Shown here: positions 1 through 42,529 of the stretch, piece by piece
How the letters are laid out: each line of letters opens with the position of its first letter
Position numbering within the stretch: position 1 is the stretch's first letter
Assembly: GCA_964392315.1 (NCBI GenBank)
Contig: CAYMOT010000002.1
Location: 228,365-270,893 of the forward strand
Length of the DNA stretch: 42,529 bases
Source: an uncultured Candidatus Saccharibacteria bacterium
Lineage (GTDB): Bacteria > Patescibacteriota > 4484-211 > JAGQKX01
Direction of reading: 5' to 3'
The notes under the pieces: generated by a model
Databases searched by the model: none
What the model was told of the DNA's origin: nothing
The model's input: only the letters and a program-made list of their open reading frames with translations
Made by a program: the position numbers and the translations under genes

Positions 1-279
1 ACTTCACTACATGCTTTCCGGCATTATCAGGATGTATTCAAAATATTCCGGTTTTCACGCGGGAATATACTACGGTTCGTAGAAAACCTTGATTGGCTAA
101 CCCTAGGGAAACGAATGTTTGATTATGTACGCACCAATGGTGGGTTGTTTCATGTATGGGGACATTCGTGGGAGATAGATATACATAATGACTGGACCCG
201 ACTCGAGGAACTTTTCGCGTATATATCTGGTAACCCAGAAATCGAATATGTAACCAATGGAGAACTTATATCAAAATAA
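1..279 (+). CDS. Polysaccharide deacetylase (NodB/CE4-like), 3' part only, truncated by the window edge
   Basis: Manual frame-1 translation is open to TAA at 277-279. ...LGKRMFDYVRTNGGLFHVWGHSWEID..WTRLEELFAYISG..IEYVTNGEL aligns with the C-terminus of the deacetylase at 7128-7862 (GGVWHFWSHSWQV..WSKLEELFSYIA..VLYLTNSQL). Confidence 0.8.
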   Translation, partial: TSLHAFRHYQDVFKIFRFSRGNILRFVENLDWLTLGKRMFDYVRTNGGLFHVWGHSWEIDIHNDWTRLEELFAYISGNPEIEYVTNGELISK

Positions 280-281
280 AT

Positions 282-1430
282 ATGACTGAAGAATCAAAAA
301 AGCCATTACATATATTAGTGGTAACCACTTATTTTTATCCTCAATCTGGTGGTGTAGCGAACCACACGTACAACCTTAACAAGAAGCTATTAGAACGGTT
401 CCCTATACAAATAACGGTGGTGGCAGCAGGCAAAACAAAAAAAGAACGTTCTTGTGAAATGGTTGATGGTATGAAAGTTTACCGTCTCCCCTATTGGATC
501 AAGGTGTCTAACACTCCAATCAATCCAATATGGTACCTTGACCTCAAACGCCTTATCGCAAAGGAAAGCCCCGATATAGTAAGCGTACACACACCGGTAC
601 CTTTTCTGGCTGACATGGCTGGGTTCGCAAAAGGCACGTTACCAATGCTCCTCAAATACCATCATGCAGGGAGTATGCAAAAGGGTAGTTTGCCAATGGA
701 TCTGGTTCTTCGGTTATATGAAGCAACACTATTCAAATTACTTGCACGCAAAGCACATACAGTTATTAGCGCGTCAGAGTATACCCGCACTCATTTTCTT
801 AAGCAATTTGGGAATACAATTACTATTACAACAGGTGTCGACGTTTCACGATTCGGCCCCAAGCACGATAATACCGGCAATTCGGTATTATTTGTCGCGA
901 GCTTGAATAAAGCCGAGCAGTATAAAGGACTCGAGTACCTGCTCCGCGCGGTCAAAAAACTGATACAGAGTATTCCGGATATACACGTAACGGTTGTCGG
1001 TGATGGTGATAATCGTATGTACTACGAAGACATGTCACATAGCCTTGGTTTAGATTCGCACATCACCTTCCGTGGCAAGCTAGTATCTCATGACCTCGTT
1101 GAAGCATTCCGATCAAGTAGTGTACTTGTTCATCCCTCACTCATGGAGAGCTGTCCAAACGTATTACTTGAGGCGATGGCATGTCAGTTGCCAGTGATCG
1201 GAACGAACTCGACCGGGATTAAGGACTTAATTATTGATGGTAAAAATGGATTTTTGTTTCCTCCTAAAGATGTTTCAGCACTGGCACAGGCAATACAACA
1301 CATCCTCACTGATACGGAACTTTCTTTGCAAATGGGTCAATTTGGATATGACTGGGTGAAAACAAAGTTTTCCTGGGATAAAAAGGCCGATGAAACATAC
1401 AGGCTTATTGAGGAAGCATTAGGTCTATAA
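282..1430 (+). CDS. Glycosyltransferase family 4 (GT-B)
   Basis: N-terminal YFYPQSGGVANH, VLFVASL..KGLEYL, VGDG, and EX7E motif ESCPNVLLEAMA. Confidence 0.92.
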   Translation: MTEESKKPLHILVVTTYFYPQSGGVANHTYNLNKKLLERFPIQITVVAAGKTKKERSCEMVDGMKVYRLPYWIKVSNTPINPIWYLDLKRLIAKESPDIVSVHTPVPFLADMAGFAKGTLPMLLKYHHAGSMQKGSLPMDLVLRLYEATLFKLLARKAHTVISASEYTRTHFLKQFGNTITITTGVDVSRFGPKHDNTGNSVLFVASLNKAEQYKGLEYLLRAVKKLIQSIPDIHVTVVGDGDNRMYYEDMSHSLGLDSHITFRGKLVSHDLVEAFRSSSVLVHPSLMESCPNVLLEAMACQLPVIGTNSTGIKDLIIDGKNGFLFPPKDVSALAQAIQHILTDTELSLQMGQFGYDWVKTKFSWDKKADETYRLIEEALGL

Positions 1431-1434
1431 CACT

Positions 1435-2523
1435 ATGCACATTATTCACATCACTCATGGTTATTCATTTCATACTGGTGGTGTACAGAGAGTTACGAAG
1501 GAACTCACCATGCGATTGGCGCAAAAAGGGTACACCGTTGAGGTATATACGCCTGGTCCTCGGGACCGAGAAGATGCTGCACATGAAAATTTGCATGTTC
1601 ACTATTTACCATCGTTAGAGATTGCCCATACACCGTTTATGCCGACCTTGCTATGGCATTTACTAAGAGCACCAAAAAATAGCATTTTCCATGTACATGT
1701 TGCAAAAGCCTTTTTACCTGAGATTGTGTACTTTATTTCAAATCTGAAGGGTATACGTTATATTGCACATTTTCATTTGGATGTCGATCCGACGGGGATC
1801 ATGGGTTTCATACTCCCACTCTATAAAAGACTCGTTCTTAAACGAGTACTGCAGGATGCTGAAACGGTAGTTGCATTAAGCGATGAACAGGCAGCGTGGC
1901 TAACCAATACCTACGAACTCAATGGAACAACGATGACTATCCCTAATGGAACGAGCAACGATTTCTATGTGGAGAACAAAGAGTTTTCGACAGATATATT
2001 CAATGTGTTATTTGTCGGCAGACTTTCTCCACAAAAAAATGTACGGGTTTTGGTACAAGCAGCCGCATTGCTAAAAAGCCAAGCAATAGTACATATTGTG
2101 GGAGATGGTGAACAAAAAGAGGAATTACACAAGCTTATTCATGAGCAGCACATTCAAAACGTGATATTGCACGGAGCAAAATACGACAATGAGCTTCGCA
2201 CGTTCTACCAGAACGCGGACGTATTTGTACTACCTTCCATAAAAGAAGGATTACCTGAGGTACTCGTTGAAGCGATGGCATCTGCTCTTCCGATTGTTGC
2301 ATCTGATGTAACCGGAAACCGTGAGTTCGTAGCGGATACGGGTATACTTGTTAATCCCCCCACTGCTGAGAACTTCGCGTACGAAATAGATTGCCTCCTT
2401 TCGAATCCAACGCTTCTTAAAAAAATGTCTCGACGTAGTCTAGAAAAAGCCCGTCGGCATAATTGGGACACTATTGTCCATGAGTTTATTAACCTCTATG
2501 AAAAAACACTTACTTCTCACTAA
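1435..2523 (+). CDS. Glycosyltransferase family 4 (GT-B)
   Basis: GGVQRVT, LFVGRLSPQKN, IVGDG, and EX7E motif EGLPEVLVEAMA. Confidence 0.93.
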   Translation: MHIIHITHGYSFHTGGVQRVTKELTMRLAQKGYTVEVYTPGPRDREDAAHENLHVHYLPSLEIAHTPFMPTLLWHLLRAPKNSIFHVHVAKAFLPEIVYFISNLKGIRYIAHFHLDVDPTGIMGFILPLYKRLVLKRVLQDAETVVALSDEQAAWLTNTYELNGTTMTIPNGTSNDFYVENKEFSTDIFNVLFVGRLSPQKNVRVLVQAAALLKSQAIVHIVGDGEQKEELHKLIHEQHIQNVILHGAKYDNELRTFYQNADVFVLPSIKEGLPEVLVEAMASALPIVASDVTGNREFVADTGILVNPPTAENFAYEIDCLLSNPTLLKKMSRRSLEKARRHNWDTIVHEFINLYEKTLTSH

Positions 2524-4798
2524 TAAACAACTATTTGTCTCAATTGGGGTTCTGATCATGTATGTTCAACTAATTATATTGAGTAATAGTTCGGCATATT
2601 ACTCATCGGCATTCCTGTTTGTATTTTTTATTACAATACCCGGTGTTTTGTTGTTATTGTTGACACGCACTACCTTTAAAAGCATTGCTGAGTACATGAT
2701 TAGTGCAATCGGTTTAAGTATCTCATTACTCATGATGACTGGATTACTCTTAAACCAGACGCTTTTATTCGTAGGACTAACACAACCGTTGGGACGTACC
2801 TACCTACTCGTCGCGCTCAATATACTCACTATGCTGATATTTGTACTGGCCTACGTCAGAACAAATCAGCAGATATTTCAGCTCCCCATTCGTTCTATGA
2901 ATATTGTGAGTATTGTATGTGGAGTATTCGTTGCCATATTCCCTATTATTGCAAGTATTGGAGCGATTTCTCTGAATAACAACGGTACGAACATGTATAC
3001 CCTGCTCACGCTTAGTCTAATAGCCATGTATGTTTTCATGGTGATAGCGGCGAATAAACACATTGACACACGCATATATCCAGTAGCGCTCTTTTGTATC
3101 ACCCTCTCTCTGCTTCTCATGACCTCTCTACGAGGATGGTATACAACAGGGCATGATAATCAGCTCGAATCATACATGTTCCAACTTACTCATGAGGATC
3201 TCACCTGGGACATTGCCGAATACCGCGATCCCTATAACGCAAGCTTGAGTATTACTATTCTGCCGAGTATGCTTTCGACGATTACGGGTGTTAGTGGCAT
3301 ATACGTATTCAAGGTGTTATTTCAGGTTATCTTCGCGTGGATCGCTGTTGCGGTATATCTGTTTGCACGAAATTTTGCGGGGGCGGTCACATCATTTTTG
3401 GCAGCGTTTATATTTATCTCCTTCCCCAGTTTTATAAGCAGTATGCCAATGCTAAATAGACAAGAGATTGCTTTATTACTATTTTCATTGATATTACTTA
3501 CGCTTTTTAGTAATTCAGTAACCGGTTTCCGTAAAGCCATACTTCTTATCCTATATGGGGCTGGCATGATGTTCTCTCATTACTCCACAACCTATATTGC
3601 ACTTGGACTTCTGTTGTTATGCACTCTTATTGCTTTTGTTGTTCGTCTTAATCCTTTTCAGTTTTTTTCACGTCTTCGCCTTACGATACATACGCCTAAA
3701 GTCTCTGTACTATTTGTACTCTATCTTTTACTTATTACTTTTACCTGGAATGTGTTACTGACAAAAACAACTGCTGGACTTACGGCAACGGTAACTCAAG
3801 TCTATACAAATCTTGATGAGATATTTAACCCTAACACTCGTTCAAGCGATGCGTTCTATAACCTATTTAATTGGAAGAAACCAGATCAAGCAAAATTATT
3901 AGAACTGTACCAAACCGAAACGTTTCAGGAAATCCGAGAAGGAAAAGACGAAGCTTCATTCTATCCACTAGAGCTCTATAATCAGTATCCGATTATTCAA
4001 ACTGCCGAACAGCCTCTTTCTGCAAGTCGCATTGGAGAGTCACTCACGAGACTTGGGATACACCCCTTCTCCCTCAATTTTACCTTACGTCAGTTACTCG
4101 CACGTGGGATTCAGTTACTGGTTGGCTTGGGTGTTATGATCATTTTCTTAAGGAAACTACGTATGAAAAGAGAGATTGATACAGAATATCTCGTGTTGTC
4201 CTTCTTGGCCATCCTGACGCTTGTTCTTTTTATTGTGCTGCCCTTCTTATCCGTTATGTACGGAACACAACGGCTATTCCAACAGCTACTGGTAATACTA
4301 GCGTTTCCCCTTGTATATAGCGTTGTTTCACTGTTTAGTCTGTTTAGTAAAAAGTATGCCATTTTACCCACTGCACTATTTTTTATTGGCATATTTGCCT
4401 CATTTTCCGGACTGCTCCCGCAGCTTACTGGAGGATATTATGCTCAATTACATTTAAACAACGATGGTGTTGATTATCGATCGTACTATACGCATGAGAT
4501 GGAAGTGGTAGCCTCATCATGGCTCAAAAACCATATTGATAGTTCACATGACATCTATACAAACGCCCCAATGCGCACAAAACTTACAGCACTGACTGGT
4601 CTTTTTGCATACGACACAATGTTGCCTTCTGTTATCAGAAGAGAAGCATACGTGTTCCTCGATACCGACACTGTTTCGACACATCACGCAATTGCCTCAT
4701 ACAATGAAGATGAAATTTTTTACGATTACCCAATAGCCTTTCTGGAAAACAACAAGAATCTTGTTTACAGCAACTCTGGCTCACACATTTATAAATAG
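2498..4798 (+). CDS. Large polytopic membrane protein, DUF2206-like (putative glycan polymerase/transferase)
   Basis: More than 12 hydrophobic segments with motifs PGVLLL, LRGWY..GHD..E, NASLSITILP, RQEIA, SHYST. Located within a GT cluster. The ORF is open from 2474; ATG 2498 was chosen to reduce overlap, and 2480 is an alternative. Confidence 0.7.
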   Translation: MKKHLLLTNKQLFVSIGVLIMYVQLIILSNSSAYYSSAFLFVFFITIPGVLLLLLTRTTFKSIAEYMISAIGLSISLLMMTGLLLNQTLLFVGLTQPLGRTYLLVALNILTMLIFVLAYVRTNQQIFQLPIRSMNIVSIVCGVFVAIFPIIASIGAISLNNNGTNMYTLLTLSLIAMYVFMVIAANKHIDTRIYPVALFCITLSLLLMTSLRGWYTTGHDNQLESYMFQLTHEDLTWDIAEYRDPYNASLSITILPSMLSTITGVSGIYVFKVLFQVIFAWIAVAVYLFARNFAGAVTSFLAAFIFISFPSFISSMPMLNRQEIALLLFSLILLTLFSNSVTGFRKAILLILYGAGMMFSHYSTTYIALGLLLLCTLIAFVVRLNPFQFFSRLRLTIHTPKVSVLFVLYLLLITFTWNVLLTKTTAGLTATVTQVYTNLDEIFNPNTRSSDAFYNLFNWKKPDQAKLLELYQTETFQEIREGKDEASFYPLELYNQYPIIQTAEQPLSASRIGESLTRLGIHPFSLNFTLRQLLARGIQLLVGLGVMIIFLRKLRMKREIDTEYLVLSFLAILTLVLFIVLPFLSVMYGTQRLFQQLLVILAFPLVYSVVSLFSLFSKKYAILPTALFFIGIFASFSGLLPQLTGGYYAQLHLNNDGVDYRSYYTHEMEVVASSWLKNHIDSSHDIYTNAPMRTKLTALTGLFAYDTMLPSVIRREAYVFLDTDTVSTHHAIASYNEDEIFYDYPIAFLENNKNLVYSNSGSHIYK

Positions 4799-4801
4799 CA
4801 T

Positions 4802-5893
4802 ATGGGAAAAAAGAAAATTGGCATGTTCTTGTTATCAAATACTTGGGGTGGAGCTGAAACATCCATGTACAACATCGCCCGTGCAATAGACAAAAACCTC
4901 TTTGATATATATTTCCTGGTAAATGATTTTTTGTATGATAGATACAACCAAATCCCGAACACACAGACCATACGCTTAGGAGCATTTAATAGTACCGATA
5001 AAATCAAAAAAGTTCGTGACCTACTTTGCATACAGCGTGTACTTCGCAACAACATACACCAACACTCCATACAACTTGTTCATGCACGACTTGAAAACGC
5101 ATTATTAGCACTATATTTGAGCGTTCCACGTCTTAGTACACCGATGGTTTATACGTTAAGCGGAGACGAAACCAGCATATATAATAACCCCAAAACTGTT
5201 GAACAAAGATTTATTCGGCGCGGTATAGACTGGCTTTTAGCAAGTACCACAATCCAGGTTACCTCGGTATCACGTTGGCTTGTACGCGATTTTGAAGAAA
5301 CAAAAAAAGCAAAAATAGCTATTACCCATAACGGCATTGACTGTACAGTATTTAGCCCCAATCTCAATATTCAATCGTATGAAAATGTAATTTTGTATGC
5401 AGGTCGGTTGGTGGAAGGAAAGGGGATTCAAGACCTGGTGACATTAGCCAAAGATATGCCTGAATATACGTTCTGGTTTGCAGGAGAAGGACCCCTTGCA
5501 GAAATATTAACACTGCCCAACACCATACACCTTGGTTTCAAAAATAGAGATGAACTATTAGATATATACGCACAGGCAACAATCTGTATATTTCCTTCGT
5601 ATGCCGAAGGCATGCCAATGATAGGATTGGAAACGATGGCATGCGGCAAAGCAATTGTTGCCTCCCAGGCAGGATTTAGTGAATATATAGAGGACGGCGT
5701 TGATGGGTTGATAATCGAACCCGGAAGCCTTGGTCAAATTCGAGGTGCGATGATGTCACTCATGCAAGATCGCGAAAAAAGAACCAACATAGAGGAAGCA
5801 GCCCGAAAAAAAGCCTTACTTTTTGACATTTCGTCTACGGTTAAAAACTATGAACGTGTCTATGATCAACTTTTGACTTCAGTCGTTCGGTGA
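4802..5893 (+). CDS. Glycosyltransferase family 4 (GT-B)
   Basis: WGGAE, HNGID, YAGRLVEGKG, and EX7E motif EGMPMIGLETMA. Confidence 0.92.
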   Translation: MGKKKIGMFLLSNTWGGAETSMYNIARAIDKNLFDIYFLVNDFLYDRYNQIPNTQTIRLGAFNSTDKIKKVRDLLCIQRVLRNNIHQHSIQLVHARLENALLALYLSVPRLSTPMVYTLSGDETSIYNNPKTVEQRFIRRGIDWLLASTTIQVTSVSRWLVRDFEETKKAKIAITHNGIDCTVFSPNLNIQSYENVILYAGRLVEGKGIQDLVTLAKDMPEYTFWFAGEGPLAEILTLPNTIHLGFKNRDELLDIYAQATICIFPSYAEGMPMIGLETMACGKAIVASQAGFSEYIEDGVDGLIIEPGSLGQIRGAMMSLMQDREKRTNIEEAARKKALLFDISSTVKNYERVYDQLLTSVVR

Positions 5894-7131
5894 CCATTGG
5901 TTTTGAATAGTATGACGCCTACATATAACACGCACATGAGTATTTGCCCCCAAAGCCACGCCCAACCTACTCCAATGAGTGATCCGGAAAGCATGCTGTA
6001 ACTCAAAATAAGTAATACGAGTGAACCAACAGCATTCACCCCAATCAATGCAGTTAGATAATGTTTGATTTTAAAAACAATATTAAACATGGTATTAAAT
6101 GCAAGAGGAATTGAAGAAACTGCTAGTATAGTCAACAATCCTGCACCTTGCTCAGAGTATTCAGAACCATAAAAAAGGAGCACATAGTTTCCAAACAAAG
6201 CAACAAAAACAACCGTAGGAATGAGTGTTACGAGAAACGACAGGATCACTTTTTTGGTTTCTTGATGTAATGACTGCTCATTAACAGAACCTTCTGCGTA
6301 CAATGAACTACTAATAGACTGTGGAATTATGAATATGAAAGCCGCCAATGACATGCTCATAAAATAATACGCAGTTTGTTCTGGTCCGCGAATAGTGGTT
6401 ATGAGCAACGGCATGATAAGACGCGGTAATTGTTCTAATATTTCGGTAACAAAACTGGCAAACGAAAACCGCGCCATGTTTTTGATAATTTCTAAATTTA
6501 CTTTTAATCGAAGTCGCAAATGGAATCTTCTACTTAGGATAAATAGGCTAAAAATTACTGATAGTACAAGCGCAATCATCCACGCAGACAACAGTCCGAT
6601 AGCACCCATGCCAAATACCATCATGATGAGTAGTATTCGTGCAATATGGAATATGACATTCTTTATAAGCACAAACTGCGAGGACCGATAGGCTCGAAAA
6701 ACACTAAACATCACCTCACTCAAACTCCATATGATCACAAATGCACAGAACAGCAGAATATACAGACTGCCATGCTCAAAAAGAACTTCAGTCGCAGCGC
6801 TTTTTGAAACCAGTATAAAAATTACTGCTGCACATACAGATACTACAGTGACTATGGTCAAAACCGTACTGACTTTTTCACTTTTTCTGGTAGACGTCGG
6901 CAAGTATCGGACCAAGCTGATATTTAGTCCAAAGATAGACAAAAGCGATAACAACTCAACCGAAGAGGTTACGGTAGTCACCAGACCAATAGCATCAGCG
7001 ACAAACAATCGGGTACTAATCGTCCAAAACAAGAAGCCCAAAATAGCAGATAAAATACTGTTTATGAGCAAATAGGCAGAGTTGCGATAGAGAGAGTCTG
7101 TAATTATGGCTCGATATATTTTCTTAATCAT
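5866..7131 (-). CDS. Oligosaccharide flippase (Wzx/MATE-like)
   Basis: About 12 TM segments; N-terminal LYRNSAYLLINSILSAILGFLFW is typical of polysaccharide exporters; lies in the glycan locus. Confidence 0.85.
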   Translation of the reverse strand: MIKKIYRAIITDSLYRNSAYLLINSILSAILGFLFWTISTRLFVADAIGLVTTVTSSVELLSLLSIFGLNISLVRYLPTSTRKSEKVSTVLTIVTVVSVCAAVIFILVSKSAATEVLFEHGSLYILLFCAFVIIWSLSEVMFSVFRAYRSSQFVLIKNVIFHIARILLIMMVFGMGAIGLLSAWMIALVLSVIFSLFILSRRFHLRLRLKVNLEIIKNMARFSFASFVTEILEQLPRLIMPLLITTIRGPEQTAYYFMSMSLAAFIFIIPQSISSSLYAEGSVNEQSLHQETKKVILSFLVTLIPTVVFVALFGNYVLLFYGSEYSEQGAGLLTILAVSSIPLAFNTMFNIVFKIKHYLTALIGVNAVGSLVLLILSYSMLSGSLIGVGWAWLWGQILMCVLYVGVILFKTNGHRTTEVKS

Positions 7132-7862
7132 GCAGGTGTTTCTGTATGAATATGAGCGAGTAACTGGCTATTGGTAAGGTATAACACCCCATCATGGTTA
7201 GCTATATAAGAAAACAGCTCTTCGAGTTTACTCCACCAACCTTCGTTTGTTACTTGCCATGAATGACTCCAGAAATGCCACACTCCGCCCTCCCGGCGAA
7301 CAACATCAAACGTACGTTTGCTAAATTCAAGCCAGTCTTTTGTAAATACAAGCGGTACAAAACGCACATCATTCGCTAGCGCGATTATTAGACTATAGGG
7401 AAGACGGCAATTCACGGTATGATTTGTCGTACCCATTTCATACGTGTCTTTCGGGTATTTTGATCGAAACGCTTGTATGGTACGTGCACCACTAAACCCC
7501 GCTTTTCTAACAAGTTGTTTAATCTGGGTATTAAACAACCCCTTCGGATAGCAAAATACTGGTATTTCTTTATTGAGTAAATCTTCTAAATATATTTTTG
7601 AACCTTTAATCTCAGCCTCAGCTTCATCGAGTGAAATGTTTGTTAACACAGGGTGTGTGAGTGTATGAGCCCCTATATCAAAATCCTTACTCATGGCACA
7701 AATAGCATCTTCATCTAGCAATTCGTCGCGTTTCCATTCACGATTGTAGGGAGAGATATAGAGTGTTGCTGGCAGTGAGTATTTTTTTAGAAGATCTGCC
7801 AAACGTATGTCATCTATATGACCGTCATCCCAACTAGTTGTAACGATACAGTGCTTTTGCAT
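7128..7862 (-). CDS. Polysaccharide deacetylase (CE4/NodB domain)
   Basis: Motifs TTSWDDG, GAHTLTHP (HxxxH) and FCYPKG. The ORF is open from 7886; the MQKH start at 7862 is preferred. Confidence 0.88.
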   Translation of the reverse strand: MQKHCIVTTSWDDGHIDDIRLADLLKKYSLPATLYISPYNREWKRDELLDEDAICAMSKDFDIGAHTLTHPVLTNISLDEAEAEIKGSKIYLEDLLNKEIPVFCYPKGLFNTQIKQLVRKAGFSGARTIQAFRSKYPKDTYEMGTTNHTVNCRLPYSLIIALANDVRFVPLVFTKDWLEFSKRTFDVVRREGGVWHFWSHSWQVTNEGWWSKLEELFSYIANHDGVLYLTNSQLLAHIHTETPA

Positions 7863-7906
7863 AAATGCACACGTATTGTACCGCATGCATGATATACAAT
7901 TGCACT

Positions 7907-8722
7907 ATGCATGAAATTATCACCAGCGCCAAAAATCCAAAAGTTCAACTTTTCCAAAAACTTCGAGATAAGAAGTGGCGGCAACGAGAGAAAAAATTTG
8001 TTATAGATGATATTCGAGATCTTACGAGAGCGATACAGCTTGGTTGCCAGGTTTCGTACATCCTGTATTCCCCCAGTCTATTGTTTGAGACAGAAACAAA
8101 ATTCCTAACGAATATTAAAACGCCAATGTTTGAAATACCAGTTGATATCATGACAAAGATTTCATATCGCGAGAATCCCTCAGGGGTCATTGCCGTACTT
8201 AACGAATCTCCTGAACCAAAACTAGTTGATTTACCTGCCGAAAATATTCCAACAATCCTTGCACTTGTCGGACTTACCAAGCCGGGTAACATTGGTGCAC
8301 TCTTGAGAACTGCCGATGCAACGGGTATACAAGCAGTTTTTTTGGTAGACACTGACTTGGATTTGTATAACCCGAATATCATTCGTGCCAGTACGGGTGC
8401 ATGTTTTCGCAACAATGTCTATTTTACGACTACCGATGAAGCACAACAGTGGTTTTTGCAACACCAATATCACGTAGTAGCCCTACACCTAGAAGGCAAG
8501 ACTAACGTATACAATGTAGATTTCAGTCAAAAAACTGTACTGGTGCTGGGTACTGAGGATACTGGGCTGAGCAACCAATGGGTAAAAGGCAATACAACTC
8601 TGACCAAAATTCCAATGCAGGGCGAGATAGTAGATTCACTAAACGTATCAGTTACCGGTGCAATCTGTATGTTTGAGGCACTGCGACAACGGAACAATAC
8701 TTCCGAAAGCAGCACGCATTAA
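7907..8722 (+). CDS. TrmH/SpoU family RNA 2'-O-methyltransferase
   Basis: ITSAKNPKV, PGNIGALLRTADA, LVLGTEDTGL, SLNVSV. The start at 7907 follows a TACAAT -10 at 7895-7900. Confidence 0.92.
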   Translation: MHEIITSAKNPKVQLFQKLRDKKWRQREKKFVIDDIRDLTRAIQLGCQVSYILYSPSLLFETETKFLTNIKTPMFEIPVDIMTKISYRENPSGVIAVLNESPEPKLVDLPAENIPTILALVGLTKPGNIGALLRTADATGIQAVFLVDTDLDLYNPNIIRASTGACFRNNVYFTTTDEAQQWFLQHQYHVVALHLEGKTNVYNVDFSQKTVLVLGTEDTGLSNQWVKGNTTLTKIPMQGEIVDSLNVSVTGAICMFEALRQRNNTSESSTH

Positions 8723-8747
8723 GTATAATCAGTACGCCTCATCTTAT

Positions 8748-8821
8748 TGCGGGGTCGTCTAACGGCAGGACTCTGGGTTTTGGTCCCAGCTATCGGGGTT
8801 CGAATCCCTGCCCCGCAGCCA
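8748..8821 (+). tRNA. tRNA-Gln (anticodon TTG)
   Basis: Acceptor stem TGCGGGG/CCCCGCA, anticodon stem CTGGG/CCCAG with TTG at 8780-8782, T-loop GTTCGAAT, encoded CCA end at 8819-8821; TATAAT upstream at 8724-8729. Confidence 0.97.
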
Positions 8822-9004
8822 ATTGGTGTTTCGAACCAACGGCTCATGTCTCTTTCTCCTAAAACAACCCTTCCATTTATCCTTTCGTGGCTTGGTATTC
8901 AACCGTTCGAGAATGTTCAAAAATTAGCTATAAAGGCTGTTTTTCCATTTCTGGTTCTGAAGTTGCAGTTTAGCAGAATATATCCTATCCATTTGCCTAA
9001 TTAC

Positions 9005-9034
9005 TACTAATTGTCTTAGTACATATGCTATAGT
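9005..9034 (+). promoter_or_regulatory. BlaI-type operator TACTAA-N5-TTAGTA (9005-9021) plus extended -10 TGcTATAGT (9026-9034)
   Basis: Perfect 6-bp inverted repeat; -10 ends 8 nt before the blaI ATG; a second copy of the palindrome is at 10385-10401. Confidence 0.7.
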
Positions 9035-9041
9035 AGTTGTA

Positions 9042-9428
9042 ATGAAAGGTAAACACTCTCATGGACAAAAAGCTCTTACCGAAGCAGAAAAAGAAATAAT
9101 GGATGTTATCTGGGGAAAAAATGAAACTACGGTTCGTGGTGTCCTAGAAACTCTCCAAAAGCACAAAGAAGTCGCATATACCACAGTAATGACACTGATG
9201 GATATTTTACACAAAAAAGGACATCTTACACGCAAATTGGTCGGAAAGGCATACGTCTATTCCCCTGCGCAAGATAAAAAAACGTTTCAATCAATGTATG
9301 TTGGGAGGGTAGTTGAGGAGCTATTTGATCAGTATGGAGAGATTGCTGTTAATCAGTTTGCAGCTGAAATTGATTCATTACCCGATAAACTGAAACAACG
9401 TCTAAAAGAAAAATTATCCAATGAGTAA
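9042..9428 (+). CDS. BlaI/MecI/CopY family transcriptional repressor
   Basis: LTEAEKEIMDVIW, VAYTTVMTLMDILHKKGHL, GKAYVYSP. Confidence 0.92.
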   Translation: MKGKHSHGQKALTEAEKEIMDVIWGKNETTVRGVLETLQKHKEVAYTTVMTLMDILHKKGHLTRKLVGKAYVYSPAQDKKTFQSMYVGRVVEELFDQYGEIAVNQFAAEIDSLPDKLKQRLKEKLSNE

Positions 9429-10368
9429 ATCCAGCGTTTATTTTACCAGTATTGTAATGGCAGCACTTGTTACGCTCTTTTCCTTGTGGCATTTTATCCG
9501 TTTGGGATCCCTAAAAGTTGTACAATTTCTCATTCACCCCGCTATAGAATTAGTTAACTACTGTCAGACCGTCCTTGCTCAAATAATCGATAATCCCACT
9601 GTAACTGCATCATTCATCACAATCATATTTATCACCTCTGGTGCTTTACTGGTCGTTGTTTTAATCACTATTTCGATACGAAAATATGGAAAACTTACTG
9701 GGCTCCTTAGACCATCGGTCCCATCTGAAAAACTCACGAAGGTTATGAAAGATTTGGACATCACTACAGAAGTGGTTTGTCTCTCTACACAAAATGTCTA
9801 TTCGTTTTGCGCCGGACTTATACAGCCCAAAATTTATGTGTCCAAAGGGTTGGTAGACACATTTTCTGAAAAAGAGCTCAAGGCAGTATTAGCCCACGAA
9901 AGTCATCACGCTAAATCGTATGATCCACTCAAATCACTCATAATTTCTTGTGTAACAAAAGTGCCACTTCTGTCAAAATTCACCAAACAAATCTCACAAA
10001 GATTTATCCTCCTTCAGGAACTTGATGCTGATGCCTACGCAATTCAACATTCCGATAAAACAACTTTTTTACATGCACTGACAAAGGCATCATTTGTGCA
10101 TGAAATTCCAGCTCCTGCGTTTTCAAACGCCCAGACCTTACGTTTTGAGTATCATTTATCACGCAAACCGAGCTACAAAATGGGCAAATCTCTGTTTATA
10201 TCTACAGCAATGATAACCCTCTTACTCGCAACCAACCTACTTATATTGAATTTCACTAGCGAAAACACGGGAGATTCAGTAATTCATGTGCTTTCTCATA
10301 CAGAAACCGCTTGCCAGAGTGAGACTCCAGCCTCGTTCATTTCTACAACAGCCTCAACACACACTTGA
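9421..10368 (+). CDS. M56 family membrane metallopeptidase (BlaR1 N-terminal-like, no penicillin-binding domain)
   Basis: FCAGLIQPKIYVS, HExxH (LAHESHH), QELDADAYA; translationally coupled to blaI. Confidence 0.88.
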   Translation: MSKSSVYFTSIVMAALVTLFSLWHFIRLGSLKVVQFLIHPAIELVNYCQTVLAQIIDNPTVTASFITIIFITSGALLVVVLITISIRKYGKLTGLLRPSVPSEKLTKVMKDLDITTEVVCLSTQNVYSFCAGLIQPKIYVSKGLVDTFSEKELKAVLAHESHHAKSYDPLKSLIISCVTKVPLLSKFTKQISQRFILLQELDADAYAIQHSDKTTFLHALTKASFVHEIPAPAFSNAQTLRFEYHLSRKPSYKMGKSLFISTAMITLLLATNLLILNFTSENTGDSVIHVLSHTETACQSETPASFISTTASTHT

Positions 10369-10381
10369 TCCACCAAGCACT

Positions 10382-10404
10382 ATCTACTAAACTATTTAGT
10401 AGAT
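10382..10404 (+). promoter_or_regulatory. Second BlaI-type operator ATCTACTAA-N5-TTAGTAGAT overlapping the ccdA start
   Basis: Perfect 9-bp inverted repeat whose core is identical to 9005-9021; overlaps a TAAACT -10-like hexamer (10388-10393) and the ATG at 10403. Confidence 0.72.
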
Positions 10405-11182
10405 GTTTATATCAATTCCTTTCATGGCCGTAATAGCATTTGTGGGTGGAGCACTCTCCTTTCTGTCGCCTTGTACAGCAGTAATATTACCAGGATATTT
10501 TGCATACACATTTCAGGAAAACGTGAAAATGCTCAAGGCATCCGTTCTTTATGCATTGGGCTTAAGTATTGTTTATATACCGCTTGGACTTGGTGTAACT
10601 ACAGTTACCAAATTGCTCGCACCGAGTGCTACCTTCATCGGCATAATAATTGGTGTTTCTTTTATCGGTTTCGGCTTCACAACACTATTTGGGAAATATA
10701 TAACCGTTCCACTATTAGATAAATTAAAAAATAGACTACAGTTGACTCATCAAGGCAAGCATACAACACCGCTATTTCTAGGTTTCTTAACTGGTCTCGG
10801 TTCAACCCCATGTGCTGGATCAATTCTGGGGGCAATATTAACCATGGCCGCAACAACTCAAAATATTTATCTTGGAGCATTTCTAATGTTTTTGTACGTA
10901 ATAGGAATATTCACCCCTCTTGTGCTTTTTAGTTTCTTTCTGAAGAAAAACACTGTCGTTAAAAACCTACTAATAGGCAAAGTGTTTACCTTCACATTCA
11001 ATGAGAAAAAATACAAGTTTCAAAGCACTCAATTAATCTCTGGATCATTATTTCTAATTCTAGGTATATTTTTTCTCATGCTTGGCAACGGCGATGCTTT
11101 GGGCAGTTTTTTCACGACAACCGGATTATTCGACATAACACTAGACCTACAAGATTCATTATTAGAACTATTCGTTAAGTGA
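10403..11182 (+). CDS. CcdA/DsbD-like thiol:disulfide membrane electron transporter
   Basis: GALSFLSPC..ILPGY and STPCAGSILG motifs; multiple TM segments. Confidence 0.85.
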   Translation: MFISIPFMAVIAFVGGALSFLSPCTAVILPGYFAYTFQENVKMLKASVLYALGLSIVYIPLGLGVTTVTKLLAPSATFIGIIIGVSFIGFGFTTLFGKYITVPLLDKLKNRLQLTHQGKHTTPLFLGFLTGLGSTPCAGSILGAILTMAATTQNIYLGAFLMFLYVIGIFTPLVLFSFFLKKNTVVKNLLIGKVFTFTFNEKKYKFQSTQLISGSLFLILGIFFLMLGNGDALGSFFTTTGLFDITLDLQDSLLELFVK

Positions 11183-11198
11183 AAGTTGGTGATTATAT

Positions 11199-11969
11199 AT
11201 GGATGAAAACAAAAAAACTGGCATAACGATTACAACACCGGTCGCGATTATTATTGCAGGGGCGATAATCGGTATTGCGGTCTATGCCGCCAACGGAAGT
11301 GGTTCTACTGATACGACCACACGTACACAAGCTCAAACCACAACTACCACCCAACAGCCAGTTGGAAACACACAACAAGTTACTGAACCTTCAGGACCAG
11401 TAACCGTTTCTGTCGATGATGATCCGTTTTTGGGTAATCCAGATGCTCCGGTAACGATGATCGACTTTAGTGATTATGAGTGTCCATTCTGTAAACGACA
11501 TGTTGATCAATCCTTTGATCAGATAAAAACTGAGTATATCGATACAGGAAAACTGAAATACGTGTATCGTGATCTACCTCTTTCATTCCACGACCCTCTA
11601 GCGACACAACAAGCCATTGCAGCTAATTGTGCTCGCGAGCAAGGAGATGATGAGACCTATTTTGCATACCACGATGAGATTTTCAATAGAACAAGTTCAA
11701 ACGGAAATGGTATGGAAAAAAGCGAATTGTACACCATTGCCTCAGACTTGGGATTAAACGATGGACAGTTCAAAGAATGTTTAGATAGTGAGAAATACAA
11801 AGCTGAAGTTCAAGCGGATATTGCAGATGCCAGTAACGCTGGTGCAAGTGCGACACCAACATTCTTCATCGGAAAATCGACTGATTCTGGAGCTATTGAA
11901 GGTCAACAAGTCGTTGGAGCTCAACCATTTTCAGTCATCAAGTCGACAATCGATTCAATGCTGGAATGA
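11199..11969 (+). CDS. DsbA/Com1-like thioredoxin-fold protein, membrane anchored
   Basis: N-terminal TM helix, Thr/Gln-rich linker, DDDPFLG..APVTM, CPFC active site, cis-Pro loop ATPTF. Confidence 0.92.
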   Translation: MDENKKTGITITTPVAIIIAGAIIGIAVYAANGSGSTDTTTRTQAQTTTTTQQPVGNTQQVTEPSGPVTVSVDDDPFLGNPDAPVTMIDFSDYECPFCKRHVDQSFDQIKTEYIDTGKLKYVYRDLPLSFHDPLATQQAIAANCAREQGDDETYFAYHDEIFNRTSSNGNGMEKSELYTIASDLGLNDGQFKECLDSEKYKAEVQADIADASNAGASATPTFFIGKSTDSGAIEGQQVVGAQPFSVIKSTIDSMLE

Positions 11970-11987
11970 TGCTAAGGTAGTACATCA

Positions 11988-12016
11988 AGAGTCAGTTAGT
12001 TCAATTGACTGACTCT
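11988..12016. repeat. Intergenic inverted repeat AGAGTCAGT-N11-ACTGACTCT
   Basis: Perfect 9-bp arms; no U-tract on either side. Confidence 0.6.
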
Positions 12017-12035
12017 CAGGTGTTGCAAATATATT

Positions 12036-12496
12036 ATGGTTAAAAAATTAAGTCCATCAGAATTAAGCAAATTATCTAAATCTGAGCGAAAAACTTACGA
12101 CCGACGAGTCCAACGGGAGGGTACAATAATGGAACTAAAAGATCGTTTCTGGACCGGTACAAAGTAACTTTATCTTTCGCCGTTGTTTTAATCCTCATAG
12201 TCGTAGGTATGGCACTCTATTTTAAAGACTTCTATAATCCTGTAATCTTACCGCCAATATCAGCTAATCCACATGTGGAGGTTTCACCACAGGAACATAT
12301 ATTAACTGAACCAATGAATTTGTCTGTACAGCGCCATATGCTAGAACATGCAGATGGTGATGGACAACCTGGTGTGATTATTAACTATAATTGTGAGGAT
12401 TTTGATTGTAATGATGACTTTCTACCAACCTTGGCCAAAACTGTTGAAACATATCCTAACTTTGTTTATTTGGCTCCTTCTAAAAATATGCCGTAA
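12036..12496 (+). pseudogene. Frameshifted membrane-anchored protein, DUF3105-like
   Basis: MVKKLSP...LKDR from ATG 12036 joins FLDRYKVTLSFAVVLILIVVGMALY... if one T is added at about 12146. The downstream part has QRHMLEH..GVIINYNC..VYLAP, resembling the DUF3105 HxLEH motif. Confidence 0.55.
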
Positions 12497-12628
12497 AATT
12501 GTGAGGCATTTTATTAGTTCAAGAAATGAAGGCCGGCGGGTGTGTACCCCTTTAGTGAAAAGTTTAAGGTTACTCCCTCTGGGTTTCATCAGAAATTCTA
12601 GTCTACTGACAGAGAAATATTGGAAGAC

Positions 12629-13396
12629 CTAACTATCTAAAACTACATTCGCTATGATGGTATTTTCCAACCTTGGATAATTTGGATGATCTGTTTCAAC
12701 GTAGATCGTTCGGGTAAGATCACCTACATCTGTCGCATCGCCATGTACCGCTGGATCAAAAGTGACTCTCATATCAATTGATTCGCCTGATTGTACGGTA
12801 TCTTTTTCAGGAAATGCTTGTGTACAACCACATGATGTGGTGACTCGAGTCAGAGCAATCTCCTGATCTGTGTTGTTGAAAATAACAAAATTCGTTTCGG
12901 GAACATCACCATAAATGACTATCCCAAGATCTTGGTTTGCTGGAGTAATGGTGACTCCTTGTTGGTTCTTTTGGACATATGCATCATATGCTATTTTCCC
13001 GCCAACAAGGTTTTTGACATTTGTGTACCCAAGGTCTATGAGTGTTTGAGAGGCAATTTGGCTCATATTACCGCTTCTGCAGTAGACCAATATTTCTGCA
13101 TCCTTATCGACAGGCAGATCACCAATATTGGCTTCTATCTCAGTATATGGGATAAATGTATCAGTCCCTTGAATATGCTCTTGTTCAGGAATATGCGTAT
13201 CAACGACAAATGGGTCACTAGTCTCGATGATTGAAATGAACTCCTCAGCGGTTACATCTTGATAGCTTTCAATTGTTGTATTCTGCGTATCCTCAGTTTC
13301 TATGTTGTCCTTTTCACTAGGCGATGAATAACTGACCACTAAAGCTCCAATTACAAGAACAAGTACTGCTGGTATTACAAAGGTTATTAATTTCAT
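12629..13396 (-). CDS. Exported rhodanese-domain protein fused to a DUF1573 (Ig-like) domain
   Basis: N-terminal anchor; rhodanese active loop VYCRSGNMS; C-terminal VTTSCGCT..VTFDP..HG. Confidence 0.82.
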   Translation of the reverse strand: MKLITFVIPAVLVLVIGALVVSYSSPSEKDNIETEDTQNTTIESYQDVTAEEFISIIETSDPFVVDTHIPEQEHIQGTDTFIPYTEIEANIGDLPVDKDAEILVYCRSGNMSQIASQTLIDLGYTNVKNLVGGKIAYDAYVQKNQQGVTITPANQDLGIVIYGDVPETNFVIFNNTDQEIALTRVTTSCGCTQAFPEKDTVQSGESIDMRVTFDPAVHGDATDVGDLTRTIYVETDHPNYPRLENTIIANVVLDS

Positions 13397-13878
13397 GATA
13401 TTTGTGTCACCACCCTCCGGATAGGGACGTTTTGTGTACTCTTATATCGTAGATATTGTCTTAAGAGATATCCAATACCAACGATGTTTGAAAAAACACC
13501 AAGTAACAAAAAGACCGATTGGTATTCTGCTAAAAATACGCTCAACCCGGTTAATCCGACAATCGGTAGTATATCAACCACATGATGTGCACAGCAAGCT
13601 ATCATTGCACCCGAAGAAGTAGCTCCAGTGGCTGCTACACTGTTTTGATTTGTATGTATGCTAACCGCTTTAACGTAGGTATATAGGGCTACTTGTACTC
13701 CAAACCCGATTATCAATAAAGACATCAGTAGCCACAATGACTGGTATTGATCAATTGCTACATCCCATGACCCGGTGGCAACACGCATGATTAAAAAATA
13801 GCCACTGAGCAAACTGATTCCTGCAAGCATTCCATTGATAAGAGATTGTTGCAATGTTTTTTTTATGTTTATTCCCAT
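13393..13878 (-). CDS. Uncharacterised 4-TM membrane protein with a CCAHH motif
   Basis: Hydrophobic helices; intramembrane MIACCAHH; SD-like GAGGAG upstream; overlaps both neighbours. Confidence 0.78.
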   Translation of the reverse strand: MGINIKKTLQQSLINGMLAGISLLSGYFLIMRVATGSWDVAIDQYQSLWLLMSLLIIGFGVQVALYTYVKAVSIHTNQNSVAATGATSSGAMIACCAHHVVDILPIVGLTGLSVFLAEYQSVFLLLGVFSNIVGIGYLLRQYLRYKSTQNVPIRRVVTQIS

Positions 13879-14327
13879 GTAATACTCCTCTCCGTGATAC
13901 CCGCAATATTTTTGCCAACTATCTCAAATGGTGTTTCTGTTTGAGGGAAAGCCAATTTAGCAGATCGGTGATGACCCACACCGAGTATTTCGACTGAGAT
14001 TGGCGTTATCTCTTGTCCATCTTTCCGAATGATAATGTCATTAGAAAAATCAACCATATCTAAGTCAATTGAATGAGTGTTCAAATACACTTCGAAAGCG
14101 GTGATCGATTCAGTGGAGCTATCAGGTTTGTATTCTGCGGTCATAGTCACCCGGCCCTCCCCGTCATCACTACGTGAAAGTTCTCCATGTGGTTCATTCC
14201 ATTGACTTGGATTATTATTCGCACTCGCAACTATTTCTTGATTGTCCAACGACTCACGAGATTCATAAAGAAACCAAGGCACAGCTATCACGATAATGGC
14301 GATTGATACGATTCGTAGGTATTTCAT
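13869..14327 (-). CDS. Uncharacterised exported protein with NTH and GHH motifs
   Basis: N-terminal TM/signal segment; YLNTHSIDL and GVGHHRSA; operon context. Confidence 0.75.
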   Translation of the reverse strand: MKYLRIVSIAIIVIAVPWFLYESRESLDNQEIVASANNNPSQWNEPHGELSRSDDGEGRVTMTAEYKPDSSTESITAFEVYLNTHSIDLDMVDFSNDIIIRKDGQEITPISVEILGVGHHRSAKLAFPQTETPFEIVGKNIAGITERSITWE

Positions 14328-14331
14328 AGTT

Positions 14332-15351
14332 CTAGCAACTACTACTGCCTTGTGTAGACTGAGGTAGAGATTGTATTTTGCTTCTTGTGGTCGAATATCC
14401 CTGTGCGCTTGAATATTCTTTACTCAGAGCCAACTTCGTATCAACTGTATCCCACTTCTGTCCTTGTTCTTCAAAATACCTTGCAAGGTCTATATACGTC
14501 TGTGGAAACCAGAAACTGTTTACTTTGAGGGCAATATCATACATATCCTGTTCACTTACTCCTTCAGCTGCCATTAGTTGTAAAAGGCCAAGCATCGCCA
14601 TCCCATGGTTACAATCTGGGAAATGGGTGCTATTCCCACAGCATGGACGATAGATATTACCGGATACTTCATCAACTAGTTTTTGTTGTTCTGCAGATAA
14701 TGTAACGAACTGATGTTTACTATAATGATCCATTGGTTCACCCTCCGCAAGAGACCATCCTCCCGTTGAAGCAAACCTACCTGCACCGCCATACTGCTCG
14801 TCTGACATTTCACCATTATCAAGAATGTCATTCTGATTGGCCAATCCGAATGCCCAAAGCATATCTAGCATGAACCGTGAGTTATTGTTAGTCATGATAA
14901 TAGGTTTATTCCAAGTACCGGCTAGAATAGCCTCCTGGTCTTCGGTGAGACTGTTTTGAAACAAATCCTTGAACTTTGCTTCATCAATAACTCCTTGTTC
15001 GGTCATTTTTTCACCAAGATTCCTCCACGAGATTGGTAATGTAACACCATCCTGTGGCAATACTGCTGCAGCAAGTGTGTCTGAATTTATTGAGGTATTA
15101 GATACAGTACTGTTGGATTGGACTTCTCTGTTTGATGAAGTATCTTGCTTGCGATAGATCTCAATCGTATAGAATTGGTTGAAGATAAGTGCTCCGATTA
15201 GTATTAGTGAGATTGGAAGCCATGGGTTTTTAGCTAGTGACTTTTTATCATGGGTTTCTTTGACAAAAGGAGTTATATCAGCAATGTCTTCTGAATCTTC
15301 CTGCACTTCATGTTCTTCTATTGACTCATGGTTTTCACAGCAGTGGCTCAT
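14332..15351 (-). CDS. Uncharacterised membrane-anchored Cys/His-rich protein
   Basis: 339 aa; cytoplasmic MSHCCENH, one TM helix, extracytoplasmic RPCCGNSTHFPDCNHG, terminal Cys. Confidence 0.8.
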   Translation of the reverse strand: MSHCCENHESIEEHEVQEDSEDIADITPFVKETHDKKSLAKNPWLPISLILIGALIFNQFYTIEIYRKQDTSSNREVQSNSTVSNTSINSDTLAAAVLPQDGVTLPISWRNLGEKMTEQGVIDEAKFKDLFQNSLTEDQEAILAGTWNKPIIMTNNNSRFMLDMLWAFGLANQNDILDNGEMSDEQYGGAGRFASTGGWSLAEGEPMDHYSKHQFVTLSAEQQKLVDEVSGNIYRPCCGNSTHFPDCNHGMAMLGLLQLMAAEGVSEQDMYDIALKVNSFWFPQTYIDLARYFEEQGQKWDTVDTKLALSKEYSSAQGYSTTRSKIQSLPQSTQGSSSC

Positions 15352-15357
15352 GTCAAT

Positions 15358-15391
15358 ACATTAGCAAAGTAATGATGAAGAGAAGATGAAG
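15358..15391 (-). promoter_or_regulatory. OmpR-type direct-repeat box CTTCAT-N5-CTTCAT (15391-15375) with extended -10 TGcTAATGT
   Basis: The 17-mer is identical to 23654-23670 and has the same spacing to the -10 and to the ATG. Confidence 0.72.
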
Positions 15392-15398
15392 AATGAGA

Positions 15399-16763
15399 CT
15401 AAATAGAAAAATCTAAAGAAATTGTAGTACCCTTACCTTCAATAGAAGTTATACTCAATGTTCCATTCATGTTTTCAGTAACGGTTTTGGTAATTGCCAA
15501 TCCAAGCCCAGTCCCTGAGCCAATGCTGTTGCTAGCCCGATAAAATCTATTTGATACATTTTTAATCTCTGATTCAGGTATCCCGATCCCAGTGTCTTTA
15601 ACTACAACTACAATGTGGGTTTTGTTTTTGGTCAAAGATACAGAAACAGTTCCCTTGGATGGTGTATAGGTAATCGCGTTTTCTAATAGATTTAACAAAG
15701 CTCTCGTAAATAGTGATTTATCACCCTGTACTACTATTCCAGGTTGTACGTTCTTCTTAACGATTATTCGCTTGTCCTCTGCTAGAGTTTCCGAGATTTC
15801 GATCACTTCATGTACTAGAGATGACAGATCTACTTCAGTCATTGACTGTTTTATCACGCCTTGCAATCGTGAAAGGTACAAGAGATCTTGGACAGTCTTA
15901 TGCAGACCATTGAGCGTATGTAAAAGTTTTTCCTTAGTTGTCACTGATGTCTCGATGCTTTCAATTTGGGTATGCAACACAGTAATTGGTGTTTTGAGTG
16001 TGTGTGCTGCGTCAGCAAAGAATTGTCGTTGTACTTTAAACGATTCTTCTAGGCGATCTAACATTGAATTTAAAACATCTGCTAATTCACCAAGCTCACC
16101 TTGTGATTCAGTATCGGGAATTCGGTCTTGCAAATTTGCTGAGTGAGTAATCGTATTTGCGGTAGAAGTGATTGCACGAATGGGTGAGAGTGCTCTCTTT
16201 GCAATTACATACCCAACGAAACACACAATAACAATCGAAATCAACAACAAGCTAGATAAAGCTATCAACGACTGGTTAAATGTATTCTCGAGTAGGCTAG
16301 TCTGAAATCCGACACCAATGACTCCTTGTGATGAAGCTATCGTTGTTGGTATCAATACAAACCTAATTGAATCAATAGAGAAGTAGTGAGGTATTGTTAC
16401 ATCGTCGTTTCGCACTATGACAAGATGTTGTTGCAGTTGATGTTGAGCAGGGAGAGCTATATCTTCGCTTGTACTTTGCAAGAGTATCTCTCCGTCTGGT
16501 GCCATTACCATTACAACCATCCCTTGAGATGCAACGAGACTTTGGATAATTTCCTCACCCTCTATACCAGATTGTTGCCAAACAGTCTCAACCTGTTCCA
16601 CTACCGTTTGAAGATGGTGTTCTATCTGCTGATTGAGGATATTCCAAAATATTAAACTAGCTACGAACAAAAACGTTGCAAACAGGAATGTAAAACTAGT
16701 AACATACCAGACAGTCAATCGCCCTCTAATTGTCCTAACCCATTGGCTGAATTGCTTAATCAT
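15399..16763 (-). CDS. HAMP-domain sensor histidine kinase
   Basis: Two TM helices, HAMP (ELGELADVLNSMLDRLE), H-box DAAHTLKTP, N-box NLLENAITYT, G1 DTGIGI, G2 GTGLGLAI. Confidence 0.93.
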   Translation of the reverse strand: MIKQFSQWVRTIRGRLTVWYVTSFTFLFATFLFVASLIFWNILNQQIEHHLQTVVEQVETVWQQSGIEGEEIIQSLVASQGMVVMVMAPDGEILLQSTSEDIALPAQHQLQQHLVIVRNDDVTIPHYFSIDSIRFVLIPTTIASSQGVIGVGFQTSLLENTFNQSLIALSSLLLISIVIVCFVGYVIAKRALSPIRAITSTANTITHSANLQDRIPDTESQGELGELADVLNSMLDRLEESFKVQRQFFADAAHTLKTPITVLHTQIESIETSVTTKEKLLHTLNGLHKTVQDLLYLSRLQGVIKQSMTEVDLSSLVHEVIEISETLAEDKRIIVKKNVQPGIVVQGDKSLFTRALLNLLENAITYTPSKGTVSVSLTKNKTHIVVVVKDTGIGIPESEIKNVSNRFYRASNSIGSGTGLGLAITKTVTENMNGTLSITSIEGKGTTISLDFSI

Positions 16764-17439
16764 CTACACTCTCCTCCCGTAATATGTAGCCCTTTCCTCT
16801 AATTGTATGAAGCAATTTGGTATCGAATCCATTATCAATCTTGTTGCGTAAGTTCTTTATGTATACATCAACGACATTTGAGAGTGTTTCAAACTCACTT
16901 CCCCAAACATGATCGAGTATCATCGTACGGGTAACCACATTCCCTTTGTTTCGTGCAAGAAATTCCAGTACTGAAAACTCTTTTGCTGGCAAATCTATGT
17001 CTTTACCACCCCTTTTGATGGTATGTGCCTGCGGATCAATTTCTAAATCAGCAATTAAAATTGTAGGTGATGGATCTTTGGTACTCCGACGAATTAACGC
17101 ATGGATTCGGGCTGTTAATTCATCCATTGAAAACGGTTTTGGTAAATAGTCATCTGCACCCAACTGTAGCCCTGTCACACGGTGTTCTATGTCAGAATAC
17201 GCCGTGAGCATAATGACCGGAGTAGCAATACTTTCTTTACGAAGAGACTTAATAATCTCAAAGCCATCCTTGTAGGGTAAGTTAATATCCAAGACAACAG
17301 CATCAAATGCTTCCTCTGTTGCACGGAATTCGCCATCCTCGCCGTCGAAAGCTATTTCGGCTACAAAGCCTTCTTTTCTTAAATGGTCTTGAATATTATG
17401 GGCAATATCCTTGTCATCTTCGATAATAAGTATTCGCAT
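16756..17439 (-). CDS. OmpR/PhoB family response regulator (CusR-like)
   Basis: ILIIEDD, VLDINLP, LTA, DDYLPKPF; winged-helix region VVDVYIKNLRNKID..TIRGKGY. Confidence 0.95.
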   Translation of the reverse strand: MRILIIEDDKDIAHNIQDHLRKEGFVAEIAFDGEDGEFRATEEAFDAVVLDINLPYKDGFEIIKSLRKESIATPVIMLTAYSDIEHRVTGLQLGADDYLPKPFSMDELTARIHALIRRSTKDPSPTILIADLEIDPQAHTIKRGGKDIDLPAKEFSVLEFLARNKGNVVTRTMILDHVWGSEFETLSNVVDVYIKNLRNKIDNGFDTKLLHTIRGKGYILREESVDD

Positions 17440-17487
17440 TGTAATTATGTGTTATTGCTATCATCTATATTTACACACCTATCATAC

Positions 17488-18018
17488 CTATACTTCAAGC
17501 TGCTTTTTAAAATATTCCAGCTCTTTAAACGTATGCGGAACGTACCCTTTTTTATTTGCATAAAGTTCCGAAATTTTGAAAAACAGTTTTCCTATAATAG
17601 TTTCCGGTATCCGTAGGTACACCGTATGTGAAACAAGAGATCCTTCGGATGCAGGTTCAACCATAACCACGCCACTTTCAGGCACTCTCAATCGTAATAA
17701 ACCGAACATATGATATTCAGCCAAACCAGTCCACACGCACACCTTCGGTCTTTCTGCATAGAGAATGTGTCCATGTAAATCTGCATACACACCCGAAACT
17801 TTTTCTTTTTGATAAAACGCTACTCCTGTTTCGGGGCGATTTATATTATTGTAAAAAGTTAAGCCCAAATGCTCGTCTGGGTTAGAAGCTGTCCATGTCT
17901 CAGGATCATATGCATATTCCCATATTTTCTCCGGTTCAGCTTTGACGACTACTTCATATCGTTTGGTCAACCACCCACTGTTTTGATCTAGATTGTCAGG
18001 ATGTATTTCTGGTCTCAT
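17488..18018 (-). CDS. SRPBCC/START-like hypothetical protein
   Basis: EVVVKAEPEKIWEYAYDPETW resembles an SRPBCC N-terminus; sits in a tight operon. Confidence 0.55.
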   Translation of the reverse strand: MRPEIHPDNLDQNSGWLTKRYEVVVKAEPEKIWEYAYDPETWTASNPDEHLGLTFYNNINRPETGVAFYQKEKVSGVYADLHGHILYAERPKVCVWTGLAEYHMFGLLRLRVPESGVVMVEPASEGSLVSHTVYLRIPETIIGKLFFKISELYANKKGYVPHTFKELEYFKKQLEV

Positions 18019-18021
18019 GTT

Positions 18022-19593
18022 TTAACTTACTTCAAAAAGTGTCATCATTCCGGCTTCCATATGTTCAGGAATATGGCAATGCATCATCCAGTCTCCAGGA
18101 TTAGTGATATCTAACAGAATATCAATAGTCTCTCCTTTACCAATAAGGACAGTATCTTTCCAGACAAAATTATCATTTGTCTTGCCGTCTTTAGCTAGGA
18201 CCAAAAAGCGCTGGCCATGAAAATGTATTGGATGTTGCATGGGATGCATGGTATCGGGGTCGTTGAAAATGCGTATCTTAACCTTGTCGCCACTTTTAAA
18301 CTGCCAATTAATACCCATATTCTCTTTGTTAGTAACAGAATCAATCAGTTTCCATGTAAGAGTTCCATTTGTTGATCCTTGATTCATCATACTCATAGTA
18401 TCTTCCCATTCGATCAGTTCGTCATCTCTGCCCATTTGCATAGAGTTATTATTCATCATCTGACCATTACTCATCATGTGCATACCATGTCCGTTATTTT
18501 CCATAGTATTTGAACTACTAGCGTTACCCATAATCATTGATAGAACAAGATTTTTATCAGGAGCCTTATCAACAAAAGCTCGATACCGGGACAATTCTTT
18601 AATAGTGTCTTCATTATTCCGGGTAACAGGAAGGTAAGAGGTCGTAAAAGGCCCAGGTTCTACCTCAATGGTACCCATGGTGTATGTTTTGTCTGGAGTT
18701 AGGTTATTAATTGTATAATTCCCAGAATCAGTAAAATACACTTCAACGATATATCTTTCCGAAGGTCCAATGATTACTGAATCCACCCATTCTTCTCGTT
18801 CATATTTACCACTATCGCTTCCAATTAATTTCATGCGGGTATTGGGAATCGAAAAATTAAAAACTCTCGTATTAGCTGCGTTTGTAATATACAAGCGCAA
18901 TCGTTCCCCTTGTTTAGCCTGTAATACAAAATCATCTTTTCCATTTATGAGCATCGTATTCCCGAATCTGCCCATTAGTGCGTGAGTGACCGTTGTTTTA
19001 TCAAATGGTGCAATCTGTCCGTTTTCAATTAAAATATCATCCAAAAAAAGAGTTTCTTCACGATCAACTTCTGCCCAGTAGGCAGTATCGTTTGGAACAA
19101 CAATAAAGTTGCCATATAAACCCATTTCTTGGGTGTAATCCTCTCGAACATGTGGATGGTACCAATACACCCCAGGATCAGGAAACGTTATCTTATAGGT
19201 AAATGAGCCGTGTGGTTTTATAGTCTCTTGCGTAACCTCAGCTACGCCATCAAATGCATTCTCAAGACGGACACCGTGTGAATGTAGTGTTGTCTCAACA
19301 TCAATATTGTTATTAAGGGTCAAGTAAATAGTTGCCCCCTGTACTATTCGTATTGTAGGGCCAGGTATCGAACCGTTATAGGCAAACATCGTTACATCAT
19401 TCCCCTCAATTTCAGAAATAACGGGAGATGCAGTGATTTCATACGACGATCCGTCCTGCAAAATCACATTTTCAGTAGATTTTATAGTTGGTATTTGATT
19501 TCCAAAGGGACGCCAATTATCCAGGGAAAAAATAACTAAAAAAATCAAGATAAGTCCAAAAAGTGATAGAAGTATTTTATTTTTTGCTAACAT
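18022..19593 (-). CDS. Exported multicopper oxidase (CueO/CopA-like)
   Basis: All four Cu motifs present: HSHG, WYHPH, HPIHFHG, HCHIPEHMEAGM; Met/His-rich insert. The start was moved to MLAKNK (19593) because the upstream extension overlaps the DUF2933 gene. Confidence 0.95.
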   Translation of the reverse strand: MLAKNKILLSLFGLILIFLVIFSLDNWRPFGNQIPTIKSTENVILQDGSSYEITASPVISEIEGNDVTMFAYNGSIPGPTIRIVQGATIYLTLNNNIDVETTLHSHGVRLENAFDGVAEVTQETIKPHGSFTYKITFPDPGVYWYHPHVREDYTQEMGLYGNFIVVPNDTAYWAEVDREETLFLDDILIENGQIAPFDKTTVTHALMGRFGNTMLINGKDDFVLQAKQGERLRLYITNAANTRVFNFSIPNTRMKLIGSDSGKYEREEWVDSVIIGPSERYIVEVYFTDSGNYTINNLTPDKTYTMGTIEVEPGPFTTSYLPVTRNNEDTIKELSRYRAFVDKAPDKNLVLSMIMGNASSSNTMENNGHGMHMMSNGQMMNNNSMQMGRDDELIEWEDTMSMMNQGSTNGTLTWKLIDSVTNKENMGINWQFKSGDKVKIRIFNDPDTMHPMQHPIHFHGQRFLVLAKDGKTNDNFVWKDTVLIGKGETIDILLDITNPGDWMMHCHIPEHMEAGMMTLFEVS

Positions 19594-19771
19594 GTTGGTT
19601 TTCTTGCTGTGTATGCCCATGTGATCGATGCATAAAAATATGCATGATAGGACAAAAAAGCAAAAACATTCCCCATACAATATTCTCTCGAACCAAAGGG
19701 AACAGTATGTACACACCTAATAAACTAAAAATAAAAATCACACATGCAATTATCAAAAAATTATGCTTCAT
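19577..19771 (-). CDS. DUF2933-like small membrane protein
   Basis: LLFCPIMHIFMHRSHGH signature, commonly found next to Cu-ATPases. Confidence 0.78.
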   Translation of the reverse strand: MKHNFLIIACVIFIFSLLGVYILFPLVRENIVWGMFLLFCPIMHIFMHRSHGHTQQENQHVSKK

Positions 19772-19775
19772 ATAG

Positions 19776-21917
19776 TTATACGTGTAATTTCGTCTTACGT
19801 AGAGTTAAGGCGTTAATGACGACAATTACAGAGGAAAGACTCATTAATATAGCTCCAACTGCTGGGGTTAGCATAAATCCAAGAGGTATAAATAGTCCTG
19901 CTGCTGCTGGAATAGCGAGAACATTATACCCTGTCGCCCAGATAAGATTTTCTACCATTTTTCTGTATACCTTTCGGGACAAAACAATCAATCGTACAAG
20001 ATGCTGAGGATTGCTCTGCGTCAAAATAATATCTCCTGCCTCTACTGCTACATCTGTCCCAGCGCCAATTGCTACTCCAGCATTCGCTTGGGTTAATGCA
20101 GGAGCATCATTAACGCCGTCGCCGGCCATAACCACTACATTCCCCTGATCCTGAAGGTCTTTGATATGCCGATATTTATCCTCAGGTAACACTTCTGCAA
20201 ATACGGTATCTATTCCTAATCGTTTCGCTATAGACTCAGCTGATGATGTGGTATCACCGGTAAGCATAGCGACTTTTACTCCTAGTGTATGTAGTTCATC
20301 GACCGCTTGTTTGGATTCCTCTTTGACATCATCGCTAAGCCCAAGCATACCGATAATGCGTTCGTTGTCAGAAACAAATACTGGTGTCTTTCCTTCCTTA
20401 TTAAATTCATCTAAAATTTCTTGCGCTGATGCAGACATTAAGTTTTTTTGTTCCATAAGTCTTTGATTTCCGACAAAATATCTTTTATCACCAACTGATG
20501 CTTCCATTCCCATACCAGCTATATTCTTAATATTGGTTGCTTCACCATATAAGGCATTTTCTCGTTTAAGATAATTGATAATTGCTAATCCAATAACATG
20601 AGAGGAATGATTTTCTATACTCCCGACAATATTCAGTAATGATTCTTCATCACCATGGAGTATTTTTACATCGGTTACTCCAAATTCACCTTTGGTCAAA
20701 GTTCCTGTTTTATCAAACACTACATAGTCAGCACTCTTTATGATTTCAATCTTAGCCATATCTTTTATAAAAACCCCATTATTTACAGCTAGCTTCGTTG
20801 CTATTGTTGAAACAGTTGGTATCGCAAGACCGAGTGCATGTGGACAAGCAATCACAAGCACTGTAATGGCTAAAGTAGCAGCAAAGACAAATGGTTCGCC
20901 AATAAATAGCGACCAGATAATCAATGCACCAAACGACACAATTAATGCAGAAAATGTTAGCCATCTTGATGCCCGATCCGCCAATTTTTGTACTGACGGC
21001 TTGGTTTGCTTGGCGGAAGTAATCAAATCCTGGATTTGTCCAATGGTTGAATTTGCTCCTACTCGCGTTAATTTAATTTCTAACGAACCATCAATGTTTA
21101 TTGCACCTGCGACAACATCTGCGCCGACTGTTTTTTCAATAGGTTTGGATTCACCAGTAATATGGGATTCATTGAAATTACCACTTCCCAATACAATTTC
21201 ACCGTCTGCAGGAACCTTTTCTCCTGGCTTCACAATAACAGTATCACCTTCAACTAGCGACGTTATTTCAACTTCCTTGACCCCATCGTTAGTCTTTAGG
21301 TGTGCTTCTTTTGGCAACAGCTTTGCCACTTCTTGTAGTGCATCTCCTGCAGCTGTTGACGACTTTGCCTCAAGGAAATGTCCAAACAAAAGTATCCATA
21401 TAAGTGTTGCTATTTCTAAATAAAATTCGACCTCGATTCCTGGAATAAAGGTAGAAGCTGCCGAAAATAAGTATCCTGCACCTACTCCTAGTGATACCAA
21501 CGTCATCATGCCATACTGTCTAGCCATAATTTCGTGGCGTGCATGTTGGAAAAATACTAGACCGAAATAAAATATTATTGACGCTATACCAAACTCAACA
21601 AAAGGCCGTAATGTAAAATCAGGAGCCCCTAGAAACATGACCGCTGGTTCAGAAAAAAATGCGAGAGGAACCAATAATACTGTGACAATAAAAAATCGTT
21701 TTAGAAAATCTGCAGCCGCTTCTGGTGTCGCCATCATACTGGCATGATCATGGTGTGTTGACCCACTATCGATATCGCTCTTTTTGACAAGTTCCATTCC
21801 CCCACATTTGAGGCACTTACCTGGTGTATCCTGCTGTATCTCAGGATGCATGGGGCATGTATAGTACTCTCTTTGCTTTCCGTTATGAGTATGTTCATGA
21901 TTATTTGTATGCATCAT
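19776..21917 (-). CDS. copB: Copper-translocating P1B-type ATPase (CPH, P1B-3/CopB-like)
   Basis: His-rich N-terminus and YTCPMHP..KCLKCG metal domain; TGES, CPHALGLA, DKTGT, GDGVND, TM YN and MSLSS. Confidence 0.93.
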   Translation of the reverse strand: MMHTNNHEHTHNGKQREYYTCPMHPEIQQDTPGKCLKCGGMELVKKSDIDSGSTHHDHASMMATPEAAADFLKRFFIVTVLLVPLAFFSEPAVMFLGAPDFTLRPFVEFGIASIIFYFGLVFFQHARHEIMARQYGMMTLVSLGVGAGYLFSAASTFIPGIEVEFYLEIATLIWILLFGHFLEAKSSTAAGDALQEVAKLLPKEAHLKTNDGVKEVEITSLVEGDTVIVKPGEKVPADGEIVLGSGNFNESHITGESKPIEKTVGADVVAGAINIDGSLEIKLTRVGANSTIGQIQDLITSAKQTKPSVQKLADRASRWLTFSALIVSFGALIIWSLFIGEPFVFAATLAITVLVIACPHALGLAIPTVSTIATKLAVNNGVFIKDMAKIEIIKSADYVVFDKTGTLTKGEFGVTDVKILHGDEESLLNIVGSIENHSSHVIGLAIINYLKRENALYGEATNIKNIAGMGMEASVGDKRYFVGNQRLMEQKNLMSASAQEILDEFNKEGKTPVFVSDNERIIGMLGLSDDVKEESKQAVDELHTLGVKVAMLTGDTTSSAESIAKRLGIDTVFAEVLPEDKYRHIKDLQDQGNVVVMAGDGVNDAPALTQANAGVAIGAGTDVAVEAGDIILTQSNPQHLVRLIVLSRKVYRKMVENLIWATGYNVLAIPAAAGLFIPLGFMLTPAVGAILMSLSSVIVVINALTLRKTKLHV

Positions 21918-22201
21918 TAACTCCTTTCTCCCGCAAGTTCATAAATTTTTAGTAGCTCATTGAAAACCTTCTCGTCAATCTGTCCAGACTTGCTGTTTTC
22001 GAGATGCTCCTTAATATGGGTTTTCATATGGTTTTGCAGAATCAACTTATTAAGTGAGCGTATTGATTTCTGTATAGCTAATGACTGTGTAAAAATGTCA
22101 ACGCAATATTCCTCATTTTCAATCATCTTTTCTAACCCCTTTATCTGGCCCTGGATGATTCGTGTGCGATGTATGGCACGCTTTTTAATATCTTTAATCA
22201 T
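21917..22201 (-). CDS. csoR: CsoR/RcnR family metal-sensing repressor
   Basis: RIIQGQIKGLEKMI..YCVDIFTQ..LQNHMKTH; coupled to the ATPase (TAATG). The start was moved to 22201 because the upstream extension is the operator. Confidence 0.88.
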   Translation of the reverse strand: MIKDIKKRAIHRTRIIQGQIKGLEKMIENEEYCVDIFTQSLAIQKSIRSLNKLILQNHMKTHIKEHLENSKSGQIDEKVFNELLKIYELAGERS

Positions 22202-22207
22202 GTACCC

Positions 22208-22237
22208 ATGATAATACCCCCCAGGGGTATATGTCAA
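22208..22237 (-). promoter_or_regulatory. Sigma70 promoter (TTGACA-18-TATCAT) enclosing a CsoR operator ATACCCC-N3-GGGGTAT (22214-22230)
   Basis: Perfect -35 at 22237-22232; -10 at 22213-22208; G/C-tract palindrome of the type known for CsoR operators. Confidence 0.82.
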
Positions 22238-22242
22238 GAGAG

Positions 22243-23100
22243 TTATTTTTTACTATTCCTCCAGGAAGTGTACAGAAACAGAAATAAACTTATTATCAAA
22301 AGTAAGAACACCCCTTGTGTTATCCAGCTATCACCAACAAATTCGTTAATTCTAATAGTTAGTTGGCCAACCCATTCACCAAACTTTTCTGCTTCCTCAG
22401 TCATTTCAAGTTTGCCTGTCAGAGTAAGTATAATTGTGAGGACTCCCATTGGTACAAATACTAAAAAGGCTAGCATGTTTGACATTATGATGGGATATGC
22501 TTTACCTAAGACATGCACTTCTGTGATTTTTTTCTTAAAAATCTGAGCATTAAGTACTTTTTTTGCATCTACAAAGTACGCAAGTAAATAAAGCGGAGTA
22601 ACGATTCCAAGAACATATACAAACGCAACCAAGGCTCCAAACCATACACTTGGCGATAGGAAGCTTAACGTCAGCACTCCTAGAAGAACAGGTGCGCAAC
22701 ACGAACTTGTGATACCGGAAAATACACCCAATGTAAAAATAGACAGCACATCTGGATTATTCGGGTCTGAGTCTGGTTGTTTGAAGTTTGGCATGGGAAG
22801 CTTAATCCCTAATAGTGCAAAAATTCCAATAAATATCATCAGCAACCCACCAAGGATAAATGTCTGATTGTGAAAATCCATGAACAAGTTTGATAAAAAC
22901 TTGAAGCCAAGAACAATCGGAAACATGATGACAAAAATCCCAGCAGAAAACACCATTGTCATGAAGAATACCTGTTTACGTTCCTTGAATACAGAACCAA
23001 GATAGGCTGGTAGCAGATAGCTTATACAGCACGGTGCAAAAAGTGCAATCATTCCGGCTATGAACGATGAAATTAGTGAAGCCCCAATAAAGAAATCCAT
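22243..23100 (-). CDS. CcdA-like membrane protein with Cys-Cys pairs
   Basis: IALFAPCCISYLLPAY and SSCCAPVL motifs; multiple TM segments. Confidence 0.8.
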   Translation of the reverse strand: MDFFIGASLISSFIAGMIALFAPCCISYLLPAYLGSVFKERKQVFFMTMVFSAGIFVIMFPIVLGFKFLSNLFMDFHNQTFILGGLLMIFIGIFALLGIKLPMPNFKQPDSDPNNPDVLSIFTLGVFSGITSSCCAPVLLGVLTLSFLSPSVWFGALVAFVYVLGIVTPLYLLAYFVDAKKVLNAQIFKKKITEVHVLGKAYPIIMSNMLAFLVFVPMGVLTIILTLTGKLEMTEEAEKFGEWVGQLTIRINEFVGDSWITQGVFLLLIISLFLFLYTSWRNSKK

Positions 23101-23102
23101 AA

Positions 23103-23630
23103 TTATCGAACTACGTTTGCATCAAACGTTAGTTCCATCTGGGGCAGCTGTGTAGAATTTGTTTTTATGAAAATGCTTCGACGTGCAGGACCAGTACCTG
23201 ATGGCCCATGTGCGGCAGGATCATAAATCGCCTCGATTTCAAAACTCTCACCTGGTTCAATTACTCTATTAAAATATGTTGACGAACCATGACCGCGCAT
23301 ACCAGCGATCTGAGAACTTGTGCCGTCAGCATAAACTGCTTGTGCCGAAGTACACATACATGATGTATACACTTCCCCGATTGTTACCGGCTCATTGCTG
23401 TCGTTGGTTAACTGATATCGATGGGAAACATCTCCGTCATACATATTAATGACTCCAAAATCATAATCACTCGACTCAACTGATAATGTTCCATTGCTCG
23501 GTTCCGTTGAAGCGAGGACATTTTCTTGATCCTGTTGTTTTTGGTCAAATGAGAGAATTATCCCGAAGACTAATACAAAAACTATAGCAATCCCACCAAC
23601 CGCAAATAATGTATTTTTATTAAACTTCAT
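23103..23630 (-). CDS. Membrane-anchored DUF1573 (Ig-like) protein
   Basis: YDFGVI, VYTSCMCT, YDPAAHGP; paralogous to the C-terminal domain of 12629-13396. Confidence 0.8.
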   Translation of the reverse strand: MKFNKNTLFAVGGIAIVFVLVFGIILSFDQKQQDQENVLASTEPSNGTLSVESSDYDFGVINMYDGDVSHRYQLTNDSNEPVTIGEVYTSCMCTSAQAVYADGTSSQIAGMRGHGSSTYFNRVIEPGESFEIEAIYDPAAHGPSGTGPARRSIFIKTNSTQLPQMELTFDANVVR

Positions 23631-23636
23631 GCTGGT

Positions 23637-23670
23637 ATATTACTAGCCTAAACATGAAGAGAAGATGAAG
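23637..23670 (-). promoter_or_regulatory. Second OmpR-type box CTTCAT-N5-CTTCAT (23670-23654) with -10 TAATAT
   Basis: Identical 17-mer and geometry to 15358-15391. Confidence 0.72.
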
Positions 23671-23689
23671 CCAGAAATATATCCTCTAG

Positions 23690-24961
23690 TTAGGGTGAGA
23701 TAAGTCTTTTGTTTGTCAGTACTACATCTTTTAGTAACTCGTTTACCAATTCTCGTTTTGCGTCGCGACTGCCACTTGTTGTTACTTTCTTGGCATATCC
23801 GACAAGGTCGAGATCCTTGGTGTGATGAAAAATTTTGTGATTATCCAAGACAGTATCGCGTAGCCTTTCATACTGCTCAATTGATTTCTTTAACTTATCG
23901 CTTATTTCTAAATCATCGGTGTTTTCGCTAATGAACCTCACAACTTCATCTTCAAGTTCTTTTTGTGACATATATTTGTTCTGATTACATTTTTTAAATG
24001 GTGTACGTACACAATGATAGTAAATATGTTCTCGATACCGACCACTCTTCAGCTTACGCCGCTTTAATTCGCCTGTAATGTTATATCCGCACTCACCGCA
24101 TTTAAATACATTTCTATAATCAAGCTCCACACTTCTCCACGGAGCTTTTTCCGGCACAGTCATTTTTACCTGTACTTTATCGAATAACTCTTTGGAAATA
24201 AGTGGCTCATGAGCACCCTCGTACCAGTTACCAGTATCTTTTGGGTATTCAAATTCGCCGTAGTAAAAAGAATTCTTGAGTACTCGGTAGATCATACTAA
24301 GAGGTACTTGTTTACCGTTTGGAGTTGTGACCCCTTCTTTATCAAACATTCGTTTTAGATCTCTGCCGTAGTAACAACCCTCTCCAAATAGTTCAAACAT
24401 CTCTTTAATACTGTCTGCTCGTTCAGGATCTTGAATAATTTTTTTAATGCCACCCTGAGATACATTCATGTATCCAATTGGCGCAGGGCCAGGTCGCCAG
24501 CCCATTTCACACTTTGCTCGAATGCCGCGCTTCACGTTTATTCCTTTCTGGTCGTTCTCTAACTTGGCCTGACTGCAAAGGATCATGAGGAGGAATTTTT
24601 GTCCCGGATCATTAGTAAACGTTTGTGAATACGTGCGTATTTGTTGTAGTTTCCCTTGATCCATTAAATCAACAAGTTGACCCAAGTCGCCTGCATTTCT
24701 ACTGAGCCTGTCTGGTGCCCATGTTAGTATTCCTCCAAATTCACCACGTCCAATATCCGTTATCAATTGCTTGAATATAGGACGTATCCCAGAATCTTTT
24801 GCAGAGTGACTTTCACTCCTAATGTCTCTAATCTGTAACCCTTCCTTTACTGCCAACTCAGTCATCTCCTTTATCTGAGAATCAATTGACATTGTCTGTC
24901 GTTCATCAGATTCGCTTGATTTACGGGCATATAAGCAGTAGTTGATACTTTCTTGCTCCAT
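23690..24961 (-). CDS. Large serine recombinase (resolvase + recombinase + Zn-ribbon)
   Basis: YARKSSE (catalytic Ser), WAPDRLSRN, GPAPIGY, HEPLISKELF, CGECG..YYHC. The ORF is open from 24991; ATG 24961 is preferred. Confidence 0.93.
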   Translation of the reverse strand: MEQESINYCLYARKSSESDERQTMSIDSQIKEMTELAVKEGLQIRDIRSESHSAKDSGIRPIFKQLITDIGRGEFGGILTWAPDRLSRNAGDLGQLVDLMDQGKLQQIRTYSQTFTNDPGQKFLLMILCSQAKLENDQKGINVKRGIRAKCEMGWRPGPAPIGYMNVSQGGIKKIIQDPERADSIKEMFELFGEGCYYGRDLKRMFDKEGVTTPNGKQVPLSMIYRVLKNSFYYGEFEYPKDTGNWYEGAHEPLISKELFDKVQVKMTVPEKAPWRSVELDYRNVFKCGECGYNITGELKRRKLKSGRYREHIYYHCVRTPFKKCNQNKYMSQKELEDEVVRFISENTDDLEISDKLKKSIEQYERLRDTVLDNHKIFHHTKDLDLVGYAKKVTTSGSRDAKRELVNELLKDVVLTNKRLISP

Positions 24962-25027
24962 CGAGGGAGACAATACCGCTAAAACCTTCAACAGCCTAGT
25001 CGTGGAGTATGTTCTATAATCTCCATC

Positions 25028-25756
25028 ATGGAATACTATAACGACTATTTCTCTTCGGATTTAAATTACTATAAATGGACGCTATGGCGGGAAGAGGCAA
25101 ATCGTTGGCTTGAATGTTTCTATGAAACTGATCCAGTGGCATATTTGAAATCAAGAAAACGGGTTTTACGTCCAAATGAACGAGATGGTTTTATGGCAGA
25201 GATAAAGACGCTTTATTTTTTGAAAAAACGATTAAAATTAGTAATAAACGAGATAGAGCCTAAAGATGGTCTACACGATATGTCTTTAACTGACCAAAAT
25301 GATGTGATTTGGAATGTTGAAATTAAGGCTCCTAAATGGATGGGTCAGGTAATGAGGAGTGATGACATTCCTATGGAAACCCGAAGGGAACGTATTAAAC
25401 GAGACAAGTATATAAATGCAGAAGGAGAGTGGTTTAATTCCTACGAACAAATTCAATATACATTAGAACATCCAGTCAATAAAGCATTACACAAATTTAA
25501 TCCATCAGAAAACAACTTACTTGTAATTTGCCCTGATCTCAAACACTCAATACATACAATGTTGGCAGTCGAGGCTATGCAAGAAAAAGATCCTGCCGAG
25601 CTACTTCGTCACTTAATTGAAATATTTGATCCCGAAAATAAAATATCTTGTGTATTGCTTCTTGAAACTCATTTAGTAGCAGATGCTAATCAAATTGAAT
25701 ACGATTTTATCGTTTGCCCAATATCGAAATCGTTACAGTTTCAATTTCAAGCGTAA
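25028..25756 (+). CDS. Hypothetical protein, putative PD-(D/E)XK nuclease fold
   Basis: GFMAEIK..HDMSL..NVEIK fits an E..D..ExK pattern; own TATAAT at 25015-25020. Confidence 0.55.
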   Translation: MEYYNDYFSSDLNYYKWTLWREEANRWLECFYETDPVAYLKSRKRVLRPNERDGFMAEIKTLYFLKKRLKLVINEIEPKDGLHDMSLTDQNDVIWNVEIKAPKWMGQVMRSDDIPMETRRERIKRDKYINAEGEWFNSYEQIQYTLEHPVNKALHKFNPSENNLLVICPDLKHSIHTMLAVEAMQEKDPAELLRHLIEIFDPENKISCVLLLETHLVADANQIEYDFIVCPISKSLQFQFQA

Positions 25757-25766
25757 GTCAGTCATA

Positions 25767-27257
25767 TCAAAAGCTCATGCCCCAAAACCCTCTTGTAATT
25801 GGTCTCCCTTTATCACTTCGGTGACTTCTCTTGCGCGGACGTTTTGGTTGTGATTTACGGATATCTTGCCCCAAGTAATTAATCATTAATGAGAACGCAT
25901 CAGCTAGGTCGTCGTGTCGTTCAGTGCCAAATCCAACGAGTTGTTGTATTAATACTTTTGCACCTTCTTTGGGGAATAAAACGTGGCCTGATTTAATAAA
26001 AGGTGTAGTTGTTGTGAGTCGTGCTCTTTTATCTTGCCCATGCACTTTTATTCCCTCAGCACGAACTAACCTTTCATTTAGCCGTTCTACTACTGCCATT
26101 TGATAGTTAACCTGCTCAACCAATACGATATAGGGCTTTCTGTCGAATTGACTAACTTGAGATTCAATAGTTTCACATGTCAATGGGAAATTCATTCGTT
26201 TGTTTATTGGTTCCGGAAGAATGTATATTTTAGTATTCTCTACGTAACCTGAAACATATGCGGTGACAATTGCAGTGTAGTCATTAGTATCCTCCTGACC
26301 GATAGCTGGGTCAACGCTTAGGACAACTTTTTTAACATCCTCCATTGGTGGTAACTGATCATAGTATTGTAACCAAGCTGGATGAACCACTTGGTCATCC
26401 GTTGCTACTATCTCCAATAAATATTCACGATGAAACGTAACAGGATCATTTATTTCTCTTTCAAGCGCTTTAATGTCATCAAAAGTCGGAAATCTTCCCG
26501 GCCACAAAATGTTGTTAGCTTTATCATAGAGTGGGTACTCTCTATAGACACCATCTACTGCATTTCCTTGAATCGCCTCTTTTAATCGTGCAATAAGGCT
26601 ATCATTATGTAGATAATTACCCACAACTATAATCTTGGTACTTTCTTGTCCCGCGGGGAGAATTTCGCCTTTAAACCATTCACTTGTCTTGTCTCTCATC
26701 TCCTGTGTTCGTACGCTTTGGGTATCCTCAACATCGTCAATGATGATCAAGTCAGGACGATTCTCTTTGTGCCTTATTCCCCTCAAGCTATTCCCAGGTG
26801 AAGATGCCATTATTCGTGCATCATACCTATCGAGGACTAAGGCACCTTTTTGCCATTCATCAGCATTTTCGAATAAATGCCCGAAATCTTTCTTTAAAAT
26901 CTCATTTGTTTCTAACTCCTTCTTGATGATATGGAGAAATAATTGTGCTTGTCGTTCTGTCTGACTACAGATCAAAACAAACTTCTTTTGTTGCCTTCCT
27001 AGAATCGACCACAATACATACGACAAGCTAACTATTGTTGACTTAGCAGAACCACGAAACGCTGTTATGACGGCGAGTTTCAAGTTTTCTGCTTCTGTAA
27101 GTTCAATAATCTCTCCGTGAAAAGATGCAGTTTCATATTTAATATACTGAGCAAAATATACATGGAAAAACCAATAATGGCTGTTAAGGCAGGTCTCTAT
27201 GCGAAATGTGCGATCCGACATAATGTTTTTATATATTTCTGCATCATGTTCATTCAT
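25767..27257 (-). CDS. terL: Phage terminase large subunit
   Basis: Walker A FRGSAKST, Walker B LIIIDDVED, nuclease motifs SVDPA, DYTAIV, VEQVNYQ, HDDLADA; SD GGAGGT 7 nt before ATG 27257. Confidence 0.9.
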   Translation of the reverse strand: MNEHDAEIYKNIMSDRTFRIETCLNSHYWFFHVYFAQYIKYETASFHGEIIELTEAENLKLAVITAFRGSAKSTIVSLSYVLWSILGRQQKKFVLICSQTERQAQLFLHIIKKELETNEILKKDFGHLFENADEWQKGALVLDRYDARIMASSPGNSLRGIRHKENRPDLIIIDDVEDTQSVRTQEMRDKTSEWFKGEILPAGQESTKIIVVGNYLHNDSLIARLKEAIQGNAVDGVYREYPLYDKANNILWPGRFPTFDDIKALEREINDPVTFHREYLLEIVATDDQVVHPAWLQYYDQLPPMEDVKKVVLSVDPAIGQEDTNDYTAIVTAYVSGYVENTKIYILPEPINKRMNFPLTCETIESQVSQFDRKPYIVLVEQVNYQMAVVERLNERLVRAEGIKVHGQDKRARLTTTTPFIKSGHVLFPKEGAKVLIQQLVGFGTERHDDLADAFSLMINYLGQDIRKSQPKRPRKRSHRSDKGRPITRGFWGMSF

Positions 27258-27690
27258 TACTATCACCTCCTTTCTTGTCAGTGTCTTTTTCTAGTAAATG
27301 TCCCCTTGTTAGTGCGATAGTGAGTAACTCCTGTTGATCTGGGGTTAACGTGCCATCATCCTCTTTGACTGTTGAGACTTCAACCCTGGTTTTGTAGTCT
27401 TTGTGTCGATTCTTAAGCCAAAATATGATCGCTGTCATATGTTTATCTTTTATGGCAGAAATGAGTTGTGACTCAGCCAAATCGTTGATCAGATGAATGC
27501 CCTCTGCCAATGCCTCATCTGATTTATCTCGAAATAGTTCATCTTCTTTTTTCCAGCGATAGTAGGTTGCTCTTCCAATACCTGTTTTTTCACAGGCAAC
27601 TTGAATGATTGGTGTTTTACGGATCTGCTCTATGAGCAAGTCCTTGTTTTGTTCAGTTTTTGCTATGACAGTGCCAGTTTTTTTAGGCAT
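27250..27690 (-). CDS. Terminase small subunit-like HTH protein
   Basis: IQVACEKTGIGRATYYRW HTH, AESQL..AIIFWLK; directly upstream of terL; start MPKK at 27690. Confidence 0.75.
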   Translation of the reverse strand: MPKKTGTVIAKTEQNKDLLIEQIRKTPIIQVACEKTGIGRATYYRWKKEDELFRDKSDEALAEGIHLINDLAESQLISAIKDKHMTAIIFWLKNRHKDYKTRVEVSTVKEDDGTLTPDQQELLTIALTRGHLLEKDTDKKGGDSNE

Positions 27691-28435
27691 AATTAATCCT
27701 CTCTGCTTTAATACCTGATAGGTTTTCAAAGCGATTAATGATGACTTCACAGTACGCGGGATCTATCTCGACCATAATGCAGCGTCGTTTGGTTTGTTCG
27801 CAGGCGATAAGCGTCGAGCCGGATCCACCAAATGGATCGTAAACAGTATCCCCAATACGAGTGCTGTTAAGAATCAGTCGGCGTAATAAACCAACTGGTT
27901 TCATGGTTGGATGTAACTTACTTTTATTGGGTTTCGGATACAGGATGACGGACTTATCTTTACTTTTATGAAATTCATGTGTTCCGTACCAGCCATATGC
28001 AATGAACTCGTGTTGTGGTAAGTAGTCCATTCGGCCAATGATGGAGTGATTCTTTATCCAAACAAGAAGCTGTGAGAACTTAACTCCGCTCAATTGCATT
28101 CCTTCACGCAAAGCGAAGATCATCTTGTCTGAATTGAAGATATAAAAAGCGTTCTTATTTGTAAGATGTGGGATGACAGGTTGTATCCATCGCTGCGTGA
28201 ACTCAGAATATTCTTGCTCAGTTTGCTCCTTGTCATTTGCGATGATTGTTTGATTACTTAATTTGGCAAACCCTGATTTATTCTCCACATATCCGACTCC
28301 ATAAGGAGGGTCCGTCAGAACGAGCGAAATAGATGTATCCATTAATGCACGTTGAATAATGTTCTTGTTGAGGGAATCGCCGCATATCAACAAATGCTCA
28401 CCTAATTTAGTAAAGCTGTCGATTTCTACTCGCAT
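27683..28435 (-). CDS. Beta-class N6/N4 DNA methyltransferase
   Basis: TDPPY (motif IV) precedes HPTMKP and DPFGGSGS (motif I). Confidence 0.92.
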   Translation of the reverse strand: MRVEIDSFTKLGEHLLICGDSLNKNIIQRALMDTSISLVLTDPPYGVGYVENKSGFAKLSNQTIIANDKEQTEQEYSEFTQRWIQPVIPHLTNKNAFYIFNSDKMIFALREGMQLSGVKFSQLLVWIKNHSIIGRMDYLPQHEFIAYGWYGTHEFHKSKDKSVILYPKPNKSKLHPTMKPVGLLRRLILNSTRIGDTVYDPFGGSGSTLIACEQTKRRCIMVEIDPAYCEVIINRFENLSGIKAERINYA

Positions 28436-29685
28436 AAAACAGCCTCCTCTCCAGTTAATTTTTCATAGCGTTTGATAATGAGGTCACAGAAAATTGGCTC
28501 GATTTCCATCATGAAGCAGGTTCGGTTCATCTGTTCGCACGCAATCAGCGTTCCACCGGAACCTCCATAAACATCCACCACAACATCACCTGGCTTGGTG
28601 CAGCGTCTTAATGGCTTCTCATGAAGCGTCACCGGCTTTTCGGTAGGGTGTTCGTAGTCTTGTCCAGCAATGCGCTTGACGAGCCAAATATCAAGTAAAT
28701 CCAAGATGTCATCAATCGTTCGGTTTCCGGTATCAATATCCTTATTCAGAATCTCGGTAAACTTAGTTGCAGTTGGTGAAAGATACGGATTACCAATAGT
28801 GCCATACACACACGGTTCATACACCTTACTAAATGCAACTTGTGACGTCATATTGGCGTTGTTCTTGATCCACAGACAGACGCGTTTGTTTGATATGCCA
28901 AGCTGTGTGTAGATGGACTGGAGAAGTCCGATATATTTCTGATCACACCAATAGAAAAAGTGACAATTCTTCTTTGTGTGCTTTAATAGATTTTGTATTG
29001 TCTTAACAAGGAAATTACTATACTCATTATCTGATTTGCTATCATTCGTCTTACCTCCATAGCCCTTCCGAGAACCGATGCCTTTGTTGTAGTCGAGTGA
29101 AATATTATACGGAGGGTCGCAGTACACCAAGTCTACTTTATTACCGTTTAACAACCTGTCTACATCAGCAAAATTGGTAGCGTCTCCACAGAGTACTCTG
29201 TGTCTACCAACTCTATACATATCGCCAATCTTTGTTTTAGGGCTATTAATGTTCGCAAGTTCATCTTCTATGTTAAATTCATCATCACTAATCCCAAGCT
29301 GTTCATCCCAAATGGCTGATAAATCTGCATCATTAAAGCCTACGTCCATTAGCAATTCGATATCGAAATCTTTTAATAGTTCATAATCCCATGCACCGGT
29401 ATTTTGATTAAGGCGAAGATTGAGTTCTTTTTCGCGTTCAATTTCGGGAAGATCAATGTATACGACGGGTACCTCGGTATATCCAAGATTTTTGGCAATC
29501 TTCAGGCGGAAATGCCCACCAATAACGACGTTATTACGATTTTCTGCTGCGTTGACGATAATTGGGTCAACAATACCAAAACGTTTGATACTCTCTGTCA
29601 GATTATCAATAGCTTTCTGATCCCATGATCGGGGATTGTATTCAGAAGGATTAAGTTGTTTTATCTTTACTATATGTATCTTCAT
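28426..29685 (-). CDS. ParB N-terminal domain fused to a beta-class DNA methyltransferase
   Basis: ParB-like YNPRSW..FGIVDPII..GGHFRL, then CDPPY, HPTEKP, DVYGGSGG; start MKIH at 29685 (ORF open from 29733). Confidence 0.9.
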   Translation of the reverse strand: MKIHIVKIKQLNPSEYNPRSWDQKAIDNLTESIKRFGIVDPIIVNAAENRNNVVIGGHFRLKIAKNLGYTEVPVVYIDLPEIEREKELNLRLNQNTGAWDYELLKDFDIELLMDVGFNDADLSAIWDEQLGISDDEFNIEDELANINSPKTKIGDMYRVGRHRVLCGDATNFADVDRLLNGNKVDLVYCDPPYNISLDYNKGIGSRKGYGGKTNDSKSDNEYSNFLVKTIQNLLKHTKKNCHFFYWCDQKYIGLLQSIYTQLGISNKRVCLWIKNNANMTSQVAFSKVYEPCVYGTIGNPYLSPTATKFTEILNKDIDTGNRTIDDILDLLDIWLVKRIAGQDYEHPTEKPVTLHEKPLRRCTKPGDVVVDVYGGSGGTLIACEQMNRTCFMMEIEPIFCDLIIKRYEKLTGEEAVLCE

Positions 29686-29689
29686 AGTT

Positions 29690-29810
29690 GTAGAGCGTAA
29701 ATAAAAAAAGCGGACGCCTGGGAAGAAAATCATTGTATTGATTTCTTTCCAAACGCCCGCTTTCGTTCACGGACACATAACTCATTGTATTGAGTGTTAT
29801 TTAATTGTGA
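29690..29810 (-). ncRNA. Candidate cis-regulatory leader RNA (attenuator)
   Basis: Lies between a promoter and the first gene; two hairpins share the loop TCA-ATACAA-TGA; has an alternative anti-terminator pairing. Confidence 0.5.
29703..29763 (-). terminator. Intrinsic terminator-like hairpin (about 25 bp) with U-tract, in the leader of the ParB-MTase operon
   Basis: Minus strand: AAAGCGGGCGTTTGGAAAGAAATCA-ATACAA-TGATTTTCTTCCCAGGCGTCCGCTTT, with the 3' arm ending in a 7-T run. Confidence 0.75.
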
Positions 29811-29814
29811 CTAT

Positions 29815-29843
29815 AATGTATTCCAACCTCATCTTACTGTCAA
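29815..29843 (-). promoter_or_regulatory. Sigma70 promoter TTGACA-17-TACATT driving the MTase/terminase operon
   Basis: Perfect -35 at 29843-29838, 17-bp spacer, TAnnnT -10 at 29820-29815. Confidence 0.7.
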
Positions 29844-29955
29844 GCACATAATTAGATTACGGTTCTGCAGTTTATTGGCATATGCTCTCAAAATCTTGTT
29901 ACGACTATGACCAAAATCTTACAAACCAAGAGATTATCGTGTTATAATGCGGTAA

Positions 29956-32900
29956 ATGGCAGATATTGATAATATCCTTAGCAATTACACCACAGCAATC
30001 TCGACCAAATTTTCTCATGCAGAAACAAGTGAATTAGGATATCGTACGGATTTCGAACTACTTCTCAAAGGTGTTTTTGAATCCGTTAACATCACCCGAT
30101 TTGACCACGATGCCAAAGCTCGTCAAGGAAATAAGCCGGATTTTGTTGTGGTCAAAGATGATGTTCCGCTCTTATACATCGAGACCAAAGATATTGGTGT
30201 ATCACTAGACAAAGTCGAAAAGTCAGAACAAATGACACGCTATTTCGGCTATGCCAATCTCATTTTGACTGATTATGTTGAATTTCGGTTTTACCGAAAC
30301 GGTTTGGCATATGGTGAACCGATCAAGATTGCAGATTACGACAGTAAAGCACGTACCATCACTCCGCATTCAGAACATTACGAGTATCTTGCTAAGACAC
30401 TGATTGATTTCACTCAATCACACAAAGAACCGATTAAGTCTGGCAAGCACTTGGCAAAAATCATGGGAGGTAAAGCACAACGAATTCGCGACAATATCAA
30501 AGAAATACTCTCTAGCGAAAACGAGAGAAGTACCGAGTTACTAAGCGTATACGAAACCATAAAGAGATTACTGGTAAACGATCTGACCGAAGAATCATTT
30601 GCGGATATGTATGCCCAAACTTTGGTGTATGGCCTTTTTGTTGCCCGGTTCTACGATGATTCACTTGGTACATTCACTCGCCAAGAAGCTCGTGATTTGA
30701 TACCGGCCTCAAATCCATTCTTGGGTCATTTCTTTGACCATATCGCCGGGAGAAACTTTGAAAAACGACTCTCATATATTGTTGATGAGCTGTGTGAAGT
30801 GTTTACGCACGCCAATGTGGCGGACCTCATGCGACAACACTTCGAAACAACTTCTAAGAAGGGTACCCAACGTGGTCAGGATCAGGTGATTCACTTCTAT
30901 GAAGACTTTCTCAAAGAATATGACGATGTACTTCGTAAAAAAATGGGAGCCTACTATACCCCACTACCCGTAGTGCAATTTATTGTTCGGTCGGTCGATT
31001 ATTTACTCGAAAAAGAGTTTGGACTGACTGGTGGACTGGCGAGTACTGCCAAAACTGAAGATGGCGTGCACAAAGTACAAATTTTGGATCCCGCAGTCGG
31101 AACTGGTACGTTTATCAGTGATGTCATCGGCAAGATTTATACCCGGATAAAAGATAGCGGTCAAAAAGGACGCTGGCCTGCATATGTACATCATGAATTA
31201 CTACCTCGCATTTATGGATTTGAACTCATGATGGCTCCGTATACTATTGCCCATCTCAAGTTGAGTATGGCTCTTAAAGAAACCGGCTTTTTATATTTCA
31301 ATGAAACACGCTCAGGCAAAGCGCGACTTGGTATTTATCTCACCAATTCGCTTGAGGAAGTTAGTCAGCAACAGGATCTACTCGCCTTTGACTTTGGCGC
31401 CAGTATCGCCGAAGAGGCAAAAGAGGCTGCTAAGATCAAAAACGAAAAGCCAATTATGGTCGTCATCGGCAACCCACCATATAGTGTCAGTTCGTCGAAT
31501 AAAGGCAAGTGGATTACAGACTTAACCATGGTTTATAAGCATGGACTAAATGAGCAAAATATTAACTCTTTGTCCGATGACTATGTTAAATTTATTCGTT
31601 TCGCCGAACATTTTATTGAGAAAAATGGGAGCGGAGTTGTGGCGATGATAACAAACAACTCATTTTTAGATGGCATTACTCATCGCCAAATGAGAAAACA
31701 CTTACTGGAAACGTTCGATGACATCTATATTCTAAATCTTCATGGAGATACAAAAAAGAAGGAGGTTACCCCTGAGGGGAGAACAGATGAAAATGTTTTT
31801 GACATTCAACAGGGAGTGTCAATAAATATATTTGTTCGTAATAATTCAGAAAAGAAAGGTCCCGGTAAAGTTCACCATGTTGACTTATATGGAACAAGGG
31901 ATAACAAGTTTGAAATACTCAATAGCGCTACGATTAAAAATCTCAAGTGGAATACGATTGAAGTTGCTGACCCATATTACTTTTTTGTACCAAAGAATTT
32001 TGAGCTTGAAGAAGAGTACAGTAAAGGATTTAAACTTGATGAATCATTTATAAAATATAGTGCTGGGACTAAGTTTAGGAAGGATGGACTTTTGGTTAAG
32101 AGTCATTTTTCACCAGAGTCAGTTTTAAAAATGCTCGACGATATGCAATCACTACCAGTATCATCTTTAACTCAAAAATACGGATTCAAGGAAACAAACG
32201 ACTGGAAAGTAAGTGAAAAAAGGAAGCTTTTTGTGCAAAACGACGAAAACAACATTAGAAAAGTCTTATATAAACCCTTTGACTATCGCTGGACATATTA
32301 TCCCGTAAATTTTATCAATCAAATAATCCCTCGAGGAGATTCTAGGCTGAATTTAATGCAACATTTTATTCAACGTGAAAATATCGGTCTGATAACTAAT
32401 AGACAGATAGTAAATGAGGATTGGAGTCATATTGGTGTAACGCAAGTCTTAACTTCTCATGGAACTTATTACCTAGGTAATAAAGGACAAGACTATATAT
32501 TTCCGCTGTATTTGTATCATGAAAATGGAACTAAAACTTCTAATATAAAGATCGAGGTAGTTAACGAAATCGAGAAAACAGCTGGTCCGGTAACACCTGA
32601 AGATGTTTTAGACTACACTTTCGCTATCTTGCATTCACAAAATTATAGAGAAATATATAAGGAGTTTCTGAAGATTGATTTTCCACGTGTGCCCTATCCC
32701 AAAGACAAAGATACCTTTATAAAACTGATGAAGCTTGGGCAAGAGTTAAGGGAATTACATCTACTGGAATCAGCTAAAGTAAACAAATTTATCACTACAT
32801 ATCCCGTAACTGGTTCTGATACCGTCGAGAAACCCACATATAAAGAAGGTAATGTGTACATCAACGACGAACAATATTTTGGCAATGTGCCAGAAGTCGC

Positions 32901-33066
32901 CTGGAATTTTTGGATCGGTGGCTATCAACCTGCCCAGAAATGGCTCAAAGACCGAAAAGGTAGACAACTAACCAACGAGGATATTGAGCATTATCAGAAA
33001 ATCATCGTGGCGTTGGTAGAAACGGATCGGTTAATGAAAGAGATTGACAAAGTAATTGTCTTCTAG
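29956..33066 (+). CDS. Type IIG / Type ISP-like fused restriction endonuclease-N6 methyltransferase
   Basis: N-terminal KPD..IETK nuclease; GAYYTP, LDPAVGTGTF, GNPPY; C-terminal IDFPRVP..IGGYQPAQKWLKDR. No helicase domain. Extended -10 TGtTATAAT at 29940-29948. Confidence 0.9.
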   Translation: MADIDNILSNYTTAISTKFSHAETSELGYRTDFELLLKGVFESVNITRFDHDAKARQGNKPDFVVVKDDVPLLYIETKDIGVSLDKVEKSEQMTRYFGYANLILTDYVEFRFYRNGLAYGEPIKIADYDSKARTITPHSEHYEYLAKTLIDFTQSHKEPIKSGKHLAKIMGGKAQRIRDNIKEILSSENERSTELLSVYETIKRLLVNDLTEESFADMYAQTLVYGLFVARFYDDSLGTFTRQEARDLIPASNPFLGHFFDHIAGRNFEKRLSYIVDELCEVFTHANVADLMRQHFETTSKKGTQRGQDQVIHFYEDFLKEYDDVLRKKMGAYYTPLPVVQFIVRSVDYLLEKEFGLTGGLASTAKTEDGVHKVQILDPAVGTGTFISDVIGKIYTRIKDSGQKGRWPAYVHHELLPRIYGFELMMAPYTIAHLKLSMALKETGFLYFNETRSGKARLGIYLTNSLEEVSQQQDLLAFDFGASIAEEAKEAAKIKNEKPIMVVIGNPPYSVSSSNKGKWITDLTMVYKHGLNEQNINSLSDDYVKFIRFAEHFIEKNGSGVVAMITNNSFLDGITHRQMRKHLLETFDDIYILNLHGDTKKKEVTPEGRTDENVFDIQQGVSINIFVRNNSEKKGPGKVHHVDLYGTRDNKFEILNSATIKNLKWNTIEVADPYYFFVPKNFELEEEYSKGFKLDESFIKYSAGTKFRKDGLLVKSHFSPESVLKMLDDMQSLPVSSLTQKYGFKETNDWKVSEKRKLFVQNDENNIRKVLYKPFDYRWTYYPVNFINQIIPRGDSRLNLMQHFIQRENIGLITNRQIVNEDWSHIGVTQVLTSHGTYYLGNKGQDYIFPLYLYHENGTKTSNIKIEVVNEIEKTAGPVTPEDVLDYTFAILHSQNYREIYKEFLKIDFPRVPYPKDKDTFIKLMKLGQELRELHLLESAKVNKFITTYPVTGSDTVEKPTYKEGNVYINDEQYFGNVPEVAWNFWIGGYQPAQKWLKDRKGRQLTNEDIEHYQKIIVALVETDRLMKEIDKVIVF

Positions 33067-33072
33067 GGATGT

Positions 33073-33999
33073 ATGGAAGAAATAATCCCTCAATTAGAAA
33101 TCTATTCACCTCCCGATGGACGAATTTGTTTTTGGTGTCTCAAACCTGTATACAATTCTACAAAGTATCACATTATCCCTACTTACCTAACTTCATATAA
33201 AAATCATGAATACACACTGCCTGAAGGTGTTGTTTGTGGTGATTGCAATAGTATGTTTTCCATTGCTGAAGGATTACTTGTCGAGTTTTTTCAAGAACGG
33301 CTTGTATTCTTCAACGTACCCAAAAGAGATTCATCGCTAAGATCTGAAGTTAAATCATCACTTTATGATTATGTTACTGTTTCCCCTGGTAAGATTTCAT
33401 ATGATCTTAACCAAGCAGGGTTTACGGCAGTGTCAAAAAGTATTGCATTGAGATTAAAAGACCGGGGATTCGATTCTTCTTACTATAAAGCAAAATTAGA
33501 CAAGGACAATAACCTTCATAAAAAAGGATTATTGCATTGTGTTATTGCCAAAATTGCACTTGAGGCACTTTACTGTTTTTGGAGTGAATCAGAAGGAGAT
33601 AAATATATTTATGAAGAAATACTTAAGAGTAGCTCTCACAACATTCATAAACACAACAAGTCTATCTACAATTTCATTAATAAGACGGACACCAGGGTTG
33701 TAAATAACGTGCTTATGCTGGGAAGCAAAGAAGGATTGTATTCTGATTGGAACCTGAACTATAACTATTTACAACTTTCCTATATCGAGAGTTACCCAAT
33801 CATTTGGGTTCGGATTCTAGGATTGCTGTTTCTTGTTAATTATTTGCCCAATGGAAATAAAGATCTATCCGAAACTGCAGTATGGGAATTGGTGAAAGAA
33901 CATAATAATAGCAAAATCGAATATTTTATAAGCAAAGCACAGGAAGAAAAACTTGGAGACTACCGCGTCGAGAATTTAAAGCGCTACTTTTTCCAATAG
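33073..33999 (+). CDS. HNH endonuclease-domain protein
   Basis: CFWC..HIIP..VCGDCN zinc-binding HNH pattern at the N-terminus. Confidence 0.75.
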   Translation: MEEIIPQLEIYSPPDGRICFWCLKPVYNSTKYHIIPTYLTSYKNHEYTLPEGVVCGDCNSMFSIAEGLLVEFFQERLVFFNVPKRDSSLRSEVKSSLYDYVTVSPGKISYDLNQAGFTAVSKSIALRLKDRGFDSSYYKAKLDKDNNLHKKGLLHCVIAKIALEALYCFWSESEGDKYIYEEILKSSSHNIHKHNKSIYNFINKTDTRVVNNVLMLGSKEGLYSDWNLNYNYLQLSYIESYPIIWVRILGLLFLVNYLPNGNKDLSETAVWELVKEHNNSKIEYFISKAQEEKLGDYRVENLKRYFFQ

Positions 34000-36900
34000 T
34001 TCTTTTAGTAGGGTTGATAAAGTTGCAGTAGATACCCTAATTCCTTTCTTAGTAAAACCAGTATAAGACTTTGTGGTGATGTATTTTCTCAAATCAACAG
34101 TATTTTCATCGGGCACGTGAATTTTTAGTACTGAGCTTTTTGAATTGAGCCACGGAACTTTTCTCTCTTGTCTGTCTTTGATAGTAGCCAATACAGACAC
34201 TTGAAACTCATCCAAATCTTTTTTATTGAAGCCAATCCCATGATTGGTAAAAATCTCTTGTCCATTAGACGTTATCTTTTCGTTGATCCAAATACCTGTA
34301 CCATCTTCTGTCTCAGAAACAACATAAGTTTTGTTATCATCTCGAACTTCAAACATTTCTTTGAATTCATAACTATGTGTATTTTGATTTGCCCTGCCTT
34401 CTTTCTTATCATCTTTTGATTTGAGGTTCCTAGTTTGTTTTTTGTTGTTTGTATTTCTTAAAACGGCAATGACTCCTTCTTCACCATTTTTTTCAACTTC
34501 CTGAGTACTTGAACCACTATCTCTTTCTTCAAACAATGTACTATTACCTTCTCGCTTATCTTCAGTGATTTGATTAACCGATTTCTGAATCTTGGCACTA
34601 TAGGAAATTTTACCCTTACCAAAGAGCTGATTCAGTTCAGTTATGAACGATTCACGCTCCTTACCCGCCCATAATGAGTATGGTATCCGAGCAAAAGTCC
34701 ATCCAGCACTCTCTAATATTGCTTGCCTTTCAATATCTGATTGAACATAAATCTCTGATTCTTCTGATTCGAAATGTGTAGGCCCATCACATTCTATTGC
34801 TACTTTTTTGTTTGTTTCAATTTCAGTTAATACAAAATCAATCTTAAAACCACAGCTTTCTACCTGGTTCTGTAGAAGATATTTCTCAGGAGGAAAATTG
34901 TTAAGTAAAAAGTAGTAGACTTCTTCTTCAAAGAAAGAATCAAAAGGATTTAATTCTTGCGAAAAGAAGTTGATCTTCCCATTTTCTTCAGCGTATTCAA
35001 GGTATTTTTTAATCCAGATCCCATCTGGCCAACTATCTTTTTCTAATGAAGAAACAATATGTACTTGTGAGCGTGCTCTTGAAAATGCAACATTAACACG
35101 TCCTGCATTGATAGGTGCGCGAATATCTCCTCCTTCACCTGTTAATGGGAGATAGCGATTCTTTTCATTGGGGTCTGTAATAACTAGAGAATAAATAATA
35201 ATGTCTCTTTCGTCTCCTTGTATGCCTTCGATACTAGAAACTTTTACATCATCAGCCTCAATATATTCAGATAATAGCTCTGCTTGTTCATTAAAAAAGG
35301 TGAGCACACCTATTGAGCAGTCCTTGGTTTTTGGATCTGATTTCAAATCTGCAATAAGTCCATTAATATAATTTACCTCTGCTAGATTAGTTTTCGAAGA
35401 TAAGTCACGCTTTCTATCAGGTTTGATTATATGCGCAAGAATAACTCTGCTTGTATCTTTGTAAGGTAAATAGTTAGTGTTTATAACATTCAACTTCTTA
35501 CCTTTCACTTCATAGAAGTATTTGTTTGAGAAGCCAATTAGTTCTCTCGGTGATCTATAATGGTTTAGTAAAGTTTCTTGAGAAAATCCGGATAAATATC
35601 CAATATCCAGAACCGACTTCACGGAATCACCTTCACTTTTAATCTGTAAATGATCTGGGATTTGATTTTTATCTGCAATTCTTTTCAATATTTTGTTTGA
35701 TTTGAATGAAATCGAATCATCTCTCATCTGCTCGCTATCTCCAATGAGGAGGATATGTTTTGTTCTATACATTGCGGGTATTACGTATGCAAGATTGCAC
35801 TGAGATGCTTCATCTAAGATGACGTAGTCAAACATATTTGTTTGAGCGGGAATAACTCTACTTGCATCTTCTAAACTCATTATCCATATTGGGATTAATT
35901 CCGAAAGGGTTTTGAAATTATCAGGGTCTTGTTTTAAATTATCAAAAGTTTTGTATGCACGTTTGCTTTTACTAAGCGCTCTTCCAATCCTAGCCGTGAT
36001 ACCTCTCACAGTTTGTTTTTGGAGTTTAGCCCTTAGATTATTACTAATCCTATTATTTATAAAGTGTCTGACTTTTGTGTGATAAGAAAGCTTTTCTTTT
36101 GCTAGTAGCCGATTGATCTCATTAGGATTATTTATCTTTAACTCTTTGATTTCTTGTGCTATTCGGTAATAATCAAAAACCTTCTTTAACACAGTATCGA
36201 CTGAATTATTAGCGCAAAGCTTTTTGAGTTTTTCGTAAGAATTTGAATCTAAACCTCCAACATTAAGCATTTCCTTAAAAGATTCATGTTCTTGAGGAAT
36301 TAATAGACTATATTCTTTAAATATTAAATAGTCTCTAAATGTATTAAGTTCGCTGATTAACTTGTTTTTGCTTATGTCTTGTATAACAAGCTGTTCTACT
36401 TCTTCGATAATTTCCCTTGGAAGTTCTCCGGACTCTTTAGGTAAACCATAGTTCAATAACGCAATATTATTTTTAAAAAAGCGCAGAAGCTTGTTCTTTC
36501 GATCATAGAATTTATCGTCAATGATATCGATTACTCTAGTTAAAGTTTCAGAATAGTTATTGCTAAAGTCTACAAACGTGAATTTCCTATTGTAGTCTGT
36601 TAACTTATCAACTCTTTCCGAAAAGTCTTGGTTGAAGTCAATCATTTCGTTAATACTTTTTTCACTTTGCAATAGATTTTCATAGTATTCAGGAGAAATG
36701 CTTTTTATCGTGGCACTAATATTATTACTTCCTATATCGTATTCTCGGAGTTCATTTCGTTTATGATCCAATTCGAAATAAAGTCGTTCTGTATCAATAT
36801 AATTGCTAAAACTTTCAGTAATCCTCTCTAATTGCACGGAATCAGGATTTCCATTGCCTTGAGTAGCATACGTAGATAGAACGTTATTTATTCCTGCAAG

Positions 36901-38160
36901 TTTTGACGCGGCACTATCAGCCTCTTCTTCATCATCGTAAATTGTTGAATATTTGTCAGGTATATACCCATACAAGTAATCTATCTCTAATGCTTTTAAT
37001 TTGTCTTTTACGACTTTGAGTGCTTGTGGTTTTTGACTCAAAAATAAAACTTTCTTGTCATTAGCTGCCAGATGGCACAAAATATTAGCAATGGTTTGAG
37101 ATTTACCAGTACCTGGTGGCCCCTCAACAATTGCAGCCTTTTGACTTAAAAGTTTTAGTACGTTTTTCTGGTACTTGTTTGATTCAAAAGGGAAAAATAG
37201 TTCTCCTTCACTAACTTGTGTAGTCTCCGGACTTATATCACGTCCTCCTTCCTCAAGCCACCCTCCAAGTGAAGTTTCGATTAGATCCTCGTGTTCTAAT
37301 TCAGCAAGTTTAGCTAGATCTTGAGCTAAGAAGTAGTTTGATTTACTTGATAATGAAATTATTGAATAGCCGTAGTCAAAAGACTCATCGTCGAATATAA
37401 CATCGGAAAGTCGCAGTTTTGATTTAAGCTCTTCCCACAAATCATTGATGGTGTCTTCAGTAAAGGGTAAATTTAACTGTCCATCTAGCTCTTTATTATT
37501 TACATAATCGAGAAAAGCGTAGTAATCTTCTTCTCTTAATATTTCCTGGATTGAGCCAATATTTAGAATAACTTTGTCTTCTAGTAGCTCTATATAGAAT
37601 TTCTGTTGATCTCTAGTTATGTTAATTGGAATTGAGAAAAGTGGAAATGTTTCTTTTTTGGTTTCTTTAGGAAGATTAACATTTTTTTTAGATGTATCTT
37701 TTGTGAGGTTTTCAGCTATGTTTGTTTCTTCTAATAAACCCGGTTGTACTGTAACCTTATCTATTTCGACCTCCTCAACATCCTCGTCTATTTCATATTC
37801 TGCAGTAAAATATCCAAAATTTAGGTTAATTTGTTTTGTATATTCATTAACTTCGTACTTAGTAATAATCTCTTCGATTTTTGTTGCTAGCTCTTTTTGT
37901 TTTAAATAACGAATATTGGTATCTTCATCAAGTCTATCTAACTCTTTTGGTGTATAAGCATAATACTCAGGTAGATCGATCAATTGTTGAATATCACTAT
38001 TTTCCATCTCAGATAATAAGGATAAATCCAGTGTCTCAGGCTTCAATTCATCAGTAGAAATCTTATACCTAGATCTGGCAGGGTTGATAATACCTACATA
38101 ATCTTTGGCGTAAGCGATTAGATTTTTTAATATTTGATTTTCCTCAATTTTTCCCGGCAT
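33976..38160 (-). CDS. SF1 (Upf1/Dna2-like) helicase with a Vsr/DUF559-like nuclease and C-terminal PC4-like repeats
   Basis: GPPGTGKS, LDEASQ, IGDSEQ, NHYRS, IQGDERD, RVNVAFSRAR; then FEEEV..KIDFV..IECDG..RQAILESAGW. Confidence 0.88.
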   Translation of the reverse strand: MPGKIEENQILKNLIAYAKDYVGIINPARSRYKISTDELKPETLDLSLLSEMENSDIQQLIDLPEYYAYTPKELDRLDEDTNIRYLKQKELATKIEEIITKYEVNEYTKQINLNFGYFTAEYEIDEDVEEVEIDKVTVQPGLLEETNIAENLTKDTSKKNVNLPKETKKETFPLFSIPINITRDQQKFYIELLEDKVILNIGSIQEILREEDYYAFLDYVNNKELDGQLNLPFTEDTINDLWEELKSKLRLSDVIFDDESFDYGYSIISLSSKSNYFLAQDLAKLAELEHEDLIETSLGGWLEEGGRDISPETTQVSEGELFFPFESNKYQKNVLKLLSQKAAIVEGPPGTGKSQTIANILCHLAANDKKVLFLSQKPQALKVVKDKLKALEIDYLYGYIPDKYSTIYDDEEEADSAASKLAGINNVLSTYATQGNGNPDSVQLERITESFSNYIDTERLYFELDHKRNELREYDIGSNNISATIKSISPEYYENLLQSEKSINEMIDFNQDFSERVDKLTDYNRKFTFVDFSNNYSETLTRVIDIIDDKFYDRKNKLLRFFKNNIALLNYGLPKESGELPREIIEEVEQLVIQDISKNKLISELNTFRDYLIFKEYSLLIPQEHESFKEMLNVGGLDSNSYEKLKKLCANNSVDTVLKKVFDYYRIAQEIKELKINNPNEINRLLAKEKLSYHTKVRHFINNRISNNLRAKLQKQTVRGITARIGRALSKSKRAYKTFDNLKQDPDNFKTLSELIPIWIMSLEDASRVIPAQTNMFDYVILDEASQCNLAYVIPAMYRTKHILLIGDSEQMRDDSISFKSNKILKRIADKNQIPDHLQIKSEGDSVKSVLDIGYLSGFSQETLLNHYRSPRELIGFSNKYFYEVKGKKLNVINTNYLPYKDTSRVILAHIIKPDRKRDLSSKTNLAEVNYINGLIADLKSDPKTKDCSIGVLTFFNEQAELLSEYIEADDVKVSSIEGIQGDERDIIIYSLVITDPNEKNRYLPLTGEGGDIRAPINAGRVNVAFSRARSQVHIVSSLEKDSWPDGIWIKKYLEYAEENGKINFFSQELNPFDSFFEEEVYYFLLNNFPPEKYLLQNQVESCGFKIDFVLTEIETNKKVAIECDGPTHFESEESEIYVQSDIERQAILESAGWTFARIPYSLWAGKERESFITELNQLFGKGKISYSAKIQKSVNQITEDKREGNSTLFEERDSGSSTQEVEKNGEEGVIAVLRNTNNKKQTRNLKSKDDKKEGRANQNTHSYEFKEMFEVRDDNKTYVVSETEDGTGIWINEKITSNGQEIFTNHGIGFNKKDLDEFQVSVLATIKDRQERKVPWLNSKSSVLKIHVPDENTVDLRKYITTKSYTGFTKKGIRVSTATLSTLLKELLEKVAL

Positions 38161-38384
38161 ACTTTGAGTTTATTAAAATTTGACCTGTTAATACAGGCCA
38201 AACTTTCTTGCTAAATAGATATTTTACTATAAGACGATAGTTTTTGCTTCTGTATTGTTTTAATAACAAACTACATTTAAAGTTGCTTGTACAATACTTA
38301 AGTGATTTTGCTATAATGTAGCCTATAACTATATTTGTTCCCCTAAGCTTGAACGTAATCTAGGGCAAATTATTTAATCACTTT

Positions 38385-39896
38385 ATGGTTTTATCTAAGT
38401 CTGATTTCGTGACCTACCTGAAACACCCCGCCTGGCTATGGCTCAAGAAGTTTGAGAACCATCGATTGCCGGAAATAGATGAAAGTACCCAAGCTATATT
38501 CGAAGCTGGGTACGAATTTGAATCGTATGCCGAAAAGTTATTTCCAGAGGGTATTCGTCTTGGTTTCGATAGTTTTCCTGAGTATAACTCTTTGACCACT
38601 CGTACGCGGGAAGCCTTAAACAATGGATCAAAAACGATCTTACAAGGCCGATTTGAGGCAAATGGTCTTACGTGTATTGTTGATGTGTTGGATCGGGTCG
38701 ATGATAAAACTTTTGATTTGATAGAAATAAAATCCAGTACACGTGCCAAGCCAGAGCATTATTATGATCTGGCATTTCAGATTAAAGTATTGGAAGAATC
38801 AGGGCTCACTATCGGTACTGTCTCCGTCATCCACATTAATAAAGAATATAAACGAAACGGCGACATTGATCCCCAACAGATAACGGCAATTACTGATGTA
38901 ACAGAAGAAGTGCGCGCATTAGCTGGCATCACTGACGAATATGTAACGAGAGCTAAAGAAGTTTTAACACTTGCTCAAATGCCCGATCCTTCACCTCGCT
39001 GGGCAAATCATGCAGGTGTATCTGGCACATCTTGGTTTCATGAGTGGCTCGATATGTATAAATATCTTCACTCAGAGCTTGATCGTTATAGTATTTATTC
39101 TCTTAGCTACCCTAATGCAAAACAAATTGGTGAGCTTGAAGATGCTGGTATTCGATTAATTCAAGATATTCCAGATGATAATGGTTACAAAGATAAACAC
39201 CAATTACAGGTTAGTGTGACAAAAACCGGCCAAAGATTGATTAACACCGATAAAATCAAAGATTTTTTGGATACATTCGAATTTCCACTGTATTTTCTGG
39301 ATTACGAAACCTACTCGTCCATTGTACCAATGTTCGATAACGAAAGCCCGTATTGTGATTATCCGTTCCAATATTCGCTACACATTTTGGATGCACCAGA
39401 CGCAGAATTACGACACACTGAATACCTCCATCAATCCAATACCTGTGCCATTCCCGATTTGGTTAATAAATTACAATCAGATATCGGTGATAACGGAACG
39501 ATCTTGGCTTGGAATATGAGCTATGAAAGGGGTTGTAATGACCGTATGGCCAACTTATATCCGAAATATTCCGAGTTTTTGAACGGAGTAAACCAGCGAA
39601 TGCAGGATCTGATGATTCCTTTTTCCAAGCTGTGGTTTGTGGATAAAGACTTCTTTGGCAGCGCCTCAATCAAATACGTCTTACCCGTATTAGTGCCAGA
39701 ACTTAGCTACAAAGAGCTAGAAGTGTCAGATGGATTGAAGGCTCGTAGGTTATGGATGGATACGTATTTAAAGGGAAATAACCAAGACAAAAAAGATCAG
39801 ATTTACAAAGAATTATGCGAATACTGCACCCTGGATACGTATGCAATGGTTAGGATATTTAAAATACTTGCTGACATAAATAAAAATGATGAATAA
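38385..39896 (+). CDS. DUF2779-domain protein with an N-terminal PD-(D/E)XK (Cas4/RecB-like) nuclease region
   Basis: DVL..LIEIKSS..DLAFQ; C-terminal YFLDYET, PFQYSLH, AWNMSYE, SIKYVLP, YCTLDT. Confidence 0.82.
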   Translation: MVLSKSDFVTYLKHPAWLWLKKFENHRLPEIDESTQAIFEAGYEFESYAEKLFPEGIRLGFDSFPEYNSLTTRTREALNNGSKTILQGRFEANGLTCIVDVLDRVDDKTFDLIEIKSSTRAKPEHYYDLAFQIKVLEESGLTIGTVSVIHINKEYKRNGDIDPQQITAITDVTEEVRALAGITDEYVTRAKEVLTLAQMPDPSPRWANHAGVSGTSWFHEWLDMYKYLHSELDRYSIYSLSYPNAKQIGELEDAGIRLIQDIPDDNGYKDKHQLQVSVTKTGQRLINTDKIKDFLDTFEFPLYFLDYETYSSIVPMFDNESPYCDYPFQYSLHILDAPDAELRHTEYLHQSNTCAIPDLVNKLQSDIGDNGTILAWNMSYERGCNDRMANLYPKYSEFLNGVNQRMQDLMIPFSKLWFVDKDFFGSASIKYVLPVLVPELSYKELEVSDGLKARRLWMDTYLKGNNQDKKDQIYKELCEYCTLDTYAMVRIFKILADINKNDE

Positions 39897-40391
39897 GTAT
39901 GTCTTACTAGAAGATAGACTTAAAAAATACAAAAAGGAAAGATTTATGACCACTGATATATAAAATATAGTCAAAGCTCTATGATTGGTACAATTTGTTC
40001 TATTGTCTCTATCACATTGGCAAGTTCAATTAATTCTTTTCTCTGGCAATTAATTAGTTTTATTTGGCCATGGAAGTGGCTATGGATCTTAGGAATATTT
40101 CTCTCATGGATCATTTGGGAACTAAGAACGCGAAATGGTATTAGCCACTATAATTCAGCCAATGGTTTTTCACCGACATTTAATAAATTTGTTGGTAGCG
40201 GCACATATATCATGCTCCAATCAGCCACGTTGCTCTTTTTTGTTAACTTTTTTGGTGAATTTGCCTACTGCATGCGAATACCATATATTATTCATCTTCT
40301 TATTTTTCTATCCACTGGATATTTTCTTCATAAGATAGGATTCTGGCCTCATTGGAACAAACCCCGTATTTATCGAAAACGCAGGAAATGA
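39886..40391 (+). pseudogene. Small membrane protein interrupted by a 2-nt (AT) insertion
   Basis: ATG overlaps the upstream stop. Removing AT at 39958-39959 fuses MNKYVLL...MTTD to IKYSQSS and the ORF 39981-40391. Confidence 0.55.
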
Positions 40392-40497
40392 ATGATTTAT
40401 TAAATATCCTTAATAAATTATATCTTTACCCGAGAGCGTCATACAGACTTAAAAAACGGAAATAACTAAATAATTAATTCTTGATATAATGCCGCAT

Positions 40498-41367
40498 ATG
40501 GCATTACAACGCAAAATAGAGACATTTCTTATTGAAGGTTCTCCATACGGACTTAGATATCACGATTTGTCTAATTGGATAGGAAGGATCTTTTTTACAC
40601 CTCGAACAAGTTTTTCTGAACTGTTAAAACGGGAAGAAATGGCAAAGCCAGGAGTATATTTCTTGGTTGGATCATCTGAGGAAGATGCATTACCAACGGT
40701 GTACATCGGTGAAGCCGATGTATTACAAAATAGACTTCGCTCTCACGTACAAAAAGACTTCTGGGATGAAGTTATTGTTTGTATTGCTAAGGACGATACG
40801 CTGGACAAGGCCGGAGTTAGATACATAGAAAGTAAGCTTGTCGTGAAAGCCCAGCACGACAAGCTTTGTGACATAGAAAATAGTGTAAATCCCGCTACAA
40901 ATTATCTCTCAGAAGCAAATACAGCCGTGATGGATCAATTCATTGAAAATATAATTTTTATGCTACCACTCGTAGGCGCACGTATTATCCGAACAGATAC
41001 TCAAGAAAAAATTACTCAGCCAGGAAGTCCTCTCTTAACCTGCGAGCAAGATGGAATAAAGGCTACGGGTAGAGATACTGACGAGGGGTTTGTTGTTTAT
41101 AAAGGATCAACAGCAAGAAAGAACGTATTTGATAGTTTTTCTAACAGTGGAGAACAATTACGTTCAAAGCTTACGAAGTCAGGTGTACTTATAGAACACC
41201 CTCAACAAAGTGATTTATTGTTATTTGACCAGGATTATGTCTTTAGTTCTCCTAGTGCCGCATCCGGTATGGTACTAGGTGTGACATCAAATGGACGATG
41301 GAAATGGAAAACACCGGAAGGAAAATCACTAAAAGACTTTCAGGAGGAGAATTTACCCCATGAGTAA
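40498..41367 (+). CDS. GIY-YIG nuclease with C-terminal DUF4357
   Basis: GVYFL..VYIGEA..RL..H..KDFW; C-terminal YVFSSPSAA..VLG..NG..KWK. The start was moved to 40498 because a TGaTATAAT -10 overlaps the 40489 ATG. Confidence 0.85.
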   Translation: MALQRKIETFLIEGSPYGLRYHDLSNWIGRIFFTPRTSFSELLKREEMAKPGVYFLVGSSEEDALPTVYIGEADVLQNRLRSHVQKDFWDEVIVCIAKDDTLDKAGVRYIESKLVVKAQHDKLCDIENSVNPATNYLSEANTAVMDQFIENIIFMLPLVGARIIRTDTQEKITQPGSPLLTCEQDGIKATGRDTDEGFVVYKGSTARKNVFDSFSNSGEQLRSKLTKSGVLIEHPQQSDLLLFDQDYVFSSPSAASGMVLGVTSNGRWKWKTPEGKSLKDFQEENLPHE

Positions 41368-42061
41368 TTTGTATGGCTTTAGTGGTAAATTACAACCAGC
41401 CTCTCTTTTCGAAAAAATTGAAGAAAGTTGGACTACCGAAGATATAGCATTTAACGTAAAAGATGGAGAATTTAAGATTTCATACGATGATCCAACAAAG
41501 CAGTCCCTGGCTGAACAATTGGCAAAGCACTTTATACAAGCCTTTTCTTTAAATAAAAATACCAAAGTTACAATTGACTTTAATCACACATGGAAACCGT
41601 CAAATACAGGCAGACAATTTGCCATTAGTTTTCAGGAGAAACTTGAACTGGCATACCAAATTAAGCACACTGTTCACTCTGAATGTGGTGCGAAAATAAC
41701 AGGAACTGATAACAATATTTCACTTAAGTCAAATGAAAAGATAGTTACTAAGATGTTACAAGATCCTGTTTTGGCAGAAGCTATTCTGCACTTTACTTCC
41801 GAAGTAGTCGATGATAAACGCCCATTGTATGGTATTTACAAATCAATTGAAGTTATTACAAAACACATGGATAAACACGAAGGTAGAAAGAAGCTCGCGC
41901 TACTCGCTGAAAAACCAGAGCAATTTGTACAAGATCTTATGGAAACTGCAAACTCTCAGAGACATCCAACGATAAAGGCACAAAGTAAAAAAGTGTTATC
42001 AGAACAAGAGTGTCAATTTAGAGCAAGACTATTAATCCAAGCATACATGGATAGCCTTTGA
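41360..42061 (+). CDS. Hypothetical protein
   Basis: 233-aa ORF coupled to the GIY-YIG gene by an 8-nt overlap, with GGAGG upstream; no confident family. Confidence 0.7.
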   Translation: MSNLYGFSGKLQPASLFEKIEESWTTEDIAFNVKDGEFKISYDDPTKQSLAEQLAKHFIQAFSLNKNTKVTIDFNHTWKPSNTGRQFAISFQEKLELAYQIKHTVHSECGAKITGTDNNISLKSNEKIVTKMLQDPVLAEAILHFTSEVVDDKRPLYGIYKSIEVITKHMDKHEGRKKLALLAEKPEQFVQDLMETANSQRHPTIKAQSKKVLSEQECQFRARLLIQAYMDSL

Positions 42062-42087
42062 ATGACAGCTTCTCATTTGAGGATTAA

Positions 42088-42330
42088 CTAAACAGTCGTT
42101 GGATACAACTCATCAACCTCTACTTTTAAAGCCTTAGCTATTTTGTACAACGTATATGACGATGGCGTACGTCGAGATGTCTCAATCATGTTTATATATG
42201 TTCGATAAAACCCACACTTATGCGATAACTCGTCTTGCGTCATATTTCTTTCTTGACGTTTTGTCCTAATATTTTTACCAATAATTTCTGAAAACTTCGT
42301 TTTACTTAGCACAAGGTAATTGTTTACCAA
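42088..42330 (-). CDS. XRE/Cro-C1 HTH regulator
   Basis: IGKNIRTKRQERNMTQDELS..RTYINMIETSRRTPS..IAKAL. Confidence 0.9.
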   Translation of the reverse strand: MVNNYLVLSKTKFSEIIGKNIRTKRQERNMTQDELSHKCGFYRTYINMIETSRRTPSSYTLYKIAKALKVEVDELYPTTV

Positions 42331-42422
42331 TACGCACTATAGTAAAACCTACTATTGATAGATTAATGCTTTACAAAGGCTTTTAACTAAGCTAAACTGG
42401 CGCTATTAGCCTATAAAATAAC

Positions 42423-42529
42423 ATGTCAATTATTATCTCGCATAACGGCAAAAATGCCACCAAAATTAATAAAATGCAGATCGATAAAGAAGACTATCTT
42501 CAAAACTATATTTATGAGAATCCTGATGC
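42423..42529 (+). CDS. 5' part of a CDS cut by the window edge, possibly a NucS-like/PD-(D/E)XK nuclease
   Basis: Manual translation MSIIISHNGKNATKINKMQIDKEDYLQNYIYENPD; E..LQ..I.ENP resembles the first helix of such nucleases; TATAAA at 42412-42417. Confidence 0.55.
   Translation, partial: MSIIISHNGKNATKINKMQIDKEDYLQNYIYENPD

What the first reader, a model, noticed from the sequence alone, without database searches (positions are those of the whole stretch)
9005..11969. BlaI/M56 sensor pair appears to control a CcdA-DsbA redox module through a duplicated operator
Seen: TACTAA-N5-TTAGTA occurs in front of blaI (9005-9021) and again, extended to 9-bp arms, on top of the ccdA start (10382-10404). 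The M56 protein has HExxH but no penicillin-binding domain. Known: BlaI repressors autoregulate via palindromes and are released by M56 proteolysis; the reported mycobacterial BlaI site TAC[GT]AC-N5-GT[AC]GTA has the same geometry. Inference: this is a proteolytic signalling switch for envelope thiol/copper stress rather than beta-lactams, with an unknown inducer.
Basis: partly seen in the sequence, partly recalled or inferred. Interest (0 to 1): 0.65.

Follow-up and report, generated by a model that had tools for sequence, protein, structure and literature searches.

The report
Sensor-less BlaI/M56 switch on copper-disulfide genes
A repressor and a membrane protease related to the staphylococcal penicillin-sensing pair, here without any penicillin sensor, very probably switch on a disulfide-repair gene pair inside a mobile copper-resistance island of an ultra-small (Patescibacteria) bacterium; this is a new variant of a copper-triggered switch already shown in cyanobacteria.

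Summary
TACTAA-N5-TTAGTA occurs at 9005-9021, 21 nt before blaI. It occurs again at 10385-10401, with 9-bp arms spanning 10382-10404 over the ccdA ATG. These are the only exact copies in the 995-kb genome.

The genes are a Cys-free BlaI-family repressor, a 315-aa M56/M48 protease without a penicillin-binding domain, CcdA and a DsbA-like protein.

The two-operator layout recurs in an ~80%-identical module, in a same-order orthologue, in about 14 Patescibacteria paralogous loci and in 4 out-of-sample loci. The family consensus is TACTAC-N5-GTAGTA. The second operator always lies on the -10 of a promoter for the cargo.

Cargo is DsbA-like first. HMA/cupredoxin-fused DsbD, a multicopper oxidase, CsoR or a copper ATPase often follow.

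The protease family keeps two outward-facing cysteines: C48 in 94% and C298 in 87% of 115 representatives.

A third strong site (23720-23736) lies upstream of the island's copper operon.

The likely mechanism is BlaI repression relieved by M56 proteolysis on copper or thiol stress. The signal is inferred, not shown.

PetR/PetP of Synechocystis already shows a copper-dependent BlaI/BlaR switch, so I class this as a new variant of a known kind. Earlier notes of this scan describe the same kind.

The parts
8748..8821 (+). tRNA-Gln. Its 3' end is the left junction of the mobile island that carries the module.
   Evidence: ARAGORN. In other contigs, identity with the window starts at the ...CAGCCA end of the tRNA.
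9005..9021 (.). Operator O1, TACTAA-TTGTC-TTAGTA. It lies at -37 to -21 relative to the blaI ATG.
   Evidence: It holds the same position (-37) in L054, where homology with the window begins only 5 nt upstream of it.
9026..9034 (+). Putative extended -10 of the blaI promoter (TGC-TATAGT), 7 nt before the ATG, implying a leaderless blaI mRNA.
   Evidence: TGnTATAnT followed by 6-7 nt and then ATG is conserved in the window, L054 and L012. This is inference from sequence; no transcription start has been mapped.
9042..9428 (+). blaI: BlaI/MecI/CopY-family winged-helix repressor of 128 aa with no cysteine.
   Evidence: PF03965 at 88.3 bits. PDB sequence hits to MecI, BlaI and Rv1846c. Best NCBIfam hit is CopY_TcrY at 53 bits, below its cut-off of 122.
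9421..10368 (+). Sensor-less M56/M48 membrane zinc protease of 315 aa. It overlaps blaI by 8 nt.
   Evidence: Pfam. H159, E160, H163, E200 and D204 are invariant; C48 is kept in 94% and C298 in 87% of 115 representatives. AF2 model has pLDDT 81, and its best fold match is S. aureus BlaR1 8EXQ at E 3e-5.
10365..10370 (+). Putative -35 (TTGATC) of the internal ccdA promoter. It overlaps the M56 stop codon.
   Evidence: It is conserved in L054 while the DNA between it and O2 has diverged. It is TTGACC in L012 and TTGACA in most paralogous loci, always 17-18 nt before the hexamer inside the operator. It falls below the threshold of the generic promoter scanner.
10382..10404 (.). Operator O2, ATCTACTAA-ACTAT-TTAGTAGAT (core 10385-10401). 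It covers the putative -10 TAAACT (10388-10393) and the first two bases of the ccdA ATG.
   Evidence: The arms are 18/18 identical in L054, and L012 has AACTACTAA-ACTCT-TTAGTAGTT. It scores 20.1 bits against the family PWM.
10403..11182 (+). ccdA: DsbD_TM-type thiol-disulfide transporter with both catalytic cysteines (C24, C147).
   Evidence: PF02683; sequence. The ATG abuts the operator in all three orthologues.
11199..11969 (+). Membrane-anchored DsbA-like thioredoxin-fold protein with CPFC active site.
   Evidence: Thioredoxin_4 at 114 bits and DSBA at 51 bits. One N-terminal TM segment. Nearest NCBIfam is the Rcas_1661 thioredoxin-like (seleno)lipoprotein, 135 bits, below cut-off.
11988..12016 (+). 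Strong hairpin after dsbA. It is the probable end of the transcription unit, although it has no U-tract.
   Evidence: RNA fold of -20.2 kcal/mol, z = -5.3.
23720..23736 (.). Candidate third operator O3, TACTAC-ATCTT-TTAGTA. It lies inside the last codons of the serine recombinase gene, about 90 nt upstream of the DUF1573-CcdA2-CsoR-CopA-multicopper oxidase operon on the minus strand.
   Evidence: It is the top hit of the family PWM in the whole genome (20.4 bits; the next best outside the locus scores 12.5), and it was not in the training set. Context. Its role is unresolved because it does not overlap a recognisable promoter.

Best explanation
The four genes blaI, M56, ccdA and dsbA, with operators O1 and O2, form a self-contained mobile regulatory cassette inside a copper-resistance island.

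Repression. In the resting state a BlaI dimer sits on O1, over the -35 and spacer region of a leaderless, extended -10 blaI promoter. A second dimer sits on O2, directly on the -10 and start point of an internal, near-leaderless ccdA promoter. At O2 it can also block read-through from the blaI promoter.

Sensing. The partner protein is a three-helix membrane zinc protease of the BlaR1 type. It has no penicillin-binding domain. Instead it exposes a loop (residues 23-65, with C48) and a short acidic His/Cys tail (residues 277-315, with H289, H293 and C298) on the outside of the cell. I infer that copper, or the thiol mis-oxidation that copper causes, changes the state of this outward-facing cysteine pair. 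The change would be either Cu(I) bridging or a disulfide.

Output. The cytoplasmic protease is then activated and BlaI is cut or degraded. Both promoters open, giving more sensor plus CcdA, which imports reducing power from the cytoplasm, and an anchored DsbA-like oxidoreductase that repairs or reduces wrongly oxidised envelope cysteines, in the manner of the Scs system.

What is shown: the palindromes, their uniqueness in the genome, their conservation and covariation across loci, their overlap with promoter elements, the family assignments, the conserved cysteines and the copper/disulfide cargo.

What is inferred: binding, proteolysis, the inducer and the direction of the redox chemistry.
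For: 1. The pair is unique in the genome and placed at gene starts.

2. Footprinting by comparison. In L054 the module is about 80% identical. Homology starts 5 nt before O1, the O2 arms are 18/18 identical and the -35 is kept, while the DNA between them has diverged. L012 keeps TACTAA-N5-TTAGTA on the ccdA ATG.

3. In 14 of 16 Patescibacteria blaI-M56 loci there is one palindrome just before blaI and one after M56. Geometry covaries within a locus: the loci with an N4 spacer have both sites N4, and L015 and L005 have CCTAC/GTAGG at both sites.

4. In about 199 kb of such loci all 31 PWM hits of at least 14 bits lie upstream of gene starts. Nine of them were not in the training set.

5. Four randomly picked M56 relatives from the 1.8-billion-protein library show hits only before blaI, after M56, and once before a P-type ATPase.

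6. Operator positions 4-9 form the -10 hexamer, 17-18 nt after TTGACA, TTTACA or TTGATC, in every mid-operator.

7. Cargo is DsbA-like, DsbD_2 fused to HMA and cupredoxin, CsoR, copper ATPase or multicopper oxidase. In L012 a third perfect palindrome sits about 15 nt before a multicopper oxidase gene. Sister copies have an exact TACTAA-N5-TTAGTA 8 nt before a cupredoxin gene.

8. BlaI has no cysteine, so it cannot sense copper the way CopY does.

9. In the M56 family the catalytic residues are invariant, C48 is kept in 94% and C298 in 87%. Both lie on segments with 0-2 K+R, against 24 K+R in the protease loop. The best fold match is BlaR1.

10. Precedent: PetP degrades PetR only when copper is present.

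11. The genome has a VKOR and three other DsbA-like genes elsewhere, so this pair is accessory.
Against: - No binding, cleavage or expression data exist.
- The promoters are hand-read, and the generic scanner does not call them.
- O1 scores only 11.2 bits against the family PWM because of its unusual spacer.
- The AF2 model is of low confidence in the tail (pLDDT about 50), so proximity of C48 and C298 is not shown.
- One relative pairs the switch with DsbB-DsbA and has no copper gene within the 4.5-kb contig. That points to thiol stress rather than copper itself.
- The island also carries CsoR and a two-component system that could handle copper sensing without BlaI.
- O3 does not overlap a recognisable promoter.
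Confidence: 0.65

Rival explanations
1. The wiring is the same (BlaI on O1 and O2, M56 releasing it), but the signal is neither copper nor thiol stress. It would be some other envelope cue such as a cell-wall fragment, a peptide or membrane stress, and the copper genes are only neighbours on the same mobile island.
For: Signals are unknown for almost all sensor-less BlaR proteins. CenIR of C. difficile controls cell-wall genes, and no inducer was found for it. L012 has a VanY-type carboxypeptidase gene divergent from blaI. One relative shows no copper genes in a short contig.
Against: The gene directly behind the second operator is a thiol-disulfide or copper protein in every locus examined. 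Operators also sit in front of a multicopper oxidase, a cupredoxin and P-type ATPases. The only strongly conserved outward-facing residues are two cysteines.
Confidence: 0.15
2. The palindromes are bound by a different regulator of the island (CsoR or the OmpR-type response regulator), and BlaI/M56 controls something else.
For: CsoR and a two-component system are encoded 10-13 kb away.
Against: The palindrome family travels with blaI-M56 in loci that have no CsoR or two-component genes nearby. It always includes an autoregulatory site just before blaI. Its TAC...GTA / TACA-N3-TGTA form is that of BlaI/CopY/PetR operators. The 3.2-kb module moves as a unit, 99% identical in other contexts, without those regulators.
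Confidence: 0.04
3. O2 acts mainly as an RNA hairpin that hides the ccdA start codon in read-through transcripts. On this view it is a translational or attenuation device, not an operator.
For: The O2 region folds to -9.7 kcal/mol (z = -3.3) and the stem includes the AU of the AUG. One symmetric change between the window and L012 keeps the pairing: ATC...GAT against AAC...GTT.
Against: O1 has the same arms but folds to only -2.6 kcal/mol, no better than shuffled sequence. Across about 20 loci the arm sequence itself is conserved (TACTAC/GTAGTA) rather than just the pairing. The spacer length is fixed at 4 or 5 nt. Sites occur upstream of promoters, where they would not be transcribed. A hairpin effect may exist in addition to operator function.
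Confidence: 0.05
4. The repeat of the palindrome is a chance event or a remnant with no function.
For: Perfect 6-N5-6 palindromes of any sequence are common, about one per 4 kb by simple expectation. Near matches to this one are not enriched.
Against: The same hexamer occurs twice and only here. It is conserved in diverged orthologues. The architecture is reproduced in out-of-sample loci.
Confidence: 0.01

Closest known systems
PetR/PetP of Synechocystis sp. PCC 6803 (Garcia-Canas et al., bioRxiv 10.1101/2020.07.31.226407; read)
   Same: Both have a BlaI/CopY-family regulator without the CopY Cys motif and an M48/M56 membrane protease without a beta-lactam domain. In Synechocystis, PetR degradation needs PetP and copper. 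The PetR operator is an inverted repeat, GACA-N3-TGTC, with the same spacing as the TACA-N3-TGTA core of the family consensus found here. PetR represses a cupredoxin gene (plastocyanin), and sister copies of this module carry an operator in front of a cupredoxin gene.
   Different: PetP's candidate copper ligands are two conserved methionines in the outer loop. Here that loop has no methionine, and there is a conserved cysteine plus a conserved cysteine in the C-terminal tail. The PetRP regulon is a photosynthetic carrier switch of four genes. Here the output is disulfide and copper defence on a mobile island. PetR also activates a gene; no sign of activation is seen here. The operator half-site is TACTAA here, not GAC.
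BlaI/BlaR1 and MecI/MecR1 of Staphylococcus aureus and Bacillus licheniformis
   Same: The order is repressor gene followed by protease gene, with autoregulation through palindromes that contain TAC...GTA. There are two operators. The fold of the transmembrane and zinc-protease part matches BlaR1 (8EXQ). The repressor is homologous.
   Different: There is no transpeptidase sensor domain, and one transmembrane helix fewer by hydropathy. There is no beta-lactamase or PBP2a target. The second operator controls a downstream promoter on the same strand, not a divergent resistance gene.
Mycobacterium tuberculosis BlaI (Rv1846c) / BlaR (Rv1845c)
   Same: The BlaR is sensor-less. The reported motif TAC[GT]AC-N5-GT[AC]GTA (recalled from Sala et al. 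2009, not verified here) contains the Patescibacteria consensus TACTAC-N5-GTAGTA derived. The repressor is homologous to 2G9W.
   Different: The mycobacterial regulon (BlaC, ATP synthase) is unrelated to copper or disulfide genes. The window's sites have A/T where that motif has C/G at position 6.
CopY/CopR copper repressors of Firmicutes
   Same: They belong to the same protein family. The cop box TACANNTGTA has the geometry used by the N4 loci L015, L005 and L034a. They also have two operators and control copper genes.
   Different: CopY senses Cu(I) itself through a C-terminal CxC...CxC motif. This BlaI has no cysteine and instead has a protease partner. The NCBIfam CopY_TcrY score is far below cut-off.
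Scs (suppressor of copper sensitivity) and DsbD-DsbC/G systems of Proteobacteria
   Same: This is the analogue of the output module. A membrane thiol-disulfide transporter of the DsbD/CcdA type is paired with a DsbA-like thioredoxin-fold protein and induced under copper stress (literature listed; knowledge of the family).
   Different: Those systems are regulated by CpxR, CueR or a two-component system, not by a proteolytic switch. CcdA here is the minimal six-helix form without periplasmic domains. The redox direction is not tested here.

Membership tests
BlaI/MecI/CopY repressors (Pfam PF03965) | Winged-helix Penicillinase_R domain above the curated score | tested here: met
   88.3 bits against a cut-off of 22.6, covering residues 12-125. 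phmmer hits to MecI 1OKR, BlaI 1SD4 and Rv1846c 2G9W.
BlaI/MecI/CopY repressors (Pfam PF03965) | Binds a palindrome with TAC(A)...(T)GTA half-sites in its own promoter | tested here: inconclusive
   Palindromes of that form are present, conserved and covarying. Binding itself cannot be tested with these tools.
BlaI/MecI subtype (protease-released) | Scissile Asn-Phe in the C-terminal dimerisation helix | tested here: inconclusive
   The window has N104-Q105-F106. The Phe is conserved in 18 of 18 Patescibacteria homologues, but the residue before it varies. The alignment to MecI N101/F102 is from memory only; HMMER alignments stop at residue 83.
CopY/TcrY subtype (direct copper sensor) | C-terminal CxC-x4-CxC metal site | tested here: not met
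   The protein contains no cysteine. CopY_TcrY equivalog scores 53.5 bits against a cut-off of 121.95.
BlaR1/MecR1 signal transducers (Peptidase M56) | M56 domain with HExxH and a downstream Glu ligand in a cytoplasmic loop between transmembrane helices | tested here: met
   PF05569 at 35.7 bits (cut-off 31) and PF01435 at 44.2 bits. H159, E160, H163, E200 and D204 are invariant in 115 relatives. The loop 85-257 has 24 K+R. Foldseek to BlaR1 8EXQ gives E 3e-5.
BlaR1/MecR1 signal transducers (Peptidase M56) | Extracellular penicillin-binding (transpeptidase, PF00905) sensor domain | tested here: not met
   No such hit. Only 39 residues follow the last transmembrane helix. It is therefore not a beta-lactam sensor. 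According to the CenIR paper only about 6% of M56 proteins have this domain.
BlaR1/MecR1 signal transducers (Peptidase M56) | Adjacent blaI-like gene upstream | tested here: met
   blaI ends 8 nt inside the M56 gene. The same order holds in all related loci.
PetR/PetP-type copper switch | Copper-dependent degradation of the repressor by the protease | not testable with these tools
   This needs extracts or in vivo assays. Only the genomic association with copper genes is shown.
PetR/PetP-type copper switch | Two conserved Met in the outer loop of the protease (M53 and M58 in PetP) | tested here: not met
   Loop 23-65 has no Met. The conserved residue is C48, together with C298 in the tail.
CcdA / DsbD transmembrane family | DsbD_TM domain with one catalytic Cys in each half | tested here: met
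   PF02683 at 44.6 bits. C24 lies in SPCT and C147 in TPCA.
DsbA-like / ScsC-like thioredoxin-fold oxidoreductases | Thioredoxin_4/DSBA domain with a CxxC active site and a cis-Pro loop | tested here: met
   114 bits and 51 bits. C95-P-F-C98 and the T-P of ATPTFF are present. Redox direction and oligomeric state were not tested.

The most novel reading that the evidence does not exclude
The outward-facing pair C48 (loop) and C298 (tail, within H-x3-H-x4-C) is a minimal thiol/Cu(I) latch that directly gates a BlaR-type protease. The CcdA/DsbA-like pair that it induces re-reduces the latch. The cassette would then be a self-resetting homeostat for envelope cysteine redox state, and it would give the largest, signal-less class of 'BlaR-like' proteins a defined sensing chemistry. 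A side prediction concerns a single recognition-helix change: Arg is replaced by Ile55, seen only in the window and L012. This change would re-tune operator position 6 from C:G to A:T.
Probability: 0.3. Interest if true: 0.7.

Novelty: new variant of a known kind. Interest (0 to 1): 0.5.

Why it matters
[quoted passage not shown] Apart from PetP, their signals are unknown. This locus belongs to a large clade of short M56 proteases: 2,702 clusters at 50% identity reach E<=1e-3.

For that clade, the sequence data give three things:
- a concrete candidate signal (copper or thiol stress);
- candidate sensing residues (two outward-facing cysteines);
- a defined operator and promoter architecture.

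All of these can be tested in an ordinary laboratory host.

The locus also shows how ultra-small Patescibacteria, which have few regulators, acquire a complete sense-and-respond cassette by horizontal transfer. The 3.2-kb module is 99% identical in unrelated genomic contexts.

It is not a new principle, because PetR/PetP already links this protein pair to copper.

Tried and rejected
1. The search for related loci on genome contigs with BlaI alone returned only distant Bacteroidota and Firmicutes hits and no orthologues. The genome search and the look-up of encoding contigs were used instead.

2. The generic sigma-70 scanner did not call either promoter. The promoters reported are hand-read and rest on cross-locus conservation.

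No transcript starts or expression evidence could be obtained, and read laying was not used.

4. AF2 of the M56 protein gave a good core, but the tail has pLDDT about 50. The idea of showing contact between C48 and C298 was dropped.

5. I tried to verify the mycobacterial motif in held papers. It was not found, and Sala et al. 2009 is not held.

6. Literature searches for a described BlaI/M56 link to copper or DsbA in Patescibacteria found nothing. PetR/PetP surfaced only through earlier notes of this scan and was then read directly.

7. I considered and rejected CsoR or the response regulator as the binder, and a pure RNA-hairpin role; see the rival explanations.

8. One-mismatch copies of the palindrome elsewhere in the genome (C1, C3, C4, C5) lie inside ORFs, score no more than 12.5 bits and occur at the chance rate. 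They are treated as noise.


Full report
**1. What is in the sequence**

Region 8700-12300 and its ORFs give four genes on the + strand, directly after tRNA-Gln (8748-8821).

- blaI is at 9042-9428 and encodes 128 aa. It matches Penicillinase_R PF03965 at 88 bits.
- An M56/M48 membrane protease is at 9421-10368 and encodes 315 aa. It carries HESHH at residues 159-163 and has no further domain.
- ccdA is at 10403-11182 and matches DsbD_TM.
- A membrane-anchored DsbA-like protein is at 11199-11969. It matches Thioredoxin_4/DSBA and has a CPFC active site.

blaI and the protease gene overlap by 8 nt.

TACTAA-TTGTC-TTAGTA lies at 9005-9021. ATCTACTAA-ACTAT-TTAGTAGAT lies at 10382-10404, and its last two bases begin the ccdA ATG.

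The window lies in a genome of 995 kb and 43% G+C. Its relatives place it in the Patescibacteria (CPR).

**2. Is it more than chance?**

The two sites are the only exact matches to TACTAA-N5-TTAGTA in the genome. From base composition I expect about 0.15.

One-mismatch copies occur at the chance rate: 6 seen against about 5 expected. All but one of them lie inside ORFs.

The argument therefore rests on the exact pair, its placement at two gene starts that flank blaI-M56, and its conservation.

**3. Conservation in orthologues**

L054 is a metagenome contig that carries the same gene order. Its module DNA is about 80% identical to the window.
- Homology with the window begins at 9000, five bases before O1.
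- O1 sits at the same -37 position, as TACTAG-TTTGC-TTAGTA.
- The 9-bp arms of O2 are 18/18 identical and the hexamer TTGATC is kept.
- The 11 bases between that hexamer and O2 have diverged.

L012 comes from a genome of the same order but a different family. Its BlaI is 57% identical.
- It has blaI-M56-ccdA-dsbA with AACTACTAA-ACTCT-TTAGTAGTT directly on the ccdA ATG.
- TACGAT-GTGGT-ATAGTA lies before blaI.
- A third, perfect TACTAT-ACCAT-ATAGTA lies about 15 nt before a multicopper oxidase gene.

**4. The wider family**

BlaI homologues occur in only 17 of 401 sampled genomes of the phylum. Almost all of them are followed by a short M56 gene.

In 14 of 16 loci with enough DNA there is one palindrome 0-40 nt before blaI and one between the M56 stop and the next gene. 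The consensus is TACTACA-N3-TGTAGTA.

Three loci (L015, L005, L034a) use a spacer one base shorter at both of their sites. L015 and L005 use CCTAC/GTAGG at both sites. This within-locus covariation is what a cognate repressor-operator pair predicts.

I built a PWM from 25 sites and scanned about 199 kb of these loci. It gives 31 hits of at least 14 bits, and all lie upstream of gene starts. Nine of them were not in the training set.

As an out-of-sample test I picked four M56 relatives from an exhaustive search. That search found 2,702 clusters at E<=1e-3, and all top hits are 210-360 aa long. I then looked up their contigs.
- All four have blaI upstream.
- The three with downstream DNA have a DsbA-like gene next.
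- The PWM hits only before blaI, after M56, and once before a P-type ATPase.

**5. Promoter architecture (read from sequence, not measured)**

In every mid-operator, positions 4-9 of the 17-mer form a -10-like hexamer (TACACT, TACAAT or TACAGT; TAAACT in the window). This hexamer lies 17-18 nt downstream of TTGACA, TTTACA, TTGACC or TTGATC.

In the window this gives TTGATC (10365-10370), a 17-nt spacer, TAAACT (10388-10393) and the ATG at 10403. The ccdA mRNA would be leaderless or nearly so. A repressor on O2 would occlude the -10 and the start point.

Before blaI, an extended -10 (TGnTATAnT) followed by 6-7 nt and the ATG is conserved in the window, L054 and L012. O1 covers -37 to -21 in the window and L054, and overlaps the -10 in L012.

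The generic promoter scanner does not call these promoters.

A strong hairpin at 11988-12016 (-20.2 kcal/mol) probably ends the unit.

**6. Context and cargo**

The window's island runs from the tRNA to a serine recombinase. It also holds several other gene groups:
- a rhodanese/DUF1573 four-gene operon;
- a histidine kinase and response regulator;
- a multicopper oxidase and a copper-type P-ATPase with an HMBD domain;
- CsoR, a second CcdA-like gene and a DUF1573 gene.

In the paralogous loci the genes behind the second operator are DsbA-like proteins, DsbD_2 fused to HMA and cupredoxin domains, CsoR, HMA chaperones and P-type ATPases.

The identical BlaI protein is found on at least 24 contigs. 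The 3.2-kb module from the tRNA end to the dsbA stop is 99% identical in contigs whose upstream neighbour is an A2M-like gene or a restriction-modification system. The next operon is only 78% identical. The cassette therefore moves or recombines as a unit.

In those sister copies dsbA is followed by a multicopper oxidase gene. A cupredoxin gene there carries an exact TACTAA-GTCTG-TTAGTA 8 nt before its start.

The host genome has a VKOR and three other DsbA-like genes elsewhere. The island's CcdA-DsbA pair is therefore an accessory pair, most likely reductive or isomerising.

**7. A third site in the window**

Scanned over the whole genome, the family PWM puts 23720-23736 (TACTAC-ATCTT-TTAGTA, 20.4 bits) first and O2 (20.1 bits) second. 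The next best hit outside the locus scores 12.5 bits. O1 scores 11.2 bits because of its spacer.

The third site lies in the last codons of the recombinase gene, about 90 nt upstream of the DUF1573-CcdA2-CsoR-CopA-oxidase operon.

It overlaps no recognisable promoter. It may act as a roadblock to read-through, or it may be a remnant. I list it as a candidate only.

**8. The sensor**

Hydropathy and charge place the loop 23-65 and the tail 277-315 outside the cell, and the protease loop 85-257 inside.

In 115 full-length relatives H159, E160, H163, E200 and D204 are invariant. C48 in the outer loop is kept in 94% and C298 in the tail in 87%. Many paralogues have CGC in the loop and two to four Cys in the tail. 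The window's tail reads H289-x3-H293-x4-C298.

The AF2 model (pLDDT 81) matches S. aureus BlaR1 best (8EXQ, E 3e-5). Its tail is of low confidence, so contact between the two cysteines is not shown.

BlaI itself has no cysteine and lacks the CopY metal site.

**9. A specificity covariation**

All 16 other Patescibacteria BlaI proteins have Arg at the position that is Ile55 in the window and in L012. Only these two loci use A/T instead of C/G at operator position 6. This is a single evolutionary event and is only a hypothesis, but it is directly testable.

**10. Comparison with what is known**

- The CenIR paper states that only about 6% of M56 proteins have a transpeptidase domain and that the signals of the rest are unknown.
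- PetR/PetP of Synechocystis is a BlaI-family regulator degraded by an M56 protease only in the presence of copper. Its operator core is GACA-N3-TGTC, and two loop methionines are the candidate ligands.
- CopY operators are RNYKACANNTGTMRNY.

The present system works like PetRP. It differs in its candidate sensing residues (Cys rather than Met), its output (disulfide and copper defence rather than a photosynthetic carrier switch), its operator half-site and its mobility.

I found no paper describing it. Earlier notes of this scan describe the same kind of locus in many other genomes. I used those notes only as a lead to PetRP.

**11. Verdict**

I estimate operator function at about 0.85, release by proteolysis at about 0.7, and copper or thiol stress as the signal at about 0.6. 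I class the finding as a new variant of a known kind, of moderate interest.

Noticed in passing
window 8822-11969 compared with L041, L043 and L045: The blaI-M56-ccdA-dsbA module is 99% identical in contigs with quite different left neighbours: an A2M-like giant gene, a restriction-modification system, or another tRNA-Gln allele. The adjoining rhodanese operon is only 78% identical. Identity starts at the ...CAGCCA end of the tRNA. This looks like a recently mobile or recombining cassette.
   Followed up: partly
window 11970-12657: Sister copies carry a multicopper oxidase gene and a cupredoxin gene with its own TACTAA-N5-TTAGTA operator here. The window instead has unrelated DNA holding a broken DUF3105-like gene. 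The window's copy has therefore lost or exchanged part of the regulon.
   Followed up: partly
window 11988-12016: A 13-bp-stem hairpin after dsbA folds to -20.2 kcal/mol (z = -5.3) and has no U-tract. It is probably the end of the ccdA-dsbA unit.
   Followed up: partly
L012 11399-11415 (G006:C38): A perfect TACTAT-ACCAT-ATAGTA lies about 15 nt before a multicopper oxidase gene and next to a tRNA gene. This is a third operator of the orthologous regulon. A VanY-type carboxypeptidase gene lies divergent from blaI in the same locus.
   Followed up: partly
window 9204-9206 (BlaI Ile55): Ile replaces an Arg that is present in all 16 other Patescibacteria BlaI homologues. The only other case is the L012 orthologue. 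These two loci are also the only ones whose operators have A/T instead of C/G at position 6.
   Followed up: partly
genome contig C1:400314-400691: A VKOR domain lies inside a 527-aa open frame, probably a VKOR fusion protein. With three further DsbA-like genes (C1, C3, C2:1024-1473) it forms the housekeeping disulfide-forming system outside the island.
   Followed up: no
L057 (GCA_964527145.1 contig, 2031-3127): A related BlaI/M56 pair with the same two operators controls DsbB-DsbA-SurA-like genes, and no copper gene is visible in the contig. This suggests that the common denominator of the clade is disulfide handling.
   Followed up: no
window 15402-23630, minus strand: One island carries three different metal or stress regulators: BlaI/M56, CsoR, and a histidine kinase with an OmpR-type regulator. 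This is unusual for a 1-Mb genome with few regulators.
   Followed up: no

What the first reader, a model, noticed from the sequence alone, without database searches (positions are those of the whole stretch)
15358..23670. Identical 17-bp direct-repeat box defines a two-operon regulon for the resident two-component system
Seen: CTTCATCTTCTCTTCAT (minus strand) occurs at 15391-15375 and 23670-23654, 8.3 kb apart. In both cases it is followed by 11 nt, a TAATRT -10, and an ATG 7 nt after the -10, so the box ends 24 nt from the start codon. Known: OmpR/PhoB regulators bind 11-bp-period direct repeats in place of the -35. Inference: the response regulator at 16756-17439 activates both DUF1573-containing operons, which functionally links them.
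Basis: partly seen in the sequence, partly recalled or inferred. Interest (0 to 1): 0.65.

Follow-up and report, generated by a model that had tools for sequence, protein, structure and literature searches.

The report
Copper regulator box on leaderless promoters
Two identical 17-base boxes mark the only two promoters in this ultra-small (CPR/Patescibacteria) genome that are built to be switched on by the neighbouring copper-type two-component regulator, and the same box, spacing and regulator recur in many related genomes, giving a well-supported but still unproven regulon prediction in a group where gene regulation is almost unstudied.

Summary
CTTCATCTTCTCTTCAT lies on the minus strand at 15375-15391 and 23654-23670. 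These are the only two copies in the 995-kb genome. Both show box, 11 nt, TAATRT, 6 nt, ATG.

The reading is supported by comparative evidence:
- The box YTTCAT-N5-CTTCAT recurs with the same spacing in at least 16 Patescibacteria loci: 29 sites, against a mean of 1.4 for permuted half-sites.
- It is present in 13 of 15 loci that hold an orthologue of the resident OmpR-type regulator, and in 3 of 65 that do not.
- A weight matrix built only from other genomes ranks the two window sites first, at 30.7 and 23.8 bits. The next best scores 16.1 and lacks promoter geometry.
- Regulators with a different recognition helix go with a different proximal half-site.
- The half-site core, TGAAGA at an 11-bp period, matches the proven CopR site of Corynebacterium glutamicum.

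Refinements:
- The promoters are leaderless, which is a genome-wide habit here.
- The second "operon" is interrupted by a separate CsoR-operated promoter, so box 2 securely controls only DUF1573 and the CcdA-like gene.

Binding, activation and copper response remain untested. This is a new member of a known kind.

The parts
15375..15391 (-). Box 1: CTTCAT-CTTCT-CTTCAT, two direct half-sites at an 11-bp period. It lies at -40 to -24 if the A of ATG 15351 is +1, and starts 7 nt after the kinase stop codon.
   Evidence: 23.8 bits with a matrix built from other genomes
15358..15363 (-). -10 hexamer TAATGT of the box-1 promoter, preceded by TGc (extended -10). Six nt separate it from ATG 15351.
   Evidence: the genome-wide leaderless pattern
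12629..15351 (-). Box-1 operon: Cys/His-rich membrane protein of the P0001 family (14332-15351), 152-aa protein (13869-14327), 161-aa protein (13393-13878) and rhodanese-DUF1573 (12629-13396).
   Evidence: Orthologous operons lie behind the same box in other genomes.
23654..23670 (-). Box 2: an identical 17-mer, 19 nt after the stop codon of the serine recombinase gene.
   Evidence: 30.7 bits
23637..23642 (-). -10 hexamer TAATAT of the box-2 promoter. Six nt separate it from ATG 23630.
22243..23630 (-). Securely box-2-driven genes: DUF1573 protein (23103-23630) and a CcdA/DsbD_TM-like membrane protein (22243-23100).
   Evidence: The same gene pair lies behind the box in G004.
22199..22237 (-). 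Internal leaderless promoter with a CsoR operator: TTGACA (22237-22232), ATACCCCTGGGGGGTAT (22230-22214), TATCAT (22213-22208), 6 nt, then ATG 22201, the likely true csoR start.
   Evidence: It matches the type-2 CsoR consensus ATATACCCCTNAGGGGTATAT (PMC3902906).
17488..22201 (-). Genes downstream of the CsoR-operated promoter: csoR (21917-22201), copper P-type ATPase (19776-21917), small DUF2933 protein (19577-19771), multicopper oxidase (18022 to about 19593 or 19620) and a 176-aa protein (17488-18018).
16756..17439 (-). OmpR/PhoB-family response regulator with a receiver domain (acceptor Asp51) and a winged helix. It is the proposed box-binding activator, and its best family match is the heavy-metal regulator subfamily.
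   Evidence: (TIGR01387, 244 bits, below the 279 cut-off)
15399..16763 (-). Sensor histidine kinase: two membrane helices, an outside loop of about 120 aa, then HAMP, HisKA and HATPase domains. Its best family match is the heavy-metal sensor kinase subfamily.
   Evidence: (TIGR01386, 213.7 bits, below the 292.55 cut-off)

Best explanation
The 17-mer is the binding site of the resident CopR/CusR-like OmpR-family response regulator (16756-17439). It consists of two CTTCAT half-sites one helical turn apart, at -40 to -24 of two promoters. Both promoters have a -10 hexamer and no usable -35. The hexamer at 17-bp spacing is TCTTCT, which matches TTGACA at 2 of 6 positions.

Proposed mechanism (inferred, not shown): the membrane kinase (15399-16763) senses envelope copper stress and phosphorylates Asp51 of the regulator. 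A head-to-tail regulator dimer then occupies the box and recruits RNA polymerase through sigma region 4, as PhoB does at pho boxes. Transcription starts on the A of the ATG, giving leaderless mRNAs.

Targets:
- Box 1 drives the four-gene operon of Cys/His-rich envelope proteins (12629-15351).
- Box 2 drives the DUF1573 and CcdA-like genes (22243-23630).
- Transcription from box 2 may read on into csoR-copA-mco-regulator-kinase. That stretch also has its own CsoR-repressed promoter.
- The island therefore combines an envelope copper sensor (the two-component system) with a cytoplasmic one (CsoR).

Shown here: the sequence, its uniqueness in the genome, its geometry, its conservation, its co-occurrence with the regulator, and the covariation with the recognition helix. 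Inferred: physical binding, activation rather than repression, copper as the signal, and the transcription start.
For: Uniqueness and geometry
- The box is unique in the genome and identically placed at both sites.

Conservation in other genomes
- In other families of the same order, the same or a near-identical box lies at box, 11 nt, TAnnnT, about 6 nt, ATG. It precedes orthologues of both operons' first genes. G004 has 4 boxes in one island, G008 has 3, and G006 has the variant CTTAAT half-sites at two promoters.
- Among 80 Patescibacteria loci encoding the P0001 family, box plus geometry gives 28 sites in 16 loci. Sixty permuted half-sites give a mean of 1.4 sites and a maximum of 4.
- Information content is confined to the half-sites, two T after the box, and the T, A and T of the -10 hexamer.
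- In a scan of 401 genomes of the phylum, genomes with several sites appear only for the real pattern. The reversed control gives single hits only.

Link to the regulator
- The box is present in 13 of 15 loci with a regulator orthologue of at least 45% identity, and in 3 of 65 without one.
- The two exceptions, plus G041, carry regulators with a different recognition helix and wing: SNLVDVLIGTLR / TVYGVGF instead of SNVVDVYIKNLR / TIRGKGY. They have a variant box, CTTCATAAGTTYTTTAA, at the same spacing.
- In distant families (G056, G163, G135, G211) the box again sits next to a regulator-kinase pair, typically directly after the kinase stop.
- A matrix built without the window scores the two window sites at 30.7 and 23.8 bits. 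The next best hit is 16.1 bits and has no promoter geometry.
- Only two full-length OmpR-type regulators exist in the genome.

Fit to known systems
- The regulator and kinase match the heavy-metal two-component subfamilies best and sit among copA, a multicopper oxidase and csoR.
- The experimentally proven C. glutamicum CopR site, TGAAGATTTnnTGAAGATTT, shares the TGAAGA core and the 11-bp period with the reverse complement of this box (PMC3140484).
- Pho boxes are 11-nt direct-repeat units, and PhoB contacts sigma-70 (PMC4415409).

Leaderless layout
- TAnnnT lies exactly 6 nt before the start codon in 113 of 882 ORFs, against a background of about 25. Of these, 109 start with ATG.
Against: - There is no experimental binding, expression or transcription-start data.
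- The regulator and kinase score below NCBIfam's cut-offs for the heavy-metal subfamilies.
- Co-occurrence of box and regulator is partly confounded by relatedness: the loci with the regulator are also the closest relatives of the island. The helix/half-site covariation rests on essentially two clades.
- About half of the box promoters, including box 1, have an extended -10 (TGn). That could allow some activator-independent transcription.
- The E. coli CusR box, as I recall it, is an inverted repeat and not this motif.
- How the regulator and kinase are themselves transcribed in this genome is unclear. No clean promoter lies before 17439.
Confidence: 0.82

Rival explanations
1. The box is bound by the resident regulator, but as a repressor or roadblock site. 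Alternatively, the regulator only modulates promoters that run on their extended -10.
For: Box 1 and about half of the homologous promoters carry TGn before the -10 hexamer. Extended -10 promoters need no -35. Box 1 lies immediately after the kinase gene, so a bound protein could also block read-through.
Against: The site lies upstream of the -10 hexamer, at -40 to -24. It does not lie over the -10 or the start, where repressors usually act. The CsoR operator in the same island does lie in the spacer. Box 2 has no TGn and no -35, so it should be weak without help. The geometry equals that of PhoB-activated promoters (established knowledge).
Confidence: 0.08
2. The box is recognised by a different protein. 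Candidates are the second OmpR-type regulator (C1:432976-433647), CsoR, the BlaI/CopY-like repressor, or a special sigma factor.
For: No binding data exist. The genome has a second full-length OmpR-type regulator with 41% identity.
Against: In every other genome examined, the box travels with the island's own regulator-kinase pair and changes with that regulator's recognition helix. CsoR has its own palindromic operator, which is present once. Boxes occur in islands without csoR, such as G004. Direct repeats at an 11-bp period are not what CsoR or BlaI dimers or tetramers bind. The -10 hexamer is of the housekeeping type used genome-wide.
Confidence: 0.05
3. The two copies are structural repeats of a mobile element, such as attachment or recombination sites flanking the 8.3-kb copper segment or the remains of a duplication. 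On this view they are not regulatory.
For: Box 2 lies 19 nt from the end of a large serine recombinase gene.
Against: G004 has four boxes and G008 three within one island, all in one orientation relative to the downstream gene. The distance to a -10 hexamer and a start codon is fixed in 16 loci while the flanks differ. The box occurs in loci without a nearby recombinase. Serine recombinases do not generate long direct repeats (established knowledge).
Confidence: 0.03
4. The match is a chance coincidence of a CT-rich 17-mer.
For: None beyond the low sequence complexity of the box.
Against: With up to 2 mismatches allowed, 0.04 matches are expected and 0 of 100 shuffles give 2. The box is conserved across genomes and the permutation controls stay low.
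Confidence: 0.01

Closest known systems
CopRS of Corynebacterium glutamicum, with the CopR site TGAAGATTTnnTGAAGATTT (PMC3140484)
   Same: Both are OmpR-family regulator and kinase pairs inside a copper island that holds a P-type ATPase and a multicopper oxidase. Both have a direct repeat at an 11-bp period, and the half-site core TGAAGA is identical to the reverse complement of this box. The regulon is confined to the island itself, with a single site in the genome there and two sites here.
   Different: There the half-site is 9 bp (TGAAGATTT), while here the conserved part is 6 bp, (C/T)TTCAT. There one site lies between divergent operons and far from one mapped start. Here each site sits at a fixed class-II position on a leaderless promoter. 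The target genes differ: here they are Cys/His-rich envelope proteins, DUF1573 and a CcdA-like protein. The host is a Patescibacteria genome, and binding is untested.
PhoB and the pho box of Escherichia coli (PMC4415409)
   Same: Both use two direct-repeat units of 11 nt (7 conserved and 4 variable there, 6 and 5 here). The unit is similar: CTGTCAT against CTTCAT. The box is read in the direction of transcription, replaces the -35 about 10-11 bp upstream of the -10 hexamer, and is expected to recruit sigma region 4.
   Different: The signal differs: phosphate there, presumably copper here. The regulon and half-site sequence differ. The pstS-type promoters have leaders, while these are leaderless.
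CusRS of E. coli and the heavy-metal two-component subfamilies TIGR01387 / TIGR01386
   Same: These are the best-scoring families for both proteins, and the genomic association with copper efflux and oxidation genes is the same.
   Different: The scores are below the curated cut-offs. The CusR box, as I recall it from the literature (not checked here), is an inverted repeat unlike this direct repeat.
CsoR-operated promoters (type-2 operator ATATACCCCTNAGGGGTATAT, PMC3902906)
   Same: One is present in the same island, at 22199-22237, and in most Patescibacteria P0001-family loci that lack the two-component system. It is the alternative way this gene set is controlled.
   Different: It is a GC-tract palindrome in the promoter spacer and a repressor site. 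It is not the 17-mer.

Membership tests
OmpR/PhoB-type response-regulator box (class-II activator site) | Two or more direct-repeat half-sites spaced one helical turn (10-11 bp) apart | tested here: met
   The box is CTTCAT-N5-CTTCAT with an 11-bp period. Across 27 foreign sites the half-sites are conserved and the middle 5 nt are variable.
OmpR/PhoB-type response-regulator box (class-II activator site) | The site overlaps or replaces the -35, about 10-11 bp upstream of a -10 hexamer, at a promoter with a poor -35 | tested here: met
   There are 11 nt between the box and TAATRT at both sites and in 16 loci. The hexamer at 17-bp spacing is TCTTCT, 2 of 6 against TTGACA.
OmpR/PhoB-type response-regulator box (class-II activator site) | A cognate regulator with a receiver domain and a winged-helix Trans_reg_C domain is encoded nearby | tested here: met
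   PF00072 and PF00486 match at 16756-17439. Asp51, Thr79 and Lys101 equivalents are present. The closest solved structure is T. maritima DrrD, 1kgs, E 3e-71.
OmpR/PhoB-type response-regulator box (class-II activator site) | Site and regulator co-occur and co-vary across genomes | tested here: met
   The box is present in 13 of 15 loci with the regulator against 3 of 65 without. A variant recognition helix goes with a variant proximal half-site. The association recurs in distant genomes. Relatedness confounds part of this.
OmpR/PhoB-type response-regulator box (class-II activator site) | Physical binding of the phosphorylated regulator, and regulator-dependent transcription | not testable with these tools
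   This needs EMSA or footprinting, reporter assays or in-vitro transcription.
Heavy-metal (CopRS/CusRS) two-component system | Regulator and kinase score above the curated cut-offs of TIGR01387 and TIGR01386 | tested here: not met
   These are the best hits but fall below the cut-offs: 244.1 against 279.2 bits, and 213.7 against 292.55 bits.
Heavy-metal (CopRS/CusRS) two-component system | Genomic association with copper efflux or oxidation genes | tested here: met
   A copper P-type ATPase with a heavy-metal-binding domain, a multicopper oxidase, CsoR and DUF2933 lie in the same strand cluster. The association is the same in other genomes.
Heavy-metal (CopRS/CusRS) two-component system | The binding motif resembles that of a characterised member | tested here: inconclusive
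   It shares the TGAAGA core and the 11-bp period with C. glutamicum CopR. Only 6 of the 9 half-site positions can be compared, and other members use other motifs.
Heavy-metal (CopRS/CusRS) two-component system | Induction by copper or silver | not testable with these tools
   No expression data were available.
Leaderless promoter / leaderless mRNA | A -10 hexamer ends 6-7 nt before an ATG start, with no room for a ribosome-binding site | tested here: met
   Six nt separate TAATRT from ATG at both sites. Both N-termini look real: a signal-anchor MKFNKNTLFAVGG, and MSHCC, which is conserved as MSSCC in G004.
Leaderless promoter / leaderless mRNA | The same layout is enriched genome-wide, with ATG starts | tested here: met
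   113 of 882 ORFs have the hexamer at a gap of exactly 6, against a background of about 25. Of these, 109 of 113 start with ATG. TGn and a weak TTG at 17-18 bp lie upstream. Other Patescibacteria loci give 74 against about 22.
Leaderless promoter / leaderless mRNA | The mapped 5' end coincides with the start codon | not testable with these tools
   No transcriptome data could be reached.
Mobile-element terminal or attachment repeats | Exactly two direct copies bound the element, at positions unrelated to promoters | tested here: not met
   Related islands hold three or four copies, each at a fixed distance from a -10 hexamer and a start codon.

The most novel reading that the evidence does not exclude
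The box, regulator and kinase form a self-contained, island-borne copper-stress switch that moves between Patescibacteria. It would be the first transcription-factor regulon in this phylum to be defined from sequence. It turns on a widespread and wholly uncharacterised set of Cys/His-rich envelope proteins (P0001 family, DUF1573, rhodanese-DUF1573, CcdA-like, and the 152-aa and 161-aa proteins) through PhoB-like activation of leaderless promoters. If so, the motif gives a direct experimental handle on both the unknown proteins and on transcription in organisms that cannot yet be grown alone. That handle could be a heterologous reporter or DAP-seq.
Probability: 0.6. Interest if true: 0.6.

Novelty: new member of a known kind. 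Interest (0 to 1): 0.45.

Why it matters
Almost nothing is known about how the ultra-small Patescibacteria (CPR) regulate genes.

This finding gives a precise and testable cis-element: a 17 bp box with defined spacing, and exactly two targets in this genome. It names a candidate regulator and a probable signal, copper.

It also ties together a conserved set of uncharacterised cysteine- and histidine-rich envelope proteins, found in at least 573 Patescibacteria loci, as one stress response.

It shows that activator-dependent promoters in these organisms are built on leaderless transcripts. That layout appears to be a general feature of the genome.

The mechanism itself, an OmpR/PhoB-type activator replacing the -35, is textbook. 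The advance is a new and well-supported instance, not a new principle.

Tried and rejected
- **Chance or a common repeat.** Rejected. Shuffles, the whole-genome scan, permuted half-sites and the reversed-pattern control in 401 genomes all argue against it.
- **Attachment or terminal repeats of the recombinase island.** Rejected. Related islands hold 3-4 copies, each with fixed promoter geometry.
- **CsoR operator.** Rejected. The real CsoR operator is a separate palindrome at 22214-22230.
- **Further regulon members in this genome.** The weight-matrix scan found none. The next best hit is 16.1 bits without a -10 hexamer or an ATG.
- **Box in front of the regulator gene (autoregulation).** There is none in the window or in most related loci, which have plain leaderless promoters there. 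It is present in G056 and G163.
- **Suspected frameshift at the start of the multicopper oxidase gene.** Rejected. The out-of-frame ORF is a separate small DUF2933 gene.
- **Literature on leaderless genes in CPR or Patescibacteria.** Two searches found nothing that addresses it.

Full report
**Observation**

The 17-mer CTTCATCTTCTCTTCAT occurs twice on the minus strand, at 15375-15391 and 23654-23670. Even with two mismatches allowed there are no other copies in the window. Shuffles give 0.04 expected matches, and none of 100 shuffles reaches two.

Reading both regions gives the same layout at each site:
- the box;
- 11 nt that differ between the sites (cattactttgc and gtttaggctag);
- TAATGT or TAATAT;
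- 6 nt that also differ;
- ATG, at 15351 or 23630.

Outside these elements the two regions do not align. The window's genome is 995 kb in 9 contigs and is rated 100% complete. In it, the exact 17-mer and CTTCAT-N5-CTTCAT with promoter geometry occur only here. His own refutation criterion, a common unpositioned repeat, is not met.

**Context**

All genes from 23630 down to 12629 lie on the minus strand. In order of transcription they are:
- box 2;
- a DUF1573 protein;
- a CcdA/DsbD_TM-like membrane protein;
- CsoR;
- a copper P-type ATPase;
- a small DUF2933 protein;
- a multicopper oxidase;
- a 176-aa protein;
- an OmpR-type response regulator;
- a HAMP/HisKA histidine kinase;
- box 1;
- a 339-aa Cys/His-rich membrane protein (P0001);
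- proteins of 152 and 161 aa;
- a rhodanese-DUF1573 fusion.

Upstream of box 2 lies a large serine recombinase with a terminase and methylase module. A tRNA-Gln gene lies at 8748-8821. Earlier notes of this scan read the whole metal cluster as cargo of an integrative island. I did not test that.

The regulator and kinase match the heavy-metal two-component subfamilies best, but below the curated cut-offs: TIGR01387 at 244 bits against 279, and TIGR01386 at 214 against 293. The regulator's closest solved relative is Thermotoga DrrD.

The organism is a Patescibacteria (CPR) bacterium. All relatives have genomes of 0.5-2 Mb. The orthologous contig of a same-order genome is labelled candidate division WWE3.

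**Comparative test**

This is the decisive evidence.

*Same order.* Orthologues of P0001 in other families of the order (57-59% identity) are preceded by the same box in the same geometry.
- G004 has four boxes in one island. They lie before DUF1573-CcdA-copA, before a 216-aa gene, before the P0001 orthologue and before DUF1573/rhodanese-DUF1573. Three are followed by 11 nt, TAnnnT, 6 nt and ATG; at the fourth the ATG lies 2 nt further on.
- G008 has three boxes.
- G006 has two promoters with the variant half-sites CTTAAT/CTTAAC at the same spacing.

*Wider sample.* The P0001 family gives at least 573 loci in public Patescibacteria genomes, and I examined the best 80.
- Without presupposing the motif, CTTCAT is the commonest hexamer repeated at an 11-bp period in front of a -10 hexamer and a start codon.
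- Allowing one mismatch per half-site, and requiring 11 nt followed by TAnnnT, gives 28 sites in 16 loci. Sixty permuted half-sites give a mean of 1.4 and a maximum of 4.
- The consensus is (C/T)TTCAT-CTTC(G/T)-CTTCAT-nTT, about 28 bits. Information is confined to the half-sites, the two T after the box, and the T, A and T of the -10 hexamer.
- A matrix built only from foreign sites ranks the two window sites first in the whole genome, at 30.7 and 23.8 bits. The next hit scores 16.1 and, like all lower hits, has no -10 or ATG geometry.
- The regulon in this genome is therefore these two promoters.

**Link to the resident regulator**

- The box with geometry is present in 13 of the 15 loci that also encode a regulator orthologue of at least 45% identity. 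It is present in 3 of 65 loci without one, and two of those three sites are poor.
- The two loci with a regulator but no standard box (L047, L085), plus G041, carry a regulator subclade with a different recognition helix and wing. It reads SNLVDVLIGTLR / TVYGVGF instead of SNVVDVYIKNLR / TIRGKGY. These loci have a different box, CTTCATAAGTTYTTTAA, followed in the three copies I could read through by 11 nt, a -10 hexamer, 6 nt and ATG.
- In a scan of 401 genomes of the phylum, the pattern with geometry occurs in 12 genomes (20 sites). The reversed control gives 9 single hits. Genomes with two or more sites occur only for the real pattern.
- In four of the distant genomes fetched (G056, G163, G135, G211), the box again lies beside a regulator-kinase pair of 42-48% identity. 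It sits directly after the kinase stop in G056, G163 and G135, as box 1 does, and directly before the regulator gene in G056 and G163; in G211 it lies about 4 kb upstream of the regulator.
- The genome has only two full-length OmpR-type regulators.
- The other regulators of the island have their own, different operators.
- Caveats: part of the co-occurrence reflects relatedness of the islands, and the covariation rests on about two clades.

**Mechanism**

- *Position.* If the A of the ATG is +1, the box spans -40 to -24. The hexamer at the normal 17-bp spacing is TCTTCT, so there is no -35.
- *Analogy.* This is the architecture of PhoB-dependent promoters. Those have 11-nt direct-repeat units with the conserved unit CTGTCAT, and the activator contacts sigma-70 (PMC4415409).
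- *Closest proven site.* The reverse complement of the box reads TGAAGA-N5-TGAAG(A). This shares its core and its 11-bp period with the experimentally proven site of C. glutamicum CopR, TGAAGATTTnnTGAAGATTT. That regulator likewise controls only its own copper island (PMC3140484).
- *Inferred sequence of events.* Copper stress at the envelope activates the kinase. The regulator is phosphorylated on Asp51. A head-to-tail dimer binds the box and recruits RNA polymerase.
- *Status.* Binding, activation and the signal are inferred, not shown.

**Leaderless layout**

Six nt between the -10 hexamer and the ATG leave no room for a leader. This is not peculiar to these promoters.
- In this genome TAnnnT lies exactly 6 nt before the start of 113 of 882 long ORFs, against a background of about 25 at other offsets.
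- Of these, 109 of 113 use ATG.
- TGn precedes the hexamer in nearly half of them, with a weak TTG 17-18 bp upstream.
- Shine-Dalgarno-like words are scarce.
- The same peak, 74 against about 22, is seen in 64 other Patescibacteria loci.
- Of 29 box promoters, 11 have the ATG at exactly 6 nt and 5 more at 8 or 9 nt. At least one (G008, 10336-10352) has a short leader with GGAGG.
- I found no paper that addresses leaderless genes in this phylum.

**Refinement of the 'two operons'**

Immediately after the CcdA-like gene lies a complete second promoter: TTGACA, 18 nt, TATCAT, 6 nt, then ATG at 22201. Its spacer is ATACCCCTGGGGGGTAT.
- This matches the type-2 CsoR operator consensus ATATACCCCTNAGGGGTATAT (PMC3902906).
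- It is the only GC-tract operator of this kind in the genome.
- The same promoter-operator design precedes csoR or copA genes in many other Patescibacteria loci.
- CsoR translated from ATG 22201 still covers the whole Pfam domain.

It follows that box 2 securely drives only DUF1573 and the CcdA-like gene. The stretch csoR-copA-DUF2933-oxidase-176-aa protein has its own copper-derepressed promoter. The regulator and kinase may be part of that unit, since no clean promoter precedes the regulator gene. Read-through from box 2 is possible, because no terminator was found, but it is not shown.

In L031, L033, L035, L038 and L043, one box drives a single operon holding the P0001 family, DUF1573, rhodanese-DUF1573 and the CcdA-like gene. 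The 161-aa and 152-aa genes form a second box-driven unit there.

**Rivals**

- *Repression instead of activation.* This cannot be excluded without experiments. The position upstream of the -10 hexamer and the missing -35 argue against it.
- *Another binding protein.* This is unlikely given the co-occurrence and covariation with the island's own regulator.
- *Attachment-site or duplication repeats.* These are excluded by the copy number and fixed promoter geometry in related islands.
- *Chance.* This is excluded.

**Verdict**

This is a new member of a known kind: an OmpR/PhoB-type, CopR-like activator box. It is notable for its host group, its leaderless context and the uncharacterised envelope proteins it controls.

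Noticed in passing
whole genome G000 (window = C2:228365-270893); also loci L045-L108: Leaderless promoters look like a genome-wide habit. TAnnnT lies exactly 6 nt before the start codon in 113 of 882 long ORFs, against a background of about 25. Of these, 109 of 113 start with ATG, TGn precedes the hexamer in nearly half, and Shine-Dalgarno-like words are scarce. The same peak (74 against about 22) appears in 64 other Patescibacteria loci. Two literature searches found no paper addressing this for the phylum.
   Followed up: partly
window 22199-22237 (-): This is a complete leaderless promoter with a textbook CsoR operator in its spacer: TTGACA, ATACCCCTGGGGGGTAT, TATCAT, 6 nt, ATG. The csoR start is probably ATG 22201, not the TTG at 22237. 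The same design recurs before csoR or copA in many Patescibacteria loci.
   Followed up: yes
window 19577-19771 (-) and 18022-19716 (-): A 64-aa two-helix membrane protein with a His-rich tail (DUF2933, 31 bits) lies between copA and the multicopper oxidase. The oxidase ORF listed from GTG 19716 overlaps it, and probably starts at ATG 19593 (MLAKNKILLSLFG, a signal anchor) or at 19620.
   Followed up: yes
L026 8860-8876 and about 10106; L047 about 7545 and 7925; L085 about 7995: A second clade of the regulator, with a different recognition helix and wing, goes with a different box, CTTCATAAGTTYTTTAA. In the three copies read through it keeps the same spacing to a -10 hexamer and the ATG; the L085 copy and the second L026 copy were not read to the ATG. 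In these genomes the kinase stop codon (TAA) lies inside the box.
   Followed up: partly
L025 (G006:C39) 6300-6316 and 9225-9241: In this same-order genome, both boxes carry A instead of C at the fourth position of each half-site (CTTAAT or CTTAAC), at two different promoters. The regulator's recognition helix is nearly unchanged, so the cause of the shift is unexplained.
   Followed up: no
window 14332-15351 (-), alignment A2: The P0001 family has no Pfam or NCBIfam match, yet at least 573 loci in public Patescibacteria genomes encode it. It has an invariant RPCC-N-T-FPDCNHGMAMLGLL motif, a C-terminal Cys, and in close orthologues an N-terminal MS-CC motif.
   Followed up: partly
L032, L039, L040, L041, L053, L059, L060, L081: Several contigs that carry this typically Patescibacteria island are labelled 'uncultured Gammaproteobacteria' or 'Pseudomonadales' in their public records. 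Either the labels of these assembled genomes are wrong, or the island has moved far. I did not examine this.
   Followed up: no
G000 C1:432976-433647: This is the only other full-length OmpR-type response regulator of the genome (41% identity to the resident one), with a kinase-like gene next to it at about C1:431891-432538. Its targets are unknown, and no CTTCAT box lies nearby.
   Followed up: no
L024 (G008:C19) 10336-10352 (-): This is a box promoter with the usual spacing, but with a short leader carrying GGAGG before the ATG of a 63-aa ORF. It shows that the box is not restricted to leaderless transcripts.
   Followed up: no

What the first reader, a model, noticed from the sequence alone, without database searches (positions are those of the whole stretch)
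23690..29843. Capsid-less packaging/integration module: ParB-MTase, MTase, TerS, TerL, serine recombinase
Seen: a promoter-led, SD-coupled operon with apparently intact terminase ATPase and nuclease motifs, followed after one inverted gene by an intact large serine recombinase. Portal, capsid, tail and replication genes are absent, although the flanking DNA is fully accounted for on both sides. Known: in tailed phages terL is normally followed by the portal gene, and satellites hijack helper capsids. Inference: this is a satellite-like or otherwise non-viral mobile element that uses its own complete terminase to cut or package island DNA including cargo, or a terminase domesticated for excision or defence. 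It is the best candidate here for an undescribed element class.
Basis: partly seen in the sequence, partly recalled or inferred. Interest (0 to 1): 0.75.

Follow-up and report, generated by a model that had tools for sequence, protein, structure and literature searches.

The report
Capsid-less terminase-carrying integrative element
The window holds one copy of a widespread, apparently undescribed family of mobile islands that insert next to tRNA genes with a serine recombinase and keep a complete phage DNA-packaging enzyme but no capsid genes, while carrying defence and metal-resistance genes between distantly related bacteria.

Summary
On the minus strand, 29733..25767 is a translationally coupled operon: ParB-MTase, MTase, TerS, TerL. 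It is followed by one inverted orphan gene and a large serine recombinase (LSR). No structural or replication gene was found in the window.

This is not prophage decay. The order ParB-MTase, (MTase), TerS, TerL, LSR recurs in 135 non-redundant loci. These come from Patescibacteria, Gammaproteobacteria, Bdellovibrionales and other groups, and at least 533 matches exist in species-representative genomes. None of the 135 has a portal or capsid gene. Their TerLs form a clade (NJ split 100/100) separate from phage TerLs, which are followed by a portal in 12 of 13 loci. All four core genes are under strong purifying selection (TerL dN/dS 0.01-0.05).

The LSR reads toward the 3' end of a tRNA gene (30 of 64 loci, never the other orientation). 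Direct repeats bound complete 13.6-17.2 kb elements. One element that is 99.9% identical sits at two different tRNA-Gln genes, in hosts whose flanks are only 84-94% identical.

In the window the island begins at tRNA-Gln (8821/8822) and runs past 42.3 kb, with copper-resistance and defence cargo.

The best reading is a satellite-like element that packages itself with its own terminase into a helper phage's capsids. That step is inferred, not shown.

The parts
8748..8821 (+). tRNA-Gln(ttg). Its 3' end faces the island, and this is the integration site and island boundary.
   Evidence: Found by ARAGORN and Rfam. Strain variant L166 is identical through the tRNA 3' end and diverges immediately after it. 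Eight independent contigs break at 8793, inside the tRNA. The same geometry (a tRNA on the opposite strand, downstream of the LSR) occurs in 30 of 64 related loci and never in the other orientation.
9042..23630 (.). Cargo block 1, metal/copper resistance and redox. It holds BlaI/BlaR-like proteins, DsbD, thioredoxin, rhodanese-DUF1573, a two-component system, multicopper oxidase, Cu P-type ATPase, CsoR, a second DsbD and a DUF1573 protein.
   Evidence: Pfam hits. The same cargo types (Cu ATPase, CsoR, DsbA-like, histidine kinase) lie between the LSR and the tRNA in other family members. One example is the repeat-bounded element L081.
23690..24991 (-). Large serine recombinase, with probable start at 24961. 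It is the presumed integrase/excisase acting at the tRNA 3' end.
   Evidence: Resolvase + Recombinase + Zn_ribbon_recom; phrog_95 integrase 2.6e-64. The YARKSS motif is present. An LSR lies downstream of TerL in 80 of 98 loci. dN/dS is 0.012-0.05.
25028..25756 (+). Inverted orphan gene of 242 aa. It is cargo inserted at the TerL-LSR hot spot and has a possible PD-(D/E)xK-like D..E-V-K motif.
   Evidence: No Pfam, PHROG, NCBIfam or PADLOC hit. It belongs to a small family of about 60 representatives. The structure model is poor (pLDDT 60.6) and the fold search was uninformative. Other loci carry different insertions at the same place.
25767..27266 (-). Terminase large subunit (ATPase plus nuclease), with probable start at 27257.
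   Evidence: phrog_38 6e-84, Terminase_6C. Motifs are intact. It belongs to the element-specific TerL clade. dN/dS against L084 is 0.095.
27250..27750 (-). Terminase small subunit-like HTH protein, with probable start at 27690. The putative pac recognition site would lie in or near this gene.
   Evidence: PHROG terminase-small families at 2.5e-9; HTH_Tnp_1_2. A TerS gene lies directly upstream of TerL in 130 of 133 loci.
27683..28435 (-). Stand-alone beta-class DNA methyltransferase (DPPY motif).
   Evidence: N6_N4_Mtase 2e-33. It is present in roughly half of the family loci.
28426..29733 (-). ParB-like nuclease domain fused to a DNA methyltransferase, with probable start at 29685. It is the first gene of the operon.
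   Evidence: ParB_N plus N6_N4_Mtase; phrog_498 2e-102. The GGHFR and DPPY motifs are present. A ParB-MTase lies upstream of TerS in 109 of 113 loci. It is also present upstream of TerL in phages of the sister clade (L143, L139, L149).
29734..29955 (.). Divergent intergenic region holding the best sigma-70-like match (29843..29815, minus strand). A 217-aa HTH gene found here in relatives has been lost.
   Evidence: Comparison with L084: a 794-bp stretch holding the 217-aa gene is replaced by 284 bp in the window.
29956..33066 (+). Cargo block 2 begins with a Type IIG/ISP restriction-modification enzyme.
   Evidence: Type_ISP_C 3e-72; PADLOC REase_MTase_IIG 2.7e-273. Orthologues lie next to the module in L084, L089, L130, L086 and L018.
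33073..42061 (.). Further cargo. It comprises an unknown 308-aa protein, a 1394-aa SF1 helicase-nuclease (PDC-S37/Hhe-like), a DUF2779/Cas4-like nuclease, an unknown 136-aa protein, a DUF4357 protein and an unknown 233-aa protein.
42088..42312 (-). XRE-family HTH regulator of 74 aa, of a type associated with the element family.
   Evidence: HTH_3. It is 66% identical to the XRE gene that directly follows TerL in L070, and 13 loci carry this cluster. It shows that the element extends to at least this point.

Best explanation
The window carries one member of a large family of integrative mobile elements.

Backbone:
- a regulator (a LexA/CI-like S24 repressor or an XRE protein);
- an operon of ParB-nuclease-MTase, an optional second MTase, TerS and TerL;
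- a large serine recombinase that reads toward the attachment site at the 3' end of a tRNA gene.

The packaging part of the backbone descends from a tailed-phage packaging module. The portal and everything downstream of it have been replaced by the recombinase and by cargo (defence systems, metal resistance).

Proposed life cycle:
1. The LSR integrates and excises the element at tRNA-Gln. This is supported by geometry, repeats and insertion polymorphism.
2. On derepression the operon is expressed.
3. The MTases methylate the element's DNA. This would protect it from its own cargo R-M systems and from the recipient's, and could also license pac cleavage, as Dam does for phage P1 (my recollection).
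4. TerS recognises a pac site on the element. TerL cuts there and pumps the DNA into procapsids made by a co-resident or infecting helper phage. The element therefore spreads as a phage satellite and competes with the helper for capsids.

How likely each part is:
- Conserved, selected, recently mobile, capsid-less element rather than a decaying prophage: about 0.9.
- LSR-mediated integration at the tRNA: about 0.8.
- Packaging into helper capsids: about 0.45-0.5. This step is inferred only.
For: Conserved synteny. Among 135 non-redundant loci, TerS is directly upstream of TerL in 130/133. ParB-MTase is upstream in 109/113. The LSR is downstream on the same strand in 80/98, and divergently upstream in 4 more. 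At least 533 confirmed matches exist in GTDB species representatives, including complete chromosomes OZ246402.1, CP011214.1 and OZ246394.1.

No portal or capsid. phmmer/hmmsearch with two portal types, minor-head proteins and MCPs from sister phages hit none of the element loci and nothing in the window. Pfam annotation of neighbourhoods shows only defence, resistance and housekeeping genes.

Phage origin. TerL relatives below 39% identity are followed by portal, minor-head and MCP genes in 12 of 13 loci, and some have ParB-MTase upstream. The NJ split between element and phage TerLs has 100/100 bootstrap support.

Selection. dN/dS is 0.011-0.048 for TerL, 0.005-0.075 for TerS, 0.02-0.09 for ParB-MTase and 0.012-0.05 for the LSR. 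TerL catalytic residues are invariant.

Integration. In 30 of 64 loci a tRNA on the opposite strand lies downstream of the LSR, often 180-260 bp after its stop, and never in the other orientation. Direct repeats of 19-25 nt of the tRNA 3' end bound elements of 13.6-17.2 kb in L049, L081 and L072.

Recent transfer. An element with identical TerL and 99.9-100% identical DNA abuts tRNA-Gln(ttg) in L170/L172 and tRNA-Gln(ctg) in L171/L174/L175. The L171, L174 and L175 host flanks are only 84-94% identical to one another.

The window itself. The island boundary is exactly at the tRNA-Gln 3' end.

Inducibility and size. A divergent LexA-like S24 repressor is present in 21 of 80 loci. The 13.6-17.2 kb size, the defence cargo and the presence of TerS resemble known satellites. 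A review states that terminase genes in an MGE suggest mobilisation by phages (PMC11389934).
Against: No direct evidence of packaging. No helper phage is identified, no pac site is found, and I could not establish that any of the sequence comes from virus particles.

No circular or DTR contig was found among 51 whole-contig loci. No attP junction turned up in IMG/VR for three defined elements.

No recognisable replication module is present, which headful packaging of an excised monomer would normally need.

The TerL clade has no close phage relative. The best hit among 50,697 deposited phages is below 30% identity, and no portal-linked TerL at or above 39% was found in IMG/VR. It is therefore unclear which portals this TerL docks to across such different phyla.

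All known satellites that carry a TerL also carry capsid genes (cf-PICI).

The window's own copy lacks the LexA-like repressor and the conserved 217-aa upstream gene. Its far end was not found, so it may no longer be mobile.
Confidence: 0.5

Rival explanations
1. Capsid-independent terminase. TerS-TerL would act without any capsid as an ATP-driven nuclease/translocase. One form is an anti-phage or interference effector: it cleaves or titrates invading phage DNA or packaging intermediates, with the coupled MTases marking self DNA, so the system is formally R-M-like. The other form is a processing enzyme for the element's own DNA.
For: The MTases are translationally coupled to TerS-TerL in virtually every locus. 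The elements are packed with defence systems. No helper phage or cognate portal was found, and the TerL clade is long separated from phage TerLs. Tandem TerL paralogues are maintained in 9 loci.
Against: The ParB-MTase, TerS, TerL order is inherited from real phages (L143, L139, L149), so the coupling to MTases needs no new function. The module is the invariant backbone next to the regulator and integrase, not variable cargo. TerS and TerL hit no PADLOC defence model. Terminases are not known, to my knowledge, to work as stand-alone restriction enzymes.
Confidence: 0.2
2. In-situ, lateral-transduction-like packaging. The terminase would start packaging at pac while the element is still integrated. 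It would push the LSR, the downstream cargo and the adjacent chromosome into helper capsids, so the module would mainly drive transfer of neighbouring DNA.
For: No replication module is present. The gene order is TerS(pac), TerL, LSR, cargo, tRNA, all in one direction. Phage- and PICI-mediated lateral transduction of defence islands has been reported (PMC12829572; title and abstract seen).
Against: Elements have sharp, repeat-bounded ends and move as precise units between different tRNA-Gln sites and different hosts. That pattern fits excision and integration rather than homologous recombination of transduced DNA. Cargo lies on both sides of the operon.
Confidence: 0.1
3. Distributed or helper-less virus. 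The structural genes would sit elsewhere in the same genomes, as in a split prophage or a GTA-like arrangement, so the module would be one part of a complete particle-forming system.
For: Only up to 10 kb on each side of each locus was inspected.
Against: Three elements with both ends defined contain no structural gene. The element moves on its own between hosts. The family spans several phyla, including roughly 1-Mb Patescibacteria genomes. That makes a conserved unlinked structural cluster unlikely.
Confidence: 0.1
4. Simple prophage remnant. A decaying temperate phage would happen to have kept its terminase and integrase.
For: The module is phage-derived. The window copy has lost one conserved upstream gene.
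Against: The same truncated architecture is found in 135 loci. dN/dS is 0.01-0.09 on all four core genes. Catalytic residues are invariant. The TerL clade is monophyletic and distinct from the portal-linked clade. There has been recent horizontal transfer.
Confidence: 0.02

Closest known systems
PICI / SaPI-type phage-inducible chromosomal islands
   Same: Both are site-specifically integrated islands of about 10-17 kb with a repressor and an integrase. Both carry a TerS that could redirect packaging and accessory or defence cargo, and both lack capsid, tail and lysis genes.
   Different: The integrase here is a large serine recombinase rather than a tyrosine recombinase. A complete TerL is present. 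Two DNA MTases, one fused to a ParB-like nuclease domain, are part of the backbone. No primase/rep-ori module and no capsid-size-redirection genes were found. Hosts are mainly uncultured phyla (Patescibacteria and others).
Capsid-forming PICIs (cf-PICI)
   Same: They are satellites that encode their own TerS and TerL, forming lineages distinct from phage terminases.
   Different: As I recall, cf-PICIs also encode portal, major capsid protein, protease and head-tail connectors. None of these is present in the window, in 135 related loci or in three end-defined elements.
[quoted passage not shown]
   Same: They are satellites integrated by a large serine recombinase (PMC6002521, abstract). They are anti-phage and interfere with helper packaging.
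   Different: PLEs have no TerL, carry their own replication initiator (my recollection), integrate into Vibrio repeats rather than tRNA genes, and occur in a single host genus.
Tycheposons (Prochlorococcus) and marine VEIMEs
   Same: Both are cargo-carrying integrative elements at tRNA 3' ends, and some are satellite-like with TerS (10.1101/2020.12.28.424599). VEIMEs are capsid-less elements found in virus particles, and some have serine recombinases and TerS (PMC9618062).
   Different: Tycheposons mostly use tyrosine recombinases (910 of 937) and carry replication genes. The PICI-like ones carry either an MCP or a TerS, and no TerL is mentioned in the passages read. For VEIMEs the paper presumes that TerL comes from the helper.
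Tailed phages of the sister TerL clade (e.g. IMG/VR loci L143, L146, L149, L151)
   Same: Some have the same order of ParB-MTase, TerS and TerL, and all share the T7-gp19-like TerL fold family. They are the likely evolutionary source of the module.
   Different: In the phages TerL is followed by portal, minor-head/Mu-F-like, protease and MCP genes. In the element clade it is followed by the LSR or by cargo. TerL identity to the window is only 30-38%.

Membership tests
Phage satellite (general definition: an MGE that is not a phage but encodes mechanisms favouring its packaging in particles made by a phage; PMC11389934) | Lacks genes for the viral particle | tested here: met
   No portal, MCP, tail or lysis hit was found in the window, in 135 related loci or in three end-defined elements.
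Phage satellite (general definition) | Encodes packaging-directing functions (terminase or pac/cos) | tested here: met
   TerS and TerL are intact, conserved and under purifying selection. No pac site was identified.
Phage satellite (general definition) | Is actually packaged and transferred in helper-made particles | not testable with these tools
   This needs VLP sequencing or transfer assays. Searches for circular contigs and attP junctions were negative.
PICI / SaPI | Tyrosine integrase with a specific att site | tested here: not met
   The only recombinase is a large serine recombinase. Site specificity itself is met, at tRNA 3' ends.
PICI / SaPI | Own replication module (primase/rep plus ori) | tested here: not met
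   No replication family was found in the window or in the end-defined elements L049, L081 and L072. Small unknown ORFs remain, so the absence is not absolute.
PICI / SaPI | Master repressor divergent from the operon | tested here: inconclusive
   A LexA-like S24 repressor is divergent from the operon in 21 of 80 related loci. It is absent from the window, which has only an XRE HTH gene at 42088-42312.
cf-PICI | Own capsid, portal and connector genes together with TerS/TerL | tested here: not met
Intact or decaying prophage | TerL followed by portal and head genes, or pseudogenisation and relaxed selection of what remains | tested here: not met
   No portal was found. dN/dS is 0.01-0.09 and the motifs are intact.
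SCC-type elements (Ccr recombinases) | CcrA/B/C-family LSR above the NCBIfam cut-off | tested here: not met
   The CcrB model scores 103.6 bits against a cut-off of 900.
Known anti-phage defence systems (PADLOC) | TerS or TerL matches a defence-system model | tested here: not met
   TerS, TerL, the 242-aa protein and the LSR have no hit. The MTases hit generic Type II MTase models only.

The most novel reading that the evidence does not exclude
The terminase of this element family works without any capsid. One version is the motor-nuclease of a new, methylation-gated self/non-self system, in which TerS acts as the specificity subunit, TerL as the translocase-nuclease and the coupled MTases as the self mark. 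The other version is a machine that excises, linearises or exports the element's DNA for a transfer route that needs no virion, which would matter for naturally DNA-scavenging Patescibacteria. Either would be a domesticated terminase with a non-packaging role, spread across several phyla.
Probability: 0.17. Interest if true: 0.95.

Novelty: new variant of a known kind. Interest (0 to 1): 0.8.

Why it matters
If the reading is right, this is a major and previously unrecognised vehicle of horizontal transfer. It would move defence systems and metal resistance in lineages whose mobile elements are almost unknown: Patescibacteria/CPR, uncultured Gammaproteobacteria, Bdellovibrionales and Chloroflexota. 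It occurs in hundreds of species-level genomes.

It would add a satellite architecture that has not been described: a complete terminase without a capsid, plus a tRNA-targeting large serine recombinase.

It raises a concrete, testable puzzle. How does a TerL that has evolved apart from phages for a long time find a portal in such different hosts, or does it not need one?

The tRNA-Gln- and tRNA-Ser-specific LSRs with defined att sites are also candidates for genome-engineering tools.

The family also warns that a TerL hit alone makes virus-mining pipelines call these islands viral. IMG/VR holds dozens of them.

Tried and rejected
- Circular or DTR signatures in 51 whole-contig loci: none found.
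- A copy of the tRNA-Gln 3' end marking the far end of the window's island: none in the window or in L157/L158, which extend about 1.1 kb beyond it. The far end therefore remains undefined.
- An exact-match scan of JGI metagenome contigs for the window's tRNA-Gln: no hit.
- Scans of IMG/VR for predicted attP junctions of L049, L081 and L072: no hit. These negatives are uninformative.
- Look-up of the 285-aa TrmH ORF: not on record. The 271-aa version worked.
- Promoter and terminator scan: counts equal chance.
- Long repeats in the island: only short, probably chance matches, apart from one 18-nt motif.
- The 242-aa orphan: the 2-sequence AlphaFold model had pLDDT 60.6; the Foldseek best hits were acetyl-CoA carboxylase domains at TM 0.3, which is meaningless; the profile against PDB found nothing.
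- Alignment of repressor-operon intergenic regions for an operator: uninformative.
- L140 looked like a concatemer, but it is a 1975-bp exact repeat with a truncated first TerL, not a tandem of whole units.
- A few dN/dS entries combine dN above 1 with aa identity of 0.86-0.99. These are ParB-MTase and TerS of L059/L072, TerS of L117/L124 and TerS of window/L084. They are codon-mapping artefacts of my script and were ignored.
- Plasmid and phage collections hold no TerL above 30% identity.
- Nine full-text literature searches found no description of the module. This does not prove that none exists.

Full report
**1. What is at the coordinates**

The minus strand of 29733..25767 carries four overlapping genes:
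- a ParB_N-domain/N6_N4 DNA methyltransferase fusion (28426-29733);
- a second N6_N4 methyltransferase (27683-28435);
- a small HTH protein matching terminase-small-subunit PHROGs (27250-27750);
- a terminase large subunit (25767-27266; phrog_38 6e-84, Terminase_6C, NCBIfam T7-type TerL).

After them come an oppositely oriented 242-aa gene with no family hit (25028-25756) and a large serine recombinase with Resolvase, Recombinase and Zn-ribbon domains (23690-24991).

The gene overlaps are 8-10 nt. GGAGG-like sequences precede the internal starts. TerL has Walker A AFRGSAKST, Walker B LIIIDDVED and the nuclease aspartates. All are invariant in an alignment of 25 homologues and align to T7 gp19 structures 4bij and 8dgc.

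However, such matches are no more frequent here than in shuffled sequence.

Public gene calls use slightly shorter starts for all of these genes.

**2. The rest of the window**

- 1-8722 encodes polysaccharide biosynthesis and a TrmH methylase. The best named TrmH relatives are Anaerolineae/Chloroflexota at about 50% identity, so the host is probably a Chloroflexota lineage.
- 8748-8821 is tRNA-Gln(ttg).
- 9042-23630 is a copper/redox resistance block.
- 29956 onward holds a Type IIG/ISP restriction-modification enzyme, a PDC-S37/Hhe-like helicase-nuclease, a DUF2779/Cas4-like nuclease and several unknown genes.

No ORF hits any phage structural, lysis or replication family.

**3. The module is a conserved backbone, not a relic**

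TerL has thousands of metagenomic relatives at about 50% identity, but nothing above 30% among 50,697 deposited phage genomes or 72,556 plasmids.

The best 80 come mostly from Patescibacteria. Others come from uncultured Gammaproteobacteria, Bdellovibrionales, Bacillota and Omnitrophota. Complete chromosomes are among them. IMG/VR gave 69 more.

Counts over the 135 non-redundant loci whose TerL is at least 39% identical to the window's:

| Feature | Loci |
|---|---|
| TerS directly upstream of TerL | 130/133 |
| ParB-MTase upstream | 109/113 |
| LSR downstream on the same strand | 80/98 |
| LSR upstream, divergent | 4 more |

Clustering all flanking ORFs gave no recurrent structural family. 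The recurrent accessory genes are:
- a LexA-like S24 repressor divergent from the operon (21 loci; Pfam confirmed);
- a variable small gene just upstream of ParB-MTase;
- an XRE HTH gene;
- a DUF4352 membrane protein;
- cargo such as Cu ATPases, CsoR, Type IIG/ISP enzymes, SNF2-PLD plus Eco57I-type MTase pairs, HsdM, Shedu, Druantia and Gabija-like genes.

**4. The contrast with real phages is clean**

The 13 loci with TerL below 39% identity lack TerS and LSR matches. In 12 of them TerL is followed by a portal, usually with minor-head/Mu-F-like, protease and major capsid genes. The 13th contig ends just after TerL. Some of these phages also have ParB-MTase upstream (L143, L139, L149), so that part of the gene order is inherited.

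phmmer and profile searches with both portal types, the minor-head proteins and the MCPs hit none of the element loci and nothing in the window.

A neighbour-joining tree of 60 element and 11 phage TerLs separates the two groups in 100 of 100 bootstraps.

**5. Selection**

Nei-Gojobori dN/dS values for closely related pairs of loci:

| Gene | dN/dS |
|---|---|
| TerL | 0.011-0.048 |
| TerS | 0.005-0.075 |
| ParB-MTase | 0.02-0.09 |
| LSR | 0.012-0.05 |

For the window against its nearest locus L084, TerL gives 0.095 at saturated dS. A few entries with impossible values are script artefacts and were discarded.

**6. Integration site and element ends**

In 30 of the 64 loci with at least 1.5 kb held beyond the LSR, the first tRNA met downstream lies on the opposite strand with its 3' end facing the LSR. 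A same-strand tRNA never comes first. The distances start at 180-260 bp. The tRNAs are Ser (13), Gln (12), Asp, Glu and Asn.

In L049, L081 and L072, 19-25 nt of the tRNA 3' end recur 13.6-17.2 kb upstream (E 4e-6, 2e-7 and 2e-4). These repeats bound complete elements. Each element contains:
- the LexA-like repressor with ThsB-TIR/8xMP genes, reading leftward;
- the operon and the LSR, reading rightward;
- cargo, which is Hsp70/GrpE/AAA genes, or Cu ATPase/CsoR, or MarR-HlyD-FtsX-ABC.

They contain nothing structural and no recognisable replication gene.

Cargo is inserted at three places: left of the operon, between TerL and the LSR, and between the LSR and the tRNA. Examples of the second are L033 against L054 and L059 against L072.

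**7. Recent mobility**

One TerL protein (P0080) is on 11 contigs. Its element is 99.9-100% identical over about 13 kb in all of them. It abuts tRNA-Gln(ttg) followed by a tRNA cluster in L170/L172. In L171/L174/L175 it abuts tRNA-Gln(ctg) followed by a Glx-tRNA synthetase gene.

Identity ends within a few nucleotides of the tRNA 3' terminus. The host flanks of L171, L175 and L174 are only 94% and 84% identical to one another, while the element stays 99.95% identical. So the same element is found at two target tRNAs and in diverged hosts.

Similarly, L028 and L040 share a 6.25-kb unit at 92% identity, next to tRNA-Ser(tga) and tRNA-Ser(cga) respectively, with different surroundings.

**8. The window's own copy**

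A strain variant (L166) with identical TrmH and tRNA-Gln diverges immediately after the tRNA 3' end. Eight contigs from other samples all stop at window position 8793, inside the tRNA. This places one island boundary at 8821/8822 and shows population heterogeneity there.

The geometry is the family's: the LSR reads toward the tRNA, here with 14.8 kb of copper-resistance cargo in between, as in L073 and L081.

On the other side, three observations show the element extends at least to 42.3 kb:
- the Type IIG/ISP enzyme is orthologous to those flanking the module in L084, L089, L130, L086 and L018;
- an XRE gene at 42088-42312 is 66% identical to one that follows TerL in L070;
- no second copy of the tRNA end occurs in the window or in the 1.1 kb beyond it.

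The island is therefore at least 33.5 kb long.

Relative to L084, the window has lost the 217-aa HTH gene that precedes ParB-MTase in 14 loci. It also has no LexA-like repressor. Whether this copy is still mobile is open.

**9. Mechanism**

Shown:
- a conserved, selected, recently mobile backbone;
- tRNA-end integration next to the LSR;
- absence of particle genes;
- phage ancestry of the packaging module.

Inferred:
- the LSR catalyses integration and excision;
- the operon is repressor-controlled;
- the MTases protect or license the DNA;
- TerS/TerL package the element into a helper's procapsids.

Points in favour of packaging into helper capsids: the intact terminase, the satellite-like size and cargo, and the general rule that terminase genes in an MGE point to phage-mediated mobilisation (PMC11389934).

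Points against it: no helper is identified, there is no replication module, there is no evidence of excised or packaged forms, and TerL has long been separated from any portal-linked lineage.

I put this step at about 0.45-0.5. The rivals are a capsid-independent (defence or DNA-processing) terminase at about 0.2, in-situ lateral-transduction-like packaging at about 0.1, unlinked structural genes at about 0.1 and plain decay at about 0.02.

**10. Comparison with what is known**

The closest kinds are PICI/SaPI satellites, cf-PICIs, PLEs, tycheposons and VEIMEs.
- PICIs: the same logic, but a tyrosine integrase, a replication module and no TerL.
- cf-PICIs: their own TerS and TerL, but also capsid genes.
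- PLEs: an LSR, but no TerL.
- Tycheposons and VEIMEs: tRNA-integrating or capsid-less cargo elements, some with TerS, but no TerL.

The element fails defining features of each named family. It fits only the general definition of a satellite, and then only if packaging is confirmed.

Nine full-text searches found no description of a module combining ParB-MTase, TerS, TerL and an LSR. I therefore rate it a new variant of a known kind (satellite-like integrative element), with a real chance of being something more unusual.

Noticed in passing
L009, L053, L060, L096, L117, L119, L121, L124, L141 (TerL region of each): Nine related loci carry two TerL genes in tandem between TerS and the LSR. The two copies are 53-57% identical within a locus. 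They form orthologous T1 and T2 sets across loci, and both keep Walker A and B. This is a maintained paralogue pair, not a recent duplication.
   Followed up: partly
window 8793 and 8821/8822; loci L161-L169, L166: Eight short contigs from other samples all end at window position 8793, inside tRNA-Gln. One variant (L166) has a different BlaI-like island sequence starting right after the tRNA 3' end. This site is polymorphic in the population.
   Followed up: yes
window 15374-15391 and 23653-23670: The same 17-nt sequence ATGAAGAGAAGATGAAG (read on the + strand) sits just upstream of two minus-strand cargo operons, the 339-aa gene and the DUF1573 gene. It may be a binding site for the island's two-component response regulator.
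   Followed up: no
window 25028-25756 (+): The inverted 242-aa gene belongs to a small orphan family of about 60 representatives among 1.84 billion. It has a conserved D..E-V-K signature reminiscent of PD-(D/E)xK nucleases. The structure model was too poor to confirm this.
   Followed up: partly
window 29655-29939 compared with L084 6809-7603: The window lacks a 217-aa gene with a C-terminal HTH. That gene lies immediately upstream of ParB-MTase in L084 and has homologues at the same place in 13 other loci.
   Followed up: partly
L049 20820-20842, L081 20425-20443, L072 16950-16968: A near-perfect palindrome (CTCGTGCTAGCACGAG and variants) lies inside the element within 1-3 nt of the tRNA 3' end. 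It could be a terminator supplied for the tRNA or an LSR binding site. The window has an imperfect palindrome (TTGGTGTTTCGAACCAA) in the same position at 8823-8839.
   Followed up: no
L140 1-1975 and 9118-11092: An IMG/VR contig carries a 1975-bp exact repeat covering MTase, TerS and the 5' part of TerL. The first TerL copy is cut short and followed by unrelated genes. This is either a recombination product or an assembly artefact.
   Followed up: partly
L107/L118, L111/L113, L109/L115 (same contigs); L022/L075 (same MAG): Several contigs or genomes carry two different elements of the family, so multiple occupancy is common.
   Followed up: no
L049 13878-20324: The cargo of one end-defined Saccharibacteria element is a GrpE-like protein, an 835-aa Hsp70-like protein, two unknown proteins and an AAA ATPase. 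It may be an uncharacterised chaperone-based conflict system.
   Followed up: no
L012 (candidate division WWE3) compared with the window: The LSR (73%), MTase (71%), ParB-MTase (67%) and TerS (63%) of L012 are much closer to the window's than TerL is (49%). This suggests that TerL was exchanged, or evolved faster, in the window's lineage.
   Followed up: no

What the first reader, a model, noticed from the sequence alone, without database searches (positions are those of the whole stretch)
29651..29843. Attenuator-like leader RNA with twin identical hairpin loops gating the MTase-terminase operon
Seen on the minus strand: a TTGACA-17-TACATT promoter, then hairpin 1 (ATAAC[AC]TCA-ATACAA-TGAGTTAT), then a terminator of about 25 bp with the same TCA-ATACAA-TGA cap and a U-tract ending about 18 nt before the ATG. 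The 12-mer repeats at 29782-29793 and 29730-29741. An upstream GTCCGT (29774-29769) can pair with GCGGGC (29760-29755), the terminator 5' arm, giving a mutually exclusive anti-terminator. Each loop exposes an AUG: the first opens a 44-codon uORF (29785-29651), and the second is in frame with ParB-MTase. Inference: this is a protein-, ribosome- or ligand-controlled switch that keeps the module off by default. I do not recognise it as a named Rfam family.
Basis: partly seen in the sequence, partly recalled or inferred. Interest (0 to 1): 0.75.

Follow-up and report, generated by a model that had tools for sequence, protein, structure and literature searches.

The report
Terminator-gated leader before methylase–terminase cassette
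A conserved leader RNA of about 110 nt (a promoter, a small hairpin and an unusually long terminator hairpin) sits directly in front of a stand-alone DNA-methylase/terminase gene cassette; it most likely keeps the cassette off until an unknown signal allows read-through, and it matches no described RNA family.

Summary
On the minus strand there is TTGACA-17-TACATT, a 5-bp hairpin (P1), and a 22-25-bp hairpin followed by U7 that ends 17 nt before the ParB-methylase ATG (29685). TCAATACAATGA caps both hairpins. Four distinct homologous leaders keep the promoter hexamers, the 17-nt spacing, both hairpins and the GUCCGU/GCGGGC pairing, with compensatory changes. A sister leader family is detected reciprocally by covariance models. 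It has 9 compensatory pairs and a covarying pairing between the P1 loop and the terminator 5' arm, which is evidence for an alternative, antiterminated fold. Across 145 distinct orthologous loci, a strong sense-strand leader terminator occurs in 20/36 loci whose upstream gene is divergent, against 8/99 where it is co-directional. It is therefore a gate and not an upstream gene's terminator. Rfam has no match. The gated genes are not a phage late operon. They form a stand-alone ParB-MTase/MTase/TerS-like/TerL-like/serine-recombinase cassette inside defence islands. Best reading: a new factor-dependent transcription attenuator whose trigger is unknown. The antiterminator in the window itself is short and only weakly supported.

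The parts
29838..29843 (-). -35 hexamer TTGACA of the leader promoter
   Evidence: Invariant in window, L092, L007 and L093, while the 17-nt spacer differs in sequence but not in length.
29815..29820 (-). -10 hexamer TACATT. The inferred transcription start is near 29808.
   Evidence: Relatives have TATGCT or TATTCT at the same spacing. The start site is inferred, not measured.
29780..29795 (-). Hairpin P1: ACUCA / hexaloop AUACAA / UGAGU. It contains copy 1 of the 12-mer (29793-29782).
   Evidence: The stem is kept in all four group-A leaders. The equivalent P1 of sister group B has 4 compensatory pairs.
29769..29774 (-). GUCCGU, the 5' strand of the candidate antiterminator. It pairs with GCGGGC at 29760-29755.
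   Evidence: It is in the MFE of the nascent RNA. Shuffle test: 8-bp helix, p = 0.004 in the window. An analogous helix is present in groups B and D with different sequences. It is invariant within group A, so there is no covariation.
29710..29760 (-). Long terminator hairpin of 22-25 bp with 4-6 G.U pairs. The apical UCA-AUACAA-UGA (29741-29730) is copy 2 of the 12-mer.
   Evidence: There are two compensatory pairs among 4 sequences. The sense strand is more stable than the antisense strand (-37.8 against -32.5 kcal/mol).
29748..29752 (-). UUGGA in the terminator 5' arm, next to its internal mismatch. It is the candidate docking site for the P1 loop (UNCAA, 29789-29785).
   Evidence: 5 Watson-Crick pairs in L007 and L093; 4 of 5 with an A.G mismatch in the window and L092. 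The homologous pairing in group B covaries. For the window this is inference only.
29699..29709 (-). U-tract (T7, A, T3) immediately 3' of the hairpin. The T7 run ends 17 nt before the ATG.
28426..29685 (-). ParB_N + N6/N4 DNA methyltransferase (419 aa), the first gated gene. It has no Shine-Dalgarno sequence.
27683..28435 (-). Second DNA methyltransferase (250 aa). Its start overlaps the end of the first gene.
27250..27750 (-). TerS-like HTH protein. The mechanical ORF is 166 aa; relatives are 141-146 aa, so the true start is probably near 27690.
25767..27266 (-). TerL-like protein (499 aa).
   Evidence: PHROG 38, E = 6e-84; Terminase_6C. There is no PDB sequence match.
23690..24991 (-). Large serine recombinase, the usual last gene of the cassette.
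   Evidence: The same position is seen in L006, L007, L094 and L103.

Best explanation
This is a cis-acting transcription attenuator.

A sigma-70-type promoter (29843-29815) transcribes a leader of about 110 nt. By default the leader folds into P1 plus a 22-25-bp hairpin followed by U7, so RNA polymerase stops at about 29700, 15-20 nt before the ParB-methylase start codon. The five-gene cassette stays silent. Its expression requires read-through, because there is no room for another promoter.

Read-through would be obtained when the 5' arm of the terminator is held in an alternative fold before the 3' arm is made. Its base (GCGGGC) would be held by the upstream GUCCGU. Its sub-apical UUGGA would possibly be held by the P1 hexaloop. 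Because this alternative fold is far weaker than the terminator, it must be stabilised by a trans factor. That factor could be an RNA-binding protein that recognises the conserved AUNCAA hexaloops, or a small ligand.

Shown: the sequence elements, their conservation, covariation of the helices, the strand specificity, and the positional association with transcription-unit heads.

Inferred: the transcription start, actual termination, the switch, and the nature of the trigger.
For: - Anatomy and fold.
- Four distinct homologous leaders keep the hexamers, the spacer length, P1, GUCCGU, GCGGGC and the terminator. Two pairs are compensatory (G-C to A-U; A-U to U-A).
- The leader is about as conserved as the coding sequence (71-74% against 68-87% nt identity). 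DNA 160-260 nt upstream is at about 50%.
- Non-Watson-Crick pairs are G.U on the sense strand. Across 32 leader terminators the sense strand is more stable in 30, with 94 G.U pairs against 24.
- Among 145 distinct loci, sense-strand hairpin + T-run with dG <= -25 occurs 22 times against 0 on the antisense strand.
- Among those loci, a strong leader terminator occurs in 20/36 with a divergent upstream gene against 8/99 with a co-directional one.
- Sister family B is linked by reciprocal CM hits. It has 9 compensatory pairs. It also has a P1-loop:5'-arm pairing in one register in all three sequences, with 3 of 5 pairs compensatory and slid controls at 47% paired or less.
- Antiterminator helices of 5-8 bp sit at the same place in four sequence-unrelated versions.
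Against: - There is no experimental evidence of termination or read-through.
- The window's antiterminator is only 6-8 bp with G.U pairs. It is invariant in its family, and the nascent-RNA fold has z of only -1.6 to -1.9.
- An unbiased test over 38 leader terminators found no general excess of antiterminator pairing (3 with p <= 0.05). The lineages used were chosen after inspection.
- The P1-loop:arm pairing has an A.G mismatch in the window itself.
- No regulator or ligand is identified. The small ORFs upstream in some relatives have no informative domains.
- Only 4 (group A) and 3 (group B) distinct sequences are available.
- Some close relatives (L006, L094) lack the leader altogether.
Confidence: 0.55

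Rival explanations
1. Processive antitermination. The terminator is a plain barrier, and the cassette is switched on when RNA polymerase is modified at or near the promoter. The modifying factor would be Q-, N-, put- or LoaP-like, and could be supplied by an infecting helper phage. P1 or the hexaloops would serve as the loading site. No alternative RNA fold is needed.
For: - The architecture (a constitutive-looking promoter, a short terminated RNA, then terminase genes) parallels lambda PR'-tR' (established knowledge).
- Leader terminators are widespread upstream of these cassettes but share no sequence motif. That fits a mechanism that does not depend on the terminator's sequence.
- Most leader terminators show no antiterminator pairing.
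- The very long stems suggest a barrier built to be tight.
Against: - No antiterminator gene lies next to the promoter. The upstream neighbours are unrelated defence genes that differ between loci.
- The -10-like TACAAT in the window's loops is not kept in L007 and L093, which have TCCAAT and TTCAAT.
- The covarying P1-loop:arm pairing in group B and the conserved anti-helix are unexplained by this model.
Confidence: 0.17
2. Constitutive dampener. The terminator never switches. It passes a fixed small fraction of transcripts, which sets a low, safe level of methylases and terminase-like nuclease from a strong promoter.
For: - The terminator is far more stable than any alternative fold (about -32 kcal/mol, against -11.5 to -13 kcal/mol for the whole nascent leader).
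- No trigger has been identified.
- Relatives without the leader exist.
Against: - A weak promoter would achieve the same result.
- Conservation of the P1 sequence and its hexaloops is not needed for a plain terminator. All 22 specified positions of the two 12-mers are invariant across relatives whose leaders are about 72% identical.
- The covarying loop:arm pairing in group B is also not needed for a plain terminator.
Confidence: 0.13
3. Independent small RNA gene. The terminated RNA of about 110 nt is itself the product. It could be a protein sponge that displays two identical hexaloops to a dimeric binder, or an antitoxin-like RNA as in type III toxin-antitoxin loci. Read-through into the cassette would be secondary.
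For: - A strong promoter plus a strong terminator should yield an abundant discrete RNA.
- It carries two hairpins with the same loop and closing pairs.
- The order repeat, terminator, gene recalls ToxIN (established knowledge).
Against: - The repeat is only 12-15 nt, not a tandem array.
- No ToxN-like gene follows.
- No complementary target was found at the translation start regions of cassette genes or of the divergent gene.
- The twin loops are absent from sister groups B and D, which keep the rest of the architecture.
- The cassette still needs read-through to be expressed.
Confidence: 0.08
4. DNA-level element. The imperfect palindrome and the two 12-mers would be protein-binding sites on DNA. 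Candidates are operators for an HTH repressor, an att site of the serine recombinase, or a pac site for the TerS-like protein.
For: - TCA-N6-TGA is a small inverted repeat.
- The two copies lie 52-53 bp apart, about five helical turns.
- The cassette encodes an HTH protein and a recombinase.
Against: - The mismatches in the palindrome are G.U on the sense strand, which would be A.C on the other strand. The sense RNA is 5 kcal/mol more stable.
- A T-run follows on the sense strand only. Across loci the count is 39 sense against 3 antisense.
- Stem sequences turn over completely between lineages while pairing is kept.
Confidence: 0.04
5. Ribosome-mediated attenuation through the uORF that starts in loop 1, as in trp or his leaders. 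Alternatively, an N-terminally extended ParB-MTase that starts at the loop-2 AUG.
For: Both AUGs exist. The window has a 44-codon uORF and an open in-frame extension.
Against: - uORF lengths are 44, 2, 18 and 2 codons in the four relatives.
- The loop-2 AUG is out of frame in L007 and L093, and is stopped after 10 codons in L092.
- Neither AUG has a Shine-Dalgarno sequence, although downstream genes carry GGAGG.
- Database proteins start at the 29685 ATG.
Confidence: 0.03

Closest known systems
Lambdoid late-gene control (PR' - 6S RNA - tR' with the Q antiterminator)
   Same: A constitutive promoter is followed within about 100-200 nt by an intrinsic terminator. It lies directly upstream of an operon that begins with packaging genes. 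A short terminated RNA is the default product.
   Different: - There is no Q-like gene next to the promoter.
- There is no conserved -10-like pause element.
- The gated unit is a five-gene cassette without structural genes.
- A competing RNA pairing is conserved here, which Q does not need.
ANTAR-type antitermination (dual hexaloop RNA bound by AmiR/NasR/EutV-like proteins)
   Same: There are two hairpins with hexanucleotide loops of the same sequence in a leader that ends in a terminator. The idea that a dimeric RNA-binding protein reads both loops is also shared.
   Different: - The loop consensus here is AUNCAA, not A at position 1 with G at position 4.
- The second hexaloop caps the terminator itself, not an antiterminator hairpin that overlaps it.
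- Rfam found no match.
- No ANTAR domain was seen in the proteins scanned.
Terminator/antiterminator riboswitches whose aptamer is a pseudoknot (for example preQ1-I, fluoride, ZTP, SAM-II-like folds)
   Same: The leaders are small. A hairpin loop pairs with a downstream segment, and formation of that pseudoknot competes with an expression-platform helix. Here the pairing covaries in group B.
   Different: - No sequence or structure match to any of the 4227 Rfam models.
- No ligand is known.
- The pocket would be very small.
- The pairing is imperfect in the window.
Counter-transcript-driven attenuation (pT181 repC, pIP501/pAMbeta1, pCF10 prgQ)
   Same: A terminator forms just 5' of the first start codon of a mobile-element operon. 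A short upstream 'pre-emptor' pairing competes with it, and an exposed hairpin loop is available for a trans-acting partner.
   Different: No antisense promoter was found inside the leader. The only plus-strand promoter-like site (29790-29817) points away from it. No complementary RNA has been identified.
Type III toxin-antitoxin loci (ToxIN)
   Same: The order is promoter, repeated RNA motif, intrinsic terminator, then protein genes. The terminator would set the RNA:protein ratio.
   Different: There are only two copies of a 12-15-nt motif, embedded in different hairpins. No ToxN or AbiQ-like endoribonuclease is present.

Membership tests
Intrinsic (Rho-independent) terminator | Stable G+C-based hairpin followed immediately by a run of U on the transcribed strand | tested here: met
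   The hairpin has 22-25 bp at about -32 kcal/mol and is followed by U7. It is longer than typical terminator stems.
Intrinsic (Rho-independent) terminator | Actual 3' ends of RNA at the U-tract | not testable with these tools
   This needs Term-seq or in vitro transcription.
Terminator/antiterminator attenuator (generic) | An alternative pairing that uses part of the terminator stem, is mutually exclusive with it, and is supported by covariation | tested here: inconclusive
   GUCCGU:GCGGGC is in the nascent MFE and recurs in four sequence versions, but it is invariant in group A and there is no general enrichment. The loop:arm pairing covaries in group B and is imperfect in the window.
Ribosome-mediated (leader-peptide) attenuator, trp/his type | Conserved leader peptide ORF that overlaps the first pairing segment | tested here: not met
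   uORF lengths are 44, 2, 18 and 2 codons in the four relatives, and there is no SD.
Any Rfam 15 family (riboswitches, T-box, ANTAR target, phage cis-elements, sRNAs) | Covariance-model score at or above the family's gathering threshold | tested here: not met
   The only gathering-level hits are the tRNA in the window and a tRNA in 12 related loci. E-value scans give only sub-threshold generic hairpin matches; the best is 32 bits against a gathering score of 80.5.
ANTAR dual-hexaloop target | Two hexaloops with conserved A1 and G4, with the second hairpin overlapping the terminator 5' arm as an antiterminator | tested here: not met
   The loops are AUNCAA, with C at position 4. The second loop is the terminator's own apex.
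Lambda-type Q antitermination unit | Q gene adjacent to the promoter, plus a -10-like pause-inducing element in the initial transcribed region | tested here: not met
   The upstream neighbour is a divergent Type ISP restriction enzyme. TACAAT in the loop is not conserved; relatives have TCCAAT or TTCAAT.
Counter-transcript attenuation | Antisense promoter and antisense RNA within the leader | tested here: not met
   There is no plus-strand promoter-like site with at least 9 of 12 matches that reads into 29700-29800. The consensus scan is crude, so this is a weak negative.
Type III toxin-antitoxin | Tandem array of antitoxin repeats followed by a ToxN/AbiQ-family endoribonuclease gene | tested here: not met
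   The repeat search gives one 15-nt pair only. The downstream proteins are methylases and terminase-like.
Phage late (packaging) operon | Terminase genes followed by portal, capsid and tail genes | tested here: not met
   After the TerL-like gene comes a serine recombinase and then non-structural genes. No structural PHROGs are hit. The same truncated cassette is seen in L006, L007, L010, L094 and L103.

The most novel reading that the evidence does not exclude
The window's leader would belong to an undescribed family of pseudoknot-forming 'ON' attenuators, riboswitch-like or protein-dependent. These would control a previously undescribed mobile cassette (ParB-methylase, methylase, TerS-like, TerL-like, large serine recombinase) embedded in defence islands of uncultured, probably Patescibacteria-type, bacteria. 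The switch would sense a signal of phage infection or element mobilisation, so the cassette is expressed only when its DNA is about to be packaged or attacked.
Probability: 0.3. Interest if true: 0.75.

Novelty: new variant of a known kind. Interest (0 to 1): 0.55.

Why it matters
If the leader is a real switch, it is a new cis-regulatory RNA class from a poorly studied part of the bacterial tree. It would also give a handle on when a widespread but uncharacterised methylase-terminase-recombinase cassette is expressed.

The cassette sits among restriction-modification, CBASS and Pycsar genes. It looks like either a minimal packaging or mobilisation module (satellite-like) or a terminase-derived defence system. 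Knowing its trigger would help decide between the two.

The broader pattern is a testable regulatory rule for this gene family: unusually long leader terminators occur specifically where ParB-methylase cassettes head their own transcription unit.

Tried and rejected
- **Known RNA family:** Rfam searches of the window, the leader and 12 related loci found none.
- **Phage and plasmid BLAST** of the region and of the leader gave no match.
- **Twin-motif pattern in IMG/VR** gave only three hits, all in giant-virus bins. The covariance model did not match them, so they are treated as chance.
- **A 16-mer from the terminator arm in IMG/VR** gave 33 hits. None matched the covariance model.
- **uORF and in-frame AUG:** not conserved.
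- **Trans-acting sRNA with targets at cassette start sites:** no duplex better than shuffles, apart from the leader's overlap with itself.
- **Shared sequence motif among 26 leader lineages:** only T-runs.
- **Regulator candidates in small ORFs upstream of some relatives:** no informative domains.
- **Known defence-system assignment for the TerS-like and TerL-like proteins:** no PADLOC hit.
- **T-box or tRNA idea:** the loops expose CAA and a tRNA-Gln(UUG) lies in the window. There is no T-box match, the middle loop base varies, and the tRNA is 21 kb away. This was judged a coincidence.
- **Literature searches** found no description of this leader or cassette.
Full report
**1. What is in the sequence**

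Read on the minus strand, the 270-bp gap between the ParB-methylase gene and a divergent 1036-aa gene on the plus strand (29956-33066) contains the following.
- TTGACA (29843-29838), a 17-nt spacer, and TACATT (29820-29815).
- A small hairpin P1: ACUCA, hexaloop AUACAA, UGAGU (29795-29780).
- GUCCGU (29774-29769).
- A long hairpin from GCGGGC (29760-29755) to GUCCGC (29715-29710). Its apex is UCA-AUACAA-UGA (29741-29730).
- T7 (29709-29703).
- The ATG at 29685.

The 12-mer TCAATACAATGA occurs only at these two places in the window, even with one mismatch allowed. The leader folds at -37.8 kcal/mol, z = -6.06, and none of 200 shuffles is as stable (one search gives z = -5.69). The consensus terminator scan missed the hairpin because the stem has a bulge.

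The mechanical ORF list starts the methylase at the loop-2 ATG (29733). The 419-aa protein from 29685 is identical in length and sequence to a database protein, and relatives are 418-436 aa.

**2. What the leader gates**

The downstream genes are:
- a ParB_N + N6/N4 DNA methylase;
- a second methylase;
- a small HTH protein that hits terminase small-subunit PHROGs;
- a terminase large-subunit homologue (PHROG 38, E = 6e-84);
- a large serine recombinase.

No portal, capsid or tail families follow. The upstream divergent gene is a Type ISP/IIG restriction-modification enzyme.

The same four- or five-gene cassette recurs in metagenomic contigs at 66-89% protein identity. In those contigs it is flanked by other defence genes: type I R-M plus CBASS, Type ISP, or a Pycsar-type TM effector. 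This is a stand-alone cassette in defence islands, not a phage late operon. Neither the window nor the leader matches GenBank phages or PLSDB plasmids.

Relatives of the methylase carry Patescibacteria or Minisyncoccia labels. The host assignment of the window itself remains tentative.

**3. Homologous leaders (group A)**

Three further distinct sequences carry the same leader: L092, L007 (identical to L008 and L009) and L093. Their methylases are 89, 70 and 72% identical to the window's.
- **Promoter footprint:** TTGACA is invariant. The -10 is TACATT, TATGCT or TATTCT. The spacer is always 17 nt although its sequence differs. This is the footprint expected of a real promoter.
- **Conserved RNA elements:** P1, GUCCGU, GCGGGC, UUUGGAAAG and both hexaloops are conserved.
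- **Terminator covariation:** two compensatory pairs (G-C to A-U; A-U to U-A) and several G.U pairs.
- **Degree of conservation:** the leader is about as conserved as the coding sequence (71-74% against 68-87% nt identity). DNA further upstream is at random level, about 50%.
- **Hexaloops:** the consensus is AUNCAA. The middle base is A and A in the window and L092, but C and U in L007 and L093. 'Identical' loops is therefore an over-statement, although all 22 specified positions of the two 12-mers are invariant.
- **Family size:** a covariance model of the four sequences (R1) finds no other strong match in about 1.35 Mb of related loci.

**4. Ideas that fail**

The uORF that opens at the loop-1 AUG is 44 codons in the window, 2 in L092, 18 in L007 and 2 in L093. 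The loop-2 AUG is open and in frame only in the window. Neither AUG has a Shine-Dalgarno sequence, whereas the downstream cassette genes have GGAGG. Ribosome-mediated attenuation and an N-terminal extension are rejected.

**5. A wider family and evidence for a switch**

The orthologous genes of L012, L028 and L060 (identical to L110-L112) carry leaders of different sequence (group B). So do L010 and L106 (group D). The architecture is the same: promoter, P1 hairpin with a hexaloop, a short helix whose 3' strand is the base of the terminator's 5' arm, and a 21-bp terminator 23-40 nt before the ATG.
- **Link between groups A and B:** R1 scores L012 at 33.8 bits, L060 at 25.3, L028 at 14.4 and L010 at 13.9 at the right place and strand. 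A model of group B (R2) scores L093, L092, L007 and the window at 30.5, 28.1, 26.4 and 21.9 bits. Groups A and B are probably distant relatives.
- **Helix covariation in group B:** 32 predicted pairs, 9 of them with compensatory changes in only three sequences.
- **Loop:arm pairing in group B:** the P1 hexaloop is complementary to the segment of the terminator's 5' arm that straddles its internal mismatch (UUGGU:ACCAA, UAGCU:AGCUA, UUGAC:GUCAA). The pairing is in one register of a sequence-only alignment. Three of five pairs are compensatory, 93% of cells are paired, and slid controls reach 47% at most. This pairing cannot coexist with the terminator, so it is direct comparative evidence for an alternative fold.
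- **Loop:arm pairing in group A:** the equivalent pairing, UNCAA with UUGGA at 29752-29748, has 5 Watson-Crick pairs in L007 and L093. It has an A.G mismatch in the window and L092. For the window this is only a possibility.
- **The short anti-helix:** 8 bp in the window (p = 0.004), 6 bp in L007 (0.046), L012 (0.18) and L060 (0.043), 5 bp in L028 (0.28), and 7 bp in L010 (0.008) by shuffling. These lineages were picked after inspection. An unbiased duplex test over 38 distinct leader terminators shows no general excess.
- **Nascent fold:** the MFE of the nascent window RNA is P1 plus this helix, with a modest z of -1.6 to -1.9.

**6. The terminator is a gate, not a neighbour's terminator**

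I compared 145 distinct 260-nt regions upstream of orthologous ParB-methylase genes from metagenomes, IMG/VR and assemblies.
- **Strand:** a single hairpin followed by a T-run with dG <= -15 kcal/mol occurs 39 times on the sense strand and 3 times on the antisense strand. With dG <= -25 the counts are 22 and 0.
- **Neighbour orientation:** a strong leader terminator (dG <= -20) is present in 20 of 36 loci whose nearest upstream ORF is divergent, and in only 8 of 99 where it is co-directional. This is the opposite of what an upstream gene's terminator would give.
- **Stem shape:** the stems are unusually long, at 19-34 bp.
- **Strand stability:** the sense hairpin is more stable than its reverse complement in 30 of 32 cases, with 94 G.U pairs against 24. 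Choosing hairpins on the sense strand biases this comparison somewhat.
- **Room for a promoter:** in group A only 16-20 nt separate the hairpin from the ATG. The cassette can therefore be transcribed only by read-through.
- **No shared motif:** the leader lineages share no sequence motif beyond T-runs.

**7. Mechanism**

The best-supported reading is a cis-acting, default-off transcription attenuator. Its read-through depends on stabilising a weak alternative fold of the terminator's 5' arm: the anti-helix plus, at least in group B, a loop:arm pseudoknot. In group A the sequence-conserved AUNCAA hexaloops are the likely recognition elements for a factor. I cannot identify that factor.

Rivals:
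- processive antitermination by an element- or phage-encoded factor, which fits the lack of a common motif and the many leaders without an anti-helix;
- a non-switching dampener;
- an independent small RNA, although no trans target was found and there is no tandem repeat array;
- a DNA-level site, which is contradicted by the strand-specific G.U pairs and T-runs.

No termination, transcription start or read-through has been measured. These steps are inferred.

**8. Comparison with known systems and novelty**

No Rfam 15 family reaches its gathering score in the window or in 12 related loci. Relaxed scans give only generic long-hairpin noise. Full-text searches found no description of the leader or the cassette, including the 224-motif survey.

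The element works like a terminator/antiterminator leader. It fails the defining features of trp-type attenuators, ANTAR targets, Q units, counter-transcript systems and type III toxin-antitoxin loci (see the membership table). I class it as a new variant of a known kind.

Interest is moderate. The RNA family is small, and the switch is not demonstrated for the window itself. The association with an uncharacterised, widespread cassette and the covarying pseudoknot in the sister family still make it worth an experiment.

Noticed in passing
window 23690-29685 (minus strand); L006, L007, L010, L094, L103: ParB-MTase, MTase, TerS-like, TerL-like and usually a large serine recombinase form a conserved stand-alone cassette. 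It has no phage structural genes and always sits next to defence genes (Type ISP or type I R-M, CBASS, Pycsar TM). PADLOC has no model for the TerS-like and TerL-like proteins. It could be a minimal packaging or mobilisation module, or a terminase-derived defence system.
   Followed up: partly
145 loci upstream of ParB-MTase orthologues (for example L024, L054, L130, L133, L160, L168, L175): Many unrelated lineages carry exceptionally long (19-34 bp) hairpin + U-tract structures 16-100 nt before the ParB-MTase start. They are enriched where the upstream gene is divergent (20/36 against 8/99).
   Followed up: yes
L012 2874-2996, L028 2875-2996, L060 2872-2996: In group B leaders, the sequence after the terminator repeats the 5'-arm motif CAAGA(G/U)A. 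The Shine-Dalgarno region and the start codon also lie in a conserved small hairpin (GGCA...AUGCC). This suggests an added translational layer in read-through transcripts.
   Followed up: no
window 29686-29702, compared with 28436-28460 and 27267-27290: The first cassette gene has no Shine-Dalgarno sequence; only a U/A-rich tract precedes its ATG. The second methylase and the TerL-like gene have strong GGAGG sites.
   Followed up: no
window 29790-29817 (plus strand): A promoter-like site, TTGAGT-16-TATAAT (10 of 12 matches), points towards the divergent Type ISP gene. Its -35 lies inside the DNA that encodes P1. The spacing is not kept in L007-type relatives, which have a 5-nt insertion and a different neighbour.
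   Followed up: partly
window 8748-8821; L007 12226-12296: An identical tRNA-Gln(UUG) lies downstream of the cassette in both contigs. It is 1 kb from the recombinase in L007 and 15 kb from it in the window. The hosts are therefore closely related, and the DNA between the tRNA and the cassette is variable, as at an integration hotspot.
   Followed up: partly
window 33976-38160 (minus) and 38385-39896 (plus): There is a 1394-aa SF1 helicase fused to an MTES_1575/DUF559-type endonuclease domain, and next to it a DUF2779/Cas4-like protein. These are further defence-like genes that extend the island beyond the Type ISP enzyme.
   Followed up: no
window 15399-17439 (minus): One gene has an N-terminal match to SduA (Shedu) and DUF4263 (16756-17439). 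Its neighbour hits PHROG 857 and PADLOC PDC-M43B (15399-16763). Together they may be another defence pair. A 713-aa ATPase (PHROG 12316) lies at 19776-21917.
   Followed up: no
L103 4860-5000: A relative at 66% protein identity keeps the window's promoter and start region (ATAGTCACAA) but has a different hairpin and terminator behind it. Leader modules may therefore be exchanged behind a conserved promoter.
   Followed up: partly
L006 690-1337, L094 5495-5911, L105 2984-3742: Some close relatives lack the leader. They have instead a small co-directional ORF (138-252 aa, no known domains) directly upstream of the ParB-MTase gene.
   Followed up: partly
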